Shown here in pieces: positions 1 through 64,000 of a DNA stretch of 64,000 nt. The stretch's first letter is position 1. Each line of letters begins with the position of its first letter. The DNA is taken from positions 1,088,001 to 1,152,000 of the forward strand of contig CAWEPZ010000011.1 of NCBI GenBank assembly GCA_963811105.1. Direction: 5' to 3'. The translations under genes were made by a program, and so were the position numbers. The notes beneath the pieces are model-generated. The model did no database searches and had not been told where the DNA came from. It saw only the letters and a list, made by a program, of their open reading frames with translations. Origin of the DNA: Candidatus Bathyarchaeota archaeon. Lineage in GTDB: Archaea; Thermoproteota; Bathyarchaeia; Bathyarchaeales; Bathycorpusculaceae.

Positions 1-98
1 TCATCTAGGTTAGCGTAGGCTCCGTAATCCATAACACTCTCGATAGTAGCGATTACGAGGTCGCCAGGATCAGGCCAATCAGCTTTATGTTCAGACAT
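1..98 (-). CDS. eif2a: Translation initiation factor IF-2 subunit alpha (5' part; runs off window)
   Basis: Manual translation MSEHKADWPDPGDLVIATIESVMDYGAYANLD matches the S1-domain N-terminus of aIF2-alpha. Confidence 0.9.
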   Translation of the reverse strand, partial: MSEHKADWPDPGDLVIATIESVMDYGAYANLD

Positions 99-144
99 TA
101 TCTACATCGACTCTAACTTGGGAAAAAGAATATGGACAATGCTT

Positions 145-447
145 TTATGGCTTTTTGTCCAATTTGACAATATATACTTCTTTGTTGCGTACTCTGAGTG
201 CTACATTGAATTTTCTATCAGTTTTCTTATTGTACTGCTTGACTCGGAATGTGAATGGAGCATACATTGATTTCACAGTTTTACCCTCAACTTCAACTTT
301 AAACATTTTCTCGGGACTCTCTATAATCTGTTTGAAAACTGCATCATATTCGGGAATCTTTGCGATTTTTCTTCCTTCAGGAATTTCCTTTACAGGAGTT
401 GCTTTCGCTACTATTTGCTTATTCTTACTTTTTTCTAGCTTAGACAT
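145..447 (-). CDS. Hypothetical basic protein (~100 aa)
   Basis: ORF 145..489; likely start ATG at 447 (MSKLEK...); Lys-rich, no recognised family. Confidence 0.6.
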   Translation of the reverse strand: MSKLEKSKNKQIVAKATPVKEIPEGRKIAKIPEYDAVFKQIIESPEKMFKVEVEGKTVKSMYAPFTFRVKQYNKKTDRKFNVALRVRNKEVYIVKLDKKP

Positions 448-607
448 TTTATTCACACTAATACACATGTTAATCGCTCTATATAACAATTGTTAAAAGA
501 TCATAGTAAAAGCTTAGTATAAATAATAGATACTAAGTCAATATAATAGTAAATAATAATGCAGTAGGAACTAACGCTAAAATAGTAATGCACTGGCCGC
601 AAACTTT

Positions 608-808
608 ATGTCTTCGTCAACTAAACACATGGCATTCAATTTTCTCAACAAAAAAACACGAAAATTTGTTACCGATTTTTATTTTGAAGGGCAATGTTTT
701 AGAGCGCGTGAATGGTTTTGTTTGCTTGTTAGGTGTAAATATGAGCGTTATGAAAAGAAAGAAGAAGAATACACAGCTAGAACAACAAAAGAAAACGCAA
801 CGAGATAA
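608..808 (+). CDS. Hypothetical small protein
   Basis: 66-aa ATG ORF divergent from 145..447; competing frame 588..863. Confidence 0.35.
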   Translation: MSSSTKHMAFNFLNKKTRKFVTDFYFEGQCFRAREWFCLLVRCKYERYEKKEEEYTARTTKENATR

Positions 809-1147
809 AGATTTAAAAAAGAAACAGATGCGTCAGCAACTTCCTGCTAAAGGAAAAAAATGAACGTTTTCTTATTTTAGAAAATTTTCTAAATTTTCCT
901 TAGAGTAGATTTCAGAATGTTATTTTTTTATTTTTAAAGGCAGAGTTGTCGCCGAAAGAGAAAAAAGAATATTTCCTCAAGATGCATTTTTCCTTGCTTA
1001 ATTAGTTGTTTTGAATCCAGTGGGGATACATCTGAAAGACCCTTATTTACCAATTGATCTTGTCCATACGACGCTAAAACTGAGTTTCAATATGGTCAAA
1101 CTTAAATTATACTCAGTCTAAAGGGATATAGCAAACGAGTAGTATTC

Positions 1148-2317
1148 ATGAGACGAATTCCAACACAGTTCCTTACTCCAGTGTGCAGAAACCCCGAACT
1201 TGTGAAGAGTTTCAGCAGGGGAGCATACAGACAGTTTGTTAAATCAAGAATGGATTATCGACATGAAGACGGAAGCAGCTCCGCTCTGTGGTTGCTGAGC
1301 CTAAGAATTACTCACCGTTGTAATCACAGATGCGCAATCTGTGCACAATGGGGACAAAATGGATACAATGCCCGAGAAGATACTCCAAAAGTTGCGGGAG
1401 AAGTTCCGATAGAAATTTACAAAAAAGTAATAGATGAAGTCTCACCAAAAAAAGTTCACGTTTACATAACAGGTGGAGAGCCATTTCTCTACGAACCGTT
1501 GGTTCCCCTTGTTAACTACATGAAACAAAAAGGTCTAACGGTTCAAATAGTAACAAATGGGTCATGCCTGGAAAAGAACGCTGAAACCATAGTTGAAAAC
1601 GGATGGGATATGATTTGCGTCTCGTTCGATGGTCCTAGAGAAATTCATGACAAATGCCGAGGCGTTCCAGGTGCGTTAGATGCAACAATTAGAGGGATAT
1701 CGGCAATCCAAAAACTAAAGAAACAGAAAAAAAAGACTAAACCAGCTATTTTTGTCCTCACAACAATCTCCAAGAACAACGAGACTTCATTACTTGAAAC
1801 AGTGAAAGAAGCAGAAAAGTTGGGCCCTGACGGCATGACAGTTTACTACTCATGGTTTACTCGAGAATGGATAGGGCAAAAACACGCAAAGATAGCAGAA
1901 GAAAAGTTAGGTATAACACCTTTCGCTTGGAAAGGCTATGTACGCGATACGACAAAAATGAATGTTGGTGAAATTGCTGAACAGGTGCAAAAAATAAAAT
2001 CTAAAAAATCTGGCATGCCTGTTCTCTTTGTCCCTGACCTCAAACCAGAACAAATCGGCACGTATTATATGGAACCCGAAAACTTCTTTGGATACAAACA
2101 TTGTGTTTCACCATGGTTCCAATTGGATGTAATGCCAAATGGAGATACTGTAACATGTAGAGATTTTCCGGACTTCGTAACTGGAAATATTAAGGAATCA
2201 AGTGTCCTCGAAATATACAACAATGAAAAACACCGCAAATTTAGACAGGCTCTGAGAAGCTGCGACAATGGAGTTTTTCCAATATGCTCTCGATGCTGCG
2301 GCTTGATGGGGTATTAA
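1148..2317 (+). CDS. Radical SAM protein with SPASM/twitch domain
   Basis: CNHRCAIC (CxxxCxxC), GGEP motif, C-terminal CVSPW...CRD...CSRCCG. Confidence 0.92.
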   Translation: MRRIPTQFLTPVCRNPELVKSFSRGAYRQFVKSRMDYRHEDGSSSALWLLSLRITHRCNHRCAICAQWGQNGYNAREDTPKVAGEVPIEIYKKVIDEVSPKKVHVYITGGEPFLYEPLVPLVNYMKQKGLTVQIVTNGSCLEKNAETIVENGWDMICVSFDGPREIHDKCRGVPGALDATIRGISAIQKLKKQKKKTKPAIFVLTTISKNNETSLLETVKEAEKLGPDGMTVYYSWFTREWIGQKHAKIAEEKLGITPFAWKGYVRDTTKMNVGEIAEQVQKIKSKKSGMPVLFVPDLKPEQIGTYYMEPENFFGYKHCVSPWFQLDVMPNGDTVTCRDFPDFVTGNIKESSVLEIYNNEKHRKFRQALRSCDNGVFPICSRCCGLMGY

Positions 2318-2449
2318 AAACAATTTTCGGCAATGGGGAGAGACATCTGACAAACTTTTTGATTATTGATCCGGACAAGAGAGTTCTTCGCCAACCAACC
2401 AAAACTTTTCTATTCAACCAAAACCTTCAGCTAAAAAAATAGGTAGATT

Positions 2450-3196
2450 ATGATGGAGCCCGTTGACGTTGCAATTCTCACAATGAACAGCGCAAGAATG
2501 TTGCGGGAATGCCTTAATTCTGTTTACAAAAATATTCCGGTTAACAACCTGATTGTTATTGATGGCTTCTCCACTGACAACACGGAAGAAATTATAAACG
2601 AGTACCAAAAAAAATATGGAAATGTTATCTTCGTTCAAGAGAAGGGAACACGAGGCACCGCGAGGCAGAGAGCAATTCAACTGGTCAAAACTGAATGGTT
2701 CGTATTCGTGGATAGCGATGTTTTACTGTCAAATAATTGGTTTGTTCAAGCGGAAAAACTGGTTAAAGAAGATGTTGGAGCTGTCTGGGGAATTGAACTT
2801 TGGTCCGTGCTAAAAGATAGCAAAGTGTTAAAGTTATTTGAAAGAGTTACTTTGAAAATTTTTGAAAAAAGAGGTGGAACCCATGACCTTCTGGTTCGCC
2901 GAAAAACAGTTGAAGACATCAAAATTCCGTATCAGCTACATACTTATGAAGATGGATACATCAAAGATTGGATTGGCAAGAAAGGCTATAAGGTTTTAGG
3001 CGTTTATGAACCGTACTGCATTCATTTTCGCTCCGACTCAGTATGGACAACCAGAAAGCACATTGAATTCATGGTCAGCGACCTAAAATACGCAATTCAC
3101 CGCCCAATACTTCTTCTTTCATACAGCTTCTACTCATTTATTGTTGGTTACCAAATTGTTTCAAGCAGATTCAAGCGAACATCCAACGAAAAATAA
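2450..3196 (+). CDS. Glycosyltransferase family 2
   Basis: VAILTMN..., IDGFSTD, FVDSD (DxD) motifs. Confidence 0.9.
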   Translation: MMEPVDVAILTMNSARMLRECLNSVYKNIPVNNLIVIDGFSTDNTEEIINEYQKKYGNVIFVQEKGTRGTARQRAIQLVKTEWFVFVDSDVLLSNNWFVQAEKLVKEDVGAVWGIELWSVLKDSKVLKLFERVTLKIFEKRGGTHDLLVRRKTVEDIKIPYQLHTYEDGYIKDWIGKKGYKVLGVYEPYCIHFRSDSVWTTRKHIEFMVSDLKYAIHRPILLLSYSFYSFIVGYQIVSSRFKRTSNEK

Positions 3197-3521
3197 CAAT
3201 TAGTCAACAGTCTTGTACGGGCGTGTTTGAAATTTTGATTTTTCTATATTTCACCCGCACCCTCTCTTTTTCCAAAGAATGGAACAGTTGGCAACTGAAA
3301 TTGGCTTGGTAAACACTTAGGCGAAAAATATTCGTAACAAATACGTGTGTCTTTGGAAAAAGTTGTAGAGTTTTCTCCCCCTTATCCATGTTGTAATATT
3401 TGCTTTTTTTCGAATTTATCTACAAGTTTTGTACTATTTTAAGACAAAAATTGCACTAAAGTTTATATGCCCTATGATGCGATAGTGTTCGCTCATAAAA
3501 TTAGAGGAAGAGAAAAAAAAA

Positions 3522-6125
3522 TTGAAAATTTCAATAGACAAAACAAAAAAGACAATGTCAATCGTTTTAATTCTTTTGATGGCTTCAATTTCAATAATAG
3601 CAATTGCACCTTATGCTGTTAAAGGTGGCGACGTAGCCACTAGCGGACCACTACCCGCAGGCGCATATGCCGCTGACACAGTTCAGCCAGTTTGCATGCT
3701 TAGCGTAAACCAAAACCCAGTAGGTGTCGGACAATACGTCTTAGTCAACGCATGGCTATCTCCGGCAGTTACGGCACAGCGCTCTGCTAAGAGCTACATC
3801 TTCACTATTACAGCACCCGATGGAACCAACACAACTTGGACGCAAGACGCAGAAAACGCAACTGCAGCAACATGGTTTACTTACACACTCACCACAGTAG
3901 GAACATACACATTCAGTGCCCGCTTCACTGGCTGTTACTTCAACGGCACAACAGCCGCTGGCTCAGCATACTATCTACCAGCAACCGCTAAACCAATAAA
4001 TGTCACATGCCAACAAGAGTTAATTTCATCATGGCCAGCAGCCCAAATCCCAACCGGATATTGGACCAGGCCAGTAGATTTTGGCTTTAGAGAATGGTGG
4101 CCAATCCTTGGAAACTATCCTGCATACTACGATGGCACTGTAGACTCACAGTGGAATACACGTTACCCTGATACCAACCCATACTGGAGCTCACAATATG
4201 ACTTTACTCCTTGGGTTCAATCACCACACAGCTCACACATAGTTTGGATGGAACTTGACATAGCAGCAGCAGGTGTCATCGGAGGACAAGTAGGTTTACA
4301 AGGCAACACAATCGCAAGCGATTTATCAACAAGTCCTTGGCTCAGCAACTTAGCTTTCGGTGGCAGAGGCTATCGAACAGTTGTAAAACCAGAGCCAACA
4401 GTGATTAATGGCACCACTTATCTACAGCCAGTCAGTGTCTGGGAATGCTTCGACCTTCGAACTGGAAAAGTGTACTGGGATCTGCAAGGGATGCAAATTC
4501 CCACATTCGTTGAATACGCCCTCAGTACAACAACTGCTGCCATCAGTGAAGATGCAGTCACAGCAACCCTTGATTACCTATCCGCAGGCACTGCAAACGC
4601 TACCACAGGCGCTGTGACAACTCCAGGCAGGCTGGTAAAGTATAACCCAACAACTGGAGCAGTGATATCCAACATATCACTTGATCTGGGAGGCACATAC
4701 ACTCACTATAATAACGCCTATATCCTAACAGTGCAAAACCTTGGCACTAACACTCCTCTTGCCCAACGATACCGCTTAATCAACTGGACCATAGCAGGAA
4801 CAAGCACTAACTTTGCTTCTAGAATCGCACCCAACGGCAACACGAGCTATGCAGTTAGCGCACTACCCGGTGTTATCGATTGGAACACTCGTCTTGGTGC
4901 TACAGTGAGCGGTATAACTGGAACATCAGGCATAATGAACGCAATAAACGCGACAGGCGTCGACTTGATGACAGGCCAAACACTCTGGAGCATCTTGCTA
5001 GCCAACTATACCATGTTTAGTGGTTCTTGCACTGTTGCTGACCACGGCAAAGTCGCTTTCAACTGTCAAGTAATTAATGGCCAAACCGGCGCTTACGTAG
5101 CATACGATCTGAAGACAGGAGCCTTAGCATGGACAAGCCCATCAATGGAATCTCCTTGGAGCGCAACTGGTTTCGGAGCTTACGGTGTCTCATCGGCTTA
5201 CGGCTTGATAATCCACGACGGCTACTCAGGCATAACTGCAATTAACTGGACTAACGGACAAATAGCATGGGTCTACCACAGATATGCACTTGCACCATTC
5301 GAAAGTCCATACACTGATGCAAATGGAACAGAGGTTTACTCTTTCAATTCAGGCAATAAAATTGCCGACGGCACAATCTATGCATACAACTGCGAACACA
5401 CTACAACTTTCCCAAGGACAAGAGGATGGAGCCTTTGCGCTGTCAACATTACCAATGGCGCAGAAGAATGGAGCTTAGCACTCCCTGGTAACGCAGCTTT
5501 CGGCAACGCACCAGACATAGGCGCAATTGCAGATGGATACCTGAACATGATGTCTGACTTAGGCTACTTTGTCACATATGGTATCGGTCAAAGCAAGACA
5601 ACAATCACCGCACCTGATACAGTAGTTCCACAAGGCACCGGACTCGTAATCAAAGGGACAGTACTTGACCAATCTCCAGCACAACCAGACACACCATGCG
5701 TATCACATGATTCAATGACAACACAAATGCAATACTTACACCTACAATACCCAGTTAACGGTCTCTGGCAAAATGAAACAGCGATAGGCGTTCCAGTCAC
5801 ATTGACAGCCATAGGTTCAGACAACGCAGTTTACAACTTAGGCAGCGTCACAACCAACGGCTACTACGGCACATACGCTTTCACATGGACTCCACCAAAA
5901 GCTGACTCATACACTATAACCGCATCATTCGCAGGTGACGATTCCTACGGCAGCTCATCCGCAGGCACCGACATAACAGTTAGCGCAGCACCAGTAACAC
6001 CAACACCAGCGCCAACACAACAAGCAGCAGCCTTGCCGCCATTTGAATTATACTTTGCAGCATCAGCCATAGCGATAATCATTGCAGTAGCAATCGCAAC
6101 AGTACTTATACTCAGAAAGAAATAA
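3522..6125 (+). CDS. Secreted PQQ-binding-like beta-propeller surface protein with C-terminal membrane anchor
   Basis: Signal peptide, repeated (D/N)xxTG..W propeller motifs, Ig-like flanks, Pro/Thr linker, TM helix ending ILRKK. Confidence 0.85.
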   Translation: MKISIDKTKKTMSIVLILLMASISIIAIAPYAVKGGDVATSGPLPAGAYAADTVQPVCMLSVNQNPVGVGQYVLVNAWLSPAVTAQRSAKSYIFTITAPDGTNTTWTQDAENATAATWFTYTLTTVGTYTFSARFTGCYFNGTTAAGSAYYLPATAKPINVTCQQELISSWPAAQIPTGYWTRPVDFGFREWWPILGNYPAYYDGTVDSQWNTRYPDTNPYWSSQYDFTPWVQSPHSSHIVWMELDIAAAGVIGGQVGLQGNTIASDLSTSPWLSNLAFGGRGYRTVVKPEPTVINGTTYLQPVSVWECFDLRTGKVYWDLQGMQIPTFVEYALSTTTAAISEDAVTATLDYLSAGTANATTGAVTTPGRLVKYNPTTGAVISNISLDLGGTYTHYNNAYILTVQNLGTNTPLAQRYRLINWTIAGTSTNFASRIAPNGNTSYAVSALPGVIDWNTRLGATVSGITGTSGIMNAINATGVDLMTGQTLWSILLANYTMFSGSCTVADHGKVAFNCQVINGQTGAYVAYDLKTGALAWTSPSMESPWSATGFGAYGVSSAYGLIIHDGYSGITAINWTNGQIAWVYHRYALAPFESPYTDANGTEVYSFNSGNKIADGTIYAYNCEHTTTFPRTRGWSLCAVNITNGAEEWSLALPGNAAFGNAPDIGAIADGYLNMMSDLGYFVTYGIGQSKTTITAPDTVVPQGTGLVIKGTVLDQSPAQPDTPCVSHDSMTTQMQYLHLQYPVNGLWQNETAIGVPVTLTAIGSDNAVYNLGSVTTNGYYGTYAFTWTPPKADSYTITASFAGDDSYGSSSAGTDITVSAAPVTPTPAPTQQAAALPPFELYFAASAIAIIIAVAIATVLILRKK

Positions 6126-6145
6126 GACACAGCAACCAAAATCAA

Positions 6146-6166
6146 ATTTCTTTTTTTCTTTTTTTC
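6146..6166 (+). terminator. Oligo-T archaeal terminator
   Basis: tttctttttttcttttttt directly after the stop of 3522..6125. Confidence 0.5.
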
Positions 6167-6832
6167 GCATTTTTGCTCAAAAACTATAATCGGAAGTCTA
6201 TTTCGTTTCGGTGTTTATCCAAAAAACTATTGCAGGGATTTTCTTCATTACTCAATTCTGAGTAATTTTAGCTGGGACCTCTCCTTAGAATAACCTCAAA
6301 TTTAATTGATTTTGGTCAGAACTCATTTTTCTATGGCTTATTGATTTGAAGATCCTCGTGGAGTTTTACTCATTTTTGACAATGAAACATCGAGTGATTT
6401 TGATAGTGAAAAAGAAAAACTGTGTTATTTCAGATCTTCGGCGAGACGACCTCTGGTTTTAGCTTTAGGTCAACTTTGCTGAGGTACAGCGCAGAGGGTT
6501 AGATCTAAACACATGTCTAAATTTAACGCGCAGGACCTAATCACTTTAACCATAGCATAGGTTCACCAAATCTTTGAAAAGTCCAAATGTGAACCAAATC
6601 AGGTTCAAGCTGCATGCAATTTGACAAAGTCATTTTAGAAGCAGGCTAATCCTTTTTCATAATGACGGACTGAAAAGTGAATTAAGTCTATTCCCTAAAA
6701 TCCCATTTCAGGGACGAACAGCGAGATTTTGGAAATCAGAAGCGCGAGTATTAGTTAGGATTGTGGATTCTTAAAGGTTAAATAAATATTCGTTCGATAA
6801 GTAAGAAAAAGCAAGTCAAGTTTACTTCGCCA

Positions 6833-8602
6833 ATGGTGAGCAAGTACATGCAAGAAAGAAAAAATACAAGCTTATTATTTAGGTTCCTGAGTAAAGTCGT
6901 TACTCCGCTAAAGATTATCACTCCAATTCTATTGTGTCTATTGCTTTTTGCGGCACTATTAACGCCGCTGAATGCTGCGCTTAGTCCTGCTAGGGATTTG
7001 ACTGGAACATGGCAAAGCGCTTTATCTGAAAAGTACTATGAAATGGATCCTTCTGATCCAAGCACACGGATGAATGATGTAACCGTAACATATACTATGA
7101 TTATAACTCAAAGCGGTAATTCGATAAATATAGTATTGAATATTGACGAATCAAGTTGGGTAACTGATAGCGCGTACTCGAATGAGTACGGCATTTCTGG
7201 TGTTCCTCCGGTTGGATTTAATCAAATTGTGCTTTCTGGAACGGTTTCGAGCGCAAGTTTTACCGCTGACGAGCTAGGCGCAAGCACAGGAAACGCAGAA
7301 CATTTAGCTGGATCATTTACCACGGACATTATAACAGCAACCCTTACAGGTCCATACGAAACAAGCGATACCAACGGCTTAATCGTGTTGCGGTCAGGCT
7401 CATCAGCCACAATGCCTCCCACCACAACTCCAGCTTCAACTCCCACACCCACACCAGCGCCCGCCCTGCCAACATCAGACAATTTAGGCATCGTTTCACT
7501 AATTCAAGGTACAACATGGTTTTCTGTAACTGGTACGCCAGTTACCGCTCAAACTCAAATAGGTGCAGGAGCAGAAATTCAAACAAGCGGCGACAGCAAT
7601 ACAGTAGTCGGCGTCAACTATCCTGACAATGGAGGAACCGCCTATTTGGGCGCAAACACTCACGCGGGATGGGTGTATCTTGAGCCACAAACCGATCCAA
7701 TAACTGGAAACATAACGTACATTGCAGTGCCACAGACAACAAGTTGGTCTGATAAGGCGTTAGAAAATGAAGAGTTTGGTCAAGCCGGATTGCAGCTTTC
7801 AATAGAAGTCGGCTTCGGGCTTGGCGTGATGCTGGTGACCGGAGCGCCACTATCCTTAGGAGGCGCATTAGTCGTCGAGGGAACAATATTGCTGGGAACA
7901 GGCATAGCATATGTTATTGAACAGTTGTCTCCGCAACAAGGAACCTATGACGTGAGACCTGTAGCAGTGCCGCAAGGACTAATTATGGGTGATGGAACCG
8001 AGTATGTCGTGATCGTTTCCAATGAATCGACAACGATCCAAGTCATGGACGGCTCAGTTATATTCGTCGATCAATACACCAACAATACAATAACCGTACA
8101 ATCGAACCAGATGCTGACGCTTCCCTCTGGAGTACTAACAGGATTCAGCAACTTAGACTTGCAATTGCACATATCTGCCTACGATGCGTCTTCAATAGAC
8201 CAATGGTGGATACCAATTGCTACCCCTACACCAATGATTGTTACGGCGTTGCCGACAAATTCGGTAACGAGCGACAACACGAATCTTCTGTCTCAACCTA
8301 CGTTTTTAGGGCCTCTTATTCTGATAATAGTCTTTGTCATAGCCGCGGTATTCCTTTCTGTACGAAGAAAACAAACTAGAAAACCTCACACGTCAAGCAA
8401 AAATGCAAATAATCAAAACGGCCTGCAGCAAATCACGAATGAGCCCAAGAAACCAACAGCGCAAACCACCGAAACAATACCTCTGCCGCCTAACGACCTG
8501 AATACAACGCAACCGAAGACTGTCTTTTGTCCCAATTGCGGGAACCAACTTCGCAACCCCACAAAGTTCTGCCCGTCGTGCGGCTCGGACCTAAGCCAGT
8601 AA
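6833..8602 (+). CDS. Membrane-anchored protein with FecR-like extracellular region and cytoplasmic zinc ribbon
   Basis: Signal peptide, P/T linker, FecR-like motifs (GTEYVVIV...TTIQVMDGSV), TM helix, CPNCG...CPSCG. Confidence 0.75.
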   Translation: MVSKYMQERKNTSLLFRFLSKVVTPLKIITPILLCLLLFAALLTPLNAALSPARDLTGTWQSALSEKYYEMDPSDPSTRMNDVTVTYTMIITQSGNSINIVLNIDESSWVTDSAYSNEYGISGVPPVGFNQIVLSGTVSSASFTADELGASTGNAEHLAGSFTTDIITATLTGPYETSDTNGLIVLRSGSSATMPPTTTPASTPTPTPAPALPTSDNLGIVSLIQGTTWFSVTGTPVTAQTQIGAGAEIQTSGDSNTVVGVNYPDNGGTAYLGANTHAGWVYLEPQTDPITGNITYIAVPQTTSWSDKALENEEFGQAGLQLSIEVGFGLGVMLVTGAPLSLGGALVVEGTILLGTGIAYVIEQLSPQQGTYDVRPVAVPQGLIMGDGTEYVVIVSNESTTIQVMDGSVIFVDQYTNNTITVQSNQMLTLPSGVLTGFSNLDLQLHISAYDASSIDQWWIPIATPTPMIVTALPTNSVTSDNTNLLSQPTFLGPLILIIVFVIAAVFLSVRRKQTRKPHTSSKNANNQNGLQQITNEPKKPTAQTTETIPLPPNDLNTTQPKTVFCPNCGNQLRNPTKFCPSCGSDLSQ

Positions 8603-8867
8603 TTCACAAAAGCCAAAAATAGCCATTACGCCACTGCATTGCCCTTTCTCTTTATTATGTGTTGAACTAGGTAGGTACCACTGATTTGTTAGGTCTTACA
8701 AGGTGGTGTTCTGCTACGTCTCCACTCAAAAATTTTTAGACCCTGAATGCCTAAATTGTAGCCCTATTTCCTATTATGGAATTTTAGAAAACATAGTAGA
8801 ACCTAAGAGAAAGGAGTTAATTCTGTCTTATTTGATACCTCTGTTGATTAGTTATGTTAAGAAAAAT

Positions 8868-8891
8868 GTGCAGGGGGTGGGATTTGAACCC
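8868..8891 (-). repeat. att site (copy of tRNA-Leu 3' end)
   Basis: 23/24 identical to 11598-11621. Confidence 0.85.
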
Positions 8892-9052
8892 TTTCCGAGT
8901 CCGGAAATGTCTCATGGTTCCCTTCTTTCTTCCTAGACTTTTTTGTCGAAAAAGTCAGATTTTACTATGGAGTCGTTGGATAATAGATCAGAGGTCGTTT
9001 ACTATTTTTATGGGGAACGAGTCTGGATAGCCATGATTGTTAGCGCCGTCTC

Positions 9053-9388
9053 CTACAAAAAAGACGTTTTGTCGTACGCGCTCAAGGTTATGTCATAGGT
9101 GCAAGATTCCCCGCGGTATAGTTTTCCGGGTGGAGGCGGGACGTAGGGATTCGGTTTTGGTTCTGCGTCAATGGCACTTATTATGTCCCATTCTGCAAGG
9201 ATTCCTCTCTCGGTTATCTTCGCCACGAGTTGGTTCGGAGCTTGGTCCGTTGGGACAATCTGAACCCAGCAATCGACGACGTTACCCCATACTGGAACGA
9301 AATTTGGTCCTATAGGGGGAATCTGCCACGAAAGTATTGCCCTTGCCCTGACCACAAAAGGAGCTTGATGACATGGTTGAGAATGCAA
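9053..9388 (-). CDS. Hypothetical protein or fragment in mini-element
   Basis: 111-aa ORF; start uncertain, no family recognised. Confidence 0.3.
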   Translation of the reverse strand: MHSQPCHQAPFVVRARAILSWQIPPIGPNFVPVWGNVVDCWVQIVPTDQAPNQLVAKITERGILAEWDIISAIDAEPKPNPYVPPPPGKLYRGESCTYDITLSAYDKTSFL

Positions 9389-9429
9389 CCGCCATTTTTT
9401 CTGTCAATGAGCATTACAAATATAATGAG

Positions 9430-9579
9430 CTACTTTTTAGGGTCCTTTGCAATTTTGTCATTAGCAAGCAAGTATTCGACATATTCTCTCAATGTGCGGT
9501 TGGTTTCTTTTGCTCTTCTTTGAATGTCTTGGTGAACTTTGTCAGTGACTGTCAAGCATTTGTATCCTTTACGAGGCAA
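9430..9579 (-). CDS. Small ribbon-helix-helix-like DNA-binding protein (49 aa)
   Basis: Manual translation from TTG: MPRKGYKCLTVTDKVHQDIQRRAKETNRTLREYVEYLLANDKIAKDPKK; strand-helix-helix pattern; below ORF-track cut-off. Confidence 0.65.
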   Translation of the reverse strand: MPRKGYKCLTVTDKVHQDIQRRAKETNRTLREYVEYLLANDKIAKDPKK

Positions 9580-9817
9580 AAAAAGATCAAACTCCTTCTC
9601 CGTACTTTACCGTACGATTATATATATAATTAACGGTTTAACAGTTTGACTGAACATGTAATTAGCGGTTTTGCCGAACGATTGAATATTCAATTGACGG
9701 TGAAGCCTTGCAGAGAAAATGCAAGAAAGCTTCAGAGCTGGAAAAGAAGAAAATTCTCGTACATTGTGAAACTTTAAATAAACATACGTACGCTAACTAA
9801 CTTGAGAGGGAAGCAAA

Positions 9818-10009
9818 GCGCCCAAAAAAGGCTACAAAAGCATAACCGTAAAAGCCGAGGTTTACGATTACTTTTTTGAAGAATGGTTAAAGGTCAAAAA
9901 GGAATACGCCATCAAAAAAGGTATACATAGCTTCTCAGCCTATATTACATCTACCTTAGCACAACTTATGAACGAAGACAAGAAACGCAACAGCAAAGGA
10001 AATAGATAG
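9818..10009 (+). CDS. RHH-like paralog with non-canonical or mutated start (GCG)
   Basis: xPKKGYKSITVKAEVYDYFFEEWLKVKKEYAIKKGIHSFSAYITSTLAQLMNEDKKRNSKGNR; N-terminus parallels 9430..9579; purine-rich SD-like gagggaag upstream. Confidence 0.55.
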   Translation, partial: APKKGYKSITVKAEVYDYFFEEWLKVKKEYAIKKGIHSFSAYITSTLAQLMNEDKKRNSKGNR

Positions 10010-10132
10010 AATTCAATGGGAAAATAATAAGCATTGAAGTTTGGGTTATTTGTAGTATCAAGATGTGCCAACATATATTCAAGTGATTGAACTTCTCGCT
10101 AGTACGGCATAGTACCGTACCGAGAAGATTAT

Positions 10133-10258
10133 ATGGCTAAATGTCCCACTTGTGGTAAAGAAGTTGCGGAACCTGACAAATTTTTAGAAAATGATTGGTT
10201 CCACATCGAAGCTTATACATGCAAAAACTGTAACTGCTATTTCAAAGTGACGAAATAA
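10133..10258 (+). CDS. Zinc-finger microprotein (41 aa)
   Basis: MAKCPTCGKEVAEPDKFLENDWFHIEAYTCKNCNCYFKVTK, two CxxC motifs. Confidence 0.65.
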   Translation: MAKCPTCGKEVAEPDKFLENDWFHIEAYTCKNCNCYFKVTK

Positions 10259-10484
10259 CTAAATAATTCTTGTACTCTTCTATTAAGAACCTGTTATTAA
10301 GAAATACTTCAATTTCTTGAAGATTGTAATCGCCTTTAATTCTCAACTGGTAACTATCTGGGCATCTCTGCTCAACAAGTACTACTGAAGGCTGGATTAA
10401 CTGATCTGAACCTAACTCTTTTAGAAGAGCGACTGCTTCTGCTCTTTTTATGCACTTCCCCTCAAACCATGGGTGAACGTACAA
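10242..10484 (-). CDS. Hypothetical small protein
   Basis: 80-aa ORF with protein-like composition; start uncertain. Confidence 0.5.
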   Translation of the reverse strand: MYVHPWFEGKCIKRAEAVALLKELGSDQLIQPSVVLVEQRCPDSYQLRIKGDYNLQEIEVFLNNRFLIEEYKNYLVISSL

Positions 10485-10589
10485 GACTAATAACTCTTTT
10501 GCTATATACTCCAGAGTAAACTTGGTTATGCAATAGCGTTTTTAAGTATTTTTCGCGATAACTCATTTCTTAATACAAGATGAACCAAA

Positions 10590-11535
10590 ATGTCAGAACA
10601 ACAAACAAATGAAGTTCTGCGGAGAAACCAAACTGGCGACGTCAAAGGAAAAATCATCGAATACGCCTGGTGGCTCAAAAAAGACGGAAAAAGCGACTCA
10701 ACAATCCTAGGAAGAACAAAAATACTCAGAGTACTCACAAAACGAGGCGCAAACCTCTACGACCCAGAAAGCATCAAAGAAATAATAGCAAAACAACCTT
10801 GGAGCAACGGCAGAAAAAACAACGCAGTCGACGCCTACTCATCATTCCTAAGAATGGTAGGCGGCAACTGGGAAGCACCACTACTACCAAACAATCCGAA
10901 AGCTACCCTTCATCCCAAAAGAAACCGAAATAGACCAACTTATTGCAGGATGCAGCAAACGCATGGCAACCTTCCTACAAATGCTAAAAGAAACAGGCGC
11001 AAGATGCGGAGAAATCTGGCGACTCAAATGGGACGACATAGACTTCGAAAGCAAAGTCGTAAACATAACACCCGAAAAAAACAGCAACCCACGAGTAACC
11101 CATCTCAGCAACAAACTCCTCGAAATGCTCAGACAACTGCCAAAAAACTATGGAGAACAGAGTCTTTTCCCACCCACACATGCGAGTCGACAACCACGCC
11201 GTAACACTTTCAACAACAACGAAAACGAATAGCACAGAAAATCGGTAACCCAAGACTACTAAAAATCCACTTCCACACCTTCAGACACTGGAAAGGAACA
11301 ATGCTCTACCACGAAACCAAAGACATGTACTACGTAATGCAAGCGCTTAGGCCACAAAAACATCAAAAACACGCTCCTCTACGTCCAACTCGAAGAAGCA
11401 CTATTCCAAGGCGAAACAGACTACATCTCAAAAGTAGCTAAGACTGAAAAAGAAATCTGCAGCTTAATCGAAGCAGGCTTTGAATACGTCACTGAATTTG
11501 AAGGCTCAAAATCTTTAGAAAAAGCAAGACTTTAA
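10590..11535 (+). pseudogene. Tyrosine recombinase/integrase, interrupted by several frameshifts (pseudogene or sequencing error)
   Basis: Pieces across frames give TGARCGE (R), PEKNS (K), HTFRH, LGHKN and TLLYVQ (Y), the full catalytic set. Confidence 0.9.
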
Positions 11536-11595
11536 GCATGAAAAACCAAGAAATCAGCTCATCGGCGGGACCCCCTAGTATGTTTTATTTATATA

Positions 11596-11683
11596 TGGTG
11601 CAGGGGGTGGGATTCGAACCCACGAACGCCTACGCGATAGGGTCCTAAGCCCTACTCCGTTGACCTGGCTTGGAGACCCCTGC
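11596..11683 (-). tRNA. tRNA-Leu(TAG), CCA encoded
   Basis: GCAGGGG acceptor stem, TAGGG-CTTAGGA-CCCTA anticodon arm, long variable arm, GTTCGAATC T-loop. Confidence 0.95.
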
Positions 11684-11844
11684 CCAATCTTATTCTTTGA
11701 GAATACGTTTAGCACTCATTAATATTTATTTACCCCTTGTGCCGAGCGATGGTAGCTTATTCTATCCCTAATAGATAAAGAAAATTCCAATCGACCGTAA
11801 GCTCTTTATTTAGAAGAGCTGTTGTTTCAAAGAGAAAATGATTT

Positions 11845-11921
11845 GCCTTCGTAGCCTAGCCCGGTGGGGCGTTACCTTGGTAAGGTAATGGTCGCGGGTC
11901 CAAATCCCGCCGAAGGCTCCA
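11845..11921 (+). tRNA. tRNA-Thr(GGT), CCA encoded
   Basis: GCCTTCG/CGAAGGC acceptor stem, TTACC-TTGGTAA-GGTAA anticodon arm; T-loop TCCAAAT. Confidence 0.93.
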
Positions 11922-11932
11922 ATTTCCACCTT

Positions 11933-12178
11933 CTATTCAATAAAAGAGACGTGATTTAAGCTCTTTTGATTTTGCTGACCGTTACTAAATTTTGTAACAT
12001 GGTTACTAAATTCTGTAACACTTAATCCGTTGATGCCAATTCCCCGCAGCTCGCAATAATGCGATTTGAGTCGGAAATCCTCAACCTTTCCGTTAACTCG
12101 ATAACGCATTAGAAGTCGGTAATCTGCGTCAAAGCGCTCAGGGTTCCTAAGAAATTCAATTTCCGTCTTGCTTAACAT
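11933..12178 (-). CDS. Small protein, candidate int(N) fragment of the split integrase
   Basis: 81-aa ORF ending 11 bp from attL in the same orientation as int(C); not in frame with att as sequenced. Confidence 0.45.
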   Translation of the reverse strand: MLSKTEIEFLRNPERFDADYRLLMRYRVNGKVEDFRLKSHYCELRGIGINGLSVTEFSNHVTKFSNGQQNQKSLNHVSFIE

Positions 12179-12435
12179 TCTATCGCCTAAAATTAGTTTG
12201 AGACGCTGGCATATTTAACCTATTTATTTTCCAAAAAGCTCATTAATTTACACAAATTTTCGCAACAAACACTACTATGGAGATTTGGGTGAACCGAGTA
12301 TAATATAGTAAGTGATTCACCCTGTTTTCTATAGGATAAGAGTCTTTGCAAATAGTCATGACAAATTTCTTGTAAATAGAGGGCGTAGAGGTGTCAAAAT
12401 ACGGGCCATTCTTTCTTCATGACAAAACGTCTCCT

Positions 12436-12812
12436 TCAATGGATTTCCAAAGGTTCACGGTGTTGAACATTTTGGTGTTTTTTCTTTTTAGCGTGAACGT
12501 TTCTGTAAGCTGTATTTTTTTGTCCCAAATGAGTTTTGGATTCACCAGTTTTATGAAAGAACCAAAATCGCATGTATAGCGCACATAGAAGAAAAACAAC
12601 TACAAGCGCTATTACACCAAAGCCCATTATACATCCAAAGGCTAATGTTACAGCGGAGCCTCCGAACAATAATGCGATTGAAATCAAAAATAAAAATCTG
12701 TAATAATCATCCTTTAGCTTGGCTGCCGCAGAAATTAGACCTTGCGGTAATGAAAAACATCCTAAACGACTTTTGACTATCTTGTTTCCTGTTTTCTTGA
12801 CCGTGTTTCCAT
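12436..12812 (-). CDS. Small 2-TM membrane protein, paralog of 15653..16042 (start region frameshifted)
   Basis: Frame reads ...SRLGCFSLPQGLISAAAKLKDDYYRFLFLISIALLFG... upstream of the ORF-track start 12687; ATG at 12812 is out of frame. Confidence 0.65.
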
Positions 12813-12993
12813 CTCTATATTGTTAAGCTTGACTAAATAGTTGCCAAACTACTAACAACAATGTTCAAACAGCTCCTAAAACGCTACTCGCTGAATACCC
12901 ATAACCATGCTTTCAAGTAATTGGAATAAAGAAATGTATGAATACTTGGAATAGATTTCTTTATTACTTAGGGTATGGTTATTAAGAATAAGA

Positions 12994-14050
12994 ATGCTGA
13001 ATTCTATGTGTCACAAGAATATTCTCAAAGTATGCCCTTGTGAAGAAAACTGCAAACAAAAAAGACATACAGCAGTCAATTTAATATTAAAAAAGGGCGC
13101 ATGTACTTCTAAAGATTTGCATAACTTTCTTTATGGCAAATTGGGTGTTTATGCCCTCAGAAGCAGCATTGAATATTTAACCACTGGGAAGTGCAAATTG
13201 GTCGATGTTTTTGGTATTTCTACTAACCAAAAGCCACCACAGTTTGGAAAAAGAGGACGGTTATTTTATTCAAGAGCATTTCCGGCAACATTTTTGAATA
13301 GCGTCGTTGTAGATCTCTTGGCACCTCTACAAAAAAGGATATTGAAAAAATTTTCGGACCTTAATGATCAGATTTATTATTTCTCGCTATATGATCTTCG
13401 GCGTATAGTACCTTCGTCCGGAACCGAGATTGACTACGCTCTTGGAAGATTAGTCAGGCACGGTTTATTATGCAAAGTTATCTTCTTCAGGAACAGATTT
13501 TTACATTAAACCAATTCATGTCTCGAAATTTACAAAAGAGGAAAAGCAAGTAGTAATCGATAACAAGACAGAATATGCGGTTGCAAAAGCTGTTCATGAG
13601 CTTATTATGCACCTTTACCCAAAAGACATTATCACAGATTATCATGGCAGGATTCGACCTAAAACTCAAGATATTTTAATAGTCACCGGAGGAATGTCTT
13701 TTGACCTTTTTTACCAATTCAGAGATCCAATAGTTGGTAAAAGTTACTTGGCCGTAGATGTTTACACGAGATTTCCAGTTAGCGGTTTTATAATTAACAC
13801 TTTTGCTAAAAAAATAGAATGGGCTAAAACCGGACCAAGGAAAAATTCTACTAATTATCTCAAAGATAAAACACATGGAATGATAGTATTCCTAAATGCT
13901 ACCAGGAAAGCTATGCCAACCGCTAAACGATTAGAAATTAAGTTACTTCGTGTTTTTGATGATTTAAGAATTGATTATAAAGCAATACGTCAAGAAATAG
14001 AAAAGAACAATGATGGTTGCTCAACAGACATATCAATTAATACTTTTTGA
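12994..14050 (+). CDS. Cys-cluster/wHTH protein with C-terminal restriction-endonuclease-like fold (frameshift ~13487)
   Basis: ORFs 12994..13509 and 13607..14050 join via an open frame SGTDFYIKP...AVHELIM; C-terminal SFDL...LAVDVY...GMIVFLNATRKA pattern. Confidence 0.6.
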
Positions 14051-14056
14051 TTTTTC

Positions 14057-15065
14057 TGCTGTGTTGAATGACTTAAATAATAGTTCTGTGCAGAACGGAT
14101 AGATTATGAGTTATTTAAGAGATTGGAATAGCTACAACGAAGCGTTAGTGAAAAGAGGCTTAATTCTTCTTGATTTAGATTTTGTTGCAAGCTGGTCAAG
14201 AGAACCTAAAGCAATGAACGAGAGCAAAGAAGGCGGCAAGATACCGCTACCCAGAATCCTTCATCAAGCTATTAGCGGTCGTGCATACCTATGTTTTGCC
14301 TTACAGGCAACTGGAAGGCTTCATGCGAGGTTTAAGCCAGTATGTTGATGGCCTAAAAGCGCCAGACTACATACCATCAGATGGCGAATTGCCAGAATGA
14401 AAGTTGACGTGGCCTCATCTGTAGAGTTGGATAAAGACGTCACAATCGCTGTGGACTCAAGCGGCATAAAAGTCTCAAACCGAGGGGAACGGATCCATAA
14501 GAAGCGGAGAGTCCAGAGAGGCTTCATTAAAGTGCATATTGCCGTTGATACGAAGACCAAGCAGATTTTAGCAATTGAAATTACTAAAGAGGACGTTGGA
14601 GACGGACGCGTGCTTGGTAAACTGGTTAAGGGTTCAACTGGTATTGCGAACGTTAAGAAATTGATTGGTGATGGAGCATATGATTCTAAGAACAATTTTA
14701 GAATGGTCAGCGGAGTTGGATATTGAGCCTTTGATTAGGGTGCGCAAGAACGCTTCTTTGAAAGGTGGAGGTTGTATGCCTTGCAAGTTCACTGTTATGG
14801 AGCAACTGGGCAGTGATGGCTGGAAAAAGGAAAGGGTTATGGTTACCGGTGGATGGCTGAATCAGCTTTCTCATGTTTGAAGCGGACGTTTGGCGAGTAT
14901 ATTTGCGCTGTGAAGTGGCCTAACATAGTGAAAGAACTACTTTTGAAAGCTTCAATTTACAATCTTTTCATGAAAATGAACCTCAATCAATCTCTAAATT
15001 AGAAAGCGTAGGAGAAATGGTTCAAACTGTCACCCAAAGACAACTCTCAGTCATTCAACACAGCA
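14057..15065 (+). mobile_element. IS5-family insertion sequence (ISH1/IS903-like), 1009 bp
   Basis: 17-bp perfect TIRs tgctgtgttgaatgact (14057-14073) and agtcattcaacacagca (15049-15065); 8-bp TSD gatttttc (14049-14056, 15066-15073). Confidence 0.93.
14106..15002 (+). pseudogene. IS5-family DDE transposase, frameshifted
   Basis: DWNSYNEALVKRG, AVDSSG, KVHIAVD, IGDGAYD, W.AESAFS..KR.FG motifs spread over several frames. Confidence 0.9.
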
Positions 15066-15347
15066 GATTTTTCCAGTACACGTTTTTGGCAAAGTAAAAC
15101 TTAGTCAACTTCAAATCTTAACCGTCAACTACCTGTTAGGGTAACAATTACTGCCATCTGTGATGAGGTACCTTCGACCTTATACAGATAACCCAGTTCC
15201 CTTTATGCCCATAAAGGGGGTGAAAATAACGCCCTGTTAATAGCTCGATCTAATGCCCGATTTGGGCTTAGTTCATTCAACTCACATAAACTGTTTTGGA
15301 GCCTCCGACCAATACCAAAAAAACAATTGAGGAAAGGCTGGCTAAAC

Positions 15348-15521
15348 AGTTAATTGTAGTTGAAGTTAAAACGGTCGAATTGCCAAAAGGAGCTCAGTTT
15401 GTCTCTCTCATCTAAACCAATTCGGGAGGCTTGGGCTCATGAGAAAATTAAACCTGAATATGCTCCAAAAATAGTTTATAGGAGTTAAAGCTAAGACGGT
15501 CGGATTGGCAAAAGGAGCTCA
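15348..15521 (+). repeat. Imperfect 49-bp direct repeat pair
   Basis: 15348-15396 vs 15473-15521, 41/49 identical by manual alignment. Confidence 0.75.
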
Positions 15522-15652
15522 AATTAAAAGATGCATCAATTTCTAAGGTTTTGCAAACGGAATCTAAAAGTCGGAAATATAGAAATGTCTCCCGTACAGA
15601 AGCTCGAAACTTTCGGTTATAACCTTGATAGAATTCTGGACAAAATTTTGGT

Positions 15653-16042
15653 TTAACAATAACTCAAAACACATCTGAATGCTCGCTGCGTTTTATTGCT
15701 TAACCAAGTCTCGTTGTCTTCTTCTTTTAAGATGCGATAATCATCAGCATAATGACCTTTTTTCTCATAATTTTCTGGAGAAAAACGGAAACGTATGTAA
15801 AGGGCAGAAATGGCAAAAGCTATAACTAAAGCAACGACAACAACCCCAAATGCAGGTCCATAAGCAATCGCTACTATGGTTGAGCTGAATAACAAAGCCA
15901 CAGTCATTAAAAGTAAAAACTTGCAATAGTCATCTTTTAGCTTGCCTGCAGCAGAAATTAGTCCTTGCGGTAACGAAAATCGATTTAATCGACTATTATC
16001 TTTCCTTTTTCCGCAAGTTCTTTTACCCGTTTTCTCACCCAA
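15653..16042 (-). CDS. Small 2-TM membrane protein, paralog of 12436..12812
   Basis: Shares FSLPQGLISAAxKLKDDY and the TM hairpin ending ALY.RF.F. Confidence 0.7.
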   Translation of the reverse strand: MGEKTGKRTCGKRKDNSRLNRFSLPQGLISAAGKLKDDYCKFLLLMTVALLFSSTIVAIAYGPAFGVVVVALVIAFAISALYIRFRFSPENYEKKGHYADDYRILKEEDNETWLSNKTQRAFRCVLSYC

Positions 16043-16168
16043 TTTTAACTGTCAAGTACTAACCACACAGTAACAAATACCTTAATACTTAATAAACTTA
16101 ATGGTTAATAAGATGTTGAGAAATTAACAACCAGACAGTAGCATTTAAATGCTTAGAGTACATTAATC

Positions 16169-18335
16169 ATGACCATCATGAGCCTAACTAACCAATTCAT
16201 AGATAGTTACGTTGGGAATCCTCAATACTTAGAATTACTTAGGGCAATGCTTGGGCTAACGCAATACGAAGGAACTGCTTTCATTGCTCTTGCTTTAACG
16301 GGAGAGGCTTCAGCTACACGAATTGCAGATACCGGCGGCATCCCCCGACCAAAAATCTACTCAACCCTTAATTCATTGAAAGACAAAGGCCTGGTTGTGG
16401 AAGTCCATGAGCAATACAAAGTTAATGTCAGTCAAGTTGAAGAACTATTGCATAAGTCAAAGGATTTACTCGACGGTTTCCAGAAATTTATTGAGCGAGT
16501 GCTTATATATTCCAGAAGCTCCGCTACAAAAGTCCAGGCGATAAAATCTATTCTTAAGGAAGCCATCCAAAGTAGTGGTTATCATAATGTCCCAATCGAC
16601 AGTGAAACTGCTTTTCACGATGGCAGGTTCGAAATGTACATTGAGCGCGCATTTTTGGATGGTCATCGCACACGAGATCTAAACTACAGCAGATTCCGAG
16701 AAATAGCCACTAAGAAATCGTATTTTATTGATGACTTAATCGAATCAAGCACCTCAGGCATTAAGGTTTCAATAAACGTCCTTTCAGAAGAGAAATATCA
16801 AACTACGAGCAAAGATATGCTTATCCCAGGAATTTTAGCAACAGCTGCGACATTCAGATGCGAAGCTGCGATTTTAATTGTGCTTCCAGAAGTGAATATA
16901 ATTGAAAGATTTGAAAGGGTTCAAGCAAAATGGGCTCCAAAACTATTTGTTATGTCAGCGCACGAACCTGCAATCGAAAAAGATGTATATCGAATTCTTT
17001 CGGATCTTGACAGAAACTGGTTAGACGCAAAACGACAAGTTAATAAAATTGGAACAGAAATTACGGAGCTAAAAATTCAATTAACATCAACACTAGATTC
17101 AACCTACCAACATGCTCGAGATGTCACCAATAAGGGTGGAAAACATAGGGAGCGCTACTTGGAAATTCTTGAGAGAATTCAAGCTGATCTAATTGCCTCA
17201 GAAGACATGTTATCAACAATTAGGAAAGATTTTGAGCCTATATCTGAGAGACTTGAGCAAGCTGGTAAAATACCTGACTCCGACCAAGTGACGATAATTA
17301 GTAATCGAGTTGATTCTTTGCGGGAAGACCTCAAAAGGAAGATTCAAGCGCGAGATCAACTACTTGAAGATATTTTAGCTCACATGAGAGGCGGGAAAGC
17401 ATACGTTGAATACGGATATGTTACTAACCCATTCGTCTTTACTGTTCCTCCCGAATATCCGAAAGATATTGTGAATCAATCAGAATCAAGACAACGATTA
17501 GAGACCTTCTTGAAAGATATGATGAAAGGGTCCTCACGTAATTTTGTTTTTGTATGCGCTGATGAAGGAATGGGAAAAACACATTTTCTGAACTTTTATG
17601 CAAAATCACTTAATGATAAAAAATTCGGAAACGCAATAGCCCTTCGATTGAACTGCAAGCCCAAATCAGACATTATTGACTTATACACCCAAGTTCCTTT
17701 GGCAATTTCACGTCTCGTTAAAGATAACATTCTCAAGGCCGAAGCCATAAAGACACTGGAAATGGCGGGTACTCCTAAAAATATTAATGACTTTATCAAC
17801 TTGCTTAGACTATTAAACTCAAATCTTGCGGAATCTGGGTTTCAAGGAATATTTCTGTTAATAGATGATTTTGAAAATACATTACCCACCGAAATATCAG
17901 ATTTGACACCGCGTTCAATTCTTCAGTTGACGGATATGGCAAAATTAGAAAACATGGGAATAGTGGTTGCCATGAGAGCTAAAAGTTGGGATTTGTGGAA
18001 TAAAGAAATCAGAAACAGGATACCCAAGATTGGCAGAATAAGTGTAATCAAACTTGAAAAGCTAGGGATCTAAAGAGACGCATGAATTACTGAAATACAG
18101 GTTGAGTGAAAAAGATGTTGAAAGGCAAAAAGAACCGCCTGAATTTGATTTATCCGTTTCAGACAAAATATGCGTCATTGGGCAAGGCATTCCGAGGCAA
18201 ATAATCTCAATTGCAAGAGAAGTTTTTAGAATTGCTGTTCTTGAGAATAAGAAAATAACTCAAGAACTCGTCGAAAGTGCAAAAAAACAAGAAGCAATTC
18301 TGAGTAGAGACTTATCCCAAAGTTCCAATACGTAA
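16169..18335 (+). CDS. TrmB-type HTH / coiled-coil / P-loop (AAA+/STAND-like) ATPase fusion, frameshift ~18065
   Basis: LGLTQYE...GIPRPKIYSTLNSLKDKGLV (TrmB HTH); NPF motif, ADEGMGKT Walker A, LLIDDFE Walker B; frame continues GSKETHELLKYRL into 18102..18335 (GIPRQII). Confidence 0.8.
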
Positions 18336-18424
18336 TATCCCACATATTCTAAACTTTTGTATCTTTTCCGCCTGAATAAGACCTCGACTGCCACGTCCTG
18401 TTGAAAGGTTACATAGAAATATCA

Positions 18425-19320
18425 CTACGTACCCATTTCTTCTGAAGCTTTCAACGTGTGTTCCCTAAGCTCTTTTATCGCTGGAGAAAAATAGTGCCTC
18501 ACGAATATGCTAGGTGGAATTCTTCCGCATAACAAGTCCGCCTCTTGTGCAACGAGGCCATGCTTAATCATAAAAGTGCCAAAGTAATCACGTAACTCAC
18601 TGATCCGACTGGGGATTTTGTGCCTATGCAGCCTTTTTATCAATCCTGGGTAAGTAACACTTTGACTCTTCACAATTTCTGCAACTAATCTTACAGGTAC
18701 AATAGAAATGTAGCAGTTTTTGGTTCCCTGTAAGAACTGTTTCTTATAACGGAAATGTTCCAAGATTCCAAGTTCAGGATTAAAGTATTCACTTAATTTC
18801 CCTTGCTTAGAGAGCTCGATTATCAAATTAAAGCTCGCAATTCCCTCACCTTCCCGCAAACCAGTTACCTTCAGAAAGTTCAGCAGCAGGTTTTCTTCTG
18901 ATCTAAGAATAGGCTTAACTTTACTAAGCCATTCTCCAATGTCAGCGTTCTTATTGTTGTAGATGTCGGATGAAGGCGGCAAACACATCCGGTCTATTTG
19001 TTTTAACCCCATAACTTTTCAAAACTGCTTTTAATTGTTCGTAGAATCCAATGTATTTAGGCATTATTATTGGGCTCTTGATAACGTCGGTCTTAACAGT
19101 TGATTTAAAAGAATTGATCTGTCCGATATTTCCTGATTCAAGAGTGTATATGTACCGCTTAGCGTAACTCATAACTTTGGGCGCGGTCGGACTTTGCGTA
19201 CTTGCCATAAACAAAATTCTTGAATGCAACCCAATCAAAACTTGTAAAGTTCGGATAACCGATTTGATTCGAGCCTTGGTAAGGTAATGGTCGCGGGTCC
19301 AAATCCCGCCGAAGGCTCCA
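18425..19320 (-). pseudogene. SSV1-like integrase C-terminal part int(C), 2 frameshifts
   Basis: Frame opens through att (WSLRRDLDPRPLPYQG...); TGLREGE, GTKNCY, ELRDYF, CGRIP, RHYF motifs. Confidence 0.85.
19274..19320 (+). repeat. attR (3' half of tRNA-Thr)
   Basis: 47/47 identity to 11875-11921. Confidence 0.95.
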
Positions 19321-19386
19321 CTTCTGTTTTAAAAAAATCGGTTATTTGCTCGAAATTTAAATACGGTAATCACTAATAGCTATATT

Positions 19387-19659
19387 ATGGCATTTCAGCT
19401 TGTTCCTTTTCCAATTTCAATCATTTTTGCTCTTGTCTTCGGAGTCGCGGTTATAGCCGTTCTATGGAGGCTTCGTAAAAGGGGAAAATTCTTCTTAATC
19501 CTATTTTATTTAAGTCTTATAATTGGGGTTGCAGTGTTTGCTTTGCTTTTTTATTCAATAGCGACAGGTTTGCTGAATTCAAATCCGCAAACAGGAAATC
19601 TTCATCAGCCTATTTTGTCTCAAAATGTCACTCAGATTATTCTCTTGTTCTTGATTTGA
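19387..19659 (+). CDS. Small membrane protein
   Basis: 90 aa, two hydrophobic helices. Confidence 0.55.
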   Translation: MAFQLVPFPISIIFALVFGVAVIAVLWRLRKRGKFFLILFYLSLIIGVAVFALLFYSIATGLLNSNPQTGNLHQPILSQNVTQIILLFLI

Positions 19660-19852
19660 TTTGAAAAAGATTGTTGTTTAGCTATGCCTCTTTTTGACAA
19701 CCAGCGCATCGTTGCTCTAGCGAATGGTTCCAACCCCATCCTTTTGGTTCTTATCAGGCAAGTGTCTTCTTAAGCTCAAACAGAACGGATTCACTCTTGA
19801 AAACGTTCTTATGCCATGCTTACAAATATTTTCCTGAAGAGAGAGGGTAAGC

Positions 19853-21109
19853 GTGGTTAGCTTCTCGTTTGCCAAACGCGAACTTGTTATTTTAGCCGTC
19901 ATGCTTGCTGTTTCCTTCTTAGTCAGGGTTCTACTGTTTCCCCTACAAGGCTACCCAATTGACACTAACGATTTTACGTCATGGTTTAACACTGCATCAA
20001 CCCATGGAATAAGACCATTTTATACCTTAACTTGGGCGGACTACCCGCCTTTCAACGTTTACATTTTCTGGCTGTTTGGAAGTCTATCAAACGCCTCATC
20101 AACGTATGGTATAAGTGTCGTGAATTTCATCAAGTTGGCTCCCAACCTTTTCGATTTAGGAACTGCAGCTCTCATTTACTTTTTTGTCAGAAAACAAGCA
20201 AGTTTCAAGCTTGCACTTGCCGCTACAACACTATACGCTTTTAACCCAGCAGTACTCTTTAATGCGGCAGTATGGGGCCAATTTGACGCCATTTACACCT
20301 TTTTCCTTGTGCTCTCACTTGTGCTTGCGCTTAAATCTAAACCTGAACTCTCAGCCGCAATCCTTGCAATTGCCCTTTTGACAAAGCCCCAAGCGATAGC
20401 ACTTGCCCCATTAATTGCCTTCTTGATTTACAGAAAAAGCGGATGGAAGAGGATGTTGTTTTCTGTGGTAACGTTCGCTGTAACGATTGCAGTTGTTGTT
20501 TTGCCGTTTCAATGGAATGGTTCTCCCTTAGCCGGGTTGAGCCAAGTTTACTTCGGAGGATTCGGACAGTACGCTGTTACTTCGGTTAACGCATTTAACC
20601 TGTGGGGGTTGTACGCCTTGTGGGCTCCTGACACAGGCATCTTTATAGTGGGTTGGGCGTTATTCATTGCATTTGCGATTTTCATTTTCTACTTTTTCCA
20701 TAAACGGTTCAAGGTTTCAGGCGAGATGGTTGCGTTTTTCTCAGCGTTCATGTTTCTTTTTGCGTTTTTCATGTTACCGACAAGGATTCATGAACGATAC
20801 CTGTTTCCAGCCATAAGCATCTTAGCACTAATGTTTCCATTCGTCAAAAGAATCCGCCCCTTCTACGTGGTTTTGACTGGGACTTTGCTTGTCAATGAAG
20901 CATACATTCTTTATTGGCTAAGCGCCTCTTATCCTAATGCTGGTCCCAATCTTACGGGAGACCCAGTAGTTCTTGCCGTAAGCGCTATTAATTTATTCAT
21001 GCTCATTTATGCATCATTAATAATGATAGATGAACTACGAGGGCGCAACTGGCTTAAAATTGCATCTGCCGAGTTAAGGCCAAACGAAAAGGAAGGGGAA
21101 CAAACATAG
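19853..21109 (+). CDS. GT-C fold integral membrane glycosyltransferase (PIG-M/GT87-like)
   Basis: DYPP, NAAVWGQFD, TKPQ, HERY motifs; multi-TM. Confidence 0.85.
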   Translation: MVSFSFAKRELVILAVMLAVSFLVRVLLFPLQGYPIDTNDFTSWFNTASTHGIRPFYTLTWADYPPFNVYIFWLFGSLSNASSTYGISVVNFIKLAPNLFDLGTAALIYFFVRKQASFKLALAATTLYAFNPAVLFNAAVWGQFDAIYTFFLVLSLVLALKSKPELSAAILAIALLTKPQAIALAPLIAFLIYRKSGWKRMLFSVVTFAVTIAVVVLPFQWNGSPLAGLSQVYFGGFGQYAVTSVNAFNLWGLYALWAPDTGIFIVGWALFIAFAIFIFYFFHKRFKVSGEMVAFFSAFMFLFAFFMLPTRIHERYLFPAISILALMFPFVKRIRPFYVVLTGTLLVNEAYILYWLSASYPNAGPNLTGDPVVLAVSAINLFMLIYASLIMIDELRGRNWLKIASAELRPNEKEGEQT

Positions 21110-21138
21110 ACTTTGGAATTAAGCTTACAAAGAAAGAC

Positions 21139-22947
21139 GTGGTAACTATTGTTTTGCTTTCTATAGTTTTCTTTGGCATAGCGGCTTGGAATGTTGGTTC
21201 AATTAAGTATCCAACTACAACTTGGCAAAGTACTCAAAAAGAAAGTTTCTATGTGAATTTAGGTTCAATGCAGCAAGTCCAAACAGTGTATTTCTGGGTT
21301 AAAAGCGGCAACGCCACTGCAACAATATATTCAGGTTCTCCAGGAAACTGGAGTAATGCAGGAGAATTAGTTCTTCAACCAGCTGGAACGGACTATGCAA
21401 TTTGGCAATCGTCAAAAATAAACTCAAACACTCAATTTTTGAGCTTTGATGTTAACGCATCAAATTATGATTCTCGGCCTAACTTTTATTGGGTTGTACC
21501 TAACCCATCTGACCAGGAACCTTCACCTTTCATCCAAATTTCAGAAATCGGCTTACAAAGTCAAAGCAACAATCAAATTCCAATCATTGGAATTACAGGT
21601 GAAAACACAACAGACTCATCCTTAACTAAACTTGTTGATGAGCAAAGTTCCCTTGAAATTCCTCCAACTTACATGTCCAAGATGTATTTTGACGAGGTCT
21701 ATTTCGCTAGAGCTGCAGAAAACTATCTGCATAACCAGATACCTTTCGAAAGAACTCATCCACCGCTAGGAAAGCTGATTCAAGCATCAGGGTTAGCGGT
21801 TTTCGGCGATACCCCTTTTGGCTGGCGAATTATGGGTGTGATATTTGCTGCTTTGATGATACCGTTAATGTATCTACTGGGAAAGAAGCTGTTTGGAACA
21901 TGGATAGGAGGTTTCTCTGCAGCGTTCCTACTTACTTTTGATTTTATGCACTTCACAATGGCGAGAATTGGCACGGCTGACACTTATGTTGTTTTCTTCT
22001 CGTTGCTATCACAGTTATTTTTCCTTATTTATTTCATCAATGTGGTTAAAAGTGGCTGGAGAACGTCTTTAGTTCCTCTATTCTTAGCTGTAATTTTCTT
22101 TGCACTGGGATTCTCTACGAAGTGGTTTACAATCTTTGGTGCGGCAGGTTTGCTTGTTTTGCTTATAGCGATCAGGTTCAAAAACATTGTAAAGCTAAAG
22201 GGCAGCTTGGCTGATAAGTACGTTGCCTTCTTTGACTATCCCGCCTTATTGCTTCTTGGTTTCATAGGGCTTTCAATCATTATTTACTTCATAACTTATA
22301 TTCCCGACATGCTTGCTGGCGATTCCTTCCTAAAGATTCTCAATTTGCAGAATGCAATGTTTGGCTTTCATTCAAGCTCAACCATAACTGATCCGTCGTC
22401 GTCTCCTTGGTGGTCGTGGCCTTTCATGTTCAGGCCAGATGGAATTAGTGTACCCCGATGGTTTGACATATCATATTTGCCGAACAATGTTGATTCAACC
22501 ATAACCGTTTTCGGTAACCCAGCTGTCTGGTGGATTGGCTTTGCAGCGGTAATTGTAATTGCCGGTATGGTCATACATAAAAGCGGAATTGTTCAAGACC
22601 TAAGGTCTAGAAAACGCTTACATAAACAGCTTAATCTGCATCAAACTGATTTACCTATTGTCTTCATTGCCGTTGTCTTCTTATTCTCGTGGCTACCTTA
22701 CATTGTAATATCCAGAGCGACATACATTTACCACTTCTATCTGAGTGTTCCACTACTTTGTTTAGCTACAACATACTTCATTAACAAATACTGGAGCACC
22801 CCCAGAGGAAAACTTGCTGCAATAGCCATATTCGCTTCTACAGCGGCATTATTCATAGTATTTTACCCAGTCATTTCAGGCATGCCCGTTCCAACTTGGT
22901 ACATAAATAATTTGAAGTGGTTCCCCAGCTGGCGCTTCACGGGATGA
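21139..22947 (+). CDS. Dolichyl-phosphate-mannose--protein mannosyltransferase-like (GT39/PMT)
   Basis: YFDEVYF, THPPLGK, FGWR, STKW, SSPWWSWP, GNP, YIYHF motifs. Confidence 0.88.
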   Translation: MVTIVLLSIVFFGIAAWNVGSIKYPTTTWQSTQKESFYVNLGSMQQVQTVYFWVKSGNATATIYSGSPGNWSNAGELVLQPAGTDYAIWQSSKINSNTQFLSFDVNASNYDSRPNFYWVVPNPSDQEPSPFIQISEIGLQSQSNNQIPIIGITGENTTDSSLTKLVDEQSSLEIPPTYMSKMYFDEVYFARAAENYLHNQIPFERTHPPLGKLIQASGLAVFGDTPFGWRIMGVIFAALMIPLMYLLGKKLFGTWIGGFSAAFLLTFDFMHFTMARIGTADTYVVFFSLLSQLFFLIYFINVVKSGWRTSLVPLFLAVIFFALGFSTKWFTIFGAAGLLVLLIAIRFKNIVKLKGSLADKYVAFFDYPALLLLGFIGLSIIIYFITYIPDMLAGDSFLKILNLQNAMFGFHSSSTITDPSSSPWWSWPFMFRPDGISVPRWFDISYLPNNVDSTITVFGNPAVWWIGFAAVIVIAGMVIHKSGIVQDLRSRKRLHKQLNLHQTDLPIVFIAVVFLFSWLPYIVISRATYIYHFYLSVPLLCLATTYFINKYWSTPRGKLAAIAIFASTAALFIVFYPVISGMPVPTWYINNLKWFPSWRFTG

Positions 22948-23685
22948 CACAACAAAATACTATCAGCAAAACAGTTCAGGTCTCAGTGGTTTTTCCAGCG
23001 TTCAACGAAATTGATTTTTTGCTTATAGCAGTTGATAAAACTACTCAAGCTCTAAATGAGTTTACGAGTTCCTACGAAATAATAATAGCCGAAGACGGTA
23101 GCACTGATGGCACAGCTGAACGCACCGAAGAGATAGCGCAAAAATACCCGTATGTCCGGCATATTCACCGGGAAAAACGCTTAGGAAGAGGAACTGCTCT
23201 AAAAAATGCTTTCAAGCAAAGCAAAGGTGAAGTTTTGGTTTATATGGACTTGGATTTAGCTACTGACCTTAAAGCTCTTAAACCTCTAGTTGAAGCTATC
23301 ACTGTTGAAGGTTACGATTTTTCCACCGGTTCCAGAATGCTGCCTCAAAGCAAAGTTGAGCGTAGCCTACGCAGAAGCATCAGCTTCCAAATCGTATAAT
23401 TTCCTTGTGCGGCACATTGCAGGTTCAAAACTCAGGGATCATCAATGTGGCTTCAAAGCTTTCAAGAGACAACCTGTTTTGCAATTGCTTGATGAAGTTG
23501 AGGCGACTCATTGGTTTTGGGACACTGAGATAATGGTGCGTGCTCAACGCCGAGGATATAAAGTAAAAGAGATTCCAGTTGAATGGAAAAGCGGCAAGGG
23601 TACGAAAGTAAATCTGTTTAAAGACTCATTGAACATGGGTCGCCAAATAATGAAGTTATGGTGGAAACTCAAAGTCAAAGAATAG
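22944..23685 (+). CDS. GT2 polyprenol-phosphate glycosyltransferase (DPM/DPG synthase-like), frameshift ~23385
   Basis: PAFNE, EDGSTDGT, YMDLD, GSR then DHQCGFK, WFWDTE in the next frame; ATG overlaps the upstream TGA. Confidence 0.88.
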
Positions 23686-23686
23686 T

Positions 23687-24202
23687 TTATCTTTTGGCCA
23701 AAAGCACAATTGCTCTTGCAACCAACGACATGCCACCAATTAATATTATTCCAGCCCAAAAGACAAACCACTCAGCCATTATCGTCATGTTAACAAGATA
23801 AGTTATTGCCAAGTAGCTTGCTCCAAGCCAGAAAACGAGGTTTCCAATAGTTTCAGCTTTTCTTGCAATTGGGGAATGAAGCCAGATTCTAATTGCCAAT
23901 ACCATAATTTCTAAAATTCCTAAGCCTAAACAAAACTGGAAAACCGCAACATATAGTGCCAAATGGGCAGCTGGGTCTGCTGGTGCGGGTAAGGAAAAGC
24001 CAGCGCCTGGAACCTGAGCCAGCGTTAAAGAGCTGAAAAATTTCACTATGCTATCCCAAAGATTGTTAGGCAGATTAGCAAAATAAACAATGGCAAGCAA
24101 AATAAAAACAGCGCCGACATAAATTGCAGTGATTAAGTTTTCTTTTTTCTTTTCGTCTAATGCCTGAGGGTTAAAATTCTTAAGCAAATTGTTTTTCCCC
24201 AT
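23687..24202 (-). CDS. Hypothetical membrane protein
   Basis: 171 aa, ~4 TM helices. Confidence 0.7.
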   Translation of the reverse strand: MGKNNLLKNFNPQALDEKKKENLITAIYVGAVFILLAIVYFANLPNNLWDSIVKFFSSLTLAQVPGAGFSLPAPADPAAHLALYVAVFQFCLGLGILEIMVLAIRIWLHSPIARKAETIGNLVFWLGASYLAITYLVNMTIMAEWFVFWAGIILIGGMSLVARAIVLLAKR

Positions 24203-24302
24203 TCGACTATGGAATATTAGCAGATATATCTTTCCTAAATCAAAGAGTAAAGTGCATATTTTAAATAGTAAGTGAATATAAAAGTAGTGCAGGGAGATTT
24301 AG

Positions 24303-24710
24303 ATGTCTTATTGTCCGAAATGCGGCAATAAAGTTGAGGAAACAATGGCTTTTTGCCCACACTGTGGAACAGCGCTAAAAGTAACAGCAGCAACCGGCCA
24401 ACCTGTACCGGCACCTTCAAGGCCATATCGGAGACAAGAAAAAGCAGAAAAGAATGAGAAACAAGAGAAGAATCAACCTCAAGAGAAGGGTGAAAAACAA
24501 GAGAAAAGTGAACGTGGCTTTGTCGGTTTTCTGATAGGTGGCTTGATACTAATCACTATAGGTATTTTCTCTCTGCTGGAATTAAACGGCAGTTACTTTA
24601 GTTCAGGTCAAGACTTAGCTGTCATGCTGTTCATAATCGGCATAATCATCATAATTGGTGCTGTTTATGTAGCTATGACCGCCCGCAAACATTTCCCCGC
24701 CCCCTCCTAA
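24303..24710 (+). CDS. Zinc-ribbon domain membrane protein
   Basis: CPKCG...CPHCG, EK-rich linker, two TM helices. Confidence 0.8.
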   Translation: MSYCPKCGNKVEETMAFCPHCGTALKVTAATGQPVPAPSRPYRRQEKAEKNEKQEKNQPQEKGEKQEKSERGFVGFLIGGLILITIGIFSLLELNGSYFSSGQDLAVMLFIIGIIIIIGAVYVAMTARKHFPAPS

Positions 24711-25847
24711 ATCAGCCATCGTAGAAACATTCGATAAAGTCTATGCTCTAATAGCGTTGATACGTTTTTTCTTCCGATTATACGATAATAGTTTTTTCCT
24801 GCTGCTTCAACTAAGTCACCGATGTCATATCGCGGTAACATGCATGAAGAAATTATAAGACTTCCCCAATCGCCGCGCTTGAGTTCATGAAGCATTTTTA
24901 CACCCCTGCCAGTTGCAACTTCAAAGAGGTAGGAGTCATAATTTGGTGTTACATATGGATAGTCGTCCAGTTGCTGGGCAAAAACGCCCTCGGTGGCTGT
25001 GTACATTTCTACAACTGGAGCTTTACCAAAATAGCTCTGAAGCACTGGACCATACCTGTATTGTATTTTGCGCACGCTAGTGCAGAAGAGAGCTTGAAGC
25101 TTCCATTAGGTCAGCTGGTTTTTTCCCATGCTTCCGTTTCATGTACCTAGCGAAAGCTAAGATTACAGGGGTTACACCCATGGTGGCAGTGACATCTTGA
25201 TTTATAGCCTGTTGATAGACAAGTTCAAACCGTTTCTCCCAATCCTTACTTGTTAACTCTGAACCTAAGGCGTCAATTTCTTCTTGACGAGGCAGAAGGC
25301 TCACCCTTTCAAACATTGGGTTCAGCCGCGCGTAGGTGCCTGAACTGTAGCCATAAGCGACTTCCTTGCCTTCAAAGTTCATTGTGTGAACATTTGACGG
25401 AAAATTCAAGTTAAGAATTGAACCAGTGAACACGTCGAAGTTTTGTTTTTTGATGGCAAAATTGATTAATCCTCTGGCACCGCAAGTAAAAATTTGTTTT
25501 AGGTGCGTTTGGGTGGCGGGCAAAACTTTGGATGTTCCTGTTGAGCCCCTTGTCATAACCCAACATTCAGGCGGTTCATTCAAAATTGCCTTGTAGTTTC
25601 CTTCCTTAACTTGCGCAAGAAAAGGAGTAAGTGCTGAATAGTTGATGACAGGGAAGCTTTTTTGGTAATCTGAAATGCTGTTTACCTGAGGGGCGTTATG
25701 ACTTAATCCATAATCAGTGGTAATGTACTTTTTAACTAAGTCAGTGAGCACTTGCTCTTGCGCTTGCTGTGGATTCCGCAGGGACTCGTACCAAGGACCT
25801 ATGATTGGCTTTAGAATATTGTTAATGCCTTCATCATCTGGCAACAT
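24707..25847 (-). CDS. GH3 auxin-responsive/acyl-adenylate family protein, frameshift ~25105
   Basis: TRGSTG P-loop-like, YTATEG, RYDIGD motifs; halves join as DLWKLQALFCTSVRK. Confidence 0.82.
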
Positions 25848-25943
25848 AACATTCTCTTGATAGAATTTGGCATGAATTGGCTTATATGCTTCTCCATAAA
25901 TAAACTAAACAACTAAAAACCTTGCGAATTTAGGTTGAATATT

Positions 25944-26870
25944 ATGACTGAAACAGTTCGTGTTACAGCTGAGCGCATTAGAAAACTCGAAGTTCAAGGA
26001 GCAAGAAATGTAGCAATAGCTGCCGTGAAAACTCTCCAAACTCTAGCTGAGCAAACCAAGGCAAAAAATAAGACTGCATTAGTAAACGAGCTTAAAGAAG
26101 CGCAGGCTTTGCTTTTTGCATCAAGGGAAACTGAGCCACTTATGAGGAATGCTGTTCGCTGGGTAATAACTCAAGCTCAAGAGGGCAGCAATGAAAAAGT
26201 TGAAGCAATTGCCGAATTGGTTATTGGAAATGCAGGTTTGTTTCTGCAAAATCTCGATGCCTCAAGAGAATGCACAGCTGAAATAGGTTCAAAGCGAATA
26301 CGGGACGGTATGCTAGTATTAACTCATTGCCACTCATCAACAGTTACGCGCATGCTTGCCAAAGCCAAAGCTGACGGCAAAAACTTTAGCGTAATTTGCA
26401 CTGAAACCCGACCCGCTTTTCAAGGTAGGATAACGGCACGGGAAATGGTTGAGCTGGGGGTTGAAACCATGTTTATTGTTGATTCAGCCGCCCGATCATA
26501 TATGGGAAATGTTGACCTTGTTGTTGTTGGCGCGGATGCCATAACGTCCGAGGGCAATATAGTTAACAAGATTGGCACTAGCAGCATCGCCGTTTTAGCC
26601 AATGAAGCTAGAAAGCCCTTCTACGTAGTCTCGGAACTGCTAAAGTTTGATCCTGAAACACTGTTTGGGGAGTATGAACGAATTGAGCACCGAAGCCCTG
26701 CTGAAGTTTGGACGGAAGCGCCAGAAAAACTATCAGTGCGCAATCCGGCTTTCGACGTTACCCCAAGCCGATATATCAGTGGGCTTATCTGCGAGGAAGG
26801 TGTGATCGCGCCTCAGTCTGTAGCTGAAGTTATGCTTAGAGCTTATCCTTGGGCATTTAAGGGCACCTAA
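25944..26870 (+). CDS. Ribose-1,5-bisphosphate isomerase (eIF-2B family)
   Basis: VQGARNVA, THCHSS, ETRP, GADAI, NKIGT, NPAFDVTP; adjacent to RuBisCO. Confidence 0.9.
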   Translation: MTETVRVTAERIRKLEVQGARNVAIAAVKTLQTLAEQTKAKNKTALVNELKEAQALLFASRETEPLMRNAVRWVITQAQEGSNEKVEAIAELVIGNAGLFLQNLDASRECTAEIGSKRIRDGMLVLTHCHSSTVTRMLAKAKADGKNFSVICTETRPAFQGRITAREMVELGVETMFIVDSAARSYMGNVDLVVVGADAITSEGNIVNKIGTSSIAVLANEARKPFYVVSELLKFDPETLFGEYERIEHRSPAEVWTEAPEKLSVRNPAFDVTPSRYISGLICEEGVIAPQSVAEVMLRAYPWAFKGT

Positions 26871-28090
26871 GCTTTCCAATACTCCAAAGCAGCCTTCAAC
26901 TCTTTGTGTGTTTCAGCGTATTCTTTCAGCGTCTTTTCTTTCAGGATTGCGTCTACGGCTTGCCTCATCGCTTTTGCCCCTGCCACTGTGCCGTCCGGGT
27001 GCCCGTGGACGCCACCCCCTGCTTGAAGGACCACATCATTGCCAAACGTTTCCATAAGCGCAGGAACCAGCCGTGGGTGCAATCCGCCTGAAGCAACAGG
27101 CAAAACAGGCTTCAAACCTCCCAATTCAGCTTTACAAGCATCGATATTTTCAAGCACTTCTGCTCTGGTTTCGCTCATTTTTCCAACAACCGTGCCCACG
27201 TGGAGTTGGTCTACGCCGATTACTCTTGCCACAGTTGCAATGGGACGCATAGCGATACCATGCAGCGGGTTTTTTGTGAAAGCAGCGTGTCCCGCACGAT
27301 GCGCATGAATGACAAGTTTGCTGGTTTGGTCTCGCAGCGTTTGGAGGGCTGACCAGCCGCAAGTTAAGATGTCCACCATAACGTATTCGCCGCCTTGAGC
27401 AAGGACAGTTTCTGCACGTTTCAGCATAAGGTTGGTTTCAGCGGTGATGTTTATCATGTAGACTTTGCGTTCACCCGTTTCTTGCTGGGCTTTGTCTCTT
27501 TTTTCCAAAGTTTGCGAAAGGCGATCATCGAAAGGATTGAATTTTTGACTGCTCAAGTTTTCGTCGTCTTTGACGATGTCGCAGCCGCCGCTCCATGCAT
27601 CGTAAGCGACTATAGCGTGGTCTTTTGTGTTTAAGCCCAGTTTAGGTTTGATTATTGTGCCAACCAAGGGGCGCTTTGGAATTTTTAGGAGTTTGCGGAT
27701 TCCAGCTATGCCGTAGCTGGGTCCTTTGAAACCGTCTATTAGCGCTTTGGGCATTTGGATATCAAGCAAGCGCAGGTTTTTGAGTGCTTTAAGCCCGAAC
27801 ACGTTTCCCGCCACACTGCTCAATATATTAGGCATGTTTGCTGGCTCAAAAAGCTCAATGGGATAAGCGATTTTGGCTATGTCACCTTCGAGGCTGAAAA
27901 CCTGAGCTGCCAACCTATCGACATAGGGTTGCTCAGTTGTTAGCTGCGTCCATGTACCTACGGAGCTTTCTGCTGCTACGCCCCCTGCTGCTTCTTTGAG
28001 GCTGAATCCGTCGGGCTCCAAGAAGAAAGTGCAGATTAAGTCGGTTTCTTTTAATTTGTAAGTTGGATTTAAAAAGTCAAGGTACTTCAA
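26867..28090 (-). CDS. rbcL: Ribulose-bisphosphate carboxylase, form III
   Basis: AESSVGTW, KPKLG, DIVKDDEN, HAHRAGH, HVGTVVGKM, ASGGLH, GGGVHGHP all intact. Confidence 0.95.
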   Translation of the reverse strand: MKYLDFLNPTYKLKETDLICTFFLEPDGFSLKEAAGGVAAESSVGTWTQLTTEQPYVDRLAAQVFSLEGDIAKIAYPIELFEPANMPNILSSVAGNVFGLKALKNLRLLDIQMPKALIDGFKGPSYGIAGIRKLLKIPKRPLVGTIIKPKLGLNTKDHAIVAYDAWSGGCDIVKDDENLSSQKFNPFDDRLSQTLEKRDKAQQETGERKVYMINITAETNLMLKRAETVLAQGGEYVMVDILTCGWSALQTLRDQTSKLVIHAHRAGHAAFTKNPLHGIAMRPIATVARVIGVDQLHVGTVVGKMSETRAEVLENIDACKAELGGLKPVLPVASGGLHPRLVPALMETFGNDVVLQAGGGVHGHPDGTVAGAKAMRQAVDAILKEKTLKEYAETHKELKAALEYWKA

Positions 28091-28175
28091 AGAGTTTCAT
28101 TCCAGCTCTATTGTGACTGGGTTTTGCTTAAAATCTTTAACTATACGCGCATCTTACAATAATCGAGTGTCCTGC

Positions 28176-29720
28176 ATGCAACTTACCGTTGAAGTTTTAA
28201 TGATCACTACTGGAGGAAGCAGAATCGCTATATTAAGCGAAGAAAGCGCCAGCCTCTTGGGCGTACACAGTTCAGATAGAATACGGATAATACGTAGCAC
28301 CAAAGAAATGATAGCTATTGCAAATATAGCGTCTCATTTTCCTAAAAATCGCATTGGACTCTACGAAGAAACCGCTTTGGCGCTTGGAGTAAAAGATGAC
28401 GAAACTGTTAATGTGCAGCTAGCGCCACTTCCCGAATCACTTTTTAATGTTCGTGCAAAATTGCATGGCGAACGTTTACGTGAAACAGACATAATCACAA
28501 TCGTTAACGATGTTGTTGAGCGACATTTGAGCACAGTTGAGATTGCAGCCTTCTTAACTGCTCTTAGCATTCACGGCTCAAGCGCTAGCGAAAACGAGGC
28601 CTTATCAAGGGCTATGGTTGCATCCGGCAAAACTCTCAGTTTCGGCGAAGGCCCCATCCTAGACAAGCACAGTGTAGGTGGAATACCGGGCGACAAAACC
28701 AGCATGATTGTCGTGCCAATAGTAGCCGCGGCAGGATTCACCATACCTAAAACTTCTTCACGCGCTATCACATCACCTGCTGGAACCGCTGACAGAGTGG
28801 AGACTTTGTGCCCTGTCAACTTATCTATTAGTGAGATTAGGGATGTTGTTGCAAAAACTAATGGATGTTTGGTTTGGGGTGGCTCGTTGGAGCTTGCACC
28901 AGCTGACGACCTTTTCATTCAAGTTGAGTATCCACTTGGAATTGACCCCATGCTTTTGCCCTCGATTCTTAGCAAGAAAAAAGCTATTGGAGCAACCCAC
29001 GTGGTCATCGACATTCCCACCGGCATGGGTGCAAAAATCAAGACACGTACTGAAGCTTATGTTTTGGCTTCGGATTTTGTTGATTTGGGGAAACGTTTAG
29101 GCTTAAACATTCAATGTGCCTTGACATTTGGTGACCAGCCATTAGGCTGCAGCATTGGACCTGCTCTTGAAGCGCAAGAAGCCTTGTCAACCTTGATGGG
29201 TGCTGGACCTTCTGACCTAAGGGAAAAAGCTGTCAGCCTTGCAGGTATGCTTTTCGAGATGGTTGGAGCTGAAAACGGACAAGCTAAAGCAGAAGAAATG
29301 CTTGATTCAGGCAAAGCAGAGGCAAAAATGCGGGAAATTATTGCAGCTCAAGGTGGAAATCCAAAGGTTAAACCTAATGAGATTCCTGTTGGCGCTGAAA
29401 TGGCTGAAGTTCGTTCTGAACACGCTGGTAAAGTCATATGGCTAAGCACTGCAGACATTGTGCGTATAGCACGCGAAGCCGGAGCGCCAAAAGAGAAAGG
29501 CGCAGGCTTGGTGTTGCACTCAAAATTAGGCGAAACTGTTCACAAAGACGATGTTCTTTTCGAAATATATGCTGAAAGAGGCTGCAAGTTGACTTCAGCG
29601 TTGGAGCTTGCCAAAAAGTTGTCGCTCATTGTTCTCACTAAGAAGCCTGCGGAGAAGATGATTTTGGACAGGGTGCCTGAAAAGCTCGCTCATGAAAAAA
29701 CCTTCATGCTAGATAGGTAA
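28176..29720 (+). CDS. deoA: AMP phosphorylase
   Basis: DKHSVGGIPG, PKTSSRAITSPAGTAD, N-terminal double-psi-barrel extension. Confidence 0.93.
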   Translation: MQLTVEVLMITTGGSRIAILSEESASLLGVHSSDRIRIIRSTKEMIAIANIASHFPKNRIGLYEETALALGVKDDETVNVQLAPLPESLFNVRAKLHGERLRETDIITIVNDVVERHLSTVEIAAFLTALSIHGSSASENEALSRAMVASGKTLSFGEGPILDKHSVGGIPGDKTSMIVVPIVAAAGFTIPKTSSRAITSPAGTADRVETLCPVNLSISEIRDVVAKTNGCLVWGGSLELAPADDLFIQVEYPLGIDPMLLPSILSKKKAIGATHVVIDIPTGMGAKIKTRTEAYVLASDFVDLGKRLGLNIQCALTFGDQPLGCSIGPALEAQEALSTLMGAGPSDLREKAVSLAGMLFEMVGAENGQAKAEEMLDSGKAEAKMREIIAAQGGNPKVKPNEIPVGAEMAEVRSEHAGKVIWLSTADIVRIAREAGAPKEKGAGLVLHSKLGETVHKDDVLFEIYAERGCKLTSALELAKKLSLIVLTKKPAEKMILDRVPEKLAHEKTFMLDR

Positions 29721-29747
29721 TTATACGAAAAAAAAAGTTGAGTGGTT

Positions 29748-30224
29748 TTAATGTGCAATTGCTCCGCCTATCAAACCGCCGACCGCTGCAATTATGCCTG
29801 CGAATATGGAGAGAATGATTGCTGCTGCGCCCACGCCTAAACCAGCTAAGCCTCCAAAGAATGCTCCTGTGATTCCGCCTGCAAGTCCTCCCGCGAATGC
29901 AAAACTGAAGAATGCTAGAATTGCGATTATTATTGCACCAAATATACCTGCTAGAAAACCAGAAATCAATCCTTTAAAGGCGCCTCTAGCTGCGAGCCCC
30001 GCCACTAAGCCGCCGATGAATAAGCCGATAAGATGACCGGCTCCTGAAAAAATAAAGGCGATAATAAGGATTACCAAAAATCCGACGAAAGCTCCCAACC
30101 ATATGCTTCCCAAATTTTTCCACCCCCTACAAAGTGAATGGCAAACTGAATGCTCTAAAGTTATAGCTAAAACAGAATTTAAATAAATGCTTTGTTGATG
30201 ATGCCACACAATAACACACAACAC
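29748..30224 (-). CDS. Gly/Ala-rich membrane protein (DUF5518-like); true start probably downstream
   Basis: Multiple GxxxG TM helices. Confidence 0.65.
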   Translation of the reverse strand: MLCVIVWHHQQSIYLNSVLAITLEHSVCHSLCRGWKNLGSIWLGAFVGFLVILIIAFIFSGAGHLIGLFIGGLVAGLAARGAFKGLISGFLAGIFGAIIIAILAFFSFAFAGGLAGGITGAFFGGLAGLGVGAAAIILSIFAGIIAAVGGLIGGAIAH

Positions 30225-30363
30225 CTAAACATAACTTCCTTGCCGAGCATTCATAATATGATACTTAACCATCATTTTTACCCCTAAATATGCGTTAATT
30301 ATAATAGAGCGATTTCCCAGAGTACCTTACAGTAAGTAGTGGGCAGTTTCTAGGGTTTGAAAA

Positions 30364-31062
30364 ATGGCCGAATCAGTTAGAGTATGGCTTAAAAAAGCAT
30401 TCAGTATATCATTAATGCTTAACTCACTCATAACGGTGGCAGCGATAGCTGGAATCACTTATGGATTCTACCATTCATGGCCCAATTGGAAGCCCTATGC
30501 TCCATATCTTATCAACGGAAACCTCTTCTTGGTAGTCGCTGCGGCGGCAATCATCAACATATTTCCAAGCGCAAGCATAGGACGAGCCTTGCATACAGGA
30601 CGATTCTTATTCCACCATTACGTCTACGGTGCAGCAGTCCTGTTCACCTCGTCATTTTGCATAATAGCATTTTCATCATTGTCTTTGATTACTCTTTTTC
30701 TCGTCAACAGCTCAAACATAGCAGTAAATGCCGGAAGATTTTTCGTTCTAACAGGGTTAACACTGCTTTTAGATGACCTTCCAGATGTTTCAAAACGAGT
30801 TGAATTAACGCTAAACAAGGTAAAATCGGGATTCTACAGAATCCGAAAAGGAATCCATATCTTTCAATTAATTACCGGCACGGTAACATTCTACATTTTT
30901 ATAGCCATTTTGCTTGATTCAATCCATAAATTTTCTCTAACAGTTTCTAACTTTCTCACAATGAGTACTCTAATCATAACCAGTATCACTTCCTTTGCTT
31001 GCGTTAAAAGAAAAGCATGGCTAAAAATAACACCGGCATACGCCACACAAAAAAGTCATTAG
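30364..31062 (+). CDS. Hypothetical membrane protein
   Basis: 232 aa multi-TM, FHHYVYG and LLLDD motifs. Confidence 0.75.
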   Translation: MAESVRVWLKKAFSISLMLNSLITVAAIAGITYGFYHSWPNWKPYAPYLINGNLFLVVAAAAIINIFPSASIGRALHTGRFLFHHYVYGAAVLFTSSFCIIAFSSLSLITLFLVNSSNIAVNAGRFFVLTGLTLLLDDLPDVSKRVELTLNKVKSGFYRIRKGIHIFQLITGTVTFYIFIAILLDSIHKFSLTVSNFLTMSTLIITSITSFACVKRKAWLKITPAYATQKSH

Positions 31063-31774
31063 CGCTTTCGTTTAAGGATTTCTTCGGCCACAGCTTCAAG
31101 CTGCTGGCTAGAATACAAATTGGAACTTTGATAAGACGTAATGAGGTTGGGCAGCTGTGCAGCTTAACGATCGGAACTGTCGGATCGTTGAGATGAAGCG
31201 TTGAATGATTATTTGCAAAAACTACTATGCCTTCAAGCTGTGTACCGAGCATTCTATAATCATGAAAGGAACCGATTATTCCTTTGATTAAAGCAGTATT
31301 TTTTTTGACCTGAATACTTGGACTCCCCTTAAAGTGTTGCTTGCCAGCTCTTTGCCACTGGTCACCATAACAAGTAATGTCACCATTCCAATTCTTAGTC
31401 TCCAAAACAAAAATGCCGCTAGGTCCAAGAACAATGTGGTCAATATCGCCTCCCCCGTTACGCAGGGAGAGGCCATTTACGAGGAAATAATCATCGCTAA
31501 GCTTACTGCTGAGAAGTTTGGCTACCTGTTGCTCTCCAGTCAAACCGCCCCGGTAAATTCTGTACTAAAGCAGAAAATAGTAGAATGCTGCTAAAGATGC
31601 CATAGAAACCATCAATCCAACCCCTTCAAAAACGTTTAAGCTTAGTGTCAAAAGCATCCGCAGACTTATTGCAGATAGAATCAGGAAAAACAAGAGTAAG
31701 CAGACAGCCGCTTTCGCCAAGTTTTTTCTTACTTGATTCTTAAGGTAGTTGCCCGACCCTTTCAGGTTTCTCAT
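31059..31774 (-). pseudogene. Membrane-anchored NERD nuclease-domain protein; in-frame TAG (31565-31567) and frameshift ~31160
   Basis: GE..VA, DIDHIVLGPSGIFVLETKNW, SP..Q motifs; two ORFs in frame across TAG. Confidence 0.75.
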
Positions 31775-31930
31775 GCATTTAACGCTCTCGACAGCTTTCC
31801 ATTAACTTAAAACTATATTACTATATTCATCTTGAGCTATGCCTCTCAGGCAAAAGCGTTATTTTAAGCTTGATTTTAACCAGCAAAAAAACATTGACCA
31901 AAAATAAGAGTCTTAAAAAAAGACTATGCA

Positions 31931-33358
31931 TTATTTATTGTCTGTCAGATATTGATGCATTGCTTTTGCCGCGCGTTTGCCTGCGCCCATTGCGCTGATG
32001 ACTGTTGCTGCTCCTGTAGCTACGTCCCCGCCTGCGTAAACTCCATCTAAGCTCGTTTTGCCTACTTCGTTGACGCATATTGTTCCGTGTCTTGGGTCGC
32101 TTTGTAAGCCGTCTGTGGTTCGCTGTATGATTGGGTTTGGTGTTTGTCCGATGGCAACGATTACTGTGTCAACATCCATTGTGAACTCGGAGCCTGGAAT
32201 CTCTTTTACGCCACGCCTACCTTTTGCGTCAGGTTCAGTGAGTTCCATTGCGATGCATTTCATGCTTTTAACCCAGCCTTTCTCGTCACCGTAAAACTCG
32301 ATTGGTGCACCAAGGAACTTGCAGACCAAGCCTTCTTCTTCGGCATTCTCGACTTCTTCATGTCTTGCAGGCAGCTCAGCGCGTGAACGTCTGTAGAGTA
32401 AACAGACTTCAGAGCCAAGTCTCATGCTGCTTCTTGCGCAGTCCATGGCAACGTTTCCGCCGCCGATAACAACTACTTTTTTGCCTATGCGTATTGGAGT
32501 GTCAGATTCGGGAAACTGGAATGCCTTCATAAGATTAACGCGTATCAGGAACTCGTTGGCTGAGTAGATTCCGCCTAGGTTTTCTCCTTTGCAACCTGTG
32601 AATTGCGGTAAGCCCGCACCGCTTCCAATGAATACTGCGTTGTAGCCGCCTTCTTTCATGAGTTCGGGAATGGTGTGGATTCTTCCAACGAGATTGCCTA
32701 GGCGCAAGTCAACGCCCAGTTTCTGGATATAGGTTATTTCGTTTTGTACAATGGCCTTTGGTAAACGGAACTCTGGAATACCATATGACAACACACCGCC
32801 GCCAACATGCAACGCCTCAAACATTGTTATTTCGTGACCAAGCTTCACCAGGTCAGCCGCCGCTGTTAATCCTGCAGGGCCAGCTCCGACAATTGCTACT
32901 TTCTTGCCTGTTGCCGCTGCTTTAGGTGGAAGCGCGGATCCGTTATCACGTTCCCAATCTGCCAGAAAACGTTCAAGTCGTCCGATGCTAAGTGGGTCAC
33001 CTACTTTTCCAACGATGCATTTAGCTTGGCATTGTACTTCTTGAGGGCAAACTCTACCGCAAACTGCTGGCAACGCATTCTTCGATTTTATTAGAGCAAT
33101 GGCTTCAGCATACTTCTTGTCTCTAAACAGTTTAATGAATTCTGGAATAGGGACTTCCACTGGGCAACCAGTCATACATTGAGGCTTTGGACACTTTAAG
33201 CATCGACTTGCTTCTTCCTGTGCTTCTTCTTCAGTGTACCCTAAAGCAACTTCACTAAAGTTTTTAGCGCGTACTTTAGGCTCTTGCTTTGCCATTTCAA
33301 CAGCTTTCTTATTCAACTTTGGTTTAGGCTTTGCTTCCGCCACATTTACAACCTCCAT
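31931..33358 (-). CDS. nfnB: NfnB/SudA (GltD-like) large subunit of NADH-dependent ferredoxin:NADP+ oxidoreductase
   Basis: RCLKC..C..GCP, CGRVCPQE.QC, GAGPAG, YGIPEFRLP, GGGNVAMD. Confidence 0.9.
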   Translation of the reverse strand: MEVVNVAEAKPKPKLNKKAVEMAKQEPKVRAKNFSEVALGYTEEEAQEEASRCLKCPKPQCMTGCPVEVPIPEFIKLFRDKKYAEAIALIKSKNALPAVCGRVCPQEVQCQAKCIVGKVGDPLSIGRLERFLADWERDNGSALPPKAAATGKKVAIVGAGPAGLTAAADLVKLGHEITMFEALHVGGGVLSYGIPEFRLPKAIVQNEITYIQKLGVDLRLGNLVGRIHTIPELMKEGGYNAVFIGSGAGLPQFTGCKGENLGGIYSANEFLIRVNLMKAFQFPESDTPIRIGKKVVVIGGGNVAMDCARSSMRLGSEVCLLYRRSRAELPARHEEVENAEEEGLVCKFLGAPIEFYGDEKGWVKSMKCIAMELTEPDAKGRRGVKEIPGSEFTMDVDTVIVAIGQTPNPIIQRTTDGLQSDPRHGTICVNEVGKTSLDGVYAGGDVATGAATVISAMGAGKRAAKAMHQYLTDNK

Positions 33359-34169
33359 CCATTTCCCACAATACTGAACTTAATCTTTCTTCAGGCAACA
33401 TTGTGCGTTGACGTATAATTAACTCGTCAAAGTCAGTTTTGTGACCATCAAATTCTGGACCATCAACGCACCCGAATTTCATTTTGCCATCAACTGTAAC
33501 CCTGCAAACACCGCACATGCCCATACCATCAATCATTATGGGCGTCAAGGTTACAATTGTTGGAATGCAATAGGGCTTGGTTATTTCACTAACATCCTTC
33601 ATTAGGATAACTGGACCCATTACAACGCAACGGTCAAACTTTTCCTTTTTCAACAAATCTTTGAGGAAATCCAATCCTTTGTAACCTTTTGTTCCATCGT
33701 CGGTTGCAACATAAACTTTATCACTTAGGGCATTAGCTTCATTTTCCATCATTATGAATTCCTTCGTTCTTGCACCAAGAATTGTGGTAACTTGATTGCC
33801 TGCTTCTTTCATAGCTTTAGCCTGCAACAGCAAAGGTGCAATCATAACACTTCCACCGACACAGAGAACTTTGCCGAAGTTTTTGACTTCAGAAGGATTG
33901 CCAAGTGGACCAGTAACATTGTCAAGACATTCGCCTTGGTTTAGTAAACCTAAAGTTTTGGTTGTTTTGCCAACTTCATGAAATGCAAATGATACGGTTC
34001 CTTTTGCCTTGTCATATCCGCAGATTGTCAACGGAACACGTTCTCCAGTTTTGCCGTGTATAACGATTAGAAATTGTCCGGCTTGAGCTTTAGCAGCAAT
34101 GTCTGGAGCGTCAACTTCAAACAGTTTTATTTTTGGTGCTAGTTCCGTTTTAGTTACTATTTTGTACGT
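33324..34169 (-). CDS. nfnA: NfnA/SudB small subunit (FAD, 2Fe-2S); no canonical start, ACG at 34169 or fused to the upstream ORF
   Basis: Frame open from TYKIVTKTELAP...GQF...GERVPLT; DGMGMCGVCRV...GCVDGPEF. Confidence 0.88.
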   Translation of the reverse strand, partial: TYKIVTKTELAPKIKLFEVDAPDIAAKAQAGQFLIVIHGKTGERVPLTICGYDKAKGTVSFAFHEVGKTTKTLGLLNQGECLDNVTGPLGNPSEVKNFGKVLCVGGSVMIAPLLLQAKAMKEAGNQVTTILGARTKEFIMMENEANALSDKVYVATDDGTKGYKGLDFLKDLLKKEKFDRCVVMGPVILMKDVSEITKPYCIPTIVTLTPIMIDGMGMCGVCRVTVDGKMKFGCVDGPEFDGHKTDFDELIIRQRTMLPEERLSSVLWEMDGGCKCGGSKA

Positions 34170-35401
34170 TTTGCAGTCGCCTCCACAGCTATTTCACGTT
34201 TAGGTAACTCTGAAATTCTCTTATAGAAAGCATCAAGTTTTGCATTGAAGTCGCCCTCGCATCGTGGTGACTCCTCATAGAGTTCGAATCGATCAAGCAG
34301 ACCCTTCTTCTTTAGCACATTTATCATTACGCCCAAGTTGCGCTCTGCAGTATCTCGTCCTTCTTGAAGCTTACAATCTTTAGATGAACAAACGACCGCC
34401 ATGACACCATCAAATCCGCAGTTCAACGCATTGACCACGTGCACTGGATCAAGGGATTTGAAGCATGGAACCTCAAGTGCCAAAACATTTTTCCCTGCAA
34501 ATACGCTATTCGGGTTATCTAAGGCCGAAAATTCTGACCATTGACAAACAAACGCAAGAACCGCTGGTCCTTTGTTCTTGGCTTTTAATATAGCTGCAGA
34601 ACTTCCATAACGGTCAACTACATTTTCAAACTCGAATCCTTTCACTTGAATAGCATGATGCGGACAAACCAATTGGCAAGCGCCACAGCCAACACATTTC
34701 TCCTCATTTACTTTTGGAGTAGCAAACGACTCAAACTCAATTGCGTCGTATGGGCAAATAAAGATGCATTTATCACAGCCCACGCATGCTTGAACATCAT
34801 AAACAGCTTTGCGTGAAAACTTTACAACTCTAATTGCATTGTCATCAAAACCCAGTTGTTTGAGAACACTTCTTGCTAAGACAAGTCTTCGAGTGTTAAT
34901 TTTCGTTCCTTCTTTGTAGCGGCAGAATGGATCTTCACATTGAACGGAAACAATGTTTTTTACTCCTGAATTCAATGCTTCAAAAATAAAGTCCGTCGGA
35001 ACTCTTCCAGCACACGGCAACCGCAAGGCAATGTAGTTGTTAACTTTTAGACCTTGCTCTTTAAAGATGTCTTGAACTTCTTCCGTTGAAGGTGAGTTTC
35101 CTCTGCACATCAAAACAAGCGTGTCAACGCCGCTTTTGGCTTTGGCAAGTGCATCTTTAACATATTTTGAAAGATTATCGTAAGTATAATATTCCATTTT
35201 TATGGCTGCAGATGGGCAAGCACTGTAACAGATACCGCAAACCTGGCAATCCTGACTGTTAATTTCCACTTTTCCAGCTGAATCAGCCTTTATGGCTTCA
35301 TAAGGACAAATTGATTTGCAAACATAACATCGGCTACATAAGTCTTGATCGATTTCCACTACAGCGAGACATTTTTCACTCATGATGAAACCTCTTTCCA
35401 T
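34157..35401 (-). CDS. Tandem ferredoxin-MvhD-ferredoxin-MvhD iron-sulfur protein
   Basis: Four CxxCxxCxxxCP motifs; two MvhD/FlpD-like units (LMCRG..RLPCAGRV..C....C and FVCQWS..VPC..C....C). Confidence 0.82.
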   Translation of the reverse strand: MERGFIMSEKCLAVVEIDQDLCSRCYVCKSICPYEAIKADSAGKVEINSQDCQVCGICYSACPSAAIKMEYYTYDNLSKYVKDALAKAKSGVDTLVLMCRGNSPSTEEVQDIFKEQGLKVNNYIALRLPCAGRVPTDFIFEALNSGVKNIVSVQCEDPFCRYKEGTKINTRRLVLARSVLKQLGFDDNAIRVVKFSRKAVYDVQACVGCDKCIFICPYDAIEFESFATPKVNEEKCVGCGACQLVCPHHAIQVKGFEFENVVDRYGSSAAILKAKNKGPAVLAFVCQWSEFSALDNPNSVFAGKNVLALEVPCFKSLDPVHVVNALNCGFDGVMAVVCSSKDCKLQEGRDTAERNLGVMINVLKKKGLLDRFELYEESPRCEGDFNAKLDAFYKRISELPKREIAVEATAKRTK

Positions 35402-35498
35402 ACACCGCTGCTAACTTTAAACTCAAAGCATGCAAGATGCTAGCTTAGAGCCTATTGAAAGCATGAAAAGGGCTTTAGAATGATATAATCCTTTCTCT

Positions 35499-36440
35499 CT
35501 ATTTTTTGTAATAGGGTCGTTTGATGAAGCTGTAGGCTTCGAGGGCTGCAGTGATGCCTTGGCCAACGGCGGTACCTACTTGTTTTATGGGTTGGTCGGT
35601 TACATCGCCTGCTGCAAAGATTCCAGGGAGGTTTGTTTGTTGACGATGATCAACTTTGATGTATCCGTGCTCATCTGTTTCTACTCCAGCAGCCTTGGCG
35701 AGTTGGCTGTTGGGAGCTTCACCAATTTGCACAAAAACTGCATCAACCTCTAATTCAAAGGTTTTGTTAGTAATGTTATCTATTAAAGTGACCGTTTTGA
35801 CTTGTTTGTCGCCTTTAATTTCTTGAATTTCAGTATTCCATATTATGTTGACATTGCTTTTTGCCGATATGTCAGTCACTAAACTTTCTTCAGCTCTGAA
35901 AGCTTGCCTCCTATGGATCACAGTAACCTGCGAAGCCAACCCTGAAAGGTAAAGTGTAGTGATACAAGCAGTGTTTCCACCGCCAACAACAAGCACTCGT
36001 TTGCCCTTAAAAAAAGGTCCATCACAAACGCCACAATAGCTTACTCCCCTACCGCGGAAGTCTTTTTCTCCTTTGACACCGACTTCTTTGTAATGCGACC
36101 CTGTTGAATAGATTATTGCCTGAGCCTCATAAGTTGTTCGTGAAGTTTTAACAATTTTCTTTTCACCCATAATCTCTAACTCATTAACAGACTCTAAGTC
36201 GTGAATTGTTGCGCCGACCTTTCTGCAATGTGAAGCCATTTTTTCCGCAAGCTCTCCACCACTGATTTCGGCAAAACCGGGGTAATTCACAACTGTTGAA
36301 GCGTCAGCTATTGTTCCTCCGGCAAATTTCTCATCTAAAATCAGCGTGGTTAATCCGCTTCGGACAGTATAGATTCCAGCTGACAGCCCTGCGGAGCCAG
36401 CACCGATTATTATTATGTCCCAGTTCTCCATAAACGGCAT
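35499..36440 (-). CDS. trxB: Thioredoxin reductase
   Basis: GAGSAG, GRGVSYCGVCDG, GGGNTA, HRR, FAAGD. Confidence 0.92.
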   Translation of the reverse strand: MPFMENWDIIIIGAGSAGLSAGIYTVRSGLTTLILDEKFAGGTIADASTVVNYPGFAEISGGELAEKMASHCRKVGATIHDLESVNELEIMGEKKIVKTSRTTYEAQAIIYSTGSHYKEVGVKGEKDFRGRGVSYCGVCDGPFFKGKRVLVVGGGNTACITTLYLSGLASQVTVIHRRQAFRAEESLVTDISAKSNVNIIWNTEIQEIKGDKQVKTVTLIDNITNKTFELEVDAVFVQIGEAPNSQLAKAAGVETDEHGYIKVDHRQQTNLPGIFAAGDVTDQPIKQVGTAVGQGITAALEAYSFIKRPYYKK

Positions 36441-36562
36441 CTCTTTGCCTAAAATAATGGATTGAGAAGTTTATGAATTGTTCTGTTATTTTGAAGCATC
36501 CAATAAGCAGATAAAGCTGAAATTATCTAGTTTAGTATCAGCAGTTTCTGAGGTGTAGGTTT

Positions 36563-38323
36563 TTGGGAAGATATAGGTGCACAGTTTGCAATTATGTCTA
36601 TGATGAAGTTAAAGAAGGAAAGAAATTTAGTGATTTGCCTAAAGAGTGGGTTTGCCCAGTTTGTGGAGCGCCTAAATCAGTTTTTGTACTCTTAACTGAG
36701 CAGGTTGAAGAGAAAAAAGTTGACCGTACTGTTTCTCAAGTTCTCATTGACCAAATCGCCGCTTGGGGAGTACAATACGTCTTTGGTATACCTGGTACTT
36801 CAACACTTGGCATCGTTGACGCAATACGGAAAAGCAATGGTAAAGTCAAGTATTTCCAAGTCAGACACGAGGAAACCGCTGCATTTATGGCTTCTGCATA
36901 CGGAAAACTCACTGGGCATGTTTCCGCTTGTCTGGGAATTTCTGGCCCCGGCGCAACAAACCTGGCAACTGGCTTATACGATGCAAAGCTTGATCATTCG
37001 GCGGTTTTAGCCTTAACAGGAATGGTGCCAAGACCACAGATTGGTACAGGTTCAATTCAGGAAGTTGACCAATATGCCTTTTTCCAGCCAGTGTGTGTTT
37101 TTAACAGCGTTCTAATGGCGGAGAATCAAACAACTTCGGTTGCCACTTTGGCAATTAGGCATGCACTTTTGAATCAGGGGGTCGCGCATATTGGTATTCC
37201 AAATGATTTGCAGAAGTTGCATTACGAAACTGCGATTTTGCCGTTTGAGGGCAGAATGCCTAATCTTGCTTATGGTCAGGAAGGATATGTGATTGAGAAG
37301 GCAGCAAGCGTTGTTGACGAATCGGTTAGACCTGTTATTCTTGCAGGTTTCGGATGCCGAGGTCAAGGCAACAAACTTCTGAAGTTAGCTACAAAGATTT
37401 CTGCTCCAATAATAACAACATTTAGAGCAAAAGGTGTTATTGACGAGCATGAAGCGTTGGATGTTGGTTGCCACGGTGGAGTTGGTTCGACTGCGGCTGC
37501 AGAGCTTATGCAAAAAGCTGATTTGCTCATAGCTATTGGTGCTTCGTTTTCTGATTTATCGTTAATTCCTCAGAAAAAAACTGTTCAGATTGATATTAAT
37601 CCACTAATGGTTGCGCGCCGTTACCCAGTTGAAGTCGGATTGATTGGCAACAGCGCCGTGCTGATTCCAAAGTTAACGGAGAAAGTTCATGAAAAAGAGA
37701 ATGCAGATTATTTGGCTGAGATTATTAGGTTGAAGCGAGATTGGTTAAATCAACTGGGAAGAGAAGCCGACTCAGCCTCGACGCCTATTAGGCCTCCTTA
37801 CATAATTAAGGTGTTGAATGACAAAGTCTCTGACGACGCTGTGATTTCTTTGGATATTGGTGAGAACTGTTGGTGGTTTGGCAGGAATTTTATGATGAAG
37901 AAATCGCAGAAATTTGTGATGAGCGGCGCATTGGCTTCAATGGGTTTTGGTTTGCCGGGTGCTATGGCTGCTGCATTGGCTTATCCGAACCGCCAGATTG
38001 TTTGCCTGACGGGTGATGGTGGGTTAACGATGGTTTTAGGCGACTTTCTAACCGCGTTGAAGTACAAATTGCAGGTTAAAGTCTTCGTTATGAACAATAA
38101 ACGACTTGGAATGATTATGCAGGAGCAAAAGGTTGAGGGTTATGAGAGCTGGCAAACGGACTTGTATGACTACAATTTCGCTGATTTTGCTGAACACTCA
38201 GGCGGCATGGGCATTAAAGTGACTGAGCCAAGTGAGCTTGAATCAGCCGTTGATAGGGCGCTCTCAGCCAAGGTTCCTACGATTGTAGATATTGATACGG
38301 ATCCAAGAAGATTCTTAATGTGA
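36563..38323 (+). CDS. Rubredoxin-fused TPP enzyme (pyruvate oxidase-like)
   Basis: CTVC...CPVCG rubredoxin; RHEE, GPGATN, GDGG...NN TPP motif. Confidence 0.88.
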
Positions 38324-38324
38324 G

Positions 38325-38750
38325 GTGAACATTATGAGTAAAAATCAAGGAACAACATTTGCCTTCATTGTGTCGCTGCTGGGGGGCTTAATAATCTTCA
38401 TAATCAGCACACTAAACGTTTTGTGGTTCAGTTCAGGCGCAACAAACTTTGGTGGCTACGGCAGCTTCATGCGAGGAGCGATGGACGGCTACCACAATTT
38501 CATGGGCACATACGGCGGTTCAACAAGCTTTCTTGCAGGCATTTCAGTGATAGGTGTAATTTGCGGAATCATAGTTGTAATTGGCGCCATTATGCTGCGG
38601 GTACAGCCGCATCAACATGTACCGTGGGCTATTCTTATCATAGCATTCTCGCTCGTCAGCTTTGTAGGCATGGGCGGATACTTCATCGGAGCCGTACTAG
38701 GCATTATCGGCGGAGCATTCGAATTAAGTGTCAGAAGAACAAACCCATAA
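38325..38750 (+). CDS. Hypothetical membrane protein
   Basis: 141 aa Gly-rich with 3-4 TM helices. Confidence 0.7.
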   Translation: MNIMSKNQGTTFAFIVSLLGGLIIFIISTLNVLWFSSGATNFGGYGSFMRGAMDGYHNFMGTYGGSTSFLAGISVIGVICGIIVVIGAIMLRVQPHQHVPWAILIIAFSLVSFVGMGGYFIGAVLGIIGGAFELSVRRTNP

Positions 38751-38992
38751 TCGCAATGCGGTTTGAAAATTTCTCTGTTTCTTATCCTACGCGCTTCAGA
38801 GTTAAGAAGCGCAATTTATCAAAGCTTTTGCATTTCAGGGTTAATTTTAAAGAAGAAGAAACTTAGCGGGAGCCCACTTCTTCTTCCACTATTTTGGAGT
38901 TGCGTGACCTATGCAAAATATTGCGAGTAACGCACATAAATTGTTGTGCGCAAACGTGAATTAGAATACTCTAAAACAAGTATGAAAAAATT

Positions 38993-39071
38993 TGGTAGCG
39001 GGGAATAGATTTGAACTATCGATCTCTGGGTTATGAGCCCAGCGGGTTAATCCTGGCTACCCCACCCCGCT
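38993..39071 (-). tRNA. Initiator tRNA-Met(CAT), CCA encoded
   Basis: A1-U72 pair, GGG/CCC anticodon stem with CTCATAA loop. Confidence 0.95.
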
Positions 39072-39179
39072 ATATCTTTGTCCATAATTTTTTTAGCAAC
39101 CTATTACTCTTATCTGTCGAATATTAATAGTTTCTTTTCATAATTTCGCAAAAGGATTTTAGAGGCGACTATTACTTGT

Positions 39180-39869
39180 TTGGCGAAGGATGATTACTTG
39201 ATTGACAATCCCTATTTGCGTAAGCTTTCAAATCCAACCCTTGTGAATCCTGTTTTTGTTCAGGGATTGCCAGGCTTTGGCAATGTTGGCAGAATTGCAG
39301 CGCATCTTCTAATAAAGTTTTGTGACGCTAAGCTTTTTGCGGAACTGTATTCTCCAACTTTTCCAGATTACGTATCTATAGATCCTAAAGGTATTTGCAG
39401 TTTGCCAAAATACGAGTTTTATTATGCTCCGATGGACAAGAACAACTTGGTTATTATGACAGGGGAAATTCAGCCTTCATTTGATGATGTGGTTGCTCAC
39501 TACGAGGTTTGTGACGAAATAATTGATTTTGTTGAGTCGTTAGGTTGCCACTTCATTGTAACCATGGGGGGGATTCCAATAACTGAGGAAAAAACCCAGG
39601 TTTACATAGCTGCAACATCGCAAAGGTTAGCCACAGAATTTATGGAAAAAGGTGCAGTGATTTACAGTAAAGGCAGAATCGTAGGTGGAACAGGGCTTAC
39701 CTTGGCATTAGCCAAAGAAAGGAAACTTGAAGGAGTAAGCATTTTGGGAACTACGACGGGTTTTAAGGCTGACCGAGAAGCTGGATTTTCAGTTTTCAAA
39801 TTTCTAATGAAAGCTTTAGGAAAAGAGATAAAAGAAGGTTTAGTAGAAAACAATGCACCAGAAGAATAG
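39180..39869 (+). CDS. PAC2 family (proteasome assembly chaperone-like) protein
   Basis: GLPGFGNVG, G.IQP, MGG, IVGGTG motifs. Confidence 0.85.
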   Translation: MAKDDYLIDNPYLRKLSNPTLVNPVFVQGLPGFGNVGRIAAHLLIKFCDAKLFAELYSPTFPDYVSIDPKGICSLPKYEFYYAPMDKNNLVIMTGEIQPSFDDVVAHYEVCDEIIDFVESLGCHFIVTMGGIPITEEKTQVYIAATSQRLATEFMEKGAVIYSKGRIVGGTGLTLALAKERKLEGVSILGTTTGFKADREAGFSVFKFLMKALGKEIKEGLVENNAPEE

Positions 39870-39880
39870 CTAAGGCGCGG

Positions 39881-40117
39881 TTGATAATGACTGAAACTGA
39901 AGAAGATATTAATGTTGGCGGCTACTCCAAATTTTCGAGAATTACCATGATAATTGTTTCGATGCTTCTGATATTTGGCGGTCCAACTTACGTTCCATAC
40001 CTAATGTACAAACTTAACATAGATTATGTCGCGTCAGTAGGCGTCGGTGCTGTTCTGTTCATTGTAGGATTACTGTTCATGATATTCCTTATCAGAAAGA
40101 AAGTAATTACACCGTAA
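39881..40117 (+). CDS. Small membrane protein
   Basis: Two TM helices, GGPTY. Confidence 0.65.
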   Translation: MIMTETEEDINVGGYSKFSRITMIIVSMLLIFGGPTYVPYLMYKLNIDYVASVGVGAVLFIVGLLFMIFLIRKKVITP

Positions 40118-40122
40118 GTTTT

Positions 40123-40177
40123 GCCTCAGATACCCTAGGGTGCATCATTCAATCAGCAAATTGTTTTCTTCATCGGC
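40123..40177 (-). ncRNA. Candidate C/D box guide sRNA
   Basis: GCC-G-AUGAAGA(C)-guide-CUGA(D')-UUGAAUGAUG(C')-guide-CUGA(D)-GGC, 55 nt, with terminal stem, intergenic. Confidence 0.65.
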
Positions 40178-40297
40178 GGCTCTCTATAGACAGACCCATT
40201 TTATTAACTATTCTTACAGCGTTCTAAAAAATACTGACCTTAAATACACTTTCAAAATACATAAGGCATATTAAATATTCACCTTAGAATAGATGTT

Positions 40298-40885
40298 ATG
40301 CAGGTTACCAACAGAAGACCGCTTAATTTTCCAAAAGAGAAAAATGAAGAAGCAAAAAGAACCACAATCATTCTGGAAAAAAGCGAAAGAGACTTCATTG
40401 AATTATTAATCAAAGATGGCAAAGAGCTTGGAATCAAACCGCTCATATCCAAAATGCTCGACATTTACAAAAACATGATGATTTACGAGTGGCATTTCCC
40501 AGGTGAATATTACTGTGGAATAAGCCGCATCGCCCTTGTAAACGTTGAACTATTCAACATTTTAACCCAACAAATTCCCAAAGAAAAATGGCGTGACCTC
40601 GGCAAAAAAATGGGTGACGCCCTAAAAGTGTCAATCCAAGCAACCTTAGGAATCGAAGCAGACCAGCAGGAAAATTGGGAAAAAATATTTGAACGCCTAA
40701 AAGTGCAGGGATTCGGAGACTTCTACCTTAAAGACAAGTTTTTGCTACTAAAAACACCCTTCATTAACGACTGCGAAATTTGGCAGGGCATAATGGAAGG
40801 ATTATTGGGCATAGAATTAGAAACGAGAAATTCGTTGCCACCGTTTGTTTTTGAAATTAGAAAACCTAAACAGCCTCCAGTTTAA
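40298..40885 (+). CDS. Hypothetical protein (RHH-like N-terminus, V4R-like C-terminus)
   Basis: KRTTIIL N-terminus; RIALV...GFG...GIMEGLLG pattern. Confidence 0.65.
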   Translation: MQVTNRRPLNFPKEKNEEAKRTTIILEKSERDFIELLIKDGKELGIKPLISKMLDIYKNMMIYEWHFPGEYYCGISRIALVNVELFNILTQQIPKEKWRDLGKKMGDALKVSIQATLGIEADQQENWEKIFERLKVQGFGDFYLKDKFLLLKTPFINDCEIWQGIMEGLLGIELETRNSLPPFVFEIRKPKQPPV

Positions 40886-41128
40886 CGTCTTTTTGCGATT
40901 CGACAGTTAAATATGAGGAAACAGATTTATTAGGAAGACAGTTGTCAGGTGTCTTCCAGTGGTATATGATGAGGGATTGCGTTCATACAAGGCGATTACA
41001 TTCATTAAGAGCAATCCAAACCGCTCAAGCATAAAAACCAAAAACTATTTGTTATCAGGCACATTCCTCTGGAGCACCATTTTGTCAAAAACTCTCAGTG
41101 GTTTCTCTAAAAATTTAGGTGAAAAATT

Positions 41129-42130
41129 ATGGATAAAGTAAAATTTGCTATACCAGCAGGCTCCCTTTCAAAAGCAACAGCAGAGTTCTTTGCGCGGTCA
41201 GGCTACAAAATTTCAGGAACTGACCGCACGTATCGCCCCGCAATAAATGACCCGCAAATTGAAATGAAGGTTCTGAGGCCCCAAGAAATCCCCGTCTTTG
41301 TCAATGAAGGCTTACAAGACATAGGCATTACTGGGGAAGATTGGGTCAAAGAAAACCATGCAGATGTAGAAATCCTGCAGAATCTAGAGTATGGAAAAAT
41401 CAAGCTTGTTGTCGCTGTGCCGAAGTCTGTTCCCGAAAACAGCACGATGGGTGACTTTATGGAGTCAATTTGGAGCCAAGACAAAAACTTTCGAATAAGC
41501 ACCGAATACCTCAACATCGCCTCTGAATACTTAAGAAACACCGCTCAATACAAGAAGCGCTTCGGCAACGCAGACCCAATGATTGTGACGCCTTGGTGGA
41601 AAAAAGGTGACAATACAAGAGCCAAAATTTTCTTGTCCTTTGGCGCAACTGAGGCTAAGCCGCCAGAAGATTCAGACTGCATAATGGACGTAACTGAAAC
41701 TGGAAGCACTATTGAAGCTAACAACCTAAGAATTATAGATACCGTCATGAGGTCAGCGGCTGTGCTTATTGCCAACAAAAAATCTCTCGAAGATGCAGAG
41801 AAACGAGAAAAAATCTACGACATAGTTGCCCTGCTCAAAGGCGTAGTGGATGGTTCAAAAAGAATTCACATATTTGTCAACGTAAAAAAAGCAAACCTAC
41901 AAAAACTTTTGACTGAGTTGCCAGCACTAAAGAATCCGACGATATCTCCGTTGGCAGATGACACTTGGGTTAGTGTTAACACCGTAATTGAGAAAGACTG
42001 CTTAATCGAGTTGCTTCCGAAAATCCGCAAAATTGCCCAAGGCTTAGTAGTATATGAGCCACGGCAGGTTCTGGCTTTAGATGAGATTGGAAAGAGAGAG
42101 GAGAAGTCATGCAAACCCAAAGCCAAGTAA
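41129..42130 (+). CDS. hisG: ATP phosphoribosyltransferase (long form)
   Basis: AIPAGSL, RPQEIP, DIGITGED, GATEA, DVTETGST, C-terminal regulatory domain. Confidence 0.95.
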   Translation: MDKVKFAIPAGSLSKATAEFFARSGYKISGTDRTYRPAINDPQIEMKVLRPQEIPVFVNEGLQDIGITGEDWVKENHADVEILQNLEYGKIKLVVAVPKSVPENSTMGDFMESIWSQDKNFRISTEYLNIASEYLRNTAQYKKRFGNADPMIVTPWWKKGDNTRAKIFLSFGATEAKPPEDSDCIMDVTETGSTIEANNLRIIDTVMRSAAVLIANKKSLEDAEKREKIYDIVALLKGVVDGSKRIHIFVNVKKANLQKLLTELPALKNPTISPLADDTWVSVNTVIEKDCLIELLPKIRKIAQGLVVYEPRQVLALDEIGKREEKSCKPKAK

Positions 42131-43410
42131 AAGTCTACAAATCAGAAGAGTTGCCCTCAGACTGGTTTAAACGTCAAAAGGCAGACTCAAAAGCAGCCCA
42201 GCAGCTTGAAATTGACGTTAAAGTTATAGTAGATGAAGTGAAAGAAAACGGCGACCAAGCGTTAATTTATTACGCCGACAAATTCGACAAAGTCAAACTT
42301 AACAAAAAAACAATCAGGGTCAAGGCGGAAGAATTCAAAGAAGCATACAAAAAAACTAGTCTCGAACAGGTTTGTGCCCTTAAATTCGTGAAAGAAAGAG
42401 TCTTGACATTCCAAAAACAGCAGCTCACCCAAACAGAAATCAATACCTCAGGTGATGGCATATGGATTCAGACTGTTTTGCGGCCAATTGAAAGTGTTGG
42501 CTGCTATGTTCCAGGAAGGCAAGCCGCTTACCCAAGTACGCTTGTCATGACTGCTGTTCCAGCAAAGGTTGCTGGTGTCCCAAGGATTGTTGTTTGTTCA
42601 CCCTCAGACGCAAAAGGCAAAGTTAACCCACTTGTTCTTGTCGCAGCTGATATTTGCGGAGTCGATGAGGTTTACAAGGTTGGCGGAGCCCAAGCCATAG
42701 CCGCTTTAGCTTACGGAACAAGAAGCATAAAGCCTGTACGAAAAATCGTTGGTCCAGGCAGCAAATATGTGACAGCGGCGAAGGTTCTGGTTTCAAAGGA
42801 TGTGGCGATTGATATGCCTGCTGGACCAAGTGAAGTTCTCGTTTTGGCCGATGAATCAGCTGATGAGCGGTTCATTGCTTTTGATATGGTTTCGCAGGCT
42901 GAACACGGAGGAGACAGCGTTGCAGGACTAATAACAACGTCTGAAAAAGTTGCTTTGCAGGTTCAAGAGAATCTCGTTCGGCTTGCGGCCTCGGCTGAAA
43001 GAGGCGAAAAAGTATCAGAGGCACTATCCAAATATGGTTTCATAATTATCTGCAAAAGCATTGAAGAGGCCGTCAGTTTAGTTAATCAGTTTGCCGCTGA
43101 ACACTTAGAAGTCATGACTGCTAAACCCAAGGAGATTGCAGAGAAACTAACCGCTGGCCTGATACTTCTAGGACCATACAGCCCAGTTGCCCTAAGCGAT
43201 TACGGCAGCGGAACAAACCACGTCTTGCCAACAAGCGGTTTTGCCCAATCGTTCTCAGGCTTGTCTGTTTTTGACTTTATGAGACGAGTAAGCATAGTTG
43301 AAAGCTCAAGAACTGGTTTGGAAAGAGTACGAGACAGCATCAAAGTTATTACGGAAGCAGAAAACCTTCCAAATCACTACAAAGCAATACAAGCAAGGTT
43401 TGAAAAATGA
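42109..43410 (+). CDS. hisD: Histidinol dehydrogenase
   Basis: GGAQAIAALAYG, IDMPAGPSE, QAEH, AEHL, GTNHVLPT. Confidence 0.96.
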   Translation: MQTQSQVKVYKSEELPSDWFKRQKADSKAAQQLEIDVKVIVDEVKENGDQALIYYADKFDKVKLNKKTIRVKAEEFKEAYKKTSLEQVCALKFVKERVLTFQKQQLTQTEINTSGDGIWIQTVLRPIESVGCYVPGRQAAYPSTLVMTAVPAKVAGVPRIVVCSPSDAKGKVNPLVLVAADICGVDEVYKVGGAQAIAALAYGTRSIKPVRKIVGPGSKYVTAAKVLVSKDVAIDMPAGPSEVLVLADESADERFIAFDMVSQAEHGGDSVAGLITTSEKVALQVQENLVRLAASAERGEKVSEALSKYGFIIICKSIEEAVSLVNQFAAEHLEVMTAKPKEIAEKLTAGLILLGPYSPVALSDYGSGTNHVLPTSGFAQSFSGLSVFDFMRRVSIVESSRTGLERVRDSIKVITEAENLPNHYKAIQARFEK

Positions 43411-44525
43411 GTGCAACCTACAAAACATGGCTCAAAAATAAATTCGACAAGCTTCAAACAATAGAATGCTATACTGCGGGAACCTCTCCTGAAACTATTG
43501 CGAAGCAAATAGGCGTCCAAACAAAACAAATAATCAAACTAAATTTTAACGAGAACCTATTTATTCCAAGAAAAAAACAAGCTAAACTCCTTGAAGAGTT
43601 GGCTGACGAGATTGATTTGCGGCTGTATCCTGAGGATGAAGAGGTTAAACTGCGAGAAAAGATCAGCATATACATTGGCGCTCTCCGAGATTACATTGTT
43701 GTTGGTAACGGTAGCGATGAGTTAATTGACCGAATCGTAAGGCTCTTTGTGGATAAGGGTGAAGCGGCGCTTTCATTTGCGCCAACGTTCGCTATTCCAC
43801 CGCTTTGTGTTAAAAGACAAGAAGGCGAATACATCACTGTGCCACTTTTAAGCAACCTGCAGATAGACGTTAAGGGACTCATTGCAAAGTTTTCAGATAA
43901 AACCAGGCTACTCTATCTTTGTTCACCTAATAACCCGACTTCAACACAGTACAAGATAGAGGATGTTGAAACTTTAGCCAAGACATTCCCAGGCATTGTC
44001 ATCTTGGATGAGGCTTATGGCGAATTTGCTGATTACTCGTTTGTGCCACGAATCAAGGAGTTTCAGAATATGATTATTCTGCGAACATTCTCCAAAGCTT
44101 TCGGATTAGCTGCGCTGAGGCTTGGTTACGCCGTGGCAAATCCTGAGTTAGCGAAGATTCTGAATGAAAAAGCGCCGCTACCATACCCAGTTAGCGGTTT
44201 TACGCTCATGATGGGTTCTAAGATGCTGGACAACACGGAATTGATGAAGGATTCCGTGGCGCAAGTGAAACGAGAGCGGGGAAAACTGATAAAAGAACTA
44301 AACGAAATAGAAGGCGTGCAAGCTTTCGATTCACAAGCAAACTTCCTTCTAATCAACACACAAAAGCCCGCTGACGAAGTCAATGAAAAACTGCTTAAAC
44401 GTGGCATTATGCTTAAGAAATGGGGCAAAATCCTGCAATACAATAACTGCTTCCGAGTCACAGTAGGCTTGCCAGAAATGAACACTAAACTGGTTGAAGC
44501 ACTAAAGCAAATTCAAAGTGATTAA
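43407..44525 (+). CDS. hisC: Histidinol-phosphate aminotransferase
   Basis: NEN, GSDELI, PNNPT, DEAY, RTFSKAFGLAALRLGY. Confidence 0.95.
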   Translation: MSATYKTWLKNKFDKLQTIECYTAGTSPETIAKQIGVQTKQIIKLNFNENLFIPRKKQAKLLEELADEIDLRLYPEDEEVKLREKISIYIGALRDYIVVGNGSDELIDRIVRLFVDKGEAALSFAPTFAIPPLCVKRQEGEYITVPLLSNLQIDVKGLIAKFSDKTRLLYLCSPNNPTSTQYKIEDVETLAKTFPGIVILDEAYGEFADYSFVPRIKEFQNMIILRTFSKAFGLAALRLGYAVANPELAKILNEKAPLPYPVSGFTLMMGSKMLDNTELMKDSVAQVKRERGKLIKELNEIEGVQAFDSQANFLLINTQKPADEVNEKLLKRGIMLKKWGKILQYNNCFRVTVGLPEMNTKLVEALKQIQSD

Positions 44526-45102
44526 GATGAGGACAGAAGAAGTTTTCCGAAAAACCAAAGAAACAGAAGTTAAAGTAAAAGTCAACTTGGACGGGGACGG
44601 AAAAATCAGCATAGCTACTGGTGTACCCTTCCTTGACCACATGGTAACCAGCCTCGCCACACATAGCCTAATCGATATAGCCGCGCAAGTGAAAGGCGAC
44701 TTGGTGCACCACTCAGTAGAGGATCTAGCCATAAGCTTAGGAGAAGCACTAAACAAAGCCTTAGGCACCCGAGAAGGCATCACTCGCTTCGGCAACGCCG
44801 CGGCACCTATGGATTGTTCTTTGGCTTTTGCAGCCGTAGACCTAGTAAAACGGCCATACTTCAAAATTGACCTAAAACTAAGAGGTAAAAAAGTTGAAGA
44901 CATGCCAACGGAAGACATCAATCACTTTTTCGAGTCATTCGCCACATCATTGCAGGCCAACGTGCATGTTTTTGTCGAGTACGGAAGCAACGACCACCAC
45001 AAAGCAGAAGCAGCAACCAAAGCCCTAGCCCTATCGCTTAGACAAGCAGTAGCTATAGACCCAAGACGCAAAGGCGTTCCAAGTTCCAAAGGAGTCATCT
45101 AA
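44518..45102 (+). CDS. hisB: Imidazoleglycerol-phosphate dehydratase
   Basis: FLDHM, HHSVED, NDHHKAEA, SSKG. Confidence 0.96.
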   Translation: MIKMRTEEVFRKTKETEVKVKVNLDGDGKISIATGVPFLDHMVTSLATHSLIDIAAQVKGDLVHHSVEDLAISLGEALNKALGTREGITRFGNAAAPMDCSLAFAAVDLVKRPYFKIDLKLRGKKVEDMPTEDINHFFESFATSLQANVHVFVEYGSNDHHKAEAATKALALSLRQAVAIDPRRKGVPSSKGVI

Positions 45103-45104
45103 AA

Positions 45105-45710
45105 GTGGCAAAAGCCATAATTTTCGATTACGGAGTAGGCAACCTGCTCAGCCTAAAGACCGCGCTGGAAAAAGCAGGCTTAGAAGCATCAATCGGTACT
45201 TCCGCAAAAGAATTAGCCTGTGCAGACGCTATCGCTTTGCCAGGTGTCGGAGCTTTTTCCCCAGCAGCTGCAAAACTTAATTCAGTCAAAAGAACCCTGA
45301 TAAGCAAGGTGGAAGAGGGTACCCCATTGTTAGGCATATGTTTGGGGCTTCAGCTTTTCTTTGAAGTAAGCGAAGAGGGATCTGGAAACGGCTTAGCACT
45401 CTTCAAAGGCAAAACCGTCCAGTTGCCAAGCACTGTTAAGGTACCTCATATGGGCTGGAACACATTAGACATTATAATGCAAAACGAGCTTTTCGATGGA
45501 GTAGCCGAAGGCAGTTTCGTCTACTTCGTGCACTCACTCTACCCAGTGCCATGCGACGAAAGTATAGTTTGCACAAGAACCGAATATGGCATAACCTTCA
45601 CCTCAGCGGTAGCCAGCAAAAACATTTATGGTACACAGTTTCACCCAGAAAAATCAGGCGATATCGGGTTGAAAATCCTGCAAAACTTTGCAAAAATAGT
45701 GGTTAGGTGA
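45105..45710 (+). CDS. hisH: Imidazole glycerol phosphate synthase glutaminase subunit
   Basis: GICLGLQ, PHMGWN, YFVHS, QFHPEKS. Confidence 0.96.
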   Translation: MAKAIIFDYGVGNLLSLKTALEKAGLEASIGTSAKELACADAIALPGVGAFSPAAAKLNSVKRTLISKVEEGTPLLGICLGLQLFFEVSEEGSGNGLALFKGKTVQLPSTVKVPHMGWNTLDIIMQNELFDGVAEGSFVYFVHSLYPVPCDESIVCTRTEYGITFTSAVASKNIYGTQFHPEKSGDIGLKILQNFAKIVVR

Positions 45711-45716
45711 TCTTGG

Positions 45717-46442
45717 GTGCAGTTGATTCCCGCAATCGATTTGATGAATGGCAAAATCGTTCGCTTAACTCGTGGAGAACAAAGCACAGCTAAAAGCTAC
45801 GAAAAACAGTTCGGAACCCCATTGGAAGCTGCCAAGCGATGGCGTGACGAAGGGGCTGGCAGATTACACATCATTGATTTGGATTCAGCTTTTGTGATTG
45901 GCAATAATCACTTGGTTATAGCTGAGATTGCAGAAAACATAAAATTACCTATTCAAGTCGGTGGTGGAATACGCAACTATGAAAAAGCGGAAAAACTCTT
46001 CCAAACAGGCGTAACCCAAGTAATCCTCGGAGCTTTAGCCTTCAGCGACCCCTCAGCCATCGGCAAAATCCAGAAACGGTTTGGCTCTGATTCAGTTATC
46101 GTTGCCTTAGACAATAAAGAAGGGCTTATCATGGTTGAAGGCTGGAAAACCGCAACCGCAATGACCATAGACGATGCACTTGAAAAGTATACTCAACTTG
46201 GCGTTCGCCACTTTCTGATAACATCTATTGCCCAAGATGGGATGCTTACCGGCCCAGACCTACAAACGCTAAGTGCAGCCACGCTATATCCCAACGCCAA
46301 AATCATTGCGGCAGGCGGAATCGGCAGCATAGGAGACTTGGCAGCGCTCAAAGAAATTGGGGTAGAAGGAGCAGTCATTGGGAAAGCCCTTTATGAAGGC
46401 AAATTCACTCTCAGGCAAGCAATCAAAATCATGGGAGCATAA
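45717..46442 (+). CDS. hisA: ProFAR isomerase
   Basis: [34 protein letters not shown]. Confidence 0.96.
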
Positions 46443-46444
46443 AG

Positions 46445-47248
46445 ATGCCACTAGCCAAACGCATTCTTCCATGCTTAGATGTTGACCACGGAAAAGTAGT
46501 GAAATGCATAAACTTCCTCAATCCAAAGCATGCAGGCGACCCAGTAGAAATGGCAAAACGCTACTCCGACGACGGCGCAGATGAACTAGTGTTCCTTGAC
46601 ATAACAGCCTCTTCAGAAAAAAGAGACATCTTACGAGGTGTTGTTGAAGGCGTAGCTAAAGCAATCAACATTCCATTCACTGTAGGTGGTGGAGTCAGAA
46701 ACGTTGCTGACGCAAGGCTGGTTTTATGCAGTGGCGCAGACAAGGTTTCCATCAACACGGCAGCGGTTGAAGATCCCAAAGTCATAAATGAATTAGCGGA
46801 CGTTTTTGGGCGTCAATGTATAGTGTGTGCTATTGATGCGAAAAGAAACCGCACGCCAAGCGATGGCAAGATTATGATTGATACCGGCGAGGGAAAATTA
46901 TGGTTTGAGGTTGTCACTTACGGCGGACGCAAGCCAACGGGCATCGACGCCATCGCGTGGGCGCTACAGGCAGAGAAGCTTGGAGCGGGCGAATTTCTGG
47001 TTACTTCAATGGATAAGGATGGCACAAAAGACGGTTACGACATCGAGTTAACCCGAGCCATTTCGGAGAGTGTTAACGTTCCAATTATCGCGAGCGGAGG
47101 CGCAGGAACACCCCAGCATCTCTTTGAAGTATTTACTGAGGGAAAAGCAGACGCGGCACTGGCAGCTTCAATCTTTCACTACAACCAGTACCCTGTTCCA
47201 GTTGTGAAGGATTACCTGCGCAAGATGGGGGTGACAATAAGACAATGA
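46445..47248 (+). CDS. hisF: Imidazole glycerol phosphate synthase cyclase subunit
   Basis: [41 protein letters not shown]. Confidence 0.96.
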
Positions 47249-47577
47249 CAACAAATGAGCTACTTGATAAACTGGATTTCAAAAAAGGCAACGGACTTAT
47301 CCCAGTGATCGTGCAAGATGCTAAAACTAAGGAGACGCTCATGCTGGCTTATGCCAATAGGGAAGCCGTAGAGAACACGCTTACTACGGGCAATGGTACT
47401 TATTGGAGTCGCTCCAGAAACGAATTATGGGTTAAAGGGAAAACCTCGGGACACACACAAAAAATCGTGTCCGTTTCAGCTGACTGCGATTTTGACGCCC
47501 TGTTGTATGTGGTTGAACAGAAAGGCGCGGTATGCCACACTGGAGCAGTCACTTGCTTCCACAACAATCTCTTGTAG
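47245..47577 (+). CDS. hisI: Phosphoribosyl-AMP cyclohydrolase
   Basis: YWSRSR, KGKTSGH, DCDFD, CHTG..TCF. Confidence 0.95.
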
Positions 47578-47628
47578 AATGTTTTTAAAGAAAAACATCC
47601 TTCTATTATTTGGGAATAGTGAGAATTT

Positions 47629-48684
47629 ATGTCACTTCATGAAGCCATGCTTTACAGTAGGCTTGAAGAGAACAAAGTAAAATGCAGCTTATGCGCCAGG
47701 CGGTGCCTCATAAATGAAGGCGCAACAGGCTTTTGCTTGGTGAGAAAAAACCAAAGCGGAACACTCTATACCTTAAATTATGGAAAAGCTGTGTCAGCTG
47801 GCGTAGATCCAATCAGCAAGAAACCGCTTTCACATTTCAATCCTGGCGCGTTGGTTATGTCGGTTGCGGCGGCTGGCTGCAATTTCCGCTGCCAATTCTG
47901 CGACAACTGGATGATAAGCCAAGACAAAGAAATCGCAGGCAGACCTTTTCCCCCTGAAGAAATAGTGAAATCAGCGAATGAGAGCAATTGCCAGGGAATA
48001 AGCTACACCTACACTGAACCCACCATATTCATGGAATACGCTTACGACACCGCTAAGCTTGCTCGAGAATCAGGGTTGTTTAACACTTTCGTCACGAATG
48101 GTTACGAGACTCCTGAAGCCGTCAAGACTATTGCGCCCTACTTGGATGCGGCAACAGTTGATTTCAAAGGAGGCGGCGACCCAGACTTCTACAAATCAGT
48201 CTCAGCAGTGCCGAATGTCGAAGCCATATATGAATCCCTAAAAGAGTTCAAAGTTAACGACGTTCACATAGAAATCACGAATTTGGTGGTTCCGAAAGTG
48301 GGCGATTCCATGGACAGAATACGAGCTATGGCCAAGTGGATAAAAGAATATCTAGGTGCAGATACGCCCTTCCACCTGCTCCGTTTTCACCCAGACTATA
48401 AGATGACAACGATTCCAGCGACCGAAGTTCAAGACATGGAAAAAGCATTATTGACAGCGAAAAACCAAGGATTGAACTACGTTTACCTCGGCAACATTCC
48501 AGGCCACCCAGCAGAAAACACTTACTGCCCCAAATGCGACACAGCCATAATCAAACGATACGCCTTCGAAATCACCGAGTGGAAACTCACCAGCGACATG
48601 AAATGCCCCGTCTGCGGAAATCAGATTCCAATAAAAGGAAAAATCTACCAGAATAACCTGCGTTTTCCGTACTCACTGTTTTAA
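47629..48684 (+). CDS. amrS: AmmeMemoRadiSam system radical SAM enzyme
   Basis: C..C.R.C, DPISKKPL.HF.PG, GCNFRCQFCDNW.ISQ, YTYTEP, RFHP. Confidence 0.88.
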   Translation: MSLHEAMLYSRLEENKVKCSLCARRCLINEGATGFCLVRKNQSGTLYTLNYGKAVSAGVDPISKKPLSHFNPGALVMSVAAAGCNFRCQFCDNWMISQDKEIAGRPFPPEEIVKSANESNCQGISYTYTEPTIFMEYAYDTAKLARESGLFNTFVTNGYETPEAVKTIAPYLDAATVDFKGGGDPDFYKSVSAVPNVEAIYESLKEFKVNDVHIEITNLVVPKVGDSMDRIRAMAKWIKEYLGADTPFHLLRFHPDYKMTTIPATEVQDMEKALLTAKNQGLNYVYLGNIPGHPAENTYCPKCDTAIIKRYAFEITEWKLTSDMKCPVCGNQIPIKGKIYQNNLRFPYSLF

Positions 48685-48783
48685 ACGCTATATTGTCTTC
48701 AAGCAACTCTGCTACCGCATGTTATAACAAAATTAAGCCTTTATTAGGCAAAGCAGAAACTTGCATTTGTTAAGTGCCAATCA

Positions 48784-49638
48784 ATGACCAAGTATAACGC
48801 CTTAGCGATAACGACCAACTACTGGAAACCAGGCGATGACTACACCGACAAAGTAATAACCGCTGTAGAGAACAAAATTGAAAATGGCGATTTTGTGGTT
48901 ATTTCGGAGAAAGCAATTTCAACCGCAATAGGCACCATGGTTGATGAAAGCATCATAAAACCAAGCCGAAATGCAAAGGTGGTTGCTCGTTTTTGGATGC
49001 GGCTTGTCTGGGGCTATCCTTTTGGGATATTATGCCATTTTGGACAACGCCTGTTGCGCAGATTAAGAAAGTATCCGCTTGAGTCTGGAAGCCGCCATAA
49101 ACAAGTAACTCTTGAACAGGCTGGCCTTTTGCAGTCACTCATGTTTGGTTCTGAAGGCGGCATTGATGGCTCCAATCTGCCGTACGCCTACGTAAGCTTG
49201 CCTTTGAAAAATGCATATGAATTAGCGTATGAAATTCGGAGGCAAATCCGTCTGAAACTGCGGAAGGAAGTTTGTATTATAATTGCGGATACGGATAAAA
49301 CTTACAGGTTTAAGAATTTCTTTTTTACCCCAAGACCAAAAGCTATGAAAGGCATACATTCCTTCGGCGGATTCATCGCATACATTTCGGGCAGAGTCCT
49401 GAAGCTAAAAAAAAGTTCAACTCCATTAGCGGTTGCAGGCTGTGTTCTTCAAGCCAGCCAAGCGTTAACAGTAACCAATATTGCTGATAAAGCCAGGGGT
49501 CCAGGGTCAGGCGCTACAGTTTGGGATATGGCATCACGGTTTCAAGTGGAGGTCGATGGTGTAAGCTGGGAAATGCTCCAAAAAATCAGACATAAACCTA
49601 TCGTTATAGTTAGAAGAAAGGAAGCCAAAGAAAGTTAA
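48784..49638 (+). CDS. Coenzyme F420-0:L-glutamate ligase (CofE)-like protein
   Basis: VISEKA, GGIDGSN, IIADTD motifs. Confidence 0.75.
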   Translation: MTKYNALAITTNYWKPGDDYTDKVITAVENKIENGDFVVISEKAISTAIGTMVDESIIKPSRNAKVVARFWMRLVWGYPFGILCHFGQRLLRRLRKYPLESGSRHKQVTLEQAGLLQSLMFGSEGGIDGSNLPYAYVSLPLKNAYELAYEIRRQIRLKLRKEVCIIIADTDKTYRFKNFFFTPRPKAMKGIHSFGGFIAYISGRVLKLKKSSTPLAVAGCVLQASQALTVTNIADKARGPGSGATVWDMASRFQVEVDGVSWEMLQKIRHKPIVIVRRKEAKES

Positions 49639-49736
49639 TAGATTGGAACATTTACTCCTTATTTGAAAGAGTTTTTTTGAAGGGTAAAACATAAAAACGA
49701 GACTTCGAAGCCTCTAAGCTGAACAGTGAAGCAGTT

Positions 49737-51242
49737 ATGGAAGAAGCATTACAGAAATTAGACACATTCTTCAACCCACGGTCAGTCGCCGTTATCGGTG
49801 CCACAAAAAAGGTTGACAAAGCAGGTCACGTCATTTTCAAAAACTTCTCAACTAACAAGGAACGCGGAGTCTTCAAAGGAAAACTCTACCCCGTTAATCC
49901 AGGGGAAGATTCAATTTTAGGTTTCAAATGTTACCACTCATTATGTAATGTTCCCGACGAAGTCGAATTAATTGTTGTTATTATTCCCGCTAAAGCGGTA
50001 CCCGCCATCATAGAGGAAGCTGTTGATAAAAAAGTCAAAGCTGCAATCATAATTAGTTCAGGCTTCAAAGAAGTTGGCAATATTGAACTTGAAGAACAAG
50101 TAGTAGCTATAGCCAAAAAAGGCGGAATACGAATTTTAGGACCCAACTGCCTAGGCATTTACTACTCTAAAACGGGAATGGATACCTTGTTCCTACCAGA
50201 AACAAAAGTTCTAACCACAGGTGAAGAAGTGGTGGCTACTCCCAGACCCTTACCCGGCAATATCGCCATGATTACACAAAGCGGCGCCTTCGGAGTCGCA
50301 GCCCTCGACTACTTGACTGGACGCCAGATGGGTGTCAGCAAATTCGTGAGCTTCGGAAACAAATGCGACGTCACCGAATCCGACATCCTCCACTACCTAC
50401 TACACGACAAAGAAACCAAAGTCATTCTCGCTTATTTGGAAGATGTAAAAAATGGGCGGGAATTTCTCAAGATATCTAAGAAAGTTACGGCCAAAAAACC
50501 CGTCGTCGTCATCAAGTCAGGTCGAAGCGCTGCAGGCTCAAGAGCCGCAGCTTCACACACAGGCGCCATTGCAGGATCAGACAAAATCTACGATGCCGCG
50601 TTTTTACAGGGCGGAGTTATTCGGGCTCGTGACATGGAGGAGTTCTTTAACATCGGTAAAGCCTTAGCCATGCAGCCGCCAGCTATTGGTAAAAACATCG
50701 GCATACTTACCGATGCAGGTGGACCAGGCGTAATGACTGTTGACGAATGCGAAGCCTTAGGCTTAACGGTGGACCGTTTCTCCGAGGAGGCGACGCAGAA
50801 ATTCCAAGAACTAAAAGACCAAAACATCATCTTAAAGATTGCAGCTACCTCAAATCCCGTGGACCTCACTGGTTCAGTGACTGATGAAATGTTTGTTATG
50901 GCTGCTGACCTGATGTTCCAAGATCCGCAGATCTGTGGCATAATCCTTTTGGGGCTTCATCACATGCCGGGACTCCGAGAAGTGTACATCGATGGCATAG
51001 TAAAAGTAGCCTCAAATTACACCAAACCCATCGTGATGTGCGATATCGGCGAAACAGAAATGGCTCTCTACACACGATCACGATTCGATAAACTCGGCGT
51101 TCCCTCGTTCGAATCACCTGAGGATGCAGCACGCGCCATGAATGCGCTGGTAACCTATGGTGCATACTTGAAAAAAAGCAATTGTGCAGATGAATATATC
51201 GCGTCCCTAAAAAAAACAGGCAGCACTACAGGTCAACGATAA
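49737..51242 (+). CDS. acdA: Acetate--CoA ligase (ADP-forming) alpha subunit
   Basis: PRSVAVIGA, GPNCLG, QSGA, SHTGAIAG (phospho-His), NPVDLTG. Confidence 0.9.
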   Translation: MEEALQKLDTFFNPRSVAVIGATKKVDKAGHVIFKNFSTNKERGVFKGKLYPVNPGEDSILGFKCYHSLCNVPDEVELIVVIIPAKAVPAIIEEAVDKKVKAAIIISSGFKEVGNIELEEQVVAIAKKGGIRILGPNCLGIYYSKTGMDTLFLPETKVLTTGEEVVATPRPLPGNIAMITQSGAFGVAALDYLTGRQMGVSKFVSFGNKCDVTESDILHYLLHDKETKVILAYLEDVKNGREFLKISKKVTAKKPVVVIKSGRSAAGSRAAASHTGAIAGSDKIYDAAFLQGGVIRARDMEEFFNIGKALAMQPPAIGKNIGILTDAGGPGVMTVDECEALGLTVDRFSEEATQKFQELKDQNIILKIAATSNPVDLTGSVTDEMFVMAADLMFQDPQICGIILLGLHHMPGLREVYIDGIVKVASNYTKPIVMCDIGETEMALYTRSRFDKLGVPSFESPEDAARAMNALVTYGAYLKKSNCADEYIASLKKTGSTTGQR

Positions 51243-51609
51243 CAGTTACTTCATTGCCGTCTACAATCTCGAGACGGTCACGTAAACACCAAGGAGCAAT
51301 AACCTCTAAAACATCAGCTGGGTAATTGGAAACCTGTGGAATAATAACCCCACATGCTAGACCCTCAACTTTTGCCCTAATTAGCACACCAGTGCAGTAG
51401 CCTTTCTCAGGGCAAATTTCAAACCGTTCTGTTTTCTCAAGCAATTTCTTTTGCATCGTGATTTCTTTGCTGAGGCGAATGTTAAGGGTTCCAGAATAAG
51501 GAGTAAAACCCAAGCTTTTTTCGATTTGATGCTTTACCCAGGGTAAATCAATAAATTTTTTTCCTTCGCCTTTGCCGGAATAAACCATGCCCTTGAAAAC
51601 TATCCGCAA
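51226..51609 (-). CDS. ribK: CTP-dependent riboflavin kinase
   Basis: SG.GEG, PYSGTLN, LEVIAP..LR. Confidence 0.88.
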   Translation of the reverse strand: MRIVFKGMVYSGKGEGKKFIDLPWVKHQIEKSLGFTPYSGTLNIRLSKEITMQKKLLEKTERFEICPEKGYCTGVLIRAKVEGLACGVIIPQVSNYPADVLEVIAPWCLRDRLEIVDGNEVTVIVDL

Positions 51610-51629
51610 AAAACTGCCTTCAATTGGGC

Positions 51630-52004
51630 TTAAGGCTTTGGAAGTTCTTTTAGCCAGTGTGCAACGTTTCTTAGAACTGGGTCATTTGATATATCTACTA
51701 CTGGTACAATCATTTTTTCTTTTGTTTCAATTGTTTGCGCGTATTTTGGCATAGGTGCATATCCAATGAAGGTCCAGAAAACCTTGTGATTTTCCAGCAG
51801 TTCCTTGGCGACTACAGCTGTTGAAGCCGGAAGCGGAAAATACAAGAAGACAATGCCATCAACCCAGTATAATCCTGCTAGTTTGCCGCCAGCTATAACG
51901 GAAGTGAATCTTGCTATGTCTTCAGGTGTATTAAAGTAAGTTTTTTCCATAATTACGATTTCTTTGAAAGGGGAATATGTGATGTTGACTTCTGGTTTGC
52001 TCAT
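51630..52004 (-). CDS. Hypothetical protein
   Basis: 124-aa ATG ORF; P.KEIVI...WVDG...PVVD pattern. Confidence 0.75.
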   Translation of the reverse strand: MSKPEVNITYSPFKEIVIMEKTYFNTPEDIARFTSVIAGGKLAGLYWVDGIVFLYFPLPASTAVVAKELLENHKVFWTFIGYAPMPKYAQTIETKEKMIVPVVDISNDPVLRNVAHWLKELPKP

Positions 52005-52137
52005 AACGTTTCATCTTCGGCTGCTATGGTATTGTGTTAGCGTTCCCTTTTAATTTTGTCATGTGATTTAGAAAAAGTTATAGCGCAGGTGAACATTAAG
52101 CCTTCACTAACATAAGACTCTTGGATGGTTAAGTTTC

Positions 52138-53223
52138 ATGCCTGAAATACGTGTCGCACTTATTGGCGTTGGTAACAGCGCATCAGCCCTGATTCAGGGA
52201 ACTCAATATTATAAAAACGCTAAAGAAAACGCCACGGTGCCAGGCTTAATGCATGTAAACTACGGCGGATACCACATCAGAGATATCCATTTTGTAGCTG
52301 CTTTTGAAGTTAACAAGGCCAAGATTGGCAAAGATCTCTCAGAAGCCATCTGGGTTAAACCCAATGTGTGCGAAAAATTCGCCGATGTACCAAATCTTGG
52401 AGTGAAAGTTTCTCCGGCACCGATCCTTGATGGTGTTGCGCCTCATATGCGTGAAACATTCAATGTTTTCGACGACAGCAAAACTACAAAAGAAAGCGTC
52501 GTAAAAGTGCTTAAAGATGCCAAAACACAGGTCCTCGTGAATTATCTTCCCGTCGGAAGTCACGATGCCGTCCGATTTTATGCACAATGTGCAATCGATG
52601 CTGGATGCGCTTTTGTGAACTGCATGCCTGAATTCATCGGCTCAGACGCGACAAAAGAGTGGCCAAAAAAATTCGAAAAAGCAGGCTTACCCGTCTTAGG
52701 TGACGACATAAAAAGCCAAGTTGGTGCCACCATATTACACCGCAACCTTGTACGCCTCTGTTTAGATCGCGGAGTCATTGTTGACGAAACTTACCAGCTA
52801 AATCTCGGTGGAGACACAGACTTCCAAAACATGACCGTTGAAAACCGCTTAACCTCAAAACGCATCAGCAAAACCGAAGCCGTCACAAGCATGGTTCCCT
52901 ACGCTTTGCCAACAAGGATTGGCCCCTCCGATTTTGTGCCTTTCCTGAAGAACAAGAAAATCTGCTACATCTCATTGAAAGGCAGAAAGTTCGGTGACCG
53001 CCCAATTAACATCAGCGTTAAACTTGAAGTGGAAGACTCTCCAAACAGTGCAGGCGTAGTTATCGATCTAATTCGCGCAGCCAAAATAGCTTTAGACCGT
53101 AAGATCGCTGGCGCATTGCTAAGCATGCCATCATATTCATTTAAGCATCCTCCTGTTCAGGTGCCAGACCCGCAAGCGCGACAATGGACTGAAGATTGGA
53201 TAGCGGGCAAACGGGAACGATAA
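52138..53223 (+). CDS. ino1: Inositol-3-phosphate synthase
   Basis: GVGNSAS, NYLPVGS, GDDIKSQVGAT, GDTDF, DSPNSAG. Confidence 0.95.
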   Translation: MPEIRVALIGVGNSASALIQGTQYYKNAKENATVPGLMHVNYGGYHIRDIHFVAAFEVNKAKIGKDLSEAIWVKPNVCEKFADVPNLGVKVSPAPILDGVAPHMRETFNVFDDSKTTKESVVKVLKDAKTQVLVNYLPVGSHDAVRFYAQCAIDAGCAFVNCMPEFIGSDATKEWPKKFEKAGLPVLGDDIKSQVGATILHRNLVRLCLDRGVIVDETYQLNLGGDTDFQNMTVENRLTSKRISKTEAVTSMVPYALPTRIGPSDFVPFLKNKKICYISLKGRKFGDRPINISVKLEVEDSPNSAGVVIDLIRAAKIALDRKIAGALLSMPSYSFKHPPVQVPDPQARQWTEDWIAGKRER

Positions 53224-53304
53224 GCCCTTTCTTTTTTGTTCTTGTGAAACCTTTTAAGCTTGAACTTAAACTGGATATTTATCTATATTTAGAAGGTTCA
53301 AGTC

Positions 53305-53721
53305 ATGGTAAAAGTTGAAGCAAACGAAGTGCCGGAAGGCCTCTATTACTCTAAAGATTTTGAATGGATAAAAATCGAGGAAGACAAAGTTCGAATGGGC
53401 ATCACTGACTACGCCCAGAAGTCGCTGCGAGAAATTGTTTATGCCGAATTGCCAAGCGTCGGAACAGAAGTCAAGCAAGGCGAACCATACGGAACGTTGG
53501 AGTCTGTTAAAGCAGTTTCAGACCTAGTTGCAGCCTTAAGCGGAACAATCCAAGAAGTTAACGAAGAAGTCCAATCAAAACCTGAAACACTCAACGAAGA
53601 CCCATATGTAAAAGGATGGTTAATCGTTATCAAACCATCAAACTTACAAGCAGAACTTGCAAACCTAATGGACTTCAACAATGCGGTTGAGTGGCACAAA
53701 GCTCAATCCCAATCAAAATAG
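53305..53721 (+). CDS. gcvH: Glycine cleavage system H protein (lipoyl carrier)
   Basis: GITDYAQ, ESVKAVS lipoyl-Lys, N.DPY..GW. Confidence 0.93.
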   Translation: MVKVEANEVPEGLYYSKDFEWIKIEEDKVRMGITDYAQKSLREIVYAELPSVGTEVKQGEPYGTLESVKAVSDLVAALSGTIQEVNEEVQSKPETLNEDPYVKGWLIVIKPSNLQAELANLMDFNNAVEWHKAQSQSK

Positions 53722-53737
53722 TCCGAAGGCAAAGTAG

Positions 53738-55084
53738 ATGGCCAGACGCATTATTGTTATTGGAGCTAATGCTTCAGGTGTAGAGGCAGCTTCAGCGGCA
53801 CGCAAAAAAGACCGAACAGCAGAAATCACATTGATCACTCAAGAGAAGAATGCGGGTTACTCACGTTGCGGCTTACCCTTCGTTATAGGCGGTCACATTG
53901 CAAGTTTTCATGATTTGATTGTTTACCCACCAGCGTACTTCCAAATGTTAAAGCTGAATTTACGAAACGAAACAAAAGCAACAGCAATCAACGCCAAAGA
54001 CAAAACTGTAACCATAACCACCAAAGAGGGAGCCACCGAAGTTCTCCCATACGATAGCCTAGTAATTGCAACTGGCGCTGACTCATTTACTCCTCCGATT
54101 AAGGGTAGAGAAAAACCCGGCGTCTTGAGCCTAAGAGGCATAGAAGACGGCGAAAAAATTGATGCAGCCGTCAAAGCCGGCGCAAAATCAGCCGTCATTA
54201 TGGGGGCTGGTTTAATCGGTTTGGAAGTAGGCGTTGGCTTGATGGAGAAAGGCTTAACAGTTACCGTCTTAGAAATGCTACCCCAGATTTTGCCGCAATT
54301 GCTAGATGCAGACATGGCAAAGATGGTTCAGGAGCACTTAGAACAGAAAGGTATGCGTATATTAATAAGTAAAGGCGTCGAGGAATTCTTAGGCGAGGAC
54401 AAAGTCACCGCGGTTATGGCTGGCGGCGAAAAAATTGAAGCAGACCTTTTCATCAGCGCTTTTGGCGTGAGGGCAAACACGAAGCTTGCTGCTGATGCAG
54501 GCATACCACTTGGTGAGACCAGAGCAATCAAAACTAATGGACGTATGGAAACGGACGTGAAAGATGTTTACGCTGTTGGCGATTGCGCGGAAGCTCCAAA
54601 CATGATTACGCATCGGCCTATGTGTGCTCAACTTGGCACAATTGCGGTTAGGCAGGGTAAGGTTGCTGGGGCAAACGCTGGAGGCGACTACTCGTTGTTT
54701 ACAGGCATCTTAGCTTCCGCAGTTACAAGGCTGTTTGAGATTGAAGCAGGTAACACAGGCTTAACCGAAACCTCAGCTGCACGTAACCGCATTGAAGTCG
54801 TCACTGGAGCAATAAGCAGCAAAACCAAAGCAGATTACTTCCCAGGCGCCAAACCCATCAAAGTCAAACTCGTCGTTGAAAAAGAATCGCAACGCATAGT
54901 AGGCGGCCAAGTCATCGGCGGAGAAGAAGTTACCCAACGCATAAACTGCCTGAGCTTCGCTATACAAAAAGGCATGACGGTACGTGAACTAGCCAAAGCA
55001 GATACAGCCTACGCGCCACCACTTTGCGAAACATGGGAACCCATGGTTCTAGCCGCTGAAATGGTACTAATGAAGATGCGATAA
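53738..55084 (+). CDS. FAD-dependent NADH oxidase / CoA-disulfide reductase family protein
   Basis: YSRCGLP single redox Cys, GAGLIGLE, GDCAE, YAPP. Confidence 0.88.
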   Translation: MARRIIVIGANASGVEAASAARKKDRTAEITLITQEKNAGYSRCGLPFVIGGHIASFHDLIVYPPAYFQMLKLNLRNETKATAINAKDKTVTITTKEGATEVLPYDSLVIATGADSFTPPIKGREKPGVLSLRGIEDGEKIDAAVKAGAKSAVIMGAGLIGLEVGVGLMEKGLTVTVLEMLPQILPQLLDADMAKMVQEHLEQKGMRILISKGVEEFLGEDKVTAVMAGGEKIEADLFISAFGVRANTKLAADAGIPLGETRAIKTNGRMETDVKDVYAVGDCAEAPNMITHRPMCAQLGTIAVRQGKVAGANAGGDYSLFTGILASAVTRLFEIEAGNTGLTETSAARNRIEVVTGAISSKTKADYFPGAKPIKVKLVVEKESQRIVGGQVIGGEEVTQRINCLSFAIQKGMTVRELAKADTAYAPPLCETWEPMVLAAEMVLMKMR

Positions 55085-55158
55085 ACGATCTTTCTTTTTT
55101 TCATTTTTTTGAACCTAGTTTTATTAATTTAGTTAGCGGGTATATATCGTGAGTTAAT

Positions 55159-55716
55159 ATGAGGACTTTAATTGTTTATGGAACCCGCTACGGAGCAACA
55201 ATCACTACTTCTGAGGAAATTGCGACGGTTCTTCGTGAGCAAGGTTTTGATGTTAAAGTCGTGAATGCGAAGAAAGAGAAAATCAAGGATATCTCTCCGT
55301 TTGACCTTATCATTGTCGGAAGTGGAATGCAGATGGGCAGGTGGACGGGTGAAGCGGAGGATTTTTTGAAGAGGTTCCAGAAAGAACTCGCTCAGAAGAA
55401 AGTTGCGATTTTTGTTTCTTCAATGAAGACTGTTTCCGAACGTGAAGGGAAAACAGAAGAGTTAACAAAGTCACGTAAGATTGATTTGGACGACAAAATT
55501 GTAAAGTACGGATTGCACCCTGTCGCCGTAGGGTTTTTCGGCGGCGTTTTAGACTTCAACAAAATGAACATTATTACCCGCAGAACTTTCGGTTTTGTCA
55601 GGCCTCAGCTGGAAAAGGACGGCTTCAAAGAGGCGCCATCTGGGGTATATGATTTGCGGGACTGGGAAGAAATTCGTGGGTGGGCCAAAGAACTTGTCGT
55701 CAACGCAAAGCAGTAG
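55159..55716 (+). CDS. Flavodoxin domain protein (HemG-like)
   Basis: YGTRYGAT, GSG, D.RDW..I..W. Confidence 0.82.
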   Translation: MRTLIVYGTRYGATITTSEEIATVLREQGFDVKVVNAKKEKIKDISPFDLIIVGSGMQMGRWTGEAEDFLKRFQKELAQKKVAIFVSSMKTVSEREGKTEELTKSRKIDLDDKIVKYGLHPVAVGFFGGVLDFNKMNIITRRTFGFVRPQLEKDGFKEAPSGVYDLRDWEEIRGWAKELVVNAKQ

Positions 55717-55757
55717 CAGACATTAATCTTTTAGCAAGTAATTTGATGAGGTGGATT

Positions 55758-57575
55758 TTAAAGGAGGTATGCTTCTGTGATGTACCTACGTACGACCCAT
55801 TGTGTTTGGAAGTAGTAGGCTATTTTTGCAATCGAGTTTTTCATGAGTGTTATCCAAGCGTCTTTTTGATTATAATAAGTTGGAATGATTAGGTATTCGA
55901 GTTTACTATAAAGGTCTTGAAGCTCTAATTCACGTCTTTCGCTTTCAATCAATAGCTCTCTAGGGTGGGGTCCTATGGCCCATCCGGTCACGCCTTCGAT
56001 GCAGCCTTCCATCCACCAACCATCTAGAACGCTAAAGTTTATGACACCATTGTGGGCAGCTTTCATACCGCTAGTTCCAGAAGCCTCTAAAGGCGGCAAA
56101 GGAGTGTTAAGCCAAACATCAACACCTGAAGTAAGCTTAGCTGCAACATCCATGTTATAGTTTTCAAGGTAAACTATGCTAATTTGATCTTTCAACATAT
56201 TTGCATAGTCGTGAATTTGCCTTATGAGTTTCTTTCCGTCGGTGTCTTTTGGGTGTGCTTTTCCCGCGAATATCATTTGGATTTTCTCTTTCCGATTGAT
56301 GTCGGTCAGCCTGTGTGGGTCGGAAAAGATTAGGGTTGAGCGTTTGTATCCTGTGGCTCTTCTAGCGAAGCCTATTGTCAAGGCTTGCGGGTCGAGTTTT
56401 ACCCCGTTTGTTTTTTCTACGAAAGTCAGCAGATTGGTTTTTGCTTTTGTGTGGGCATCCCAAACTTCTCGGTTGGGAATTTCGCTGGCTTTTGCAAGTA
56501 ATATAGGTTCGTTGGTCCAACCTTGGATGTATTTGTCAAAGAGCTGTCTGAAGTAAATGCTTGTCCATGTGTAAGAGTGGACGCCGTTGGTGACTGCACG
56601 GATGTAGCGACCTGGGAAAAGTTTTCTGGAGTAATCTACATGTGCTAAGGAGACGCCGTTAATGTATTTACTTAAGTTTAATGCTAGTAAAGCCATGTTT
56701 AGATTTTCTGTTCCTGCATATTGTTTCATGTCAGAAAGCAACATGTATTCTTTGCCTAGCACTTGTTGGACAAGTTCGTAGCTGAACTGGTCGAATGCGG
56801 CTTCAACTGGACTGTGTGTAGTGAAAACGCACAGGTTTCGAACTTTTTCTGAATCCATTCCGTTATCTTTCAAGAGTTCAAATGTTAGAAGACTGGAGTG
56901 GCCTTCGTTCATGTGGTATTTTCTGATTTTGAAGGGCAGGTTTTTTAGGACTTTGATTCCGCCTATGCCAAGAACAATTTCTTGCTTTAGTCTGTAGTTT
57001 CTATCGCCACCGTACAAGGAATCTGTGATCCGTCTGTCTTCAGGGGCATTTCCCTCCATGTCGGTGTCTAGAAAAATAATTGGGACCATTCCACCCGTGA
57101 TGCTTTGATACTCATGCAGCCAAGCTTGGACTTTGACTGGACGGTTTTCGATGGTTACAGTGACTATTTTGGGCATTCGGGTTAGGGTTTTTGCTGGGTC
57201 CCACTCATCTGGAAGCTCAAGCTGCTCCCCTAGCTCAGTTAATTTTTGTCTGAAGTAGCCTTTCCTGCTTACAAGTGTAATGGCAACCATTTGGAGACGT
57301 AGGTCTGCACTGGATTTCACAATATCGCCTGCTAAAACACCTAAGCCACCGCTGTAGGTTGGCATGTCACATGATACGCCTATTTCCATTGAGAAGTATG
57401 CAATTCTGGGATCATCCTGGAAGTGCCGTCGACAATTTTCATTGCAGAAACAGTATTTCTTGCCCCCGAACCCGTCGCATGCTACTTCCATTCTTGAGAG
57501 CGGGTTCTCCGCATCTATCTGAATTCCGCAAACAGGGCATCTTAAAGAACCAGAATTATCCAAACTCAGCACCAT
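55758..57575 (-). CDS. glgP: Alpha-glucan phosphorylase with N-terminal YHS/TRASH-like domain
   Basis: YSGGLGVLAGD, MNEGH, FARR, AGKAHP, EASGTSGMK; N-terminal CPVCG...YCFCNENC. Confidence 0.92.
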   Translation of the reverse strand: MVLSLDNSGSLRCPVCGIQIDAENPLSRMEVACDGFGGKKYCFCNENCRRHFQDDPRIAYFSMEIGVSCDMPTYSGGLGVLAGDIVKSSADLRLQMVAITLVSRKGYFRQKLTELGEQLELPDEWDPAKTLTRMPKIVTVTIENRPVKVQAWLHEYQSITGGMVPIIFLDTDMEGNAPEDRRITDSLYGGDRNYRLKQEIVLGIGGIKVLKNLPFKIRKYHMNEGHSSLLTFELLKDNGMDSEKVRNLCVFTTHSPVEAAFDQFSYELVQQVLGKEYMLLSDMKQYAGTENLNMALLALNLSKYINGVSLAHVDYSRKLFPGRYIRAVTNGVHSYTWTSIYFRQLFDKYIQGWTNEPILLAKASEIPNREVWDAHTKAKTNLLTFVEKTNGVKLDPQALTIGFARRATGYKRSTLIFSDPHRLTDINRKEKIQMIFAGKAHPKDTDGKKLIRQIHDYANMLKDQISIVYLENYNMDVAAKLTSGVDVWLNTPLPPLEASGTSGMKAAHNGVINFSVLDGWWMEGCIEGVTGWAIGPHPRELLIESERRELELQDLYSKLEYLIIPTYYNQKDAWITLMKNSIAKIAYYFQTQWVVRRYITEAYLL

Positions 57576-57701
57576 CGAAGAAAACCCATTCTTCCCGCAA
57601 AGATATATGTCTATTGTATTGAACAGTGCATGCGCTAAAGCCCTTTAGAATTGGAATTATGAAAAAGTAAAAGAATTAAACCAAGCTAAGTTTAACCGTA
57701 T

Positions 57702-58160
57702 TTATCCTATTTGCGATGTGCCTGGCTGAGTAAATGGCTCGGTCATACCGACCAATAATTTTCCAAAAGTGTTTATATGATTCTCTTCTTCAGCTAAAAT
57801 TTCTTCCAGCATCCGTCTAGTTGTGTAGTCACCTACTTCCGTCGCAGCTTGAATTGCCTGTTTGTAAAGGGTTATGGCTTCTTCCTCGTTCAGCTCATCT
57901 TGCCTGAGCATTTCGATTAAGCTGCCTCCCACGAAAATAGGGTCAGGTTTTATCGTTGGGACGCCGTTGAGGTAGTCTAAACGTTCAGCGAGCTGTTCGG
58001 CATGTTTCATTTCAGCAATGGCTGTTTTGCGGAAAATATCTTCGACAATGACGCCGTCTGTGCCTGTTACTTGGACGTGTTGCCACATGTATTGTATACT
58101 AACTTGGAGTTCACGGGCTATGGCTTTGTTTAAAAAATCTAAAAGCTTGTTAGAAAACAA
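57702..58160 (-). CDS. Bacterioferritin/ferritin-like protein
   Basis: E..QY..QH, EMKHAE, EEEAI..Y, EENH diiron ligands; TTG start after AGGTGA. Confidence 0.88.
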   Translation of the reverse strand: MFSNKLLDFLNKAIARELQVSIQYMWQHVQVTGTDGVIVEDIFRKTAIAEMKHAEQLAERLDYLNGVPTIKPDPIFVGGSLIEMLRQDELNEEEAITLYKQAIQAATEVGDYTTRRMLEEILAEEENHINTFGKLLVGMTEPFTQPGTSQIG

Positions 58161-58292
58161 AATTTCACCTAAAAAGAGAAAGTTGCCCGAATATTTAAAT
58201 ATCAACCAAATCAGCGATGAGCAAACCTTTCCATGCTAAACGACCATGTGATTGGTTTAATGCTTAAAAGGAAAAAAGTCTTATCTTGAGGC

Positions 58293-59231
58293 ATGGTTTC
58301 CAATTCAATTAGCCCTTTTCAAGCTTTCTTAATGGTTTTGCTGATTATTTTCTGGGGAAGCTCCTTTGTCGTTGTCAAGGAACTCTTAGGAAACGGACTT
58401 TCGCCTATTGCCATTGCTACATTTAGGTTTTTGGTTGCGGGCGCCTTCTTCCTTCTCGCCCTTGCCGCTAAGAAACGTGTAAGCCCTCATTATAAGCTTG
58501 GTGTCCAAAGAAAAGATGGCCTAACTTTGCTGGCATTGGCGTTAACTGGCGTAACATTCTTCTTCACGATCCAATACACAGGAATCCAATTAGCAGGGGC
58601 ATCGATTGCAGCAATACTTGTCTGCCTCTTATCGCCCATCTTAATCACTGTTTTTTCAACCCGACTGTTCGGAGACCATTTAAGAAAAAGACAAATCGCC
58701 GGCATAATAACCGCTGTTGTTGGCACGTTGCTAGTGGTTTCAGTTGACATTTTGAATCCGGAGGGAAGCATGACTTTTTTGCTGGGCACTTTGATTCTGC
58801 TTTCGACGCCAGTGATGTGGGCAGCATACAGCCTGCTTGGGGAGAAAATCATGAAGAAATATGATGCTTTCCTAGTGGTTGCTTACGTTAGTTTTTTGGG
58901 TGGACTATGCTTGATTCCTTTCTCGTTGGCTGACAACTCATTCTTTCAAATATTCACCTTAACAACCAGTCAGTGGCTAGGCATACTGTACCTATCTATC
59001 ACGTGTTCTCTGCTGGGATACTACATTTGGTTCTACGTACTAAAAAGCGCGGGATCAACAGCAACCAGCTTTCTGTTCGCCGAACCCCTTGTCACCGCTT
59101 TTTTCGCCGTCATGTTCGCCAACGAAATATTATATCCAGGGGTTTTTGCTGGTGCCGTCTTGATTTTTGTTGGAGTTTTCTTTGTGACGACTAAAAAGGC
59201 GCAGGGCAGAGCTAAGGCGGCAACGGTTTAG
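58293..59231 (+). CDS. DMT/EamA family transporter
   Basis: FWGSSF..R pattern, duplicated 5-TM halves. Confidence 0.9.
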   Translation: MVSNSISPFQAFLMVLLIIFWGSSFVVVKELLGNGLSPIAIATFRFLVAGAFFLLALAAKKRVSPHYKLGVQRKDGLTLLALALTGVTFFFTIQYTGIQLAGASIAAILVCLLSPILITVFSTRLFGDHLRKRQIAGIITAVVGTLLVVSVDILNPEGSMTFLLGTLILLSTPVMWAAYSLLGEKIMKKYDAFLVVAYVSFLGGLCLIPFSLADNSFFQIFTLTTSQWLGILYLSITCSLLGYYIWFYVLKSAGSTATSFLFAEPLVTAFFAVMFANEILYPGVFAGAVLIFVGVFFVTTKKAQGRAKAATV

Positions 59232-59309
59232 AGGAAAAATTCTAATATGAACCAATGCAGTTTCTTAATCCAAACAGCTTAAATCAAGCCTCACATAAGC
59301 AAAAGGTGC

Positions 59310-59387
59310 GGGCCGGTCGTCTAGCCTGGTTAGGACGTTGGCTTTACACGCCAAAGGTCGCCGGTTCAAGTCCGGCTCGGCCCACCA
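59310..59387 (+). tRNA. tRNA-Val(TAC), CCA encoded
   Basis: GGGCCGG/TCGGCCC stem, TTGGC-TTTACAC-GCCAA anticodon arm, GGTTCAAGTCC. Confidence 0.95.
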
Positions 59388-59702
59388 TTCAATTTTGGCA
59401 CTCTTGATTTTGAGACTAATCTTATAAGCACAAAACCACGAAGTCGCATTTCTTCTCAGATCGAAAACGTTTCATCTACGTTAAACACCAAGTTTGGATT
59501 TTTAGTTCTAAAGAAAAATTGGAGGAAAACCTCAATGACGAACGTTGCCATAGAATACAAAAACGCAACCATGAAAAATTGCGCCTATTTGCTGCTTCTA
59601 GTAGACCCGGAGTATAGACAGTGAGAGAGGCATAGAAACCAAGAAGGCGCGAAGAAAAAAAGGGGAAATTTGGCATTGAATCTTGCCATTACATTTTGGA
59701 TT

Positions 59703-60638
59703 TTAACGCATAACTTGCTGAGAAGAGCTCCATGTGTCCTCCACTATTTGCTCAATTTCTGTTAGCACCAATGTTAAACTACGGCCACTGCTGGTTAAGC
59801 TGTAAGTTTTCGGTGTTCTCCTTAAGAAAACCAGTTTCTTGCGCTTCAAACGCTTAAGATACTTGTAGGTTCCTCGAACGCCAAACCCAGTTTTGAGTGC
59901 AAGTTTTCCAACGGAAATCCCTTCCTCCTTAGCAAGAGCATTGTAAATTTTCTGTTCTGTTGCGTTCAAGGTTTCCTTGTTTGGATCTCGCTTTGATTTA
60001 AAGAAGAATATGTACTCTCTACCTCCTGAGACATCTATCAAACCAGCTGAGAGCAGGCGTTTGAGGACTCGTGAAGTAATGTTTAGAGCCATGAACGGTT
60101 CCAATTCTTGAAACGTTTTAGGTCCCCAAAGCAAGGTTTGCAAAAGTGCTTCCTCATGGCATTCTGAGTGAGCAGATAATTTTAGGGCAAATTCTGGGAA
60201 TCCGCAGATCTCTTTGTTTATACGACAGCCAAACGAGGTTGCATAATACTCTTCGCGAGCTTCATCAGCTAAGCCTACCCCAATAAGAGGGCGAATGCAT
60301 TTTTCGTTAATGGTGTCCTGGCCATAAATGTAGCCGATTTTTCTTAGTTGCCCTTGAAGCTTGCCCACAGAACAGCGCTCATGGCTGATTGCCTGCAGAA
60401 TATAAAGCCGGGTCTCGCTTTTTAGCACGTTGAAAAGCTCTTTTACATAGTCAGGGTGATCCATGGTTTCGCTAAGTCGTCTTAGCTCGTTTTTTAACTT
60501 ATACACTTGGCAGCGTCTTATGCAGTCTAAGGGAGTAATTGGCCTGCAGTTTCTGCATTGAGCTTCAAGCGATTCTAAGGTTCCTTGAAGGCTGCGGTTT
60601 TCTTCTGTTTTTAAGACAGGCGACAATATAGTTGTCAT
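59703..60638 (-). CDS. Multi-winged-helix protein with N-terminal Cys4 motif
   Basis: CRNC...CIRRC followed by three wHTH-like segments (e.g. YKYLKRLKRKKLV...YSLTSSG). Confidence 0.75.
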   Translation of the reverse strand: MTTILSPVLKTEENRSLQGTLESLEAQCRNCRPITPLDCIRRCQVYKLKNELRRLSETMDHPDYVKELFNVLKSETRLYILQAISHERCSVGKLQGQLRKIGYIYGQDTINEKCIRPLIGVGLADEAREEYYATSFGCRINKEICGFPEFALKLSAHSECHEEALLQTLLWGPKTFQELEPFMALNITSRVLKRLLSAGLIDVSGGREYIFFFKSKRDPNKETLNATEQKIYNALAKEEGISVGKLALKTGFGVRGTYKYLKRLKRKKLVFLRRTPKTYSLTSSGRSLTLVLTEIEQIVEDTWSSSQQVMR

Positions 60639-60776
60639 TGCCTATCTTCCCCAAACCCTAAGTCAAAATCGAAGTGACAAATACTCACAAAATCTAAAAC
60701 TGAAACGAGATTAAACCATTTGCTCATTCAGCTTCCTCAACAGAACCTCCATTGCCATGATGTAAAAAGGGTTCCC

Positions 60777-60820
60777 GTCAAGAATTCTTGACTTAAACTT
60801 AGTCAAACTTTCTTGACTAA
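60777..60820. promoter_or_regulatory. Tandem GTCAA-N6-TTGAC palindromes (putative operator)
   Basis: gtcaagaattcttgac (60777-60792) and ttagtcaaactttcttgactaa (60799-60820). Confidence 0.55.
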
Positions 60821-60906
60821 CATTTCCGGCTAAATTTTTATAACTAGTAAGGGGTCTATCTTTGAAACTCTGGTTTGATTGCAAAAAAAGAAAAAAAGGC
60901 TATAGT

Positions 60907-62145
60907 CTAATGCCGTCTTCTTAGCAACAGAACTGCAATAATAACTGCAGCTATTACTATGACTACAACAACAACTGCATAGTAAACTAAGCTAGACACA
61001 CCTGAACTGCTTGCCAATTGACCGACTGCGTACATATTGCCGTCGTATGAGCCAAAGTATGCAACCCCATTAACTACAGCAGCAGATGAGTATAAGTTAC
61101 CGTTAGTCTGGTAGCTCCAGAGGAACTGCCCTGTTTGCGCATTAAGAGCATATGTTTTGTTATCTAAAGAACCGACATATTCGACGTTTCCAACGATTGA
61201 TGGCGCTGTAAAGATACCTGCGCCAGTCGTGTAAGTCCATTTGATAGCGCCAGTTGCAGCGTCTAAAGCGTACACATTCTTATCAAAAGAACCACCTGTG
61301 TAAACTACTCCGTTGACGAAACCTGGAGAAGCTTGAATACATTGATCGTATCCCGTTGTAACTTTCCACACAAAAGCTCCAATATCAGCATTCAACGCGT
61401 AGGTTTGGTTGTCATAACTACCGATGTAAAGGTTGCCATCACCTATAACTGGAGAAGATTCGACAACACTGTCTGTAGTGTAATTCCATTTTTCGGCGCC
61501 TGTTTGAGCGTCGACAGCGTAGACTTTATGGTCGTACGAACCAAAATAGACTACTCCATTTGATATAGACGGAGAGGAAATAACATATCCACCTGTTGGA
61601 AAGTCCCAAATGACAGCACCATTGGTTGCGTTTAAAGCATAGAGCTTATTGTCGTTTGATCCAATATAGACAATGCCATTCGAAACCACTGGTGAAGTCT
61701 GCACATCGTTGCCAGTAGTGTAATTCCAAACCAAAGAACCATCAGCCGCGTTCAAAGCGTAAACATTTTTGTCATTTGAGCCAATGTAGACAATATTGTT
61801 TATTACGGCGGCAGAAGGATAAATAAAACCACCTGTCTTGAAACTCCAGATTTGCTTGCCATCCTTAGCATTTACAGCATAAACATTCTTGTCAAAAGAA
61901 CCGAAATAAACCACTCCATTGACTACAGCGGGGGAAGACCATACCTTTCCATTAGTCTTGAAAACCCAAAGAGTCTGGTTAGTGCTAGGACCTGTATTTG
62001 TTGAGTAGCCGGTGTGCGCTAAATCATAGTGGAACATTGGCCAAGATTCTGTTTGTTGAGCATTCACAGTAAGGGCAAATAATGAAACAACCGAAATGCA
62101 CAAGATTACTGCCATTAATATTGCGTAAAATTTTTTCATTTTCAT
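60907..62145 (-). CDS. PQQ/BamB-like beta-propeller surface protein
   Basis: WPMF, about 8 repeats of SSPxVxNGVVYxGSxDxxVYALNAxxGxxxW; signal peptide and C-terminal TM. Confidence 0.9.
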   Translation of the reverse strand: MKMKKFYAILMAVILCISVVSLFALTVNAQQTESWPMFHYDLAHTGYSTNTGPSTNQTLWVFKTNGKVWSSPAVVNGVVYFGSFDKNVYAVNAKDGKQIWSFKTGGFIYPSAAVINNIVYIGSNDKNVYALNAADGSLVWNYTTGNDVQTSPVVSNGIVYIGSNDNKLYALNATNGAVIWDFPTGGYVISSPSISNGVVYFGSYDHKVYAVDAQTGAEKWNYTTDSVVESSPVIGDGNLYIGSYDNQTYALNADIGAFVWKVTTGYDQCIQASPGFVNGVVYTGGSFDKNVYALDAATGAIKWTYTTGAGIFTAPSIVGNVEYVGSLDNKTYALNAQTGQFLWSYQTNGNLYSSAAVVNGVAYFGSYDGNMYAVGQLASSSGVSSLVYYAVVVVVIVIAAVIIAVLLLRRRH

Positions 62146-62339
62146 CTAAAACCTATATTAACATAATCAGGTAGTCCCCCAAATAGATTTTGCCCCTAAG
62201 CAATACGGGATTTTTTTAAGCCTCAAATTGTCCTAGAAAATGCTACTTCAAATCGCCCAATGGTAAAGTTTAAGAAAACCGCAGGTTGACTATCTTTACG
62301 AAACGACATTCAAACTATTTTACCAATGGTTGGCACACA

Positions 62340-62744
62340 ATGAAAAAGAAAGTGTTCATATCAGGACCCATTCTGGGCATGGAAAACAATCAAAACTACC
62401 GACAAAAAATCTCTGAAATCATTGTCAAAGCAGGGTTTGACGTTATTGATCCGTGGCTTCGGGAGAGAATTCTCTATAATGGCGACGAAAGATGCTGGTG
62501 GGACAAAGTTCCGACATTTGATTTCGTTCAAAGAGACTTAGACGATGCTGCCAGATGCGACGTCATGGTAGTTTATTTGCCAATACTGTCGGCTGGGGCT
62601 TGTATGGAGCTTTTTTATGCTAAACGCAAAGGCAAGAAAATCATTGTAGTGTCGGAGATTGCGTGTTTAAGCCCTTGGATTATAGCGCATTCCGACATGG
62701 TACTAAAAAATTTTGACCAGCTTGCAGAAGAACTGAAAAAATAG
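62340..62744 (+). CDS. Nucleoside 2-deoxyribosyltransferase family protein
   Basis: VFISGP, DP, RDL...CD, SAG..MEL.YA. Confidence 0.8.
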   Translation: MKKKVFISGPILGMENNQNYRQKISEIIVKAGFDVIDPWLRERILYNGDERCWWDKVPTFDFVQRDLDDAARCDVMVVYLPILSAGACMELFYAKRKGKKIIVVSEIACLSPWIIAHSDMVLKNFDQLAEELKK

Positions 62745-62828
62745 AACCCTAAAAATGTTTTTGCTTCTAATTATTTCTAAGTAATTATAGAAGCACTGCT
62801 TTGACGAATTGTTTTTTGGTGTTTTGAC

Positions 62829-62999
62829 TTATCTTATGGCTTCGTCTATTCTTGAATCACGCTTGGTTCTTGTGACTTCCTTGAAAAGTTCCAAGCATTC
62901 TTCCTTGGTGGGTGCTTCGATCCCAATGCTACCATAAGCACCTATGTCAATTCTATATTTTCTGTCTTTTCTCTCTCTATCCTCAACCTGCGGTTCCGT
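62829..62999 (-). CDS. Possible small protein lacking a canonical start codon
   Basis: Open frame TEPQVEDRERKDRKYRIDIGAYGSIGIEAPTKEECLELFKEVTRTKRDSRIDEAIR after SD-like GAGGGGGAG. Confidence 0.35.
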   Translation of the reverse strand, partial: TEPQVEDRERKDRKYRIDIGAYGSIGIEAPTKEECLELFKEVTRTKRDSRIDEAIR

Positions 63000-63064
63000 A
63001 AACTTCTCCCCCTCTTATTAGCCCTATATGGACAGTAGATTATTAGTAAATTAATGTGTACGGC

Positions 63065-63838
63065 TTATAAGTTTAATGCCGTTTCACCGATAAGTTCCGC
63101 AGTCTTTTTCGGATTATAAACAATGAAAACAGCGTTTCTCATGTATCTACCAACTACGGAAACCAACCCAGCAGCATCAGTACCAAGCTTACAAGTTAAT
63201 GCATGCTCAAACATGCCTAGCGACTCAGTAGCAATGACATCTCGGTTCAACCTCGTCCGCTCAAGCACTAATTCAACCTCGCTTAGCGAAGCGCCCAAAA
63301 TGATTAACCGGTCCAAAAGCGAATCATGCCAAACCTGGATTCTCTCCAATTGCGCCAAGGAAAGTTCTGCCTGCAAAACTTCGTCATCTATCTCTACAAC
63401 TTTTATGCTCAAAGGTAAGTTTTCACGAAAACCATAGATTTCCGAGATTTTTTTCAAGCCAATTTTTCTGCCGTCTGCAAGTTGGGCCTGCAGATAGTTT
63501 AGTGGAATTACAGCTTGAATTATCTTAGGTTCAAAAACGCCGACATCCACTCTCAATTCATTTTTGACATCATCTATCCCGGAAATGTAACCATTCAAAA
63601 CCAAAAACTTTTGAACATTTTTTATGCTTATAGGGCAAGTGCCGATTTTTTGATTGATGTAGCTTGTAGCGATGGCTTCATCTTCGCCGCTAAGAGAAAC
63701 CTGAACCCACTTGTTAACTGGAGTTCCTAAAATCTTAACATCTAAACTTAACTGGCTAAATTCAGCATTCAAAGAGTCCTCTATTTGTTTTAGATGGCGA
63801 GCATTGGAAGCTTTAACAAGCAAAGTTAATGTCGTCAT
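63065..63838 (-). CDS. DUF2110 family protein
   Basis: Archaeal conserved pattern (GEDE..A, LRVDVG, LG.FEH.L.CK.GTDA.G). Confidence 0.75.
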   Translation of the reverse strand: MTTLTLLVKASNARHLKQIEDSLNAEFSQLSLDVKILGTPVNKWVQVSLSGEDEAIATSYINQKIGTCPISIKNVQKFLVLNGYISGIDDVKNELRVDVGVFEPKIIQAVIPLNYLQAQLADGRKIGLKKISEIYGFRENLPLSIKVVEIDDEVLQAELSLAQLERIQVWHDSLLDRLIILGASLSEVELVLERTRLNRDVIATESLGMFEHALTCKLGTDAAGLVSVVGRYMRNAVFIVYNPKKTAELIGETALNL

Positions 63839-63839
63839 T

Positions 63840-64000
63840 TCAATTGCCCAGTAGAGTAGTTATTTCCTCATGAAGCTTTCTAACTCTTTCAGCAGCATCT
63901 TTATGCTCAATTCGAAGCCGCTCAATCTCCAAGTCAATAGTGACTCTCTTTGACTGATCTATTAGTTTATCGGCATATGAGACAATTTTCTCCTCCAAAG
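63840..64000 (-). CDS. HD-domain protein (TIGR00295-like), 3' part
   Basis: LEEKIVSYADKL motif on manual translation. Confidence 0.75.
   Translation of the reverse strand, partial: LEEKIVSYADKLIDQSKRVTIDLEIERLRIEHKDAAERVRKLHEEITTLLGN

Follow-up and report, generated by a model that had tools for sequence, protein, structure and literature searches.

An integrated element at tRNA-Thr in a Bathyarchaeota genome, with paralogous membrane genes divergent from unrelated wHTH proteins

The element at tRNA-Thr and its cargo

An integrated element of 7.4 kb occupies positions 11875-19323 of the window (the whole 64,000-nucleotide stretch of Candidatus Bathyarchaeota archaeon DNA analyzed here). It lies at a tRNA-Thr gene and is delimited by 50-nt att repeats, with a broken integrase inside. 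Each of two small membrane genes is divergent from a larger partner gene, and we refer to each such pair as a module. The features are as follows.

11845-11921, plus strand: tRNA-Thr (GGT), the integration target (ARAGORN; Rfam tRNA, 62 bits)
11875-11924: attL, 50-nt direct repeat over the 3' part of tRNA-Thr, 98% identical to 19274-19323 (repeat search)
11933-12178, minus strand: 81-aa ORF, function not assigned (ORF list)
12436-12822, minus strand: membrane paralogue 1, predicted two-TM hairpin, open frame of 128 codons (paralogy, topology)
12823-12974: divergent spacer 1, with inverted repeat 12925-12939/12951-12965
12975-14050, plus strand: partner 1, with a Cys cluster, two wHTH domains and a PD-(D/E)XK-like C-terminal domain (frames and homologues; P0024 model)
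14055-15067, plus strand: IS5-family insertion sequence (ORF list, Pfam, NCBIfam, repeat search)
15068-15652: non-coding stretch with 53-nt direct repeats (repeat search)
15653-16042, minus strand: membrane paralogue 2, predicted two-TM hairpin, 129 aa, TTG start (ORF list, paralogy, family search, topology)
16043-16168: divergent spacer 2, AT-rich, with direct repeats CTTAATACTTAATAA / CTTAATGGTTAATAA at 16081-16111
16169-18335, plus strand: partner 2, with a TrmB wHTH, alpha/beta region, coiled coil and ORC/Cdc6-type P-loop ATPase (Pfam, NCBIfam, relatives, frames)
18425-19238, minus strand: tyrosine integrase, archaeal phage-integrase type, in two overlapping frames (PF16795, phrog_5127, ORF table)
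19274-19323: attR, second copy of the 50-nt repeat (repeat search)

The integrase adjoins the attR border and matches the phrog_5127 integrase (E 2.7e-8) and PF16795 (E 5.6e-6; 26.8 bits, cut-off 27). As the preliminary description of this DNA had it, the element carries no capsid or conjugation genes; Pfam and PHROG searches returned none, and no PHROG structural genes. The 81-aa ORF, which encloses a 21-nt tandem repeat at 11981-12020 (TRF), has no match in Pfam, PADLOC, NCBIfam or PHROG, and the non-coding stretch, whose direct repeats (15344-15396 and 15469-15521) are 83% identical, has none in Rfam. The IS5 copy stands between module 1 and module 2; it ends in 19-nt perfect inverted repeats flanked by TTTT on either side, and its transposase is in at least four frame pieces.

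Among the cargo genes, only membrane paralogue 2 retains an uninterrupted frame. Because the reading frame is broken in membrane copy 1, in each of the two partners, in the integrase and in the IS5 transposase, the modules in this genome are probably dead and mostly pseudogenes. Between 24 and 64 kb of the window most ORFs run without a break. Splitting is not confined to the elements, however: it affects at least one gene elsewhere (GT2, 22917-23685) and possibly GH3 at 24707-25847. Some of the frameshifts could therefore stem from the assembly, in which case the real organism could carry intact modules.

The element resembles the archaeal cryptic integrated elements, a class defined for Thaumarchaeota iMGEs, as the available part of PMC6563490 presents them: its size lies within their 2.6-98 kb range, and it shares with them tRNA integration, direct repeats, an integrase as sole hallmark, wHTH and Cdc6-like proteins, and the lack of capsid and conjugation genes. 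It differs from the class as described there in host lineage (its cargo relatives come from Bathyarchaeota-labelled records), in the repeated pairing of a membrane gene with a wHTH enzyme, in its heavy frameshifts and in the IS5 insertion.

The membrane protein family and the two partners

The two membrane paralogues are identical at 49 of 93 residues (53%, E 2e-29) and are the only copies in the 3.49-Mb genome. Paralogue 1 has no ATG, GTG or TTG in frame ahead of the conserved FSLPQGLISAA motif, the sole ATG near its start being in another frame, and it is probably a pseudogene. A profile search of 1.84 billion representatives gave 15 hits at E <= 0.001. Setting aside the protein of this window and one of 851 aa with eight stretches, which is probably spurious, leaves 13 small relatives of 53-116 aa. 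All 16 aligned family members have a single hydrophobic block of 48-55 residues and net-positive tails, and we predict a two-helix hairpin because this pattern fits it; the paralogous two-TM minus-strand proteins first described at the locus are thereby borne out. By these similarities the protein represents a genuine conserved family, but a rare one, present in 3 of the 332 genomes of the taxonomic family. As part of the reading that we favour on balance, its members would be proteins of ~80-130 aa that combine a basic tail at the N-terminus, an amphipathic helix of conserved sequence (LISAxxKLKDDFLRFLLL) and a predicted two-TM hairpin with both ends cytoplasmic.

The only significant DNA match between the modules (12683-12789 versus 15906-16012, 78.5% over 107 nt) lies in the membrane gene. 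Of the repeated two-gene module in the preliminary description, the head-to-head layout does occur twice, but the membrane gene alone is repeated. A shared spacer motif proposed there occurs exactly twice (expected 0.01, for a pattern picked after being seen); in module 1 it is not non-coding spacer but the first 13 coding bases of partner 1, and in module 2 it stands at the start of an 8-codon ORF. The window spacers are AT-rich and about 125-165 bp long. Partner-1 homologues without a membrane gene nevertheless have the stretch 12846-12974 conserved ahead of them.

Partner 1 is a member of an unannotated family with 28 homologues and has no sequence-level match to any solved structure or Pfam. 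Its true start is 12975 (MVIKNKNAE), a start shared by 9 of the 23 homologues aligned, and it contains at least two frameshifts, near 13033 and 13480. The fold was taken from a model of a relative, P0024 (82% identical), rather than from the window protein. In that model two wHTH domains precede a PD-(D/E)XK-like domain, and the N-terminal part, formed by the Cys cluster and the wHTH domains, is not CARF. The modelled C-terminal domain (~residues 195-335) superposes on PD-(D/E)XK nucleases that are joined to sensor or DNA-binding domains, namely the nuclease domains of Card1/Can2/VC1899, NucS/EndoMS and AF1548, and the top Foldseek rows were Cdn1, NucS and Can2. The match to 1xmx has Z 8.3 (rmsd 2.6, 110 residues aligned), followed by 7bdv (8.1), 1y88 (7.9) and 2vld (7.8), although Z values of about 8 fall within the tool's own reported range for unspecific best matches. 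Conserved acidic residues of the family are E208, D243 and D261 (P0024 numbering); unlike in PD-(D/E)XK nucleases, a Tyr holds the canonical Lys position, with K278/K279 conserved nearby. The REase-like fold suggested earlier for this protein is backed by these matches of a modelled relative.

Partner 2 would be ~715 aa when intact, with a frameshift near 18070. Its Pfam matches are TrmB (55.3 bits), AAA_22 (29.6 bits, cut-off 27), AAA_16 and ATPase_2, with Walker A GMGKT and Walker B LIDDFE, in agreement with the TrmB HTH and P-loop ATPase first noted. It was previously likened to STAND ATPases, but it has no NACHT or NB-ARC match and no sensor repeats and is nearer to ORC/Cdc6-type AAA+ proteins: it matches the orc1/cdc6 model TIGR02928 weakly (5.8e-4), and JGI names its relative P0006 a "Cdc6-like AAA superfamily ATPase". 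Neither a Cdc6_lid nor a C-terminal winged-helix match was found. With BrxC/DUF499, as covered in the available part of PMC12839542, and with the Orc1/Cdc6 initiators it shares Walker motifs, AAA_22/AAA_16, a wHTH and a coiled-coil stretch; unlike in these proteins, its wHTH is N-terminal and of TrmB type, and it is much shorter than BrxC (1200-1300 aa). There are no BREX genes near partner 2, and PADLOC gave no BrxC match.

Recurrence of the layout and partners without the membrane gene

Four membrane loci are readable, from three genomes, the two window copies not being independent of each other. In all four the membrane gene is divergent from a different wHTH-like protein: beyond the window, a 415-aa protein with a PadR-like match, 226 bp away (G445, contig C102), and a 491-aa protein with a MarR-like match, 187 bp away (G596, contig C2), both matches being below the Pfam cut-off (18.3 and 24.6 bits versus 27). 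The wHTH partners have no mutual similarity by BLASTP, and the four spacers (126-226 bp) have no common motif and differ in their repeats. The preliminary description of each window copy as head-to-head with a different plus-strand DNA-binding gene stands. A wHTH match occurs in 1 of 50 ordinary window ORFs, but the association is weaker than it looks because mobile islands are probably much richer in wHTH genes than this chromosomal baseline. Separately, a membrane homologue (P0021) and a protein 71% identical to partner 2 (P0002) both have a longest contig of 1,222,181 bp; adjacency of the two was not seen.

The partners also stand alone. In the overall count, 5 of 5 readable partner loci elsewhere lack the membrane gene; it is absent from the 1.5-kb flanks and genome-wide for all four full-length partner-1 homologues in related genomes (G454, G030, G462 and G036), and from both readable loci of partner-2 relatives (L014 and L013). 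Window positions 12846-14015 match G454 at 82.8%, and DNA homology ends ~25-35 bp short of membrane gene 1. The membrane protein cannot be kept as the conserved core of the system, as originally envisaged.

Both partner families lie in defence-island-like neighbourhoods in other genomes. PADLOC matches at the partner-1 loci include an OLD/GajA/AriA-like protein (G454, 9e-17) and PDC-M41A (G462, 8.7e-17); at the partner-2 loci they include a dCTPase (dCTP deaminase; L014, 5.9e-93) and pAgo_I (short pAgo; L013, 5e-140) with an APAZ-type partner. The membrane pair of G596 abuts an Mrr_cat plus TIR-like protein (TIR effector, 5.7e-10). No PADLOC model fits the membrane protein or either partner beyond HTH, and none covers the pair, in line with the undescribed system that the preliminary description supposed; the best match of the membrane protein, to a 4TM effector, is not significant (E 0.011).

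Candidate roles of the pairing

The data show an element with defined boundaries, the relatedness of its two membrane genes, the domains of their partners, a recurring head-to-head layout in two further genomes and partners without a membrane gene. From these we draw one picture, which we hold to be somewhat more probable than not: a decaying cryptic element whose cargo is two unrelated wHTH-fused enzymes of a type common to archaeal defence islands, each with a facultative membrane add-on, not an obligate core, that shares its divergent control region.

Alternatively, the pair may form a two-component defence or abortive-infection system, in which the conserved hairpin protein acts as a shared effector, released or activated by swappable wHTH-enzyme partners that sense invaders. 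Such a system, which we consider unlikely, would account for the recurrent head-to-head layout with unrelated wHTH-like partners, for the defence-type neighbours around both partner families and the G596 pair, and for the want of a PADLOC model. It sits poorly with the partner loci that lack the membrane gene, the homology that stops just short of it, the rarity of the family and the broken window copies; moreover, defence systems usually combine a conserved sensor with varied effectors, and this layout is the reverse. The membrane protein does resemble small transmembrane defence effectors in being short, in residing in mobile or defence DNA and in adjoining a regulator or sensor. Known small membrane counterparts are the CBASS/Pycsar 2TM-4TM effectors, small membrane toxins and prophage Sie proteins. 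It has no sequence relationship to any of these and no cyclic-nucleotide synthase partner, and it is divergently transcribed, not part of an operon.

Prophage superinfection-exclusion proteins are encoded beside repressors, and by analogy the modules might serve maintenance or replication, partner 2 being a replication initiator and the membrane protein an exclusion or immunity factor. Partner 2 could equally be the replication protein of the element: its AAA_22, AAA_16, ATPase_2 and weak TIGR02928 matches and the JGI name of P0006 point that way, and in G445 a genuine Orc1/Cdc6 gene (Cdc6_lid, 63.5 bits) comes after the membrane gene on its strand, with an AAA-plus-wHTH gene nearby. Cdc6/Orc1 or wHTH proteins are also frequent in archaeal cryptic elements as candidate replication proteins, according to the available part of PMC6563490. 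The module as a whole is nonetheless improbable in this role: partner-2 relatives adjoin dCTP deaminase and short-pAgo genes, not integrases or origin-like repeats; partner 1 is nuclease-like; within +/-7 kb of the G596 pair there is neither an integrase nor a Rep; and defence, too, makes use of ORC/Cdc6-clade ATPases that have wHTH and coiled coils, as with BrxC in the available part of PMC12839542. Similarly improbable is the lack of any functional link, with an independent small accessory gene drifting among variable regions and wHTH neighbours reflecting the abundance of such genes in the mobile DNA of archaea, a reading that fits the membrane gene as the only part common to both modules, the self-standing partners and the dissimilar spacers, but not the divergent wHTH-like neighbour at every readable locus, the spacers of typical bidirectional-promoter size or the low chromosomal baseline.

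In summary, the cassette-type defence system proposed in the preliminary description retains a conserved family, a consistent divergent layout and defence-like neighbourhoods, but not the dependence of the partners on the membrane gene. An undescribed defence system of a membrane gene with swappable partners is possible but unproven, because the pairing, although seen again in two further genomes, is optional; a defence role is plausible, as a candidate. Under the favoured reading of a facultative add-on, the membrane gene would settle beside self-sufficient wHTH genes and use the same divergent control region as they do. Its expression would be governed by the wHTH protein, and its product would work at the membrane, whether as effector, exclusion factor or tether.

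A probably decaying integrated element at tRNA-Thr

The segment 11875–19323 is bounded by 50-nt direct repeats (11875–11924 and 19274–19323; 98% identical, 7.4 kb apart), the left of which overlaps the 3' part of a tRNA-Thr gene. It holds two modules, each consisting of a membrane gene, encoding one of two paralogous two-TM hairpin proteins, and a wHTH gene placed head-to-head with it, which we call its partner. The features are as follows.

11845–11921: tRNA-Thr, the integration site, overlapped by the left repeat
11933–12178: ORF of 81 aa without an assigned family
12436–12822, minus strand: membrane gene 1
12975–14050, plus strand: partner 1
14055–15067: IS5 copy with 19-nt perfect inverted repeats, TTTT on either flank and a transposase in several frames
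15068–15652: non-coding DNA (585 bp, containing two 53-nt repeats) that separates IS5 from the 3' end of membrane gene 2
15653–16042, minus strand: membrane gene 2
16169–18335, plus strand: partner 2
18425–19238: tyrosine integrase of the archaeal phage-integrase type, adjoining the right repeat, in two frames

Three traits mark a tRNA-integrated archaeal cryptic element: one of the direct repeats overlaps a tRNA gene, an integrase sits at one border (PF16795 at 26.8 bits against a cut-off of 27, E 5.6e-6; phrog_5127 integrase at 2.7e-8), and no capsid, packaging or conjugation families are detected among the element's ORFs by Pfam and PHROG, within the reach of those libraries, as the preliminary description had already said of capsid and conjugation genes. 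An Rfam search returned two tRNAs and nothing else, and scans for sigma-70 promoters and terminators stayed at background level. In one account of Thaumarchaeota, cryptic integrated elements are described as ranging from 2.6 to 98 kb, with the integrase as their sole constant gene (PMC6563490). The non-coding stretch 15068–15652 lacks any ORF or Rfam match; its repeats (15344–15396 and 15469–15521) are 125 bp apart and 83% identical.

A second, 2.7-kb mini-element occupies the neighboring tRNA-Leu (11596–11683, minus strand), where a 24-nt repeat at 8868–8891 matches 11598–11621 at 96%. It encodes an integrase in at least three frame pieces (10590–11441; PF00589, 46.9 bits) and two small ORFs, one NikA/RHH-like (9430–9579) and one a zinc ribbon (10133–10258).

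We counted at least 10 frame breaks within the two elements (8.8–19.3 kb): one each in membrane gene 1, partner 2 and the tRNA-Thr integrase, two in partner 1, at least three in the IS5 transposase and at least two in the tRNA-Leu integrase. The other ~53 kb of the window consists largely of unbroken ORFs with strong Pfam matches. Indel errors in the assembly could also break frames, and two genes outside the elements bear on this, a GT2 glycosyltransferase lying in two frames (22917–23685) and a GH3-family gene that may be split (24707–25847); decay of the elements is nonetheless the likelier cause.

A rare membrane hairpin family and its divergent neighbors

The two membrane proteins are paralogous, as first supposed (49 of 93 residues identical, E 2e-29), and they are the only two copies in the whole 3.49-Mb genome. 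Copy 2 starts with TTG and its frame is unbroken; copy 1 is open for 128 codons without a start codon before the conserved motif, and the nearest ATG lies in another frame. The preliminary description spoke of a repeated two-gene module. What is repeated is the membrane gene and not the module, since the sole significant DNA match between module 1 (11925–14054) and module 2 (15068–18420) is a 107-nt stretch inside that gene (12683–12789 against 15906–16012, 78.5%).

A word-index protein search with copy 2 found only itself, and a search of the genomes of 60 relatives with a single membrane protein gave a best E of only 0.0048 or above. A full HMMER search of 1.84 billion representatives with a two-sequence profile (E ≤ 0.001) recovered 15 proteins, or 13 of 53–116 aa once the window's own protein and a probably spurious one are removed; the latter is an 851-aa protein matched in eight short stretches. 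Members share a basic N-terminal tail, an amphipathic LISAxxKLKDDFLRFLLL segment, a hydrophobic block of 48–55 residues with a central G-C/P-x-x-G turn and, usually, a basic C-terminal tail, and the family pattern appears in all 16 aligned members. As judged from sequence, this layout fits a two-helix hairpin with both termini inside the cell.

The family is genuine but rare. Of 401 genomes drawn at class level, profile searches matched 1, and of 401 drawn at order level, 3; within the taxonomic family they matched 4 of 332 genomes, and within the genus 3 of 120. The true carriers in these sets are the window's own genome and two related genomes, G445 and G596. A match in another relative, G446, was dropped as spurious (antisense to a zinc-ribbon gene). 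No relative occurs among IMG/VR viral contigs, and tblastn with the homologue P0021 found no match among plasmids and phages. A protein atlas gave only a weak lead (0.81), the best PADLOC-DB 2.0 hit was to a 4TM effector at a non-significant E of 0.011, and general, non-exhaustive full-text searching found nothing in print on the family.

Each of the four readable membrane-gene loci (two in the window, one each in G445 and G596) has a head-to-head wHTH-like partner, and the four partners are mutually dissimilar by BLASTP. The divergent layout with differing wHTH genes, first remarked in the window, recurs in both other carriers. On the 4-kb contig of G445, the membrane gene diverges across 226 bp from a gene for a 415-aa protein whose N-terminus matches PadR and HTH_34 under cut-off (E 0.002–0.003); an Orc1/Cdc6 gene (Cdc6_lid, 63.5 bits) follows the membrane gene on the same strand, and past the partner there is an AAA-plus-wHTH gene. 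The 415-aa protein was not found in the genus's 119 other genomes, and a PDB sequence search with it gave weak hits only (PadR at E 0.071, an unrelated hypothetical protein at 0.43). In G596, the membrane gene diverges across 187 bp from a gene for a 491-aa protein with a MarR/TrmB-type match just under cut-off (24.6 bits); this partner yielded nothing in a PDB sequence search and a weak atlas lead to PsiA/DnaD_N (0.86). It is convergent with a gene for a 528-aa protein (PADLOC TIR effector, 5.7e-10), in which a restriction-nuclease Mrr_cat domain is fused to a TIR/nucleoside-2-deoxyribosyltransferase-like domain (6381–7967 of L043, the G596 DNA). The longest contig is 1,222,181 bp for both P0021 and the partner-2 homologue P0002 (71% identity), a shared figure that hints at a further pairing.

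That these pairings are pure coincidence is the remaining rival. Among 50 ORFs of 120 aa or more elsewhere in the window, one has a wHTH match (E ≤ 0.001), a baseline that favors the association too generously because islands are surely richer in wHTH genes.

The four divergent spacers have no common motif, each having repeats of its own. The shared spacer motif of the preliminary description, ATGGTTAWTAAGA, does occur exactly twice in the 64 kb against 0.01 expected, for a pattern chosen post hoc, but in module 2 it is the start of an 8-codon ORF and in module 1 the opening 13 bases of the true reading frame of partner 1. Translation from 12975 gives MVIKNKNAEFYVSQEYSQSMPL up to the stop, and an MVI(K/N)N start is found in 9 of 23 aligned homologues.

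Two wHTH-fused partners

Partner 1 has at least two frameshifts in the window, near 13033 and 13480, and was searched as a query joined across 13480 by a four-letter step. Its 28 homologues (near-full-length members, 313–373 aa) are all intact, and none is annotated or in Pfam. The AlphaFold model of P0024, a homologue 82% identical to partner 1 (pLDDT 86.1, pTM 0.80), begins with a disordered N-terminus bearing the Cys cluster, continues with two winged helices and ends in an alpha/beta domain. This C-terminal domain superposes on VC1899 (1xmx; Z 8.3, rmsd 2.6, 110 residues), Can2 (7bdv; Z 8.1), AF1548 (1y88; Z 7.9) and NucS (2vld; Z 7.8), followed by Card1, LlaBIII and many restriction enzymes. 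Best Z scores of 7–8 are frequent even without true kinship, so the weight rests on the consistency of the match list: of the best 18 structural matches (Z 8.3–5.6), 17 are nucleases or nuclease-domain proteins, mostly PD-(D/E)XK, the exception being 2ph7 (AF2093) in row 10, for which no function is stated. Foldseek concurs, with Cdn1, NucS and Can2 in the lead. In the predicted model, the domain has the alpha-beta-beta-beta-alpha-beta core of the PD-(D/E)XK fold, which supports the wHTH plus restriction-endonuclease-like fold first attributed to this partner.

Catalysis as a nuclease is plausible from the alignment: E208, D243 and D261 (P0024 numbering) are nearly invariant, yet the canonical lysine position following D261-V is a tyrosine, Y263; the helix that follows carries two conserved lysines, K278/K279. 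PADLOC-DB 2.0 returned either no match to partner 1 or AbiEi at 0.055. On contig C13 of the window's own genome, the nuclease-like domain has a distant stand-alone relative of 139 aa, which matches the family profile at E 1.4e-13; a separate 118-aa wHTH-looking ORF lies just upstream on the same strand (L052, 1420–2216).

Partner 2 is read as one ~715-aa protein broken near 18070, on the evidence of its homologues P0002, P0003 and P0005 (708–721 aa) and P0006 (453 aa). It consists of a TrmB wHTH (PF01978, 55.3 bits against a cut-off of 25.6; PDB TrmB 3qph, E 3.1e-5), an unassigned alpha/beta region, a coiled-coil stretch and a P-loop ATPase (AAA_22, 29.6 bits against a cut-off of 27; also AAA_16 and ATPase_2) with invariant GMGKT (Walker A) and LIDDFEN (Walker B). 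It is not a full-length TrmB regulator (NCBIfam equivalogs reach 31–36 bits against cut-offs of 500–650, over residues 21–92 only) or a full-length orc1/cdc6 (TIGR02928, 18.8 bits against 181.3, over residues 430–500 only), and the four homologues have no Cdc6_lid match. The first reading of its domains thus stands for the TrmB HTH, the coiled coil and the P-loop ATPase. The STAND-like label is unsupported, since no NACHT or NB-ARC match appears at E ≤ 0.1 and there are no sensor repeats; the protein ends ~260 residues beyond Walker A. Partner 2 is better described as an ORC/Cdc6-type AAA+ protein. It was not found at full length in the genus's 119 other genomes, the match of P0002 to plasmids is confined to the TrmB HTH, and PADLOC-DB 2.0 gives only Csa3/CARF HTH segments (3e-4).

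A fair rival reading is that partner 2 serves the replication or maintenance of the element. ORC/Cdc6-type ATPases are reported in one source to work in replication as well as in defense, BrxC being an example of the latter (PMC12839542), and Cdc6/Orc1 or wHTH proteins are described among Thaumarchaeota integrated elements as possible replication proteins (PMC6563490). A preprint further proposes that Cdc6 takes part in excluding archaeal viruses (bioRxiv 10.1101/2022.10.18.512658).

Partners without the membrane gene and the meaning of the pairing

Both partners can do without the membrane gene. Four related genomes (G454, G030, G462 and G036) carry a full-length partner-1 gene; in none of them does a small two-TM ORF lie within 1.5 kb of it, and none has a membrane-family match genome-wide. 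The window aligns with the G454 locus over 12846–14015 (82.8%), and the alignment stops 25–35 bp before membrane gene 1. A 58-nt upstream element (12866–12922) belongs to partner 1, since G030 retains it as well and G462 does so more weakly (12875–12922; 48 nt, 77%). Of two partner-2 relatives in other DNA, the one on metagenome contig L014 (43% identity) has a kinase-deaminase fusion as its divergent neighbor in place of a membrane gene. The more distant one, in L013, aligns over the ATPase module with an hhalign probability of 99%; no membrane-family member lies near it, and a 122-aa membrane ORF in its vicinity proved unrelated (hhalign probability 0.9%).

The neighborhoods of both partner families consistently resemble defense islands over the loci read, an association only. 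Beside partner 1 lie an OLD/GajA/AriA-like ATPase in G454 (PADLOC, 9e-17), PDC-M41A in G462 (PADLOC, 8.7e-17) and a weak TIR-like PADLOC match in G036. The L014 fusion beside the partner-2 homologue joins a kinase to a dCMP deaminase (1564–2829; PADLOC dCTP-deaminase defense gene, 5.9e-93); a tRNA-Arg (5318–5393) lies immediately downstream, and the locus resembles another tRNA-side islet. In L013 (Candidatus Bathyarchaeota isolate BA_23, 4519–9796), the gene for the partner-2 relative, a 749-aa wHTH plus ATPase protein, immediately precedes a short-pAgo pair on the same strand and could be an unrecognized accessory gene of that system; the pair comprises a 484-aa TIR/SEFIR-like plus APAZ-type protein (2e-37) and a 521-aa pAgo_I (5e-140). 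No system model in PADLOC-DB 2.0 is matched by the membrane protein or either partner beyond HTH segments, in line with the initial suspicion that no described system is involved. Elsewhere, the window encodes a NERD nuclease-domain ORF (31004–31543, 79 bits) and a nucleoside 2-deoxyribosyltransferase-like ORF (62286–62744), domains that are common in defense contexts.

The best-supported reading is a decaying cryptic integrated element whose cargo is two wHTH-fused enzymes, probably self-sufficient and of a kind typical of defense islands. Each enzyme would have gained, on its promoter side, a copy of the rare hairpin gene, a facultative add-on that may use the partner's divergent control region and whose product may act at the membrane as an effector, exclusion factor or tether. 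The preliminary description favored a conserved membrane partner with swappable effectors. The unrelated wHTH partners at all four loci agree with this; an obligate system of a conserved membrane effector and swappable sensors is possible, but weakened by partners that stand alone elsewhere. More speculatively, and with the odds well against it, the hairpin protein could be a portable membrane module to which many wHTH-fused DNA sensors or enzymes, unrelated to one another, are coupled through transcription or binding. Archaeal abortive-infection or exclusion systems of this design would form a new modular class, with a constant small effector and a variable DNA-sensing enzyme.

The integrated element, the nuclease-fold protein and the AAA+ ATPase are each a new member of a familiar kind. 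What is new is that a membrane hairpin recurrently pairs with a wHTH enzyme, a pairing seen at four loci, optional, and broken in its window copies. Little has been charted of the mobile elements and antiviral genes of Bathyarchaeia-type archaea, which are uncultured. To this picture the locus adds three unannotated families, namely the two-TM hairpin, the wHTH-wHTH-nuclease-like proteins (at least 28 relatives) and the TrmB/coiled-coil/ORC-like ATPase, the latter two linked to defense-island neighborhoods with OLD-like, dCTP deaminase, short pAgo and TIR-like genes. If the pairing is not real coupling, this is an ordinary decaying island; if it is, it would represent a simple, testable design in which a DNA-binding enzyme controls or recruits a tiny membrane protein.

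Follow-up and report, generated by a model that had tools for sequence, protein, structure and literature searches.

A doubled ferredoxin-MvhD gene conserved beside nfnAB in Bathyarchaeia, and a probable ACG start codon of nfnA

In a Bathyarchaeia archaeon of soil or peat, nfnA very probably starts with ACG, inside the end of a gene for a doubled ferredoxin-MvhD protein (the Fe-S protein). This protein has about an even chance of being a third Nfn subunit that wires NfnAB to the hydrogenase MvhAG, possibly replacing NAD; its binding is predicted. Anoxic soils and sediments are rich in Bathyarchaeia, and a conserved candidate third subunit together with an altered NfnA bears on how they balance NADPH, ferredoxin and H2. 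Nfn is unmentioned in the genome papers on this Bathyarchaeia subgroup that were compared, and neither an archaeal ACG start nor an Nfn-MvhD operon was found in the literature searched.

Operon and doubled ferredoxin-MvhD protein

The operon lies in a stretch of 64,000 nucleotides (the window) and has the order trxB-(Fd-MvhD)2-nfnA-nfnB, with all genes on the minus strand. Its first co-oriented gene, trxB (35499..36440; thioredoxin reductase, TIGR01292 over the cut-off), stands upstream as the preliminary description had noted, usually 100-130 nt from the Fe-S gene; it was found in 74 of 80 loci and is adjacent in only three of the eight loci of other families. The longest open reading frame of the Fe-S gene (35401-34157) encodes 414 aa, or 408 aa from the probable start ATG 35383 (34157..35383; Pfam Fer4 four times, FlpD twice, Cys pattern), and its TAG stop codon (34159-34157) overlaps the initial 13 nt of nfnA. 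The small subunit is encoded by nfnA (33324..34169; 281 aa from ACG; PRK06222 over the cut-off) and the large subunit by nfnB (31931..33343; 470 aa; 4YLF_B, E 2.6e-165; 5JCA_L, E 3e-150), which probably starts at GTG 33343 and not at ATG 33358, GTG being present in 66 of 68 scored loci. Scans with bacterial-type promoter and terminator models gave hits at chance level (10 versus 8.1 expected and 4 versus 5.3 expected, respectively).

The Fe-S protein consists of ferredoxin domain 1 (35216..35338), MvhD-like unit 1 (34793..35059; PF02662, 50.9 bits), ferredoxin domain 2 (34664..34786) and MvhD-like unit 2 (34205..34561; PF02662, 74.7 bits). Each ferredoxin domain carries two of the four CxxCxxCxxxC motifs, and both MvhD units, over the Pfam cut-off, retain four Cys in alignments across 30-40% identity; the predicted clusters are four [4Fe-4S] and two [2Fe-2S]. 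Motifs, Pfam matches and the 13-nt overlap all agree with the initial account of a 414-aa frame, with four [4Fe-4S] motifs and two MvhD/FlpD units, that overlaps the nfnA start. The AlphaFold2 model (mean pLDDT 91.2) has MvhD 5ODC_D as its best Foldseek match (TM 0.79 on target). The HdrA model NF040770 matches the protein twice, in each case only with its tail (positions 572-774), and a profile search gave no Pyr_redox match, that is, no FAD domain of the thioredoxin-reductase type. By these matches, the ferredoxin-MvhD tail of HdrA is present in the Fe-S protein as two tandem copies. Descent of unit 2 from the HdrA tail linked to Nfn was considered and rejected: pair scores lean that way (267-279 versus 139-154), but the same leaning toward unit 2 is seen in every single tail, and in the tree the Nfn-linked tails do not group with unit 2 as its sister.

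The Fe-S gene is followed by nfnA in 79 of 80 loci, in 24 of 25 family-wide and in all eight of other families (43-59% identity), where, as in all counts given here, the rows are related genomes and partly duplicates. Judged by this synteny, the linkage of the doubled gene with nfnAB, supposed at the outset, is conserved order-wide. No linked nfnA occurs where the Fe-S gene is absent, except in genome G033, which has an HdrA::MvhD version.

Start codon of nfnA

The open frame of nfnA extends from 34193 and, as first reported, has no ATG, GTG or TTG at its expected start, the first being TTG 34031 at codon 47. ACG (34169-34167, minus strand) stands at the Met position of relatives in the alignment, 10 nt after the Shine-Dalgarno (SD) motif GGAGG (34180..34184, minus strand), which lies within the Fe-S gene and is complementary to the 3' end of the genome's 16S rRNA. 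Across 79 loci this position holds ACG in 59, ATG in 16, GTG in two, TTG in one and CTG in one, and never another Thr codon; the preliminary description had held a plain ATG in relatives against its own reading, and ATG does occur, but ACG predominates and the linkage is conserved. SD spacing is the same across the start-codon states, and these states interleave on the NfnA tree. ACG is invariant (58/58) while nine conserved Thr columns mix their codons, and Tyr2 of NfnA is TAY in 77 of 77 rows. The ACG codon is real, conserved and in the place of a start codon.

The unrelated gene hflX has an ACG start in 28 of 30 family loci; in G000 and three other loci an in-frame stop immediately precedes this codon. 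Because the nfnA column holds only start-type codons behind GGAGG and hflX also starts with ACG, it is very probable that ACG serves as the start codon here. Alignment with Met, normal SD spacing, exchange only with start codons, no synonymous drift and recurrence in an unrelated gene are the marks of a near-cognate start, and all were found. In the proposed sequence of events, the ribosome would finish the Fe-S gene at its TAG, which lies 10 nt beyond ACG, the internal GGAGG would hold the ribosome, and nfnA would then be begun at ACG with initiator Met-tRNA, so that ACG would be read as Met and initiation would be coupled to termination; this translation step is highly likely as a whole. The overlap and the SD motif fit the translational coupling that the preliminary description had proposed, and PMC6728339 describes such coupling in Haloferax and E. 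coli for gene pairs that overlap and contain an internal SD.

The two frames differ by one base, so that one more would indeed join them, as had been pointed out. The reading that a base is missing did not survive: contig 11 of run X10, which covers 34076-34295, has three differences, none at ACG, and no indel, and no locus is fused. Contigs of X1 and X3 also include ACG, no more than 13 letters from their ends, and show no difference; X9 gives no coverage at this site. The same assembly appears to contain a one-base error at the start of the A-type ATPase subunit A gene, but it is next to impossible that ACG or a missing base is an assembly error, or nfnA a pseudogene, given that 59 loci of other species and an independent contig also show ACG and that nfnA is conserved and of full length.

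A programmed -1 frameshift within the A-rich run, which would join the Fe-S protein and NfnA into about 690 aa, is extremely improbable. In bacteria, -1 shifts can be promoted by an upstream SD-like motif, and an A-AAA tetramer precedes ACG in 52 of 58 loci (judged by the -3 base), but ACG persists both where the Fe-S gene stops before it (L053, L068, G029) and where the tetramer is broken (L100 and six loci without A at -3), lineages without ACG have fixed ATG, GTG or TTG and never a fusion, and there is no heptamer and no strong 3' hairpin. The combination that marks such a shift (a conserved slippery site through which the upstream frame is open, a 3' structure and fused relatives) was not found. 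The fused chain suspected earlier was dropped: none occurs among the loci with both genes (79, 24 and 8), and no MvhD domain among the best 120 longer NfnA matches. A 720-aa frame in G379 proved to be an artefact of an N-gap (scaffold gap).

A start at ATA (codon 4), which overlaps the upstream stop as ATAG, would account for the retention of ATA in 57 of 58 ACG loci versus 11 of 19 loci with canonical starts, and editing of ACG to AUG in the mRNA would not be visible in DNA. Both are nevertheless very improbable: the SD would sit 19 nt from ATA, Tyr2 is conserved as TAY, L079 has ACG without ATA, hflX has the same ACG without such an overlap, and we know of no mRNA editing in archaea.

When 1.6 Mb of G014 were compared (736 pairs), hflX emerged as the sole convincing extra ACG case, although the comparison is insensitive, as it missed nfnA itself. 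SD plus ACG was not in excess across the genome (4 of 98 positions versus a background of 166 of 10,246), and no altered initiator machinery was seen, aIF1 being present and the tRNA-Met and tRNA-Thr genes ordinary-looking. A CTG start considered for A-ATPase subunit A is not conserved in four relatives and was rejected. ACG starts bear on archaeal start-codon selection and on annotation: a standard gene caller here removes 46 residues from NfnA, part of its FAD domain.

NAD domain of NfnA and partner of the Fe-S protein

An nfnA homologue directly upstream of a gene with a Fer4_20 and a Pyr_redox_2 domain (nfnB) is the NfnI arrangement. NfnB has an extended N-terminus, and its R193 and R327 match Arg201 and Arg333 of the Pyrococcus furiosus protein (alignment to 5JCA_L); the NfnB N-terminus and the FAD-side arginines are NfnI characters according to PMC12221290. 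NfnA has an FAD domain and an Asp/3-Cys [2Fe-2S] motif (214-222 and 234), and is closer to NfnI (5JCA_S, E 1.9e-77) than to NfnII (E 1e-51). Gly109 of its NAD-domain loop is missing in all 100 linked NfnA rows but kept by 127 of 128 other NfnAs (8/8 stand-alone paralogues, 119/120 fused NfnAB); a stand-alone NfnA paralogue lies at C11:82 kb. Met109 replaces it in this NfnA, and the linked clade has Met, Trp or Phe for the second loop Gly. Pro115, Ser207 and Asn209 are likewise replaced in the clade, and the other NAD-domain motifs are intact.

In Hdr complexes, MvhD is the socket where donor modules such as MvhAG attach. Because the Fe-S protein has two copies of it, it would most likely act as a two-socket cable, with NfnAB on one side and the MvhAG hydrogenase on the other; in other lineages the other side would be MetVF or an Hdr module. 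As several otherwise invariant NAD-domain residues are changed in the NfnA clade, the cable may bind NfnA and take the role of NAD(H) as high-potential partner, a replacement of the kind suggested for NfnII/Xfn. Overall, the net conversion would be 2 NADPH -> reduced ferredoxin + H2, or the reverse. It is from the observed domain content, cofactor motifs, gene linkage and NfnA substitutions that we infer the binding, partner, electron path and direction of the cable. On this reading the operon yields three separate proteins; taken as a whole, with the wiring to MvhAG, it is an evenly balanced proposition. The full scheme, a three-subunit NAD-independent Nfn in which NfnB bifurcates NADPH electrons to ferredoxin and an ACG-translated NfnA passes the high-potential electron via the cable to a [NiFe] hydrogenase, is possible but doubtful. 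If true, it would offer a protein partner such as is sought for Xfn-type enzymes and unite components of the Nfn and Hdr/Mvh families of bifurcating enzymes; the finding bears on what replaces NAD in Xfn-type enzymes.

The closest context of the doubled protein points to MvhAG. The genes mvhG-mvhA lie between trxB and the Fe-S gene in three of 80 loci, all close relatives, and in a bacterial clade (Chloroflexota-like loci) 11 of the 21 loci with room have mvhA upstream. Within the genus, Mvh-type MvhA (separated from Hox-type by E-values and two copies in G000, not by a tree) occurs in 26 of 28 genomes with the Fe-S gene versus one of eight without; these eight are probably one clade, since their stand-alone NfnAs group, and the co-occurrence may thus be one event. 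MvhAG is not obligatory, since G054 (100% complete) and G057 (85%) have the operon and no VhuA match. The Mvh locus of G000 carries hdrC-hdrB, and an HdrA-MvhD fusion lies on C10; MvhAG thus already has its textbook partner.

The preliminary description had placed no hdrA or hydrogenase gene in the window, which is correct for hdrA and group-3 hydrogenase genes (they lie on C10 and at C11:258-264 kb), and had proposed a link to an HdrA-type flavoprotein encoded elsewhere. Such a cable, with nfnA still starting at ACG, is unlikely. The order hdrA'-hdrA::mvhD-nfnA-nfnB does occur in G033, G024 and G042, whose NfnA nests in the linked clade; hdrA is present in two of 80 loci, including L107, where hdrA and an hdrD-like gene are co-oriented before trxB and the operon; two operon genomes lack a VhuA match, as noted; and a FlpD match is present in 61 of 61 genomes. 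These observations keep the link possible, but an HdrA-type ferredoxin domain is already in cis in each unit and should fill the HdrA-facing side of MvhD, the sole HdrA of G000 has its own fused MvhD, no hdrA was found among 80 loci of the bacterial clade, and the closest context is MvhAG.

In that clade metV is directly downstream of the Fe-S gene in 56 of 59 loci and nfnA is adjacent in only one of 80. Members of the family stand next to metV and mvhD both in Chloroflexota-like loci and in a single genome of Bathyarchaeia, which would suit a dedicated polyferredoxin-like shuttle for an ordinary NfnAB, with no stable complex and with partners that vary by lineage. Retention of all four Cys in both MvhD units, the absence of linked nfnA wherever the Fe-S gene is absent (save in G033) and the linked clade's own substitutions make a shuttle distinctly unlikely.

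Comparison with known systems

Eukaryotes and their viruses have cases of near-cognate ACG initiation. These cases share with nfnA an ACG at the Met position; here it is archaeal, SD-led and fixed across genera. Unlike the 1 or 4 nt usual in prokaryotic termination-reinitiation, the overlap here is 13 nt.

The Fe-S protein shares with MvhD and the tail of type Ia HdrA (5ODC_D, 7BKB_F, 8RVU_F; NF040770) the fold, four Cys per unit and the ferredoxin-then-MvhD order, with 20-24% identity to solved MvhD; it differs in being duplicated in tandem, without the FAD-binding HdrA core, and encoded beside nfnAB. FlxA is NfnA-like and FlxD is MvhD. In FlxABCD-HdrABC and HdrABC-MvhD-MetVF, MvhD is the adaptor to a non-hydrogenase module; those systems have a full HdrABC, whereas this operon contains a complete NfnAB pair and lacks hdr genes (for the MetVF complex, see PMC5736913 and PMC5861303).

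With NfnI of Thermotoga maritima (4YLF/4YRY) and P. furiosus (5JCA), the operon has in common the nfnA-then-nfnB order, the NfnB domains and arginines and the [2Fe-2S] motif of NfnA; it differs in a third, overlapping Fe-S gene conserved upstream, in the NAD-domain changes of NfnA and in the ACG start. NfnII/Xfn is reported to have an occluded NAD(H) site and a partner X (PMC12221290). The small subunits of NfnII/Xfn of P. furiosus (5VJ7) and of this operon both depart from NfnI in the NAD domain, but their substitutions differ, and this operon itself encodes a candidate partner.

The nfnA-nfnB operon

Gene calling in the window placed trxB (36440-35499), a 414-amino-acid ORF (35401-34157), nfnA (ending at 33324) and nfnB (ending at 31931) on the minus strand. 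The ORF product, here called the Fe-S protein, carries four CxxCxxCxxxC motifs and two MvhD units with four cysteines each, and matches only the C-terminal tail of the HdrA2 family model, two times. Its AlphaFold2 model (30-row alignment; pLDDT 91.2) has the MvhD chains 5ODC_D and 7BKB_F as top structural matches. The first ATG, GTG or TTG in the nfnA frame is codon 47; by alignment, an ACG at 34169 occupies the Met position, with GGAGG 10 nt before it and the Fe-S gene stop 10 nt past it. Window sequence and family matches show that the preliminary description of this ORF, its motifs and MvhD units, and of an nfnA start without ATG, GTG or TTG, was correct.

That description also held that one extra A near 34170 would fuse the two genes. 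However, the junction is unchanged in a contig of one independent run that spans it entirely (of four runs, two more extend to it close to where their contigs stop, and the fourth lacks cover), and no Fe-S/nfnA fusion occurs among 80 genome loci. The proposed linkage of the Fe-S gene with nfnAB was borne out: nfnA directly follows it in 79 of the 80 loci, the remaining one stopping at a contig edge, and adjoins it in 24 of 25 loci family-wide (one genome per genus). The MvhD domain is absent from the best 120 of 2,042 longer NfnA homologues, and the best 120 of 1,503 Fe-S protein homologues measure 402-414 amino acids. The arrangement is real and conserved, without fusion.

Divergent from trxB, on the plus strand (36563-38323), lies a gene for a rubredoxin fused to a pyruvate-oxidase-like TPP enzyme; this fusion also adjoins the operon in loci L050, L063 and L074. 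A tRNA-Met(CAT) of initiator-like sequence (38993-39071, minus strand) is located 2.6 kb from trxB, a nearness that is probably coincidental. By their translations, genes at 25935-29720 resemble those for ribose-1,5-bisphosphate isomerase, form III RuBisCO and AMP phosphorylase.

The nfnA start codon

ACG is well supported as the nfnA start codon. At the start position, 79 loci have ACG (59), ATG (16), GTG (2), TTG (1) or CTG (1); L107, L068 and L112 are weaker cases because an in-frame GTG lies shortly upstream (at -2, -6 and -6, respectively). A separate draw of 30 loci, sharing some genomes with the 80-locus set, gave 22 ACG, 6 ATG and 1 GTG among 29, and the family-wide set gave 14 ATG, 8 ACG (two with a canonical codon shortly upstream) and 2 GTG. 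All eight loci from other families have ATG or GTG. With L107 set aside, the three ACG bases are invariant in all 58 ACG loci. By contrast, all four Thr codons are in use at nine conserved Thr columns of nfnA, and ACG is the rarest of the four in the source genome (G000). Tyr2 is encoded by TAC or TAT in 77 of 77 loci, GGAGG is complementary to the 3' end of the G000 16S, and ACG and canonical starts are interleaved in the NfnA tree (FastTree).

A conserved frameshift is ruled out because ACG is kept where the upstream gene ends before it (L053, L068 and genome G029) and also where the nfnA frame has a stop two codons ahead of it (L061 and L099). The Fe-S gene stop is at +10 in 55 of 59 ACG loci versus 7 of 19 canonical loci. 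This retention is consistent with nfnA depending on termination-reinitiation, described for overlapping genes in PMC6728339, but kinship of the loci could explain it too.

Comparison of G000 with 1.6 Mb of the relative G014 revealed that hflX begins with ACG in both (G000 contig C11, 1154760, minus strand, about 2.8 kb past the window end). The best 30 of 37 family matches (L327-L356) have ACG in 28, ATG in one and ACA in one; the ACG codons mostly follow GGAGG-like motifs, and are immediately preceded by an in-frame stop in G000 and three loci. ACG starts are recurrent but rare, since no genome-wide excess was seen in G000. The A-type ATPase subunit A gene (contig C2, 568238-569495) has an apparent CTG start. 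In four relatives, though, ATG or GTG stands two codons before that point, and an assembly error of one base more likely accounts for the CTG. In a nusA-like ORF (contig C1, 43306) and a metY-like ORF (C2), named from their translations, the codons that follow strong SD motifs are CTG and ATA, and neither ORF has a canonical start close by.

The Fe-S protein family and its gene neighbours

First units cluster together in the tree, as do second units, across archaeal and bacterial members, so the unit duplication is an old one. A phylum draw of 301 genomes, in which scoring was limited to six candidates from each, yielded 16 matches, all within one order; by Atlas clusters, look-alikes fall in Bathyarchaeota, Chloroflexota and Methanobacteriota. 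Among 80 metagenome loci of a distant clade, the gene precedes metV in 56 of the 59 that extend far enough and follows mvhD in 27 of 55 and mvhA in 11 of 21; nfnA adjoins in one of 80 and hdrA in none. Such neighbours suggest a reusable adaptor, not specific to Nfn.

One Chloroflexota-like cluster (L198, 1408-11580; related loci L140-L216) reads mvhG-mvhA-[response regulator::GltD-like flavoprotein::ferredoxin]-hyaD-mvhD-(Fd-MvhD)2-metV-hypF; its odd receiver-domain fusion to a GltD-like enzyme occurs in 4 of the 21 loci that extend far enough. Homologues P0009 and P0017 have a C-terminal extension of about 120 amino acids resembling a winged helix. The Bathyarchaeia operon also occurs, at 76-87% identity, in records labelled Acidoferrum, Limnocylindrales and Methanocella (L040, L080 and L090), likely through mis-binning or mis-naming.

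Full-text searches, with most subscription journals outside their coverage, listed no paper whose title or opening abstract lines deal with a doubled Fd-MvhD protein, an operon joining Nfn and MvhD, or ACG starts in archaea. 'Nfn' does not occur in the main text of two Bathyarchaeia papers or in one supplementary file of PMC11697101.

A hydrogenase is one candidate partner. Three of the 80 close loci carry mvhG-mvhA within the operon, after trxB and before the Fe-S gene, and an Mvh-type MvhA is found in 26 of 28 genus genomes with the Fe-S gene (the other two being 66 and 71% complete) versus one of eight without. Those eight, which also lack linked nfnA except for G033, probably form one clade, which counts against a hydrogenase partner. 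So do two genomes (G054 and G057) that have the operon and no VhuA match, and the Mvh locus of G000 itself, which includes hdrBC while HdrA::MvhD is encoded elsewhere. That cluster, hoxE-F-U-Y-H then hdrC-hdrB-mvhG-mvhA (C11, 258337-267763; hox and hdrBC named from translations), contains neither mvhD nor hdrA; the sole HdrA found in G000 is the MvhD fusion on contig C10.

In G033, G024 and G042 (L253-L255), hdrA'-hdrA::mvhD directly precedes nfnA-nfnB, and their NfnA nests among linked NfnAs, away from stand-alone paralogues. The linked NfnA clade therefore follows a gene ending in Fd-MvhD, whether doubled or HdrA::MvhD, in every locus analysed. G024 has both operons, the split two-part HdrA::MvhD and the doubled-MvhD one.

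A probable Nfn variant

The operon probably encodes a new Nfn variant with a third, Fe-S subunit, whose candidate partner and mechanism are read from gene context. G000 has an additional, stand-alone nfnAB. Cellular potentials are about -370 mV for NADPH, -450 to -500 mV for ferredoxin and -300 mV for low-pressure H2. By these values NADPH is near equilibrium with ferredoxin plus H2, and H2 in place of ferredoxin could not, with NADH, drive NADP+ reduction; attachment of the Fe-S protein on the NfnA side is therefore favoured.

NfnB in the window has the long N-terminus, both arginines and upstream nfnA that define NfnB in PMC12221290. NfnA retains the Asp/3-Cys [2Fe-2S] motif. Its position 109 holds Met, Trp or Phe in all 100 linked rows, whereas Gly occupies it in all 8 stand-alone paralogues and in 119 of 120 NfnAB fusion proteins. 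Linked NfnA is also altered at Pro115, Ser207, Asn209 and Gln64, suggesting that it may have lost NAD binding. Pyrococcus furiosus NfnII, whose NAD site is reported as occluded and whose partner as unknown (PMC12221290), departs at these NAD-domain motifs, as linked NfnA does.
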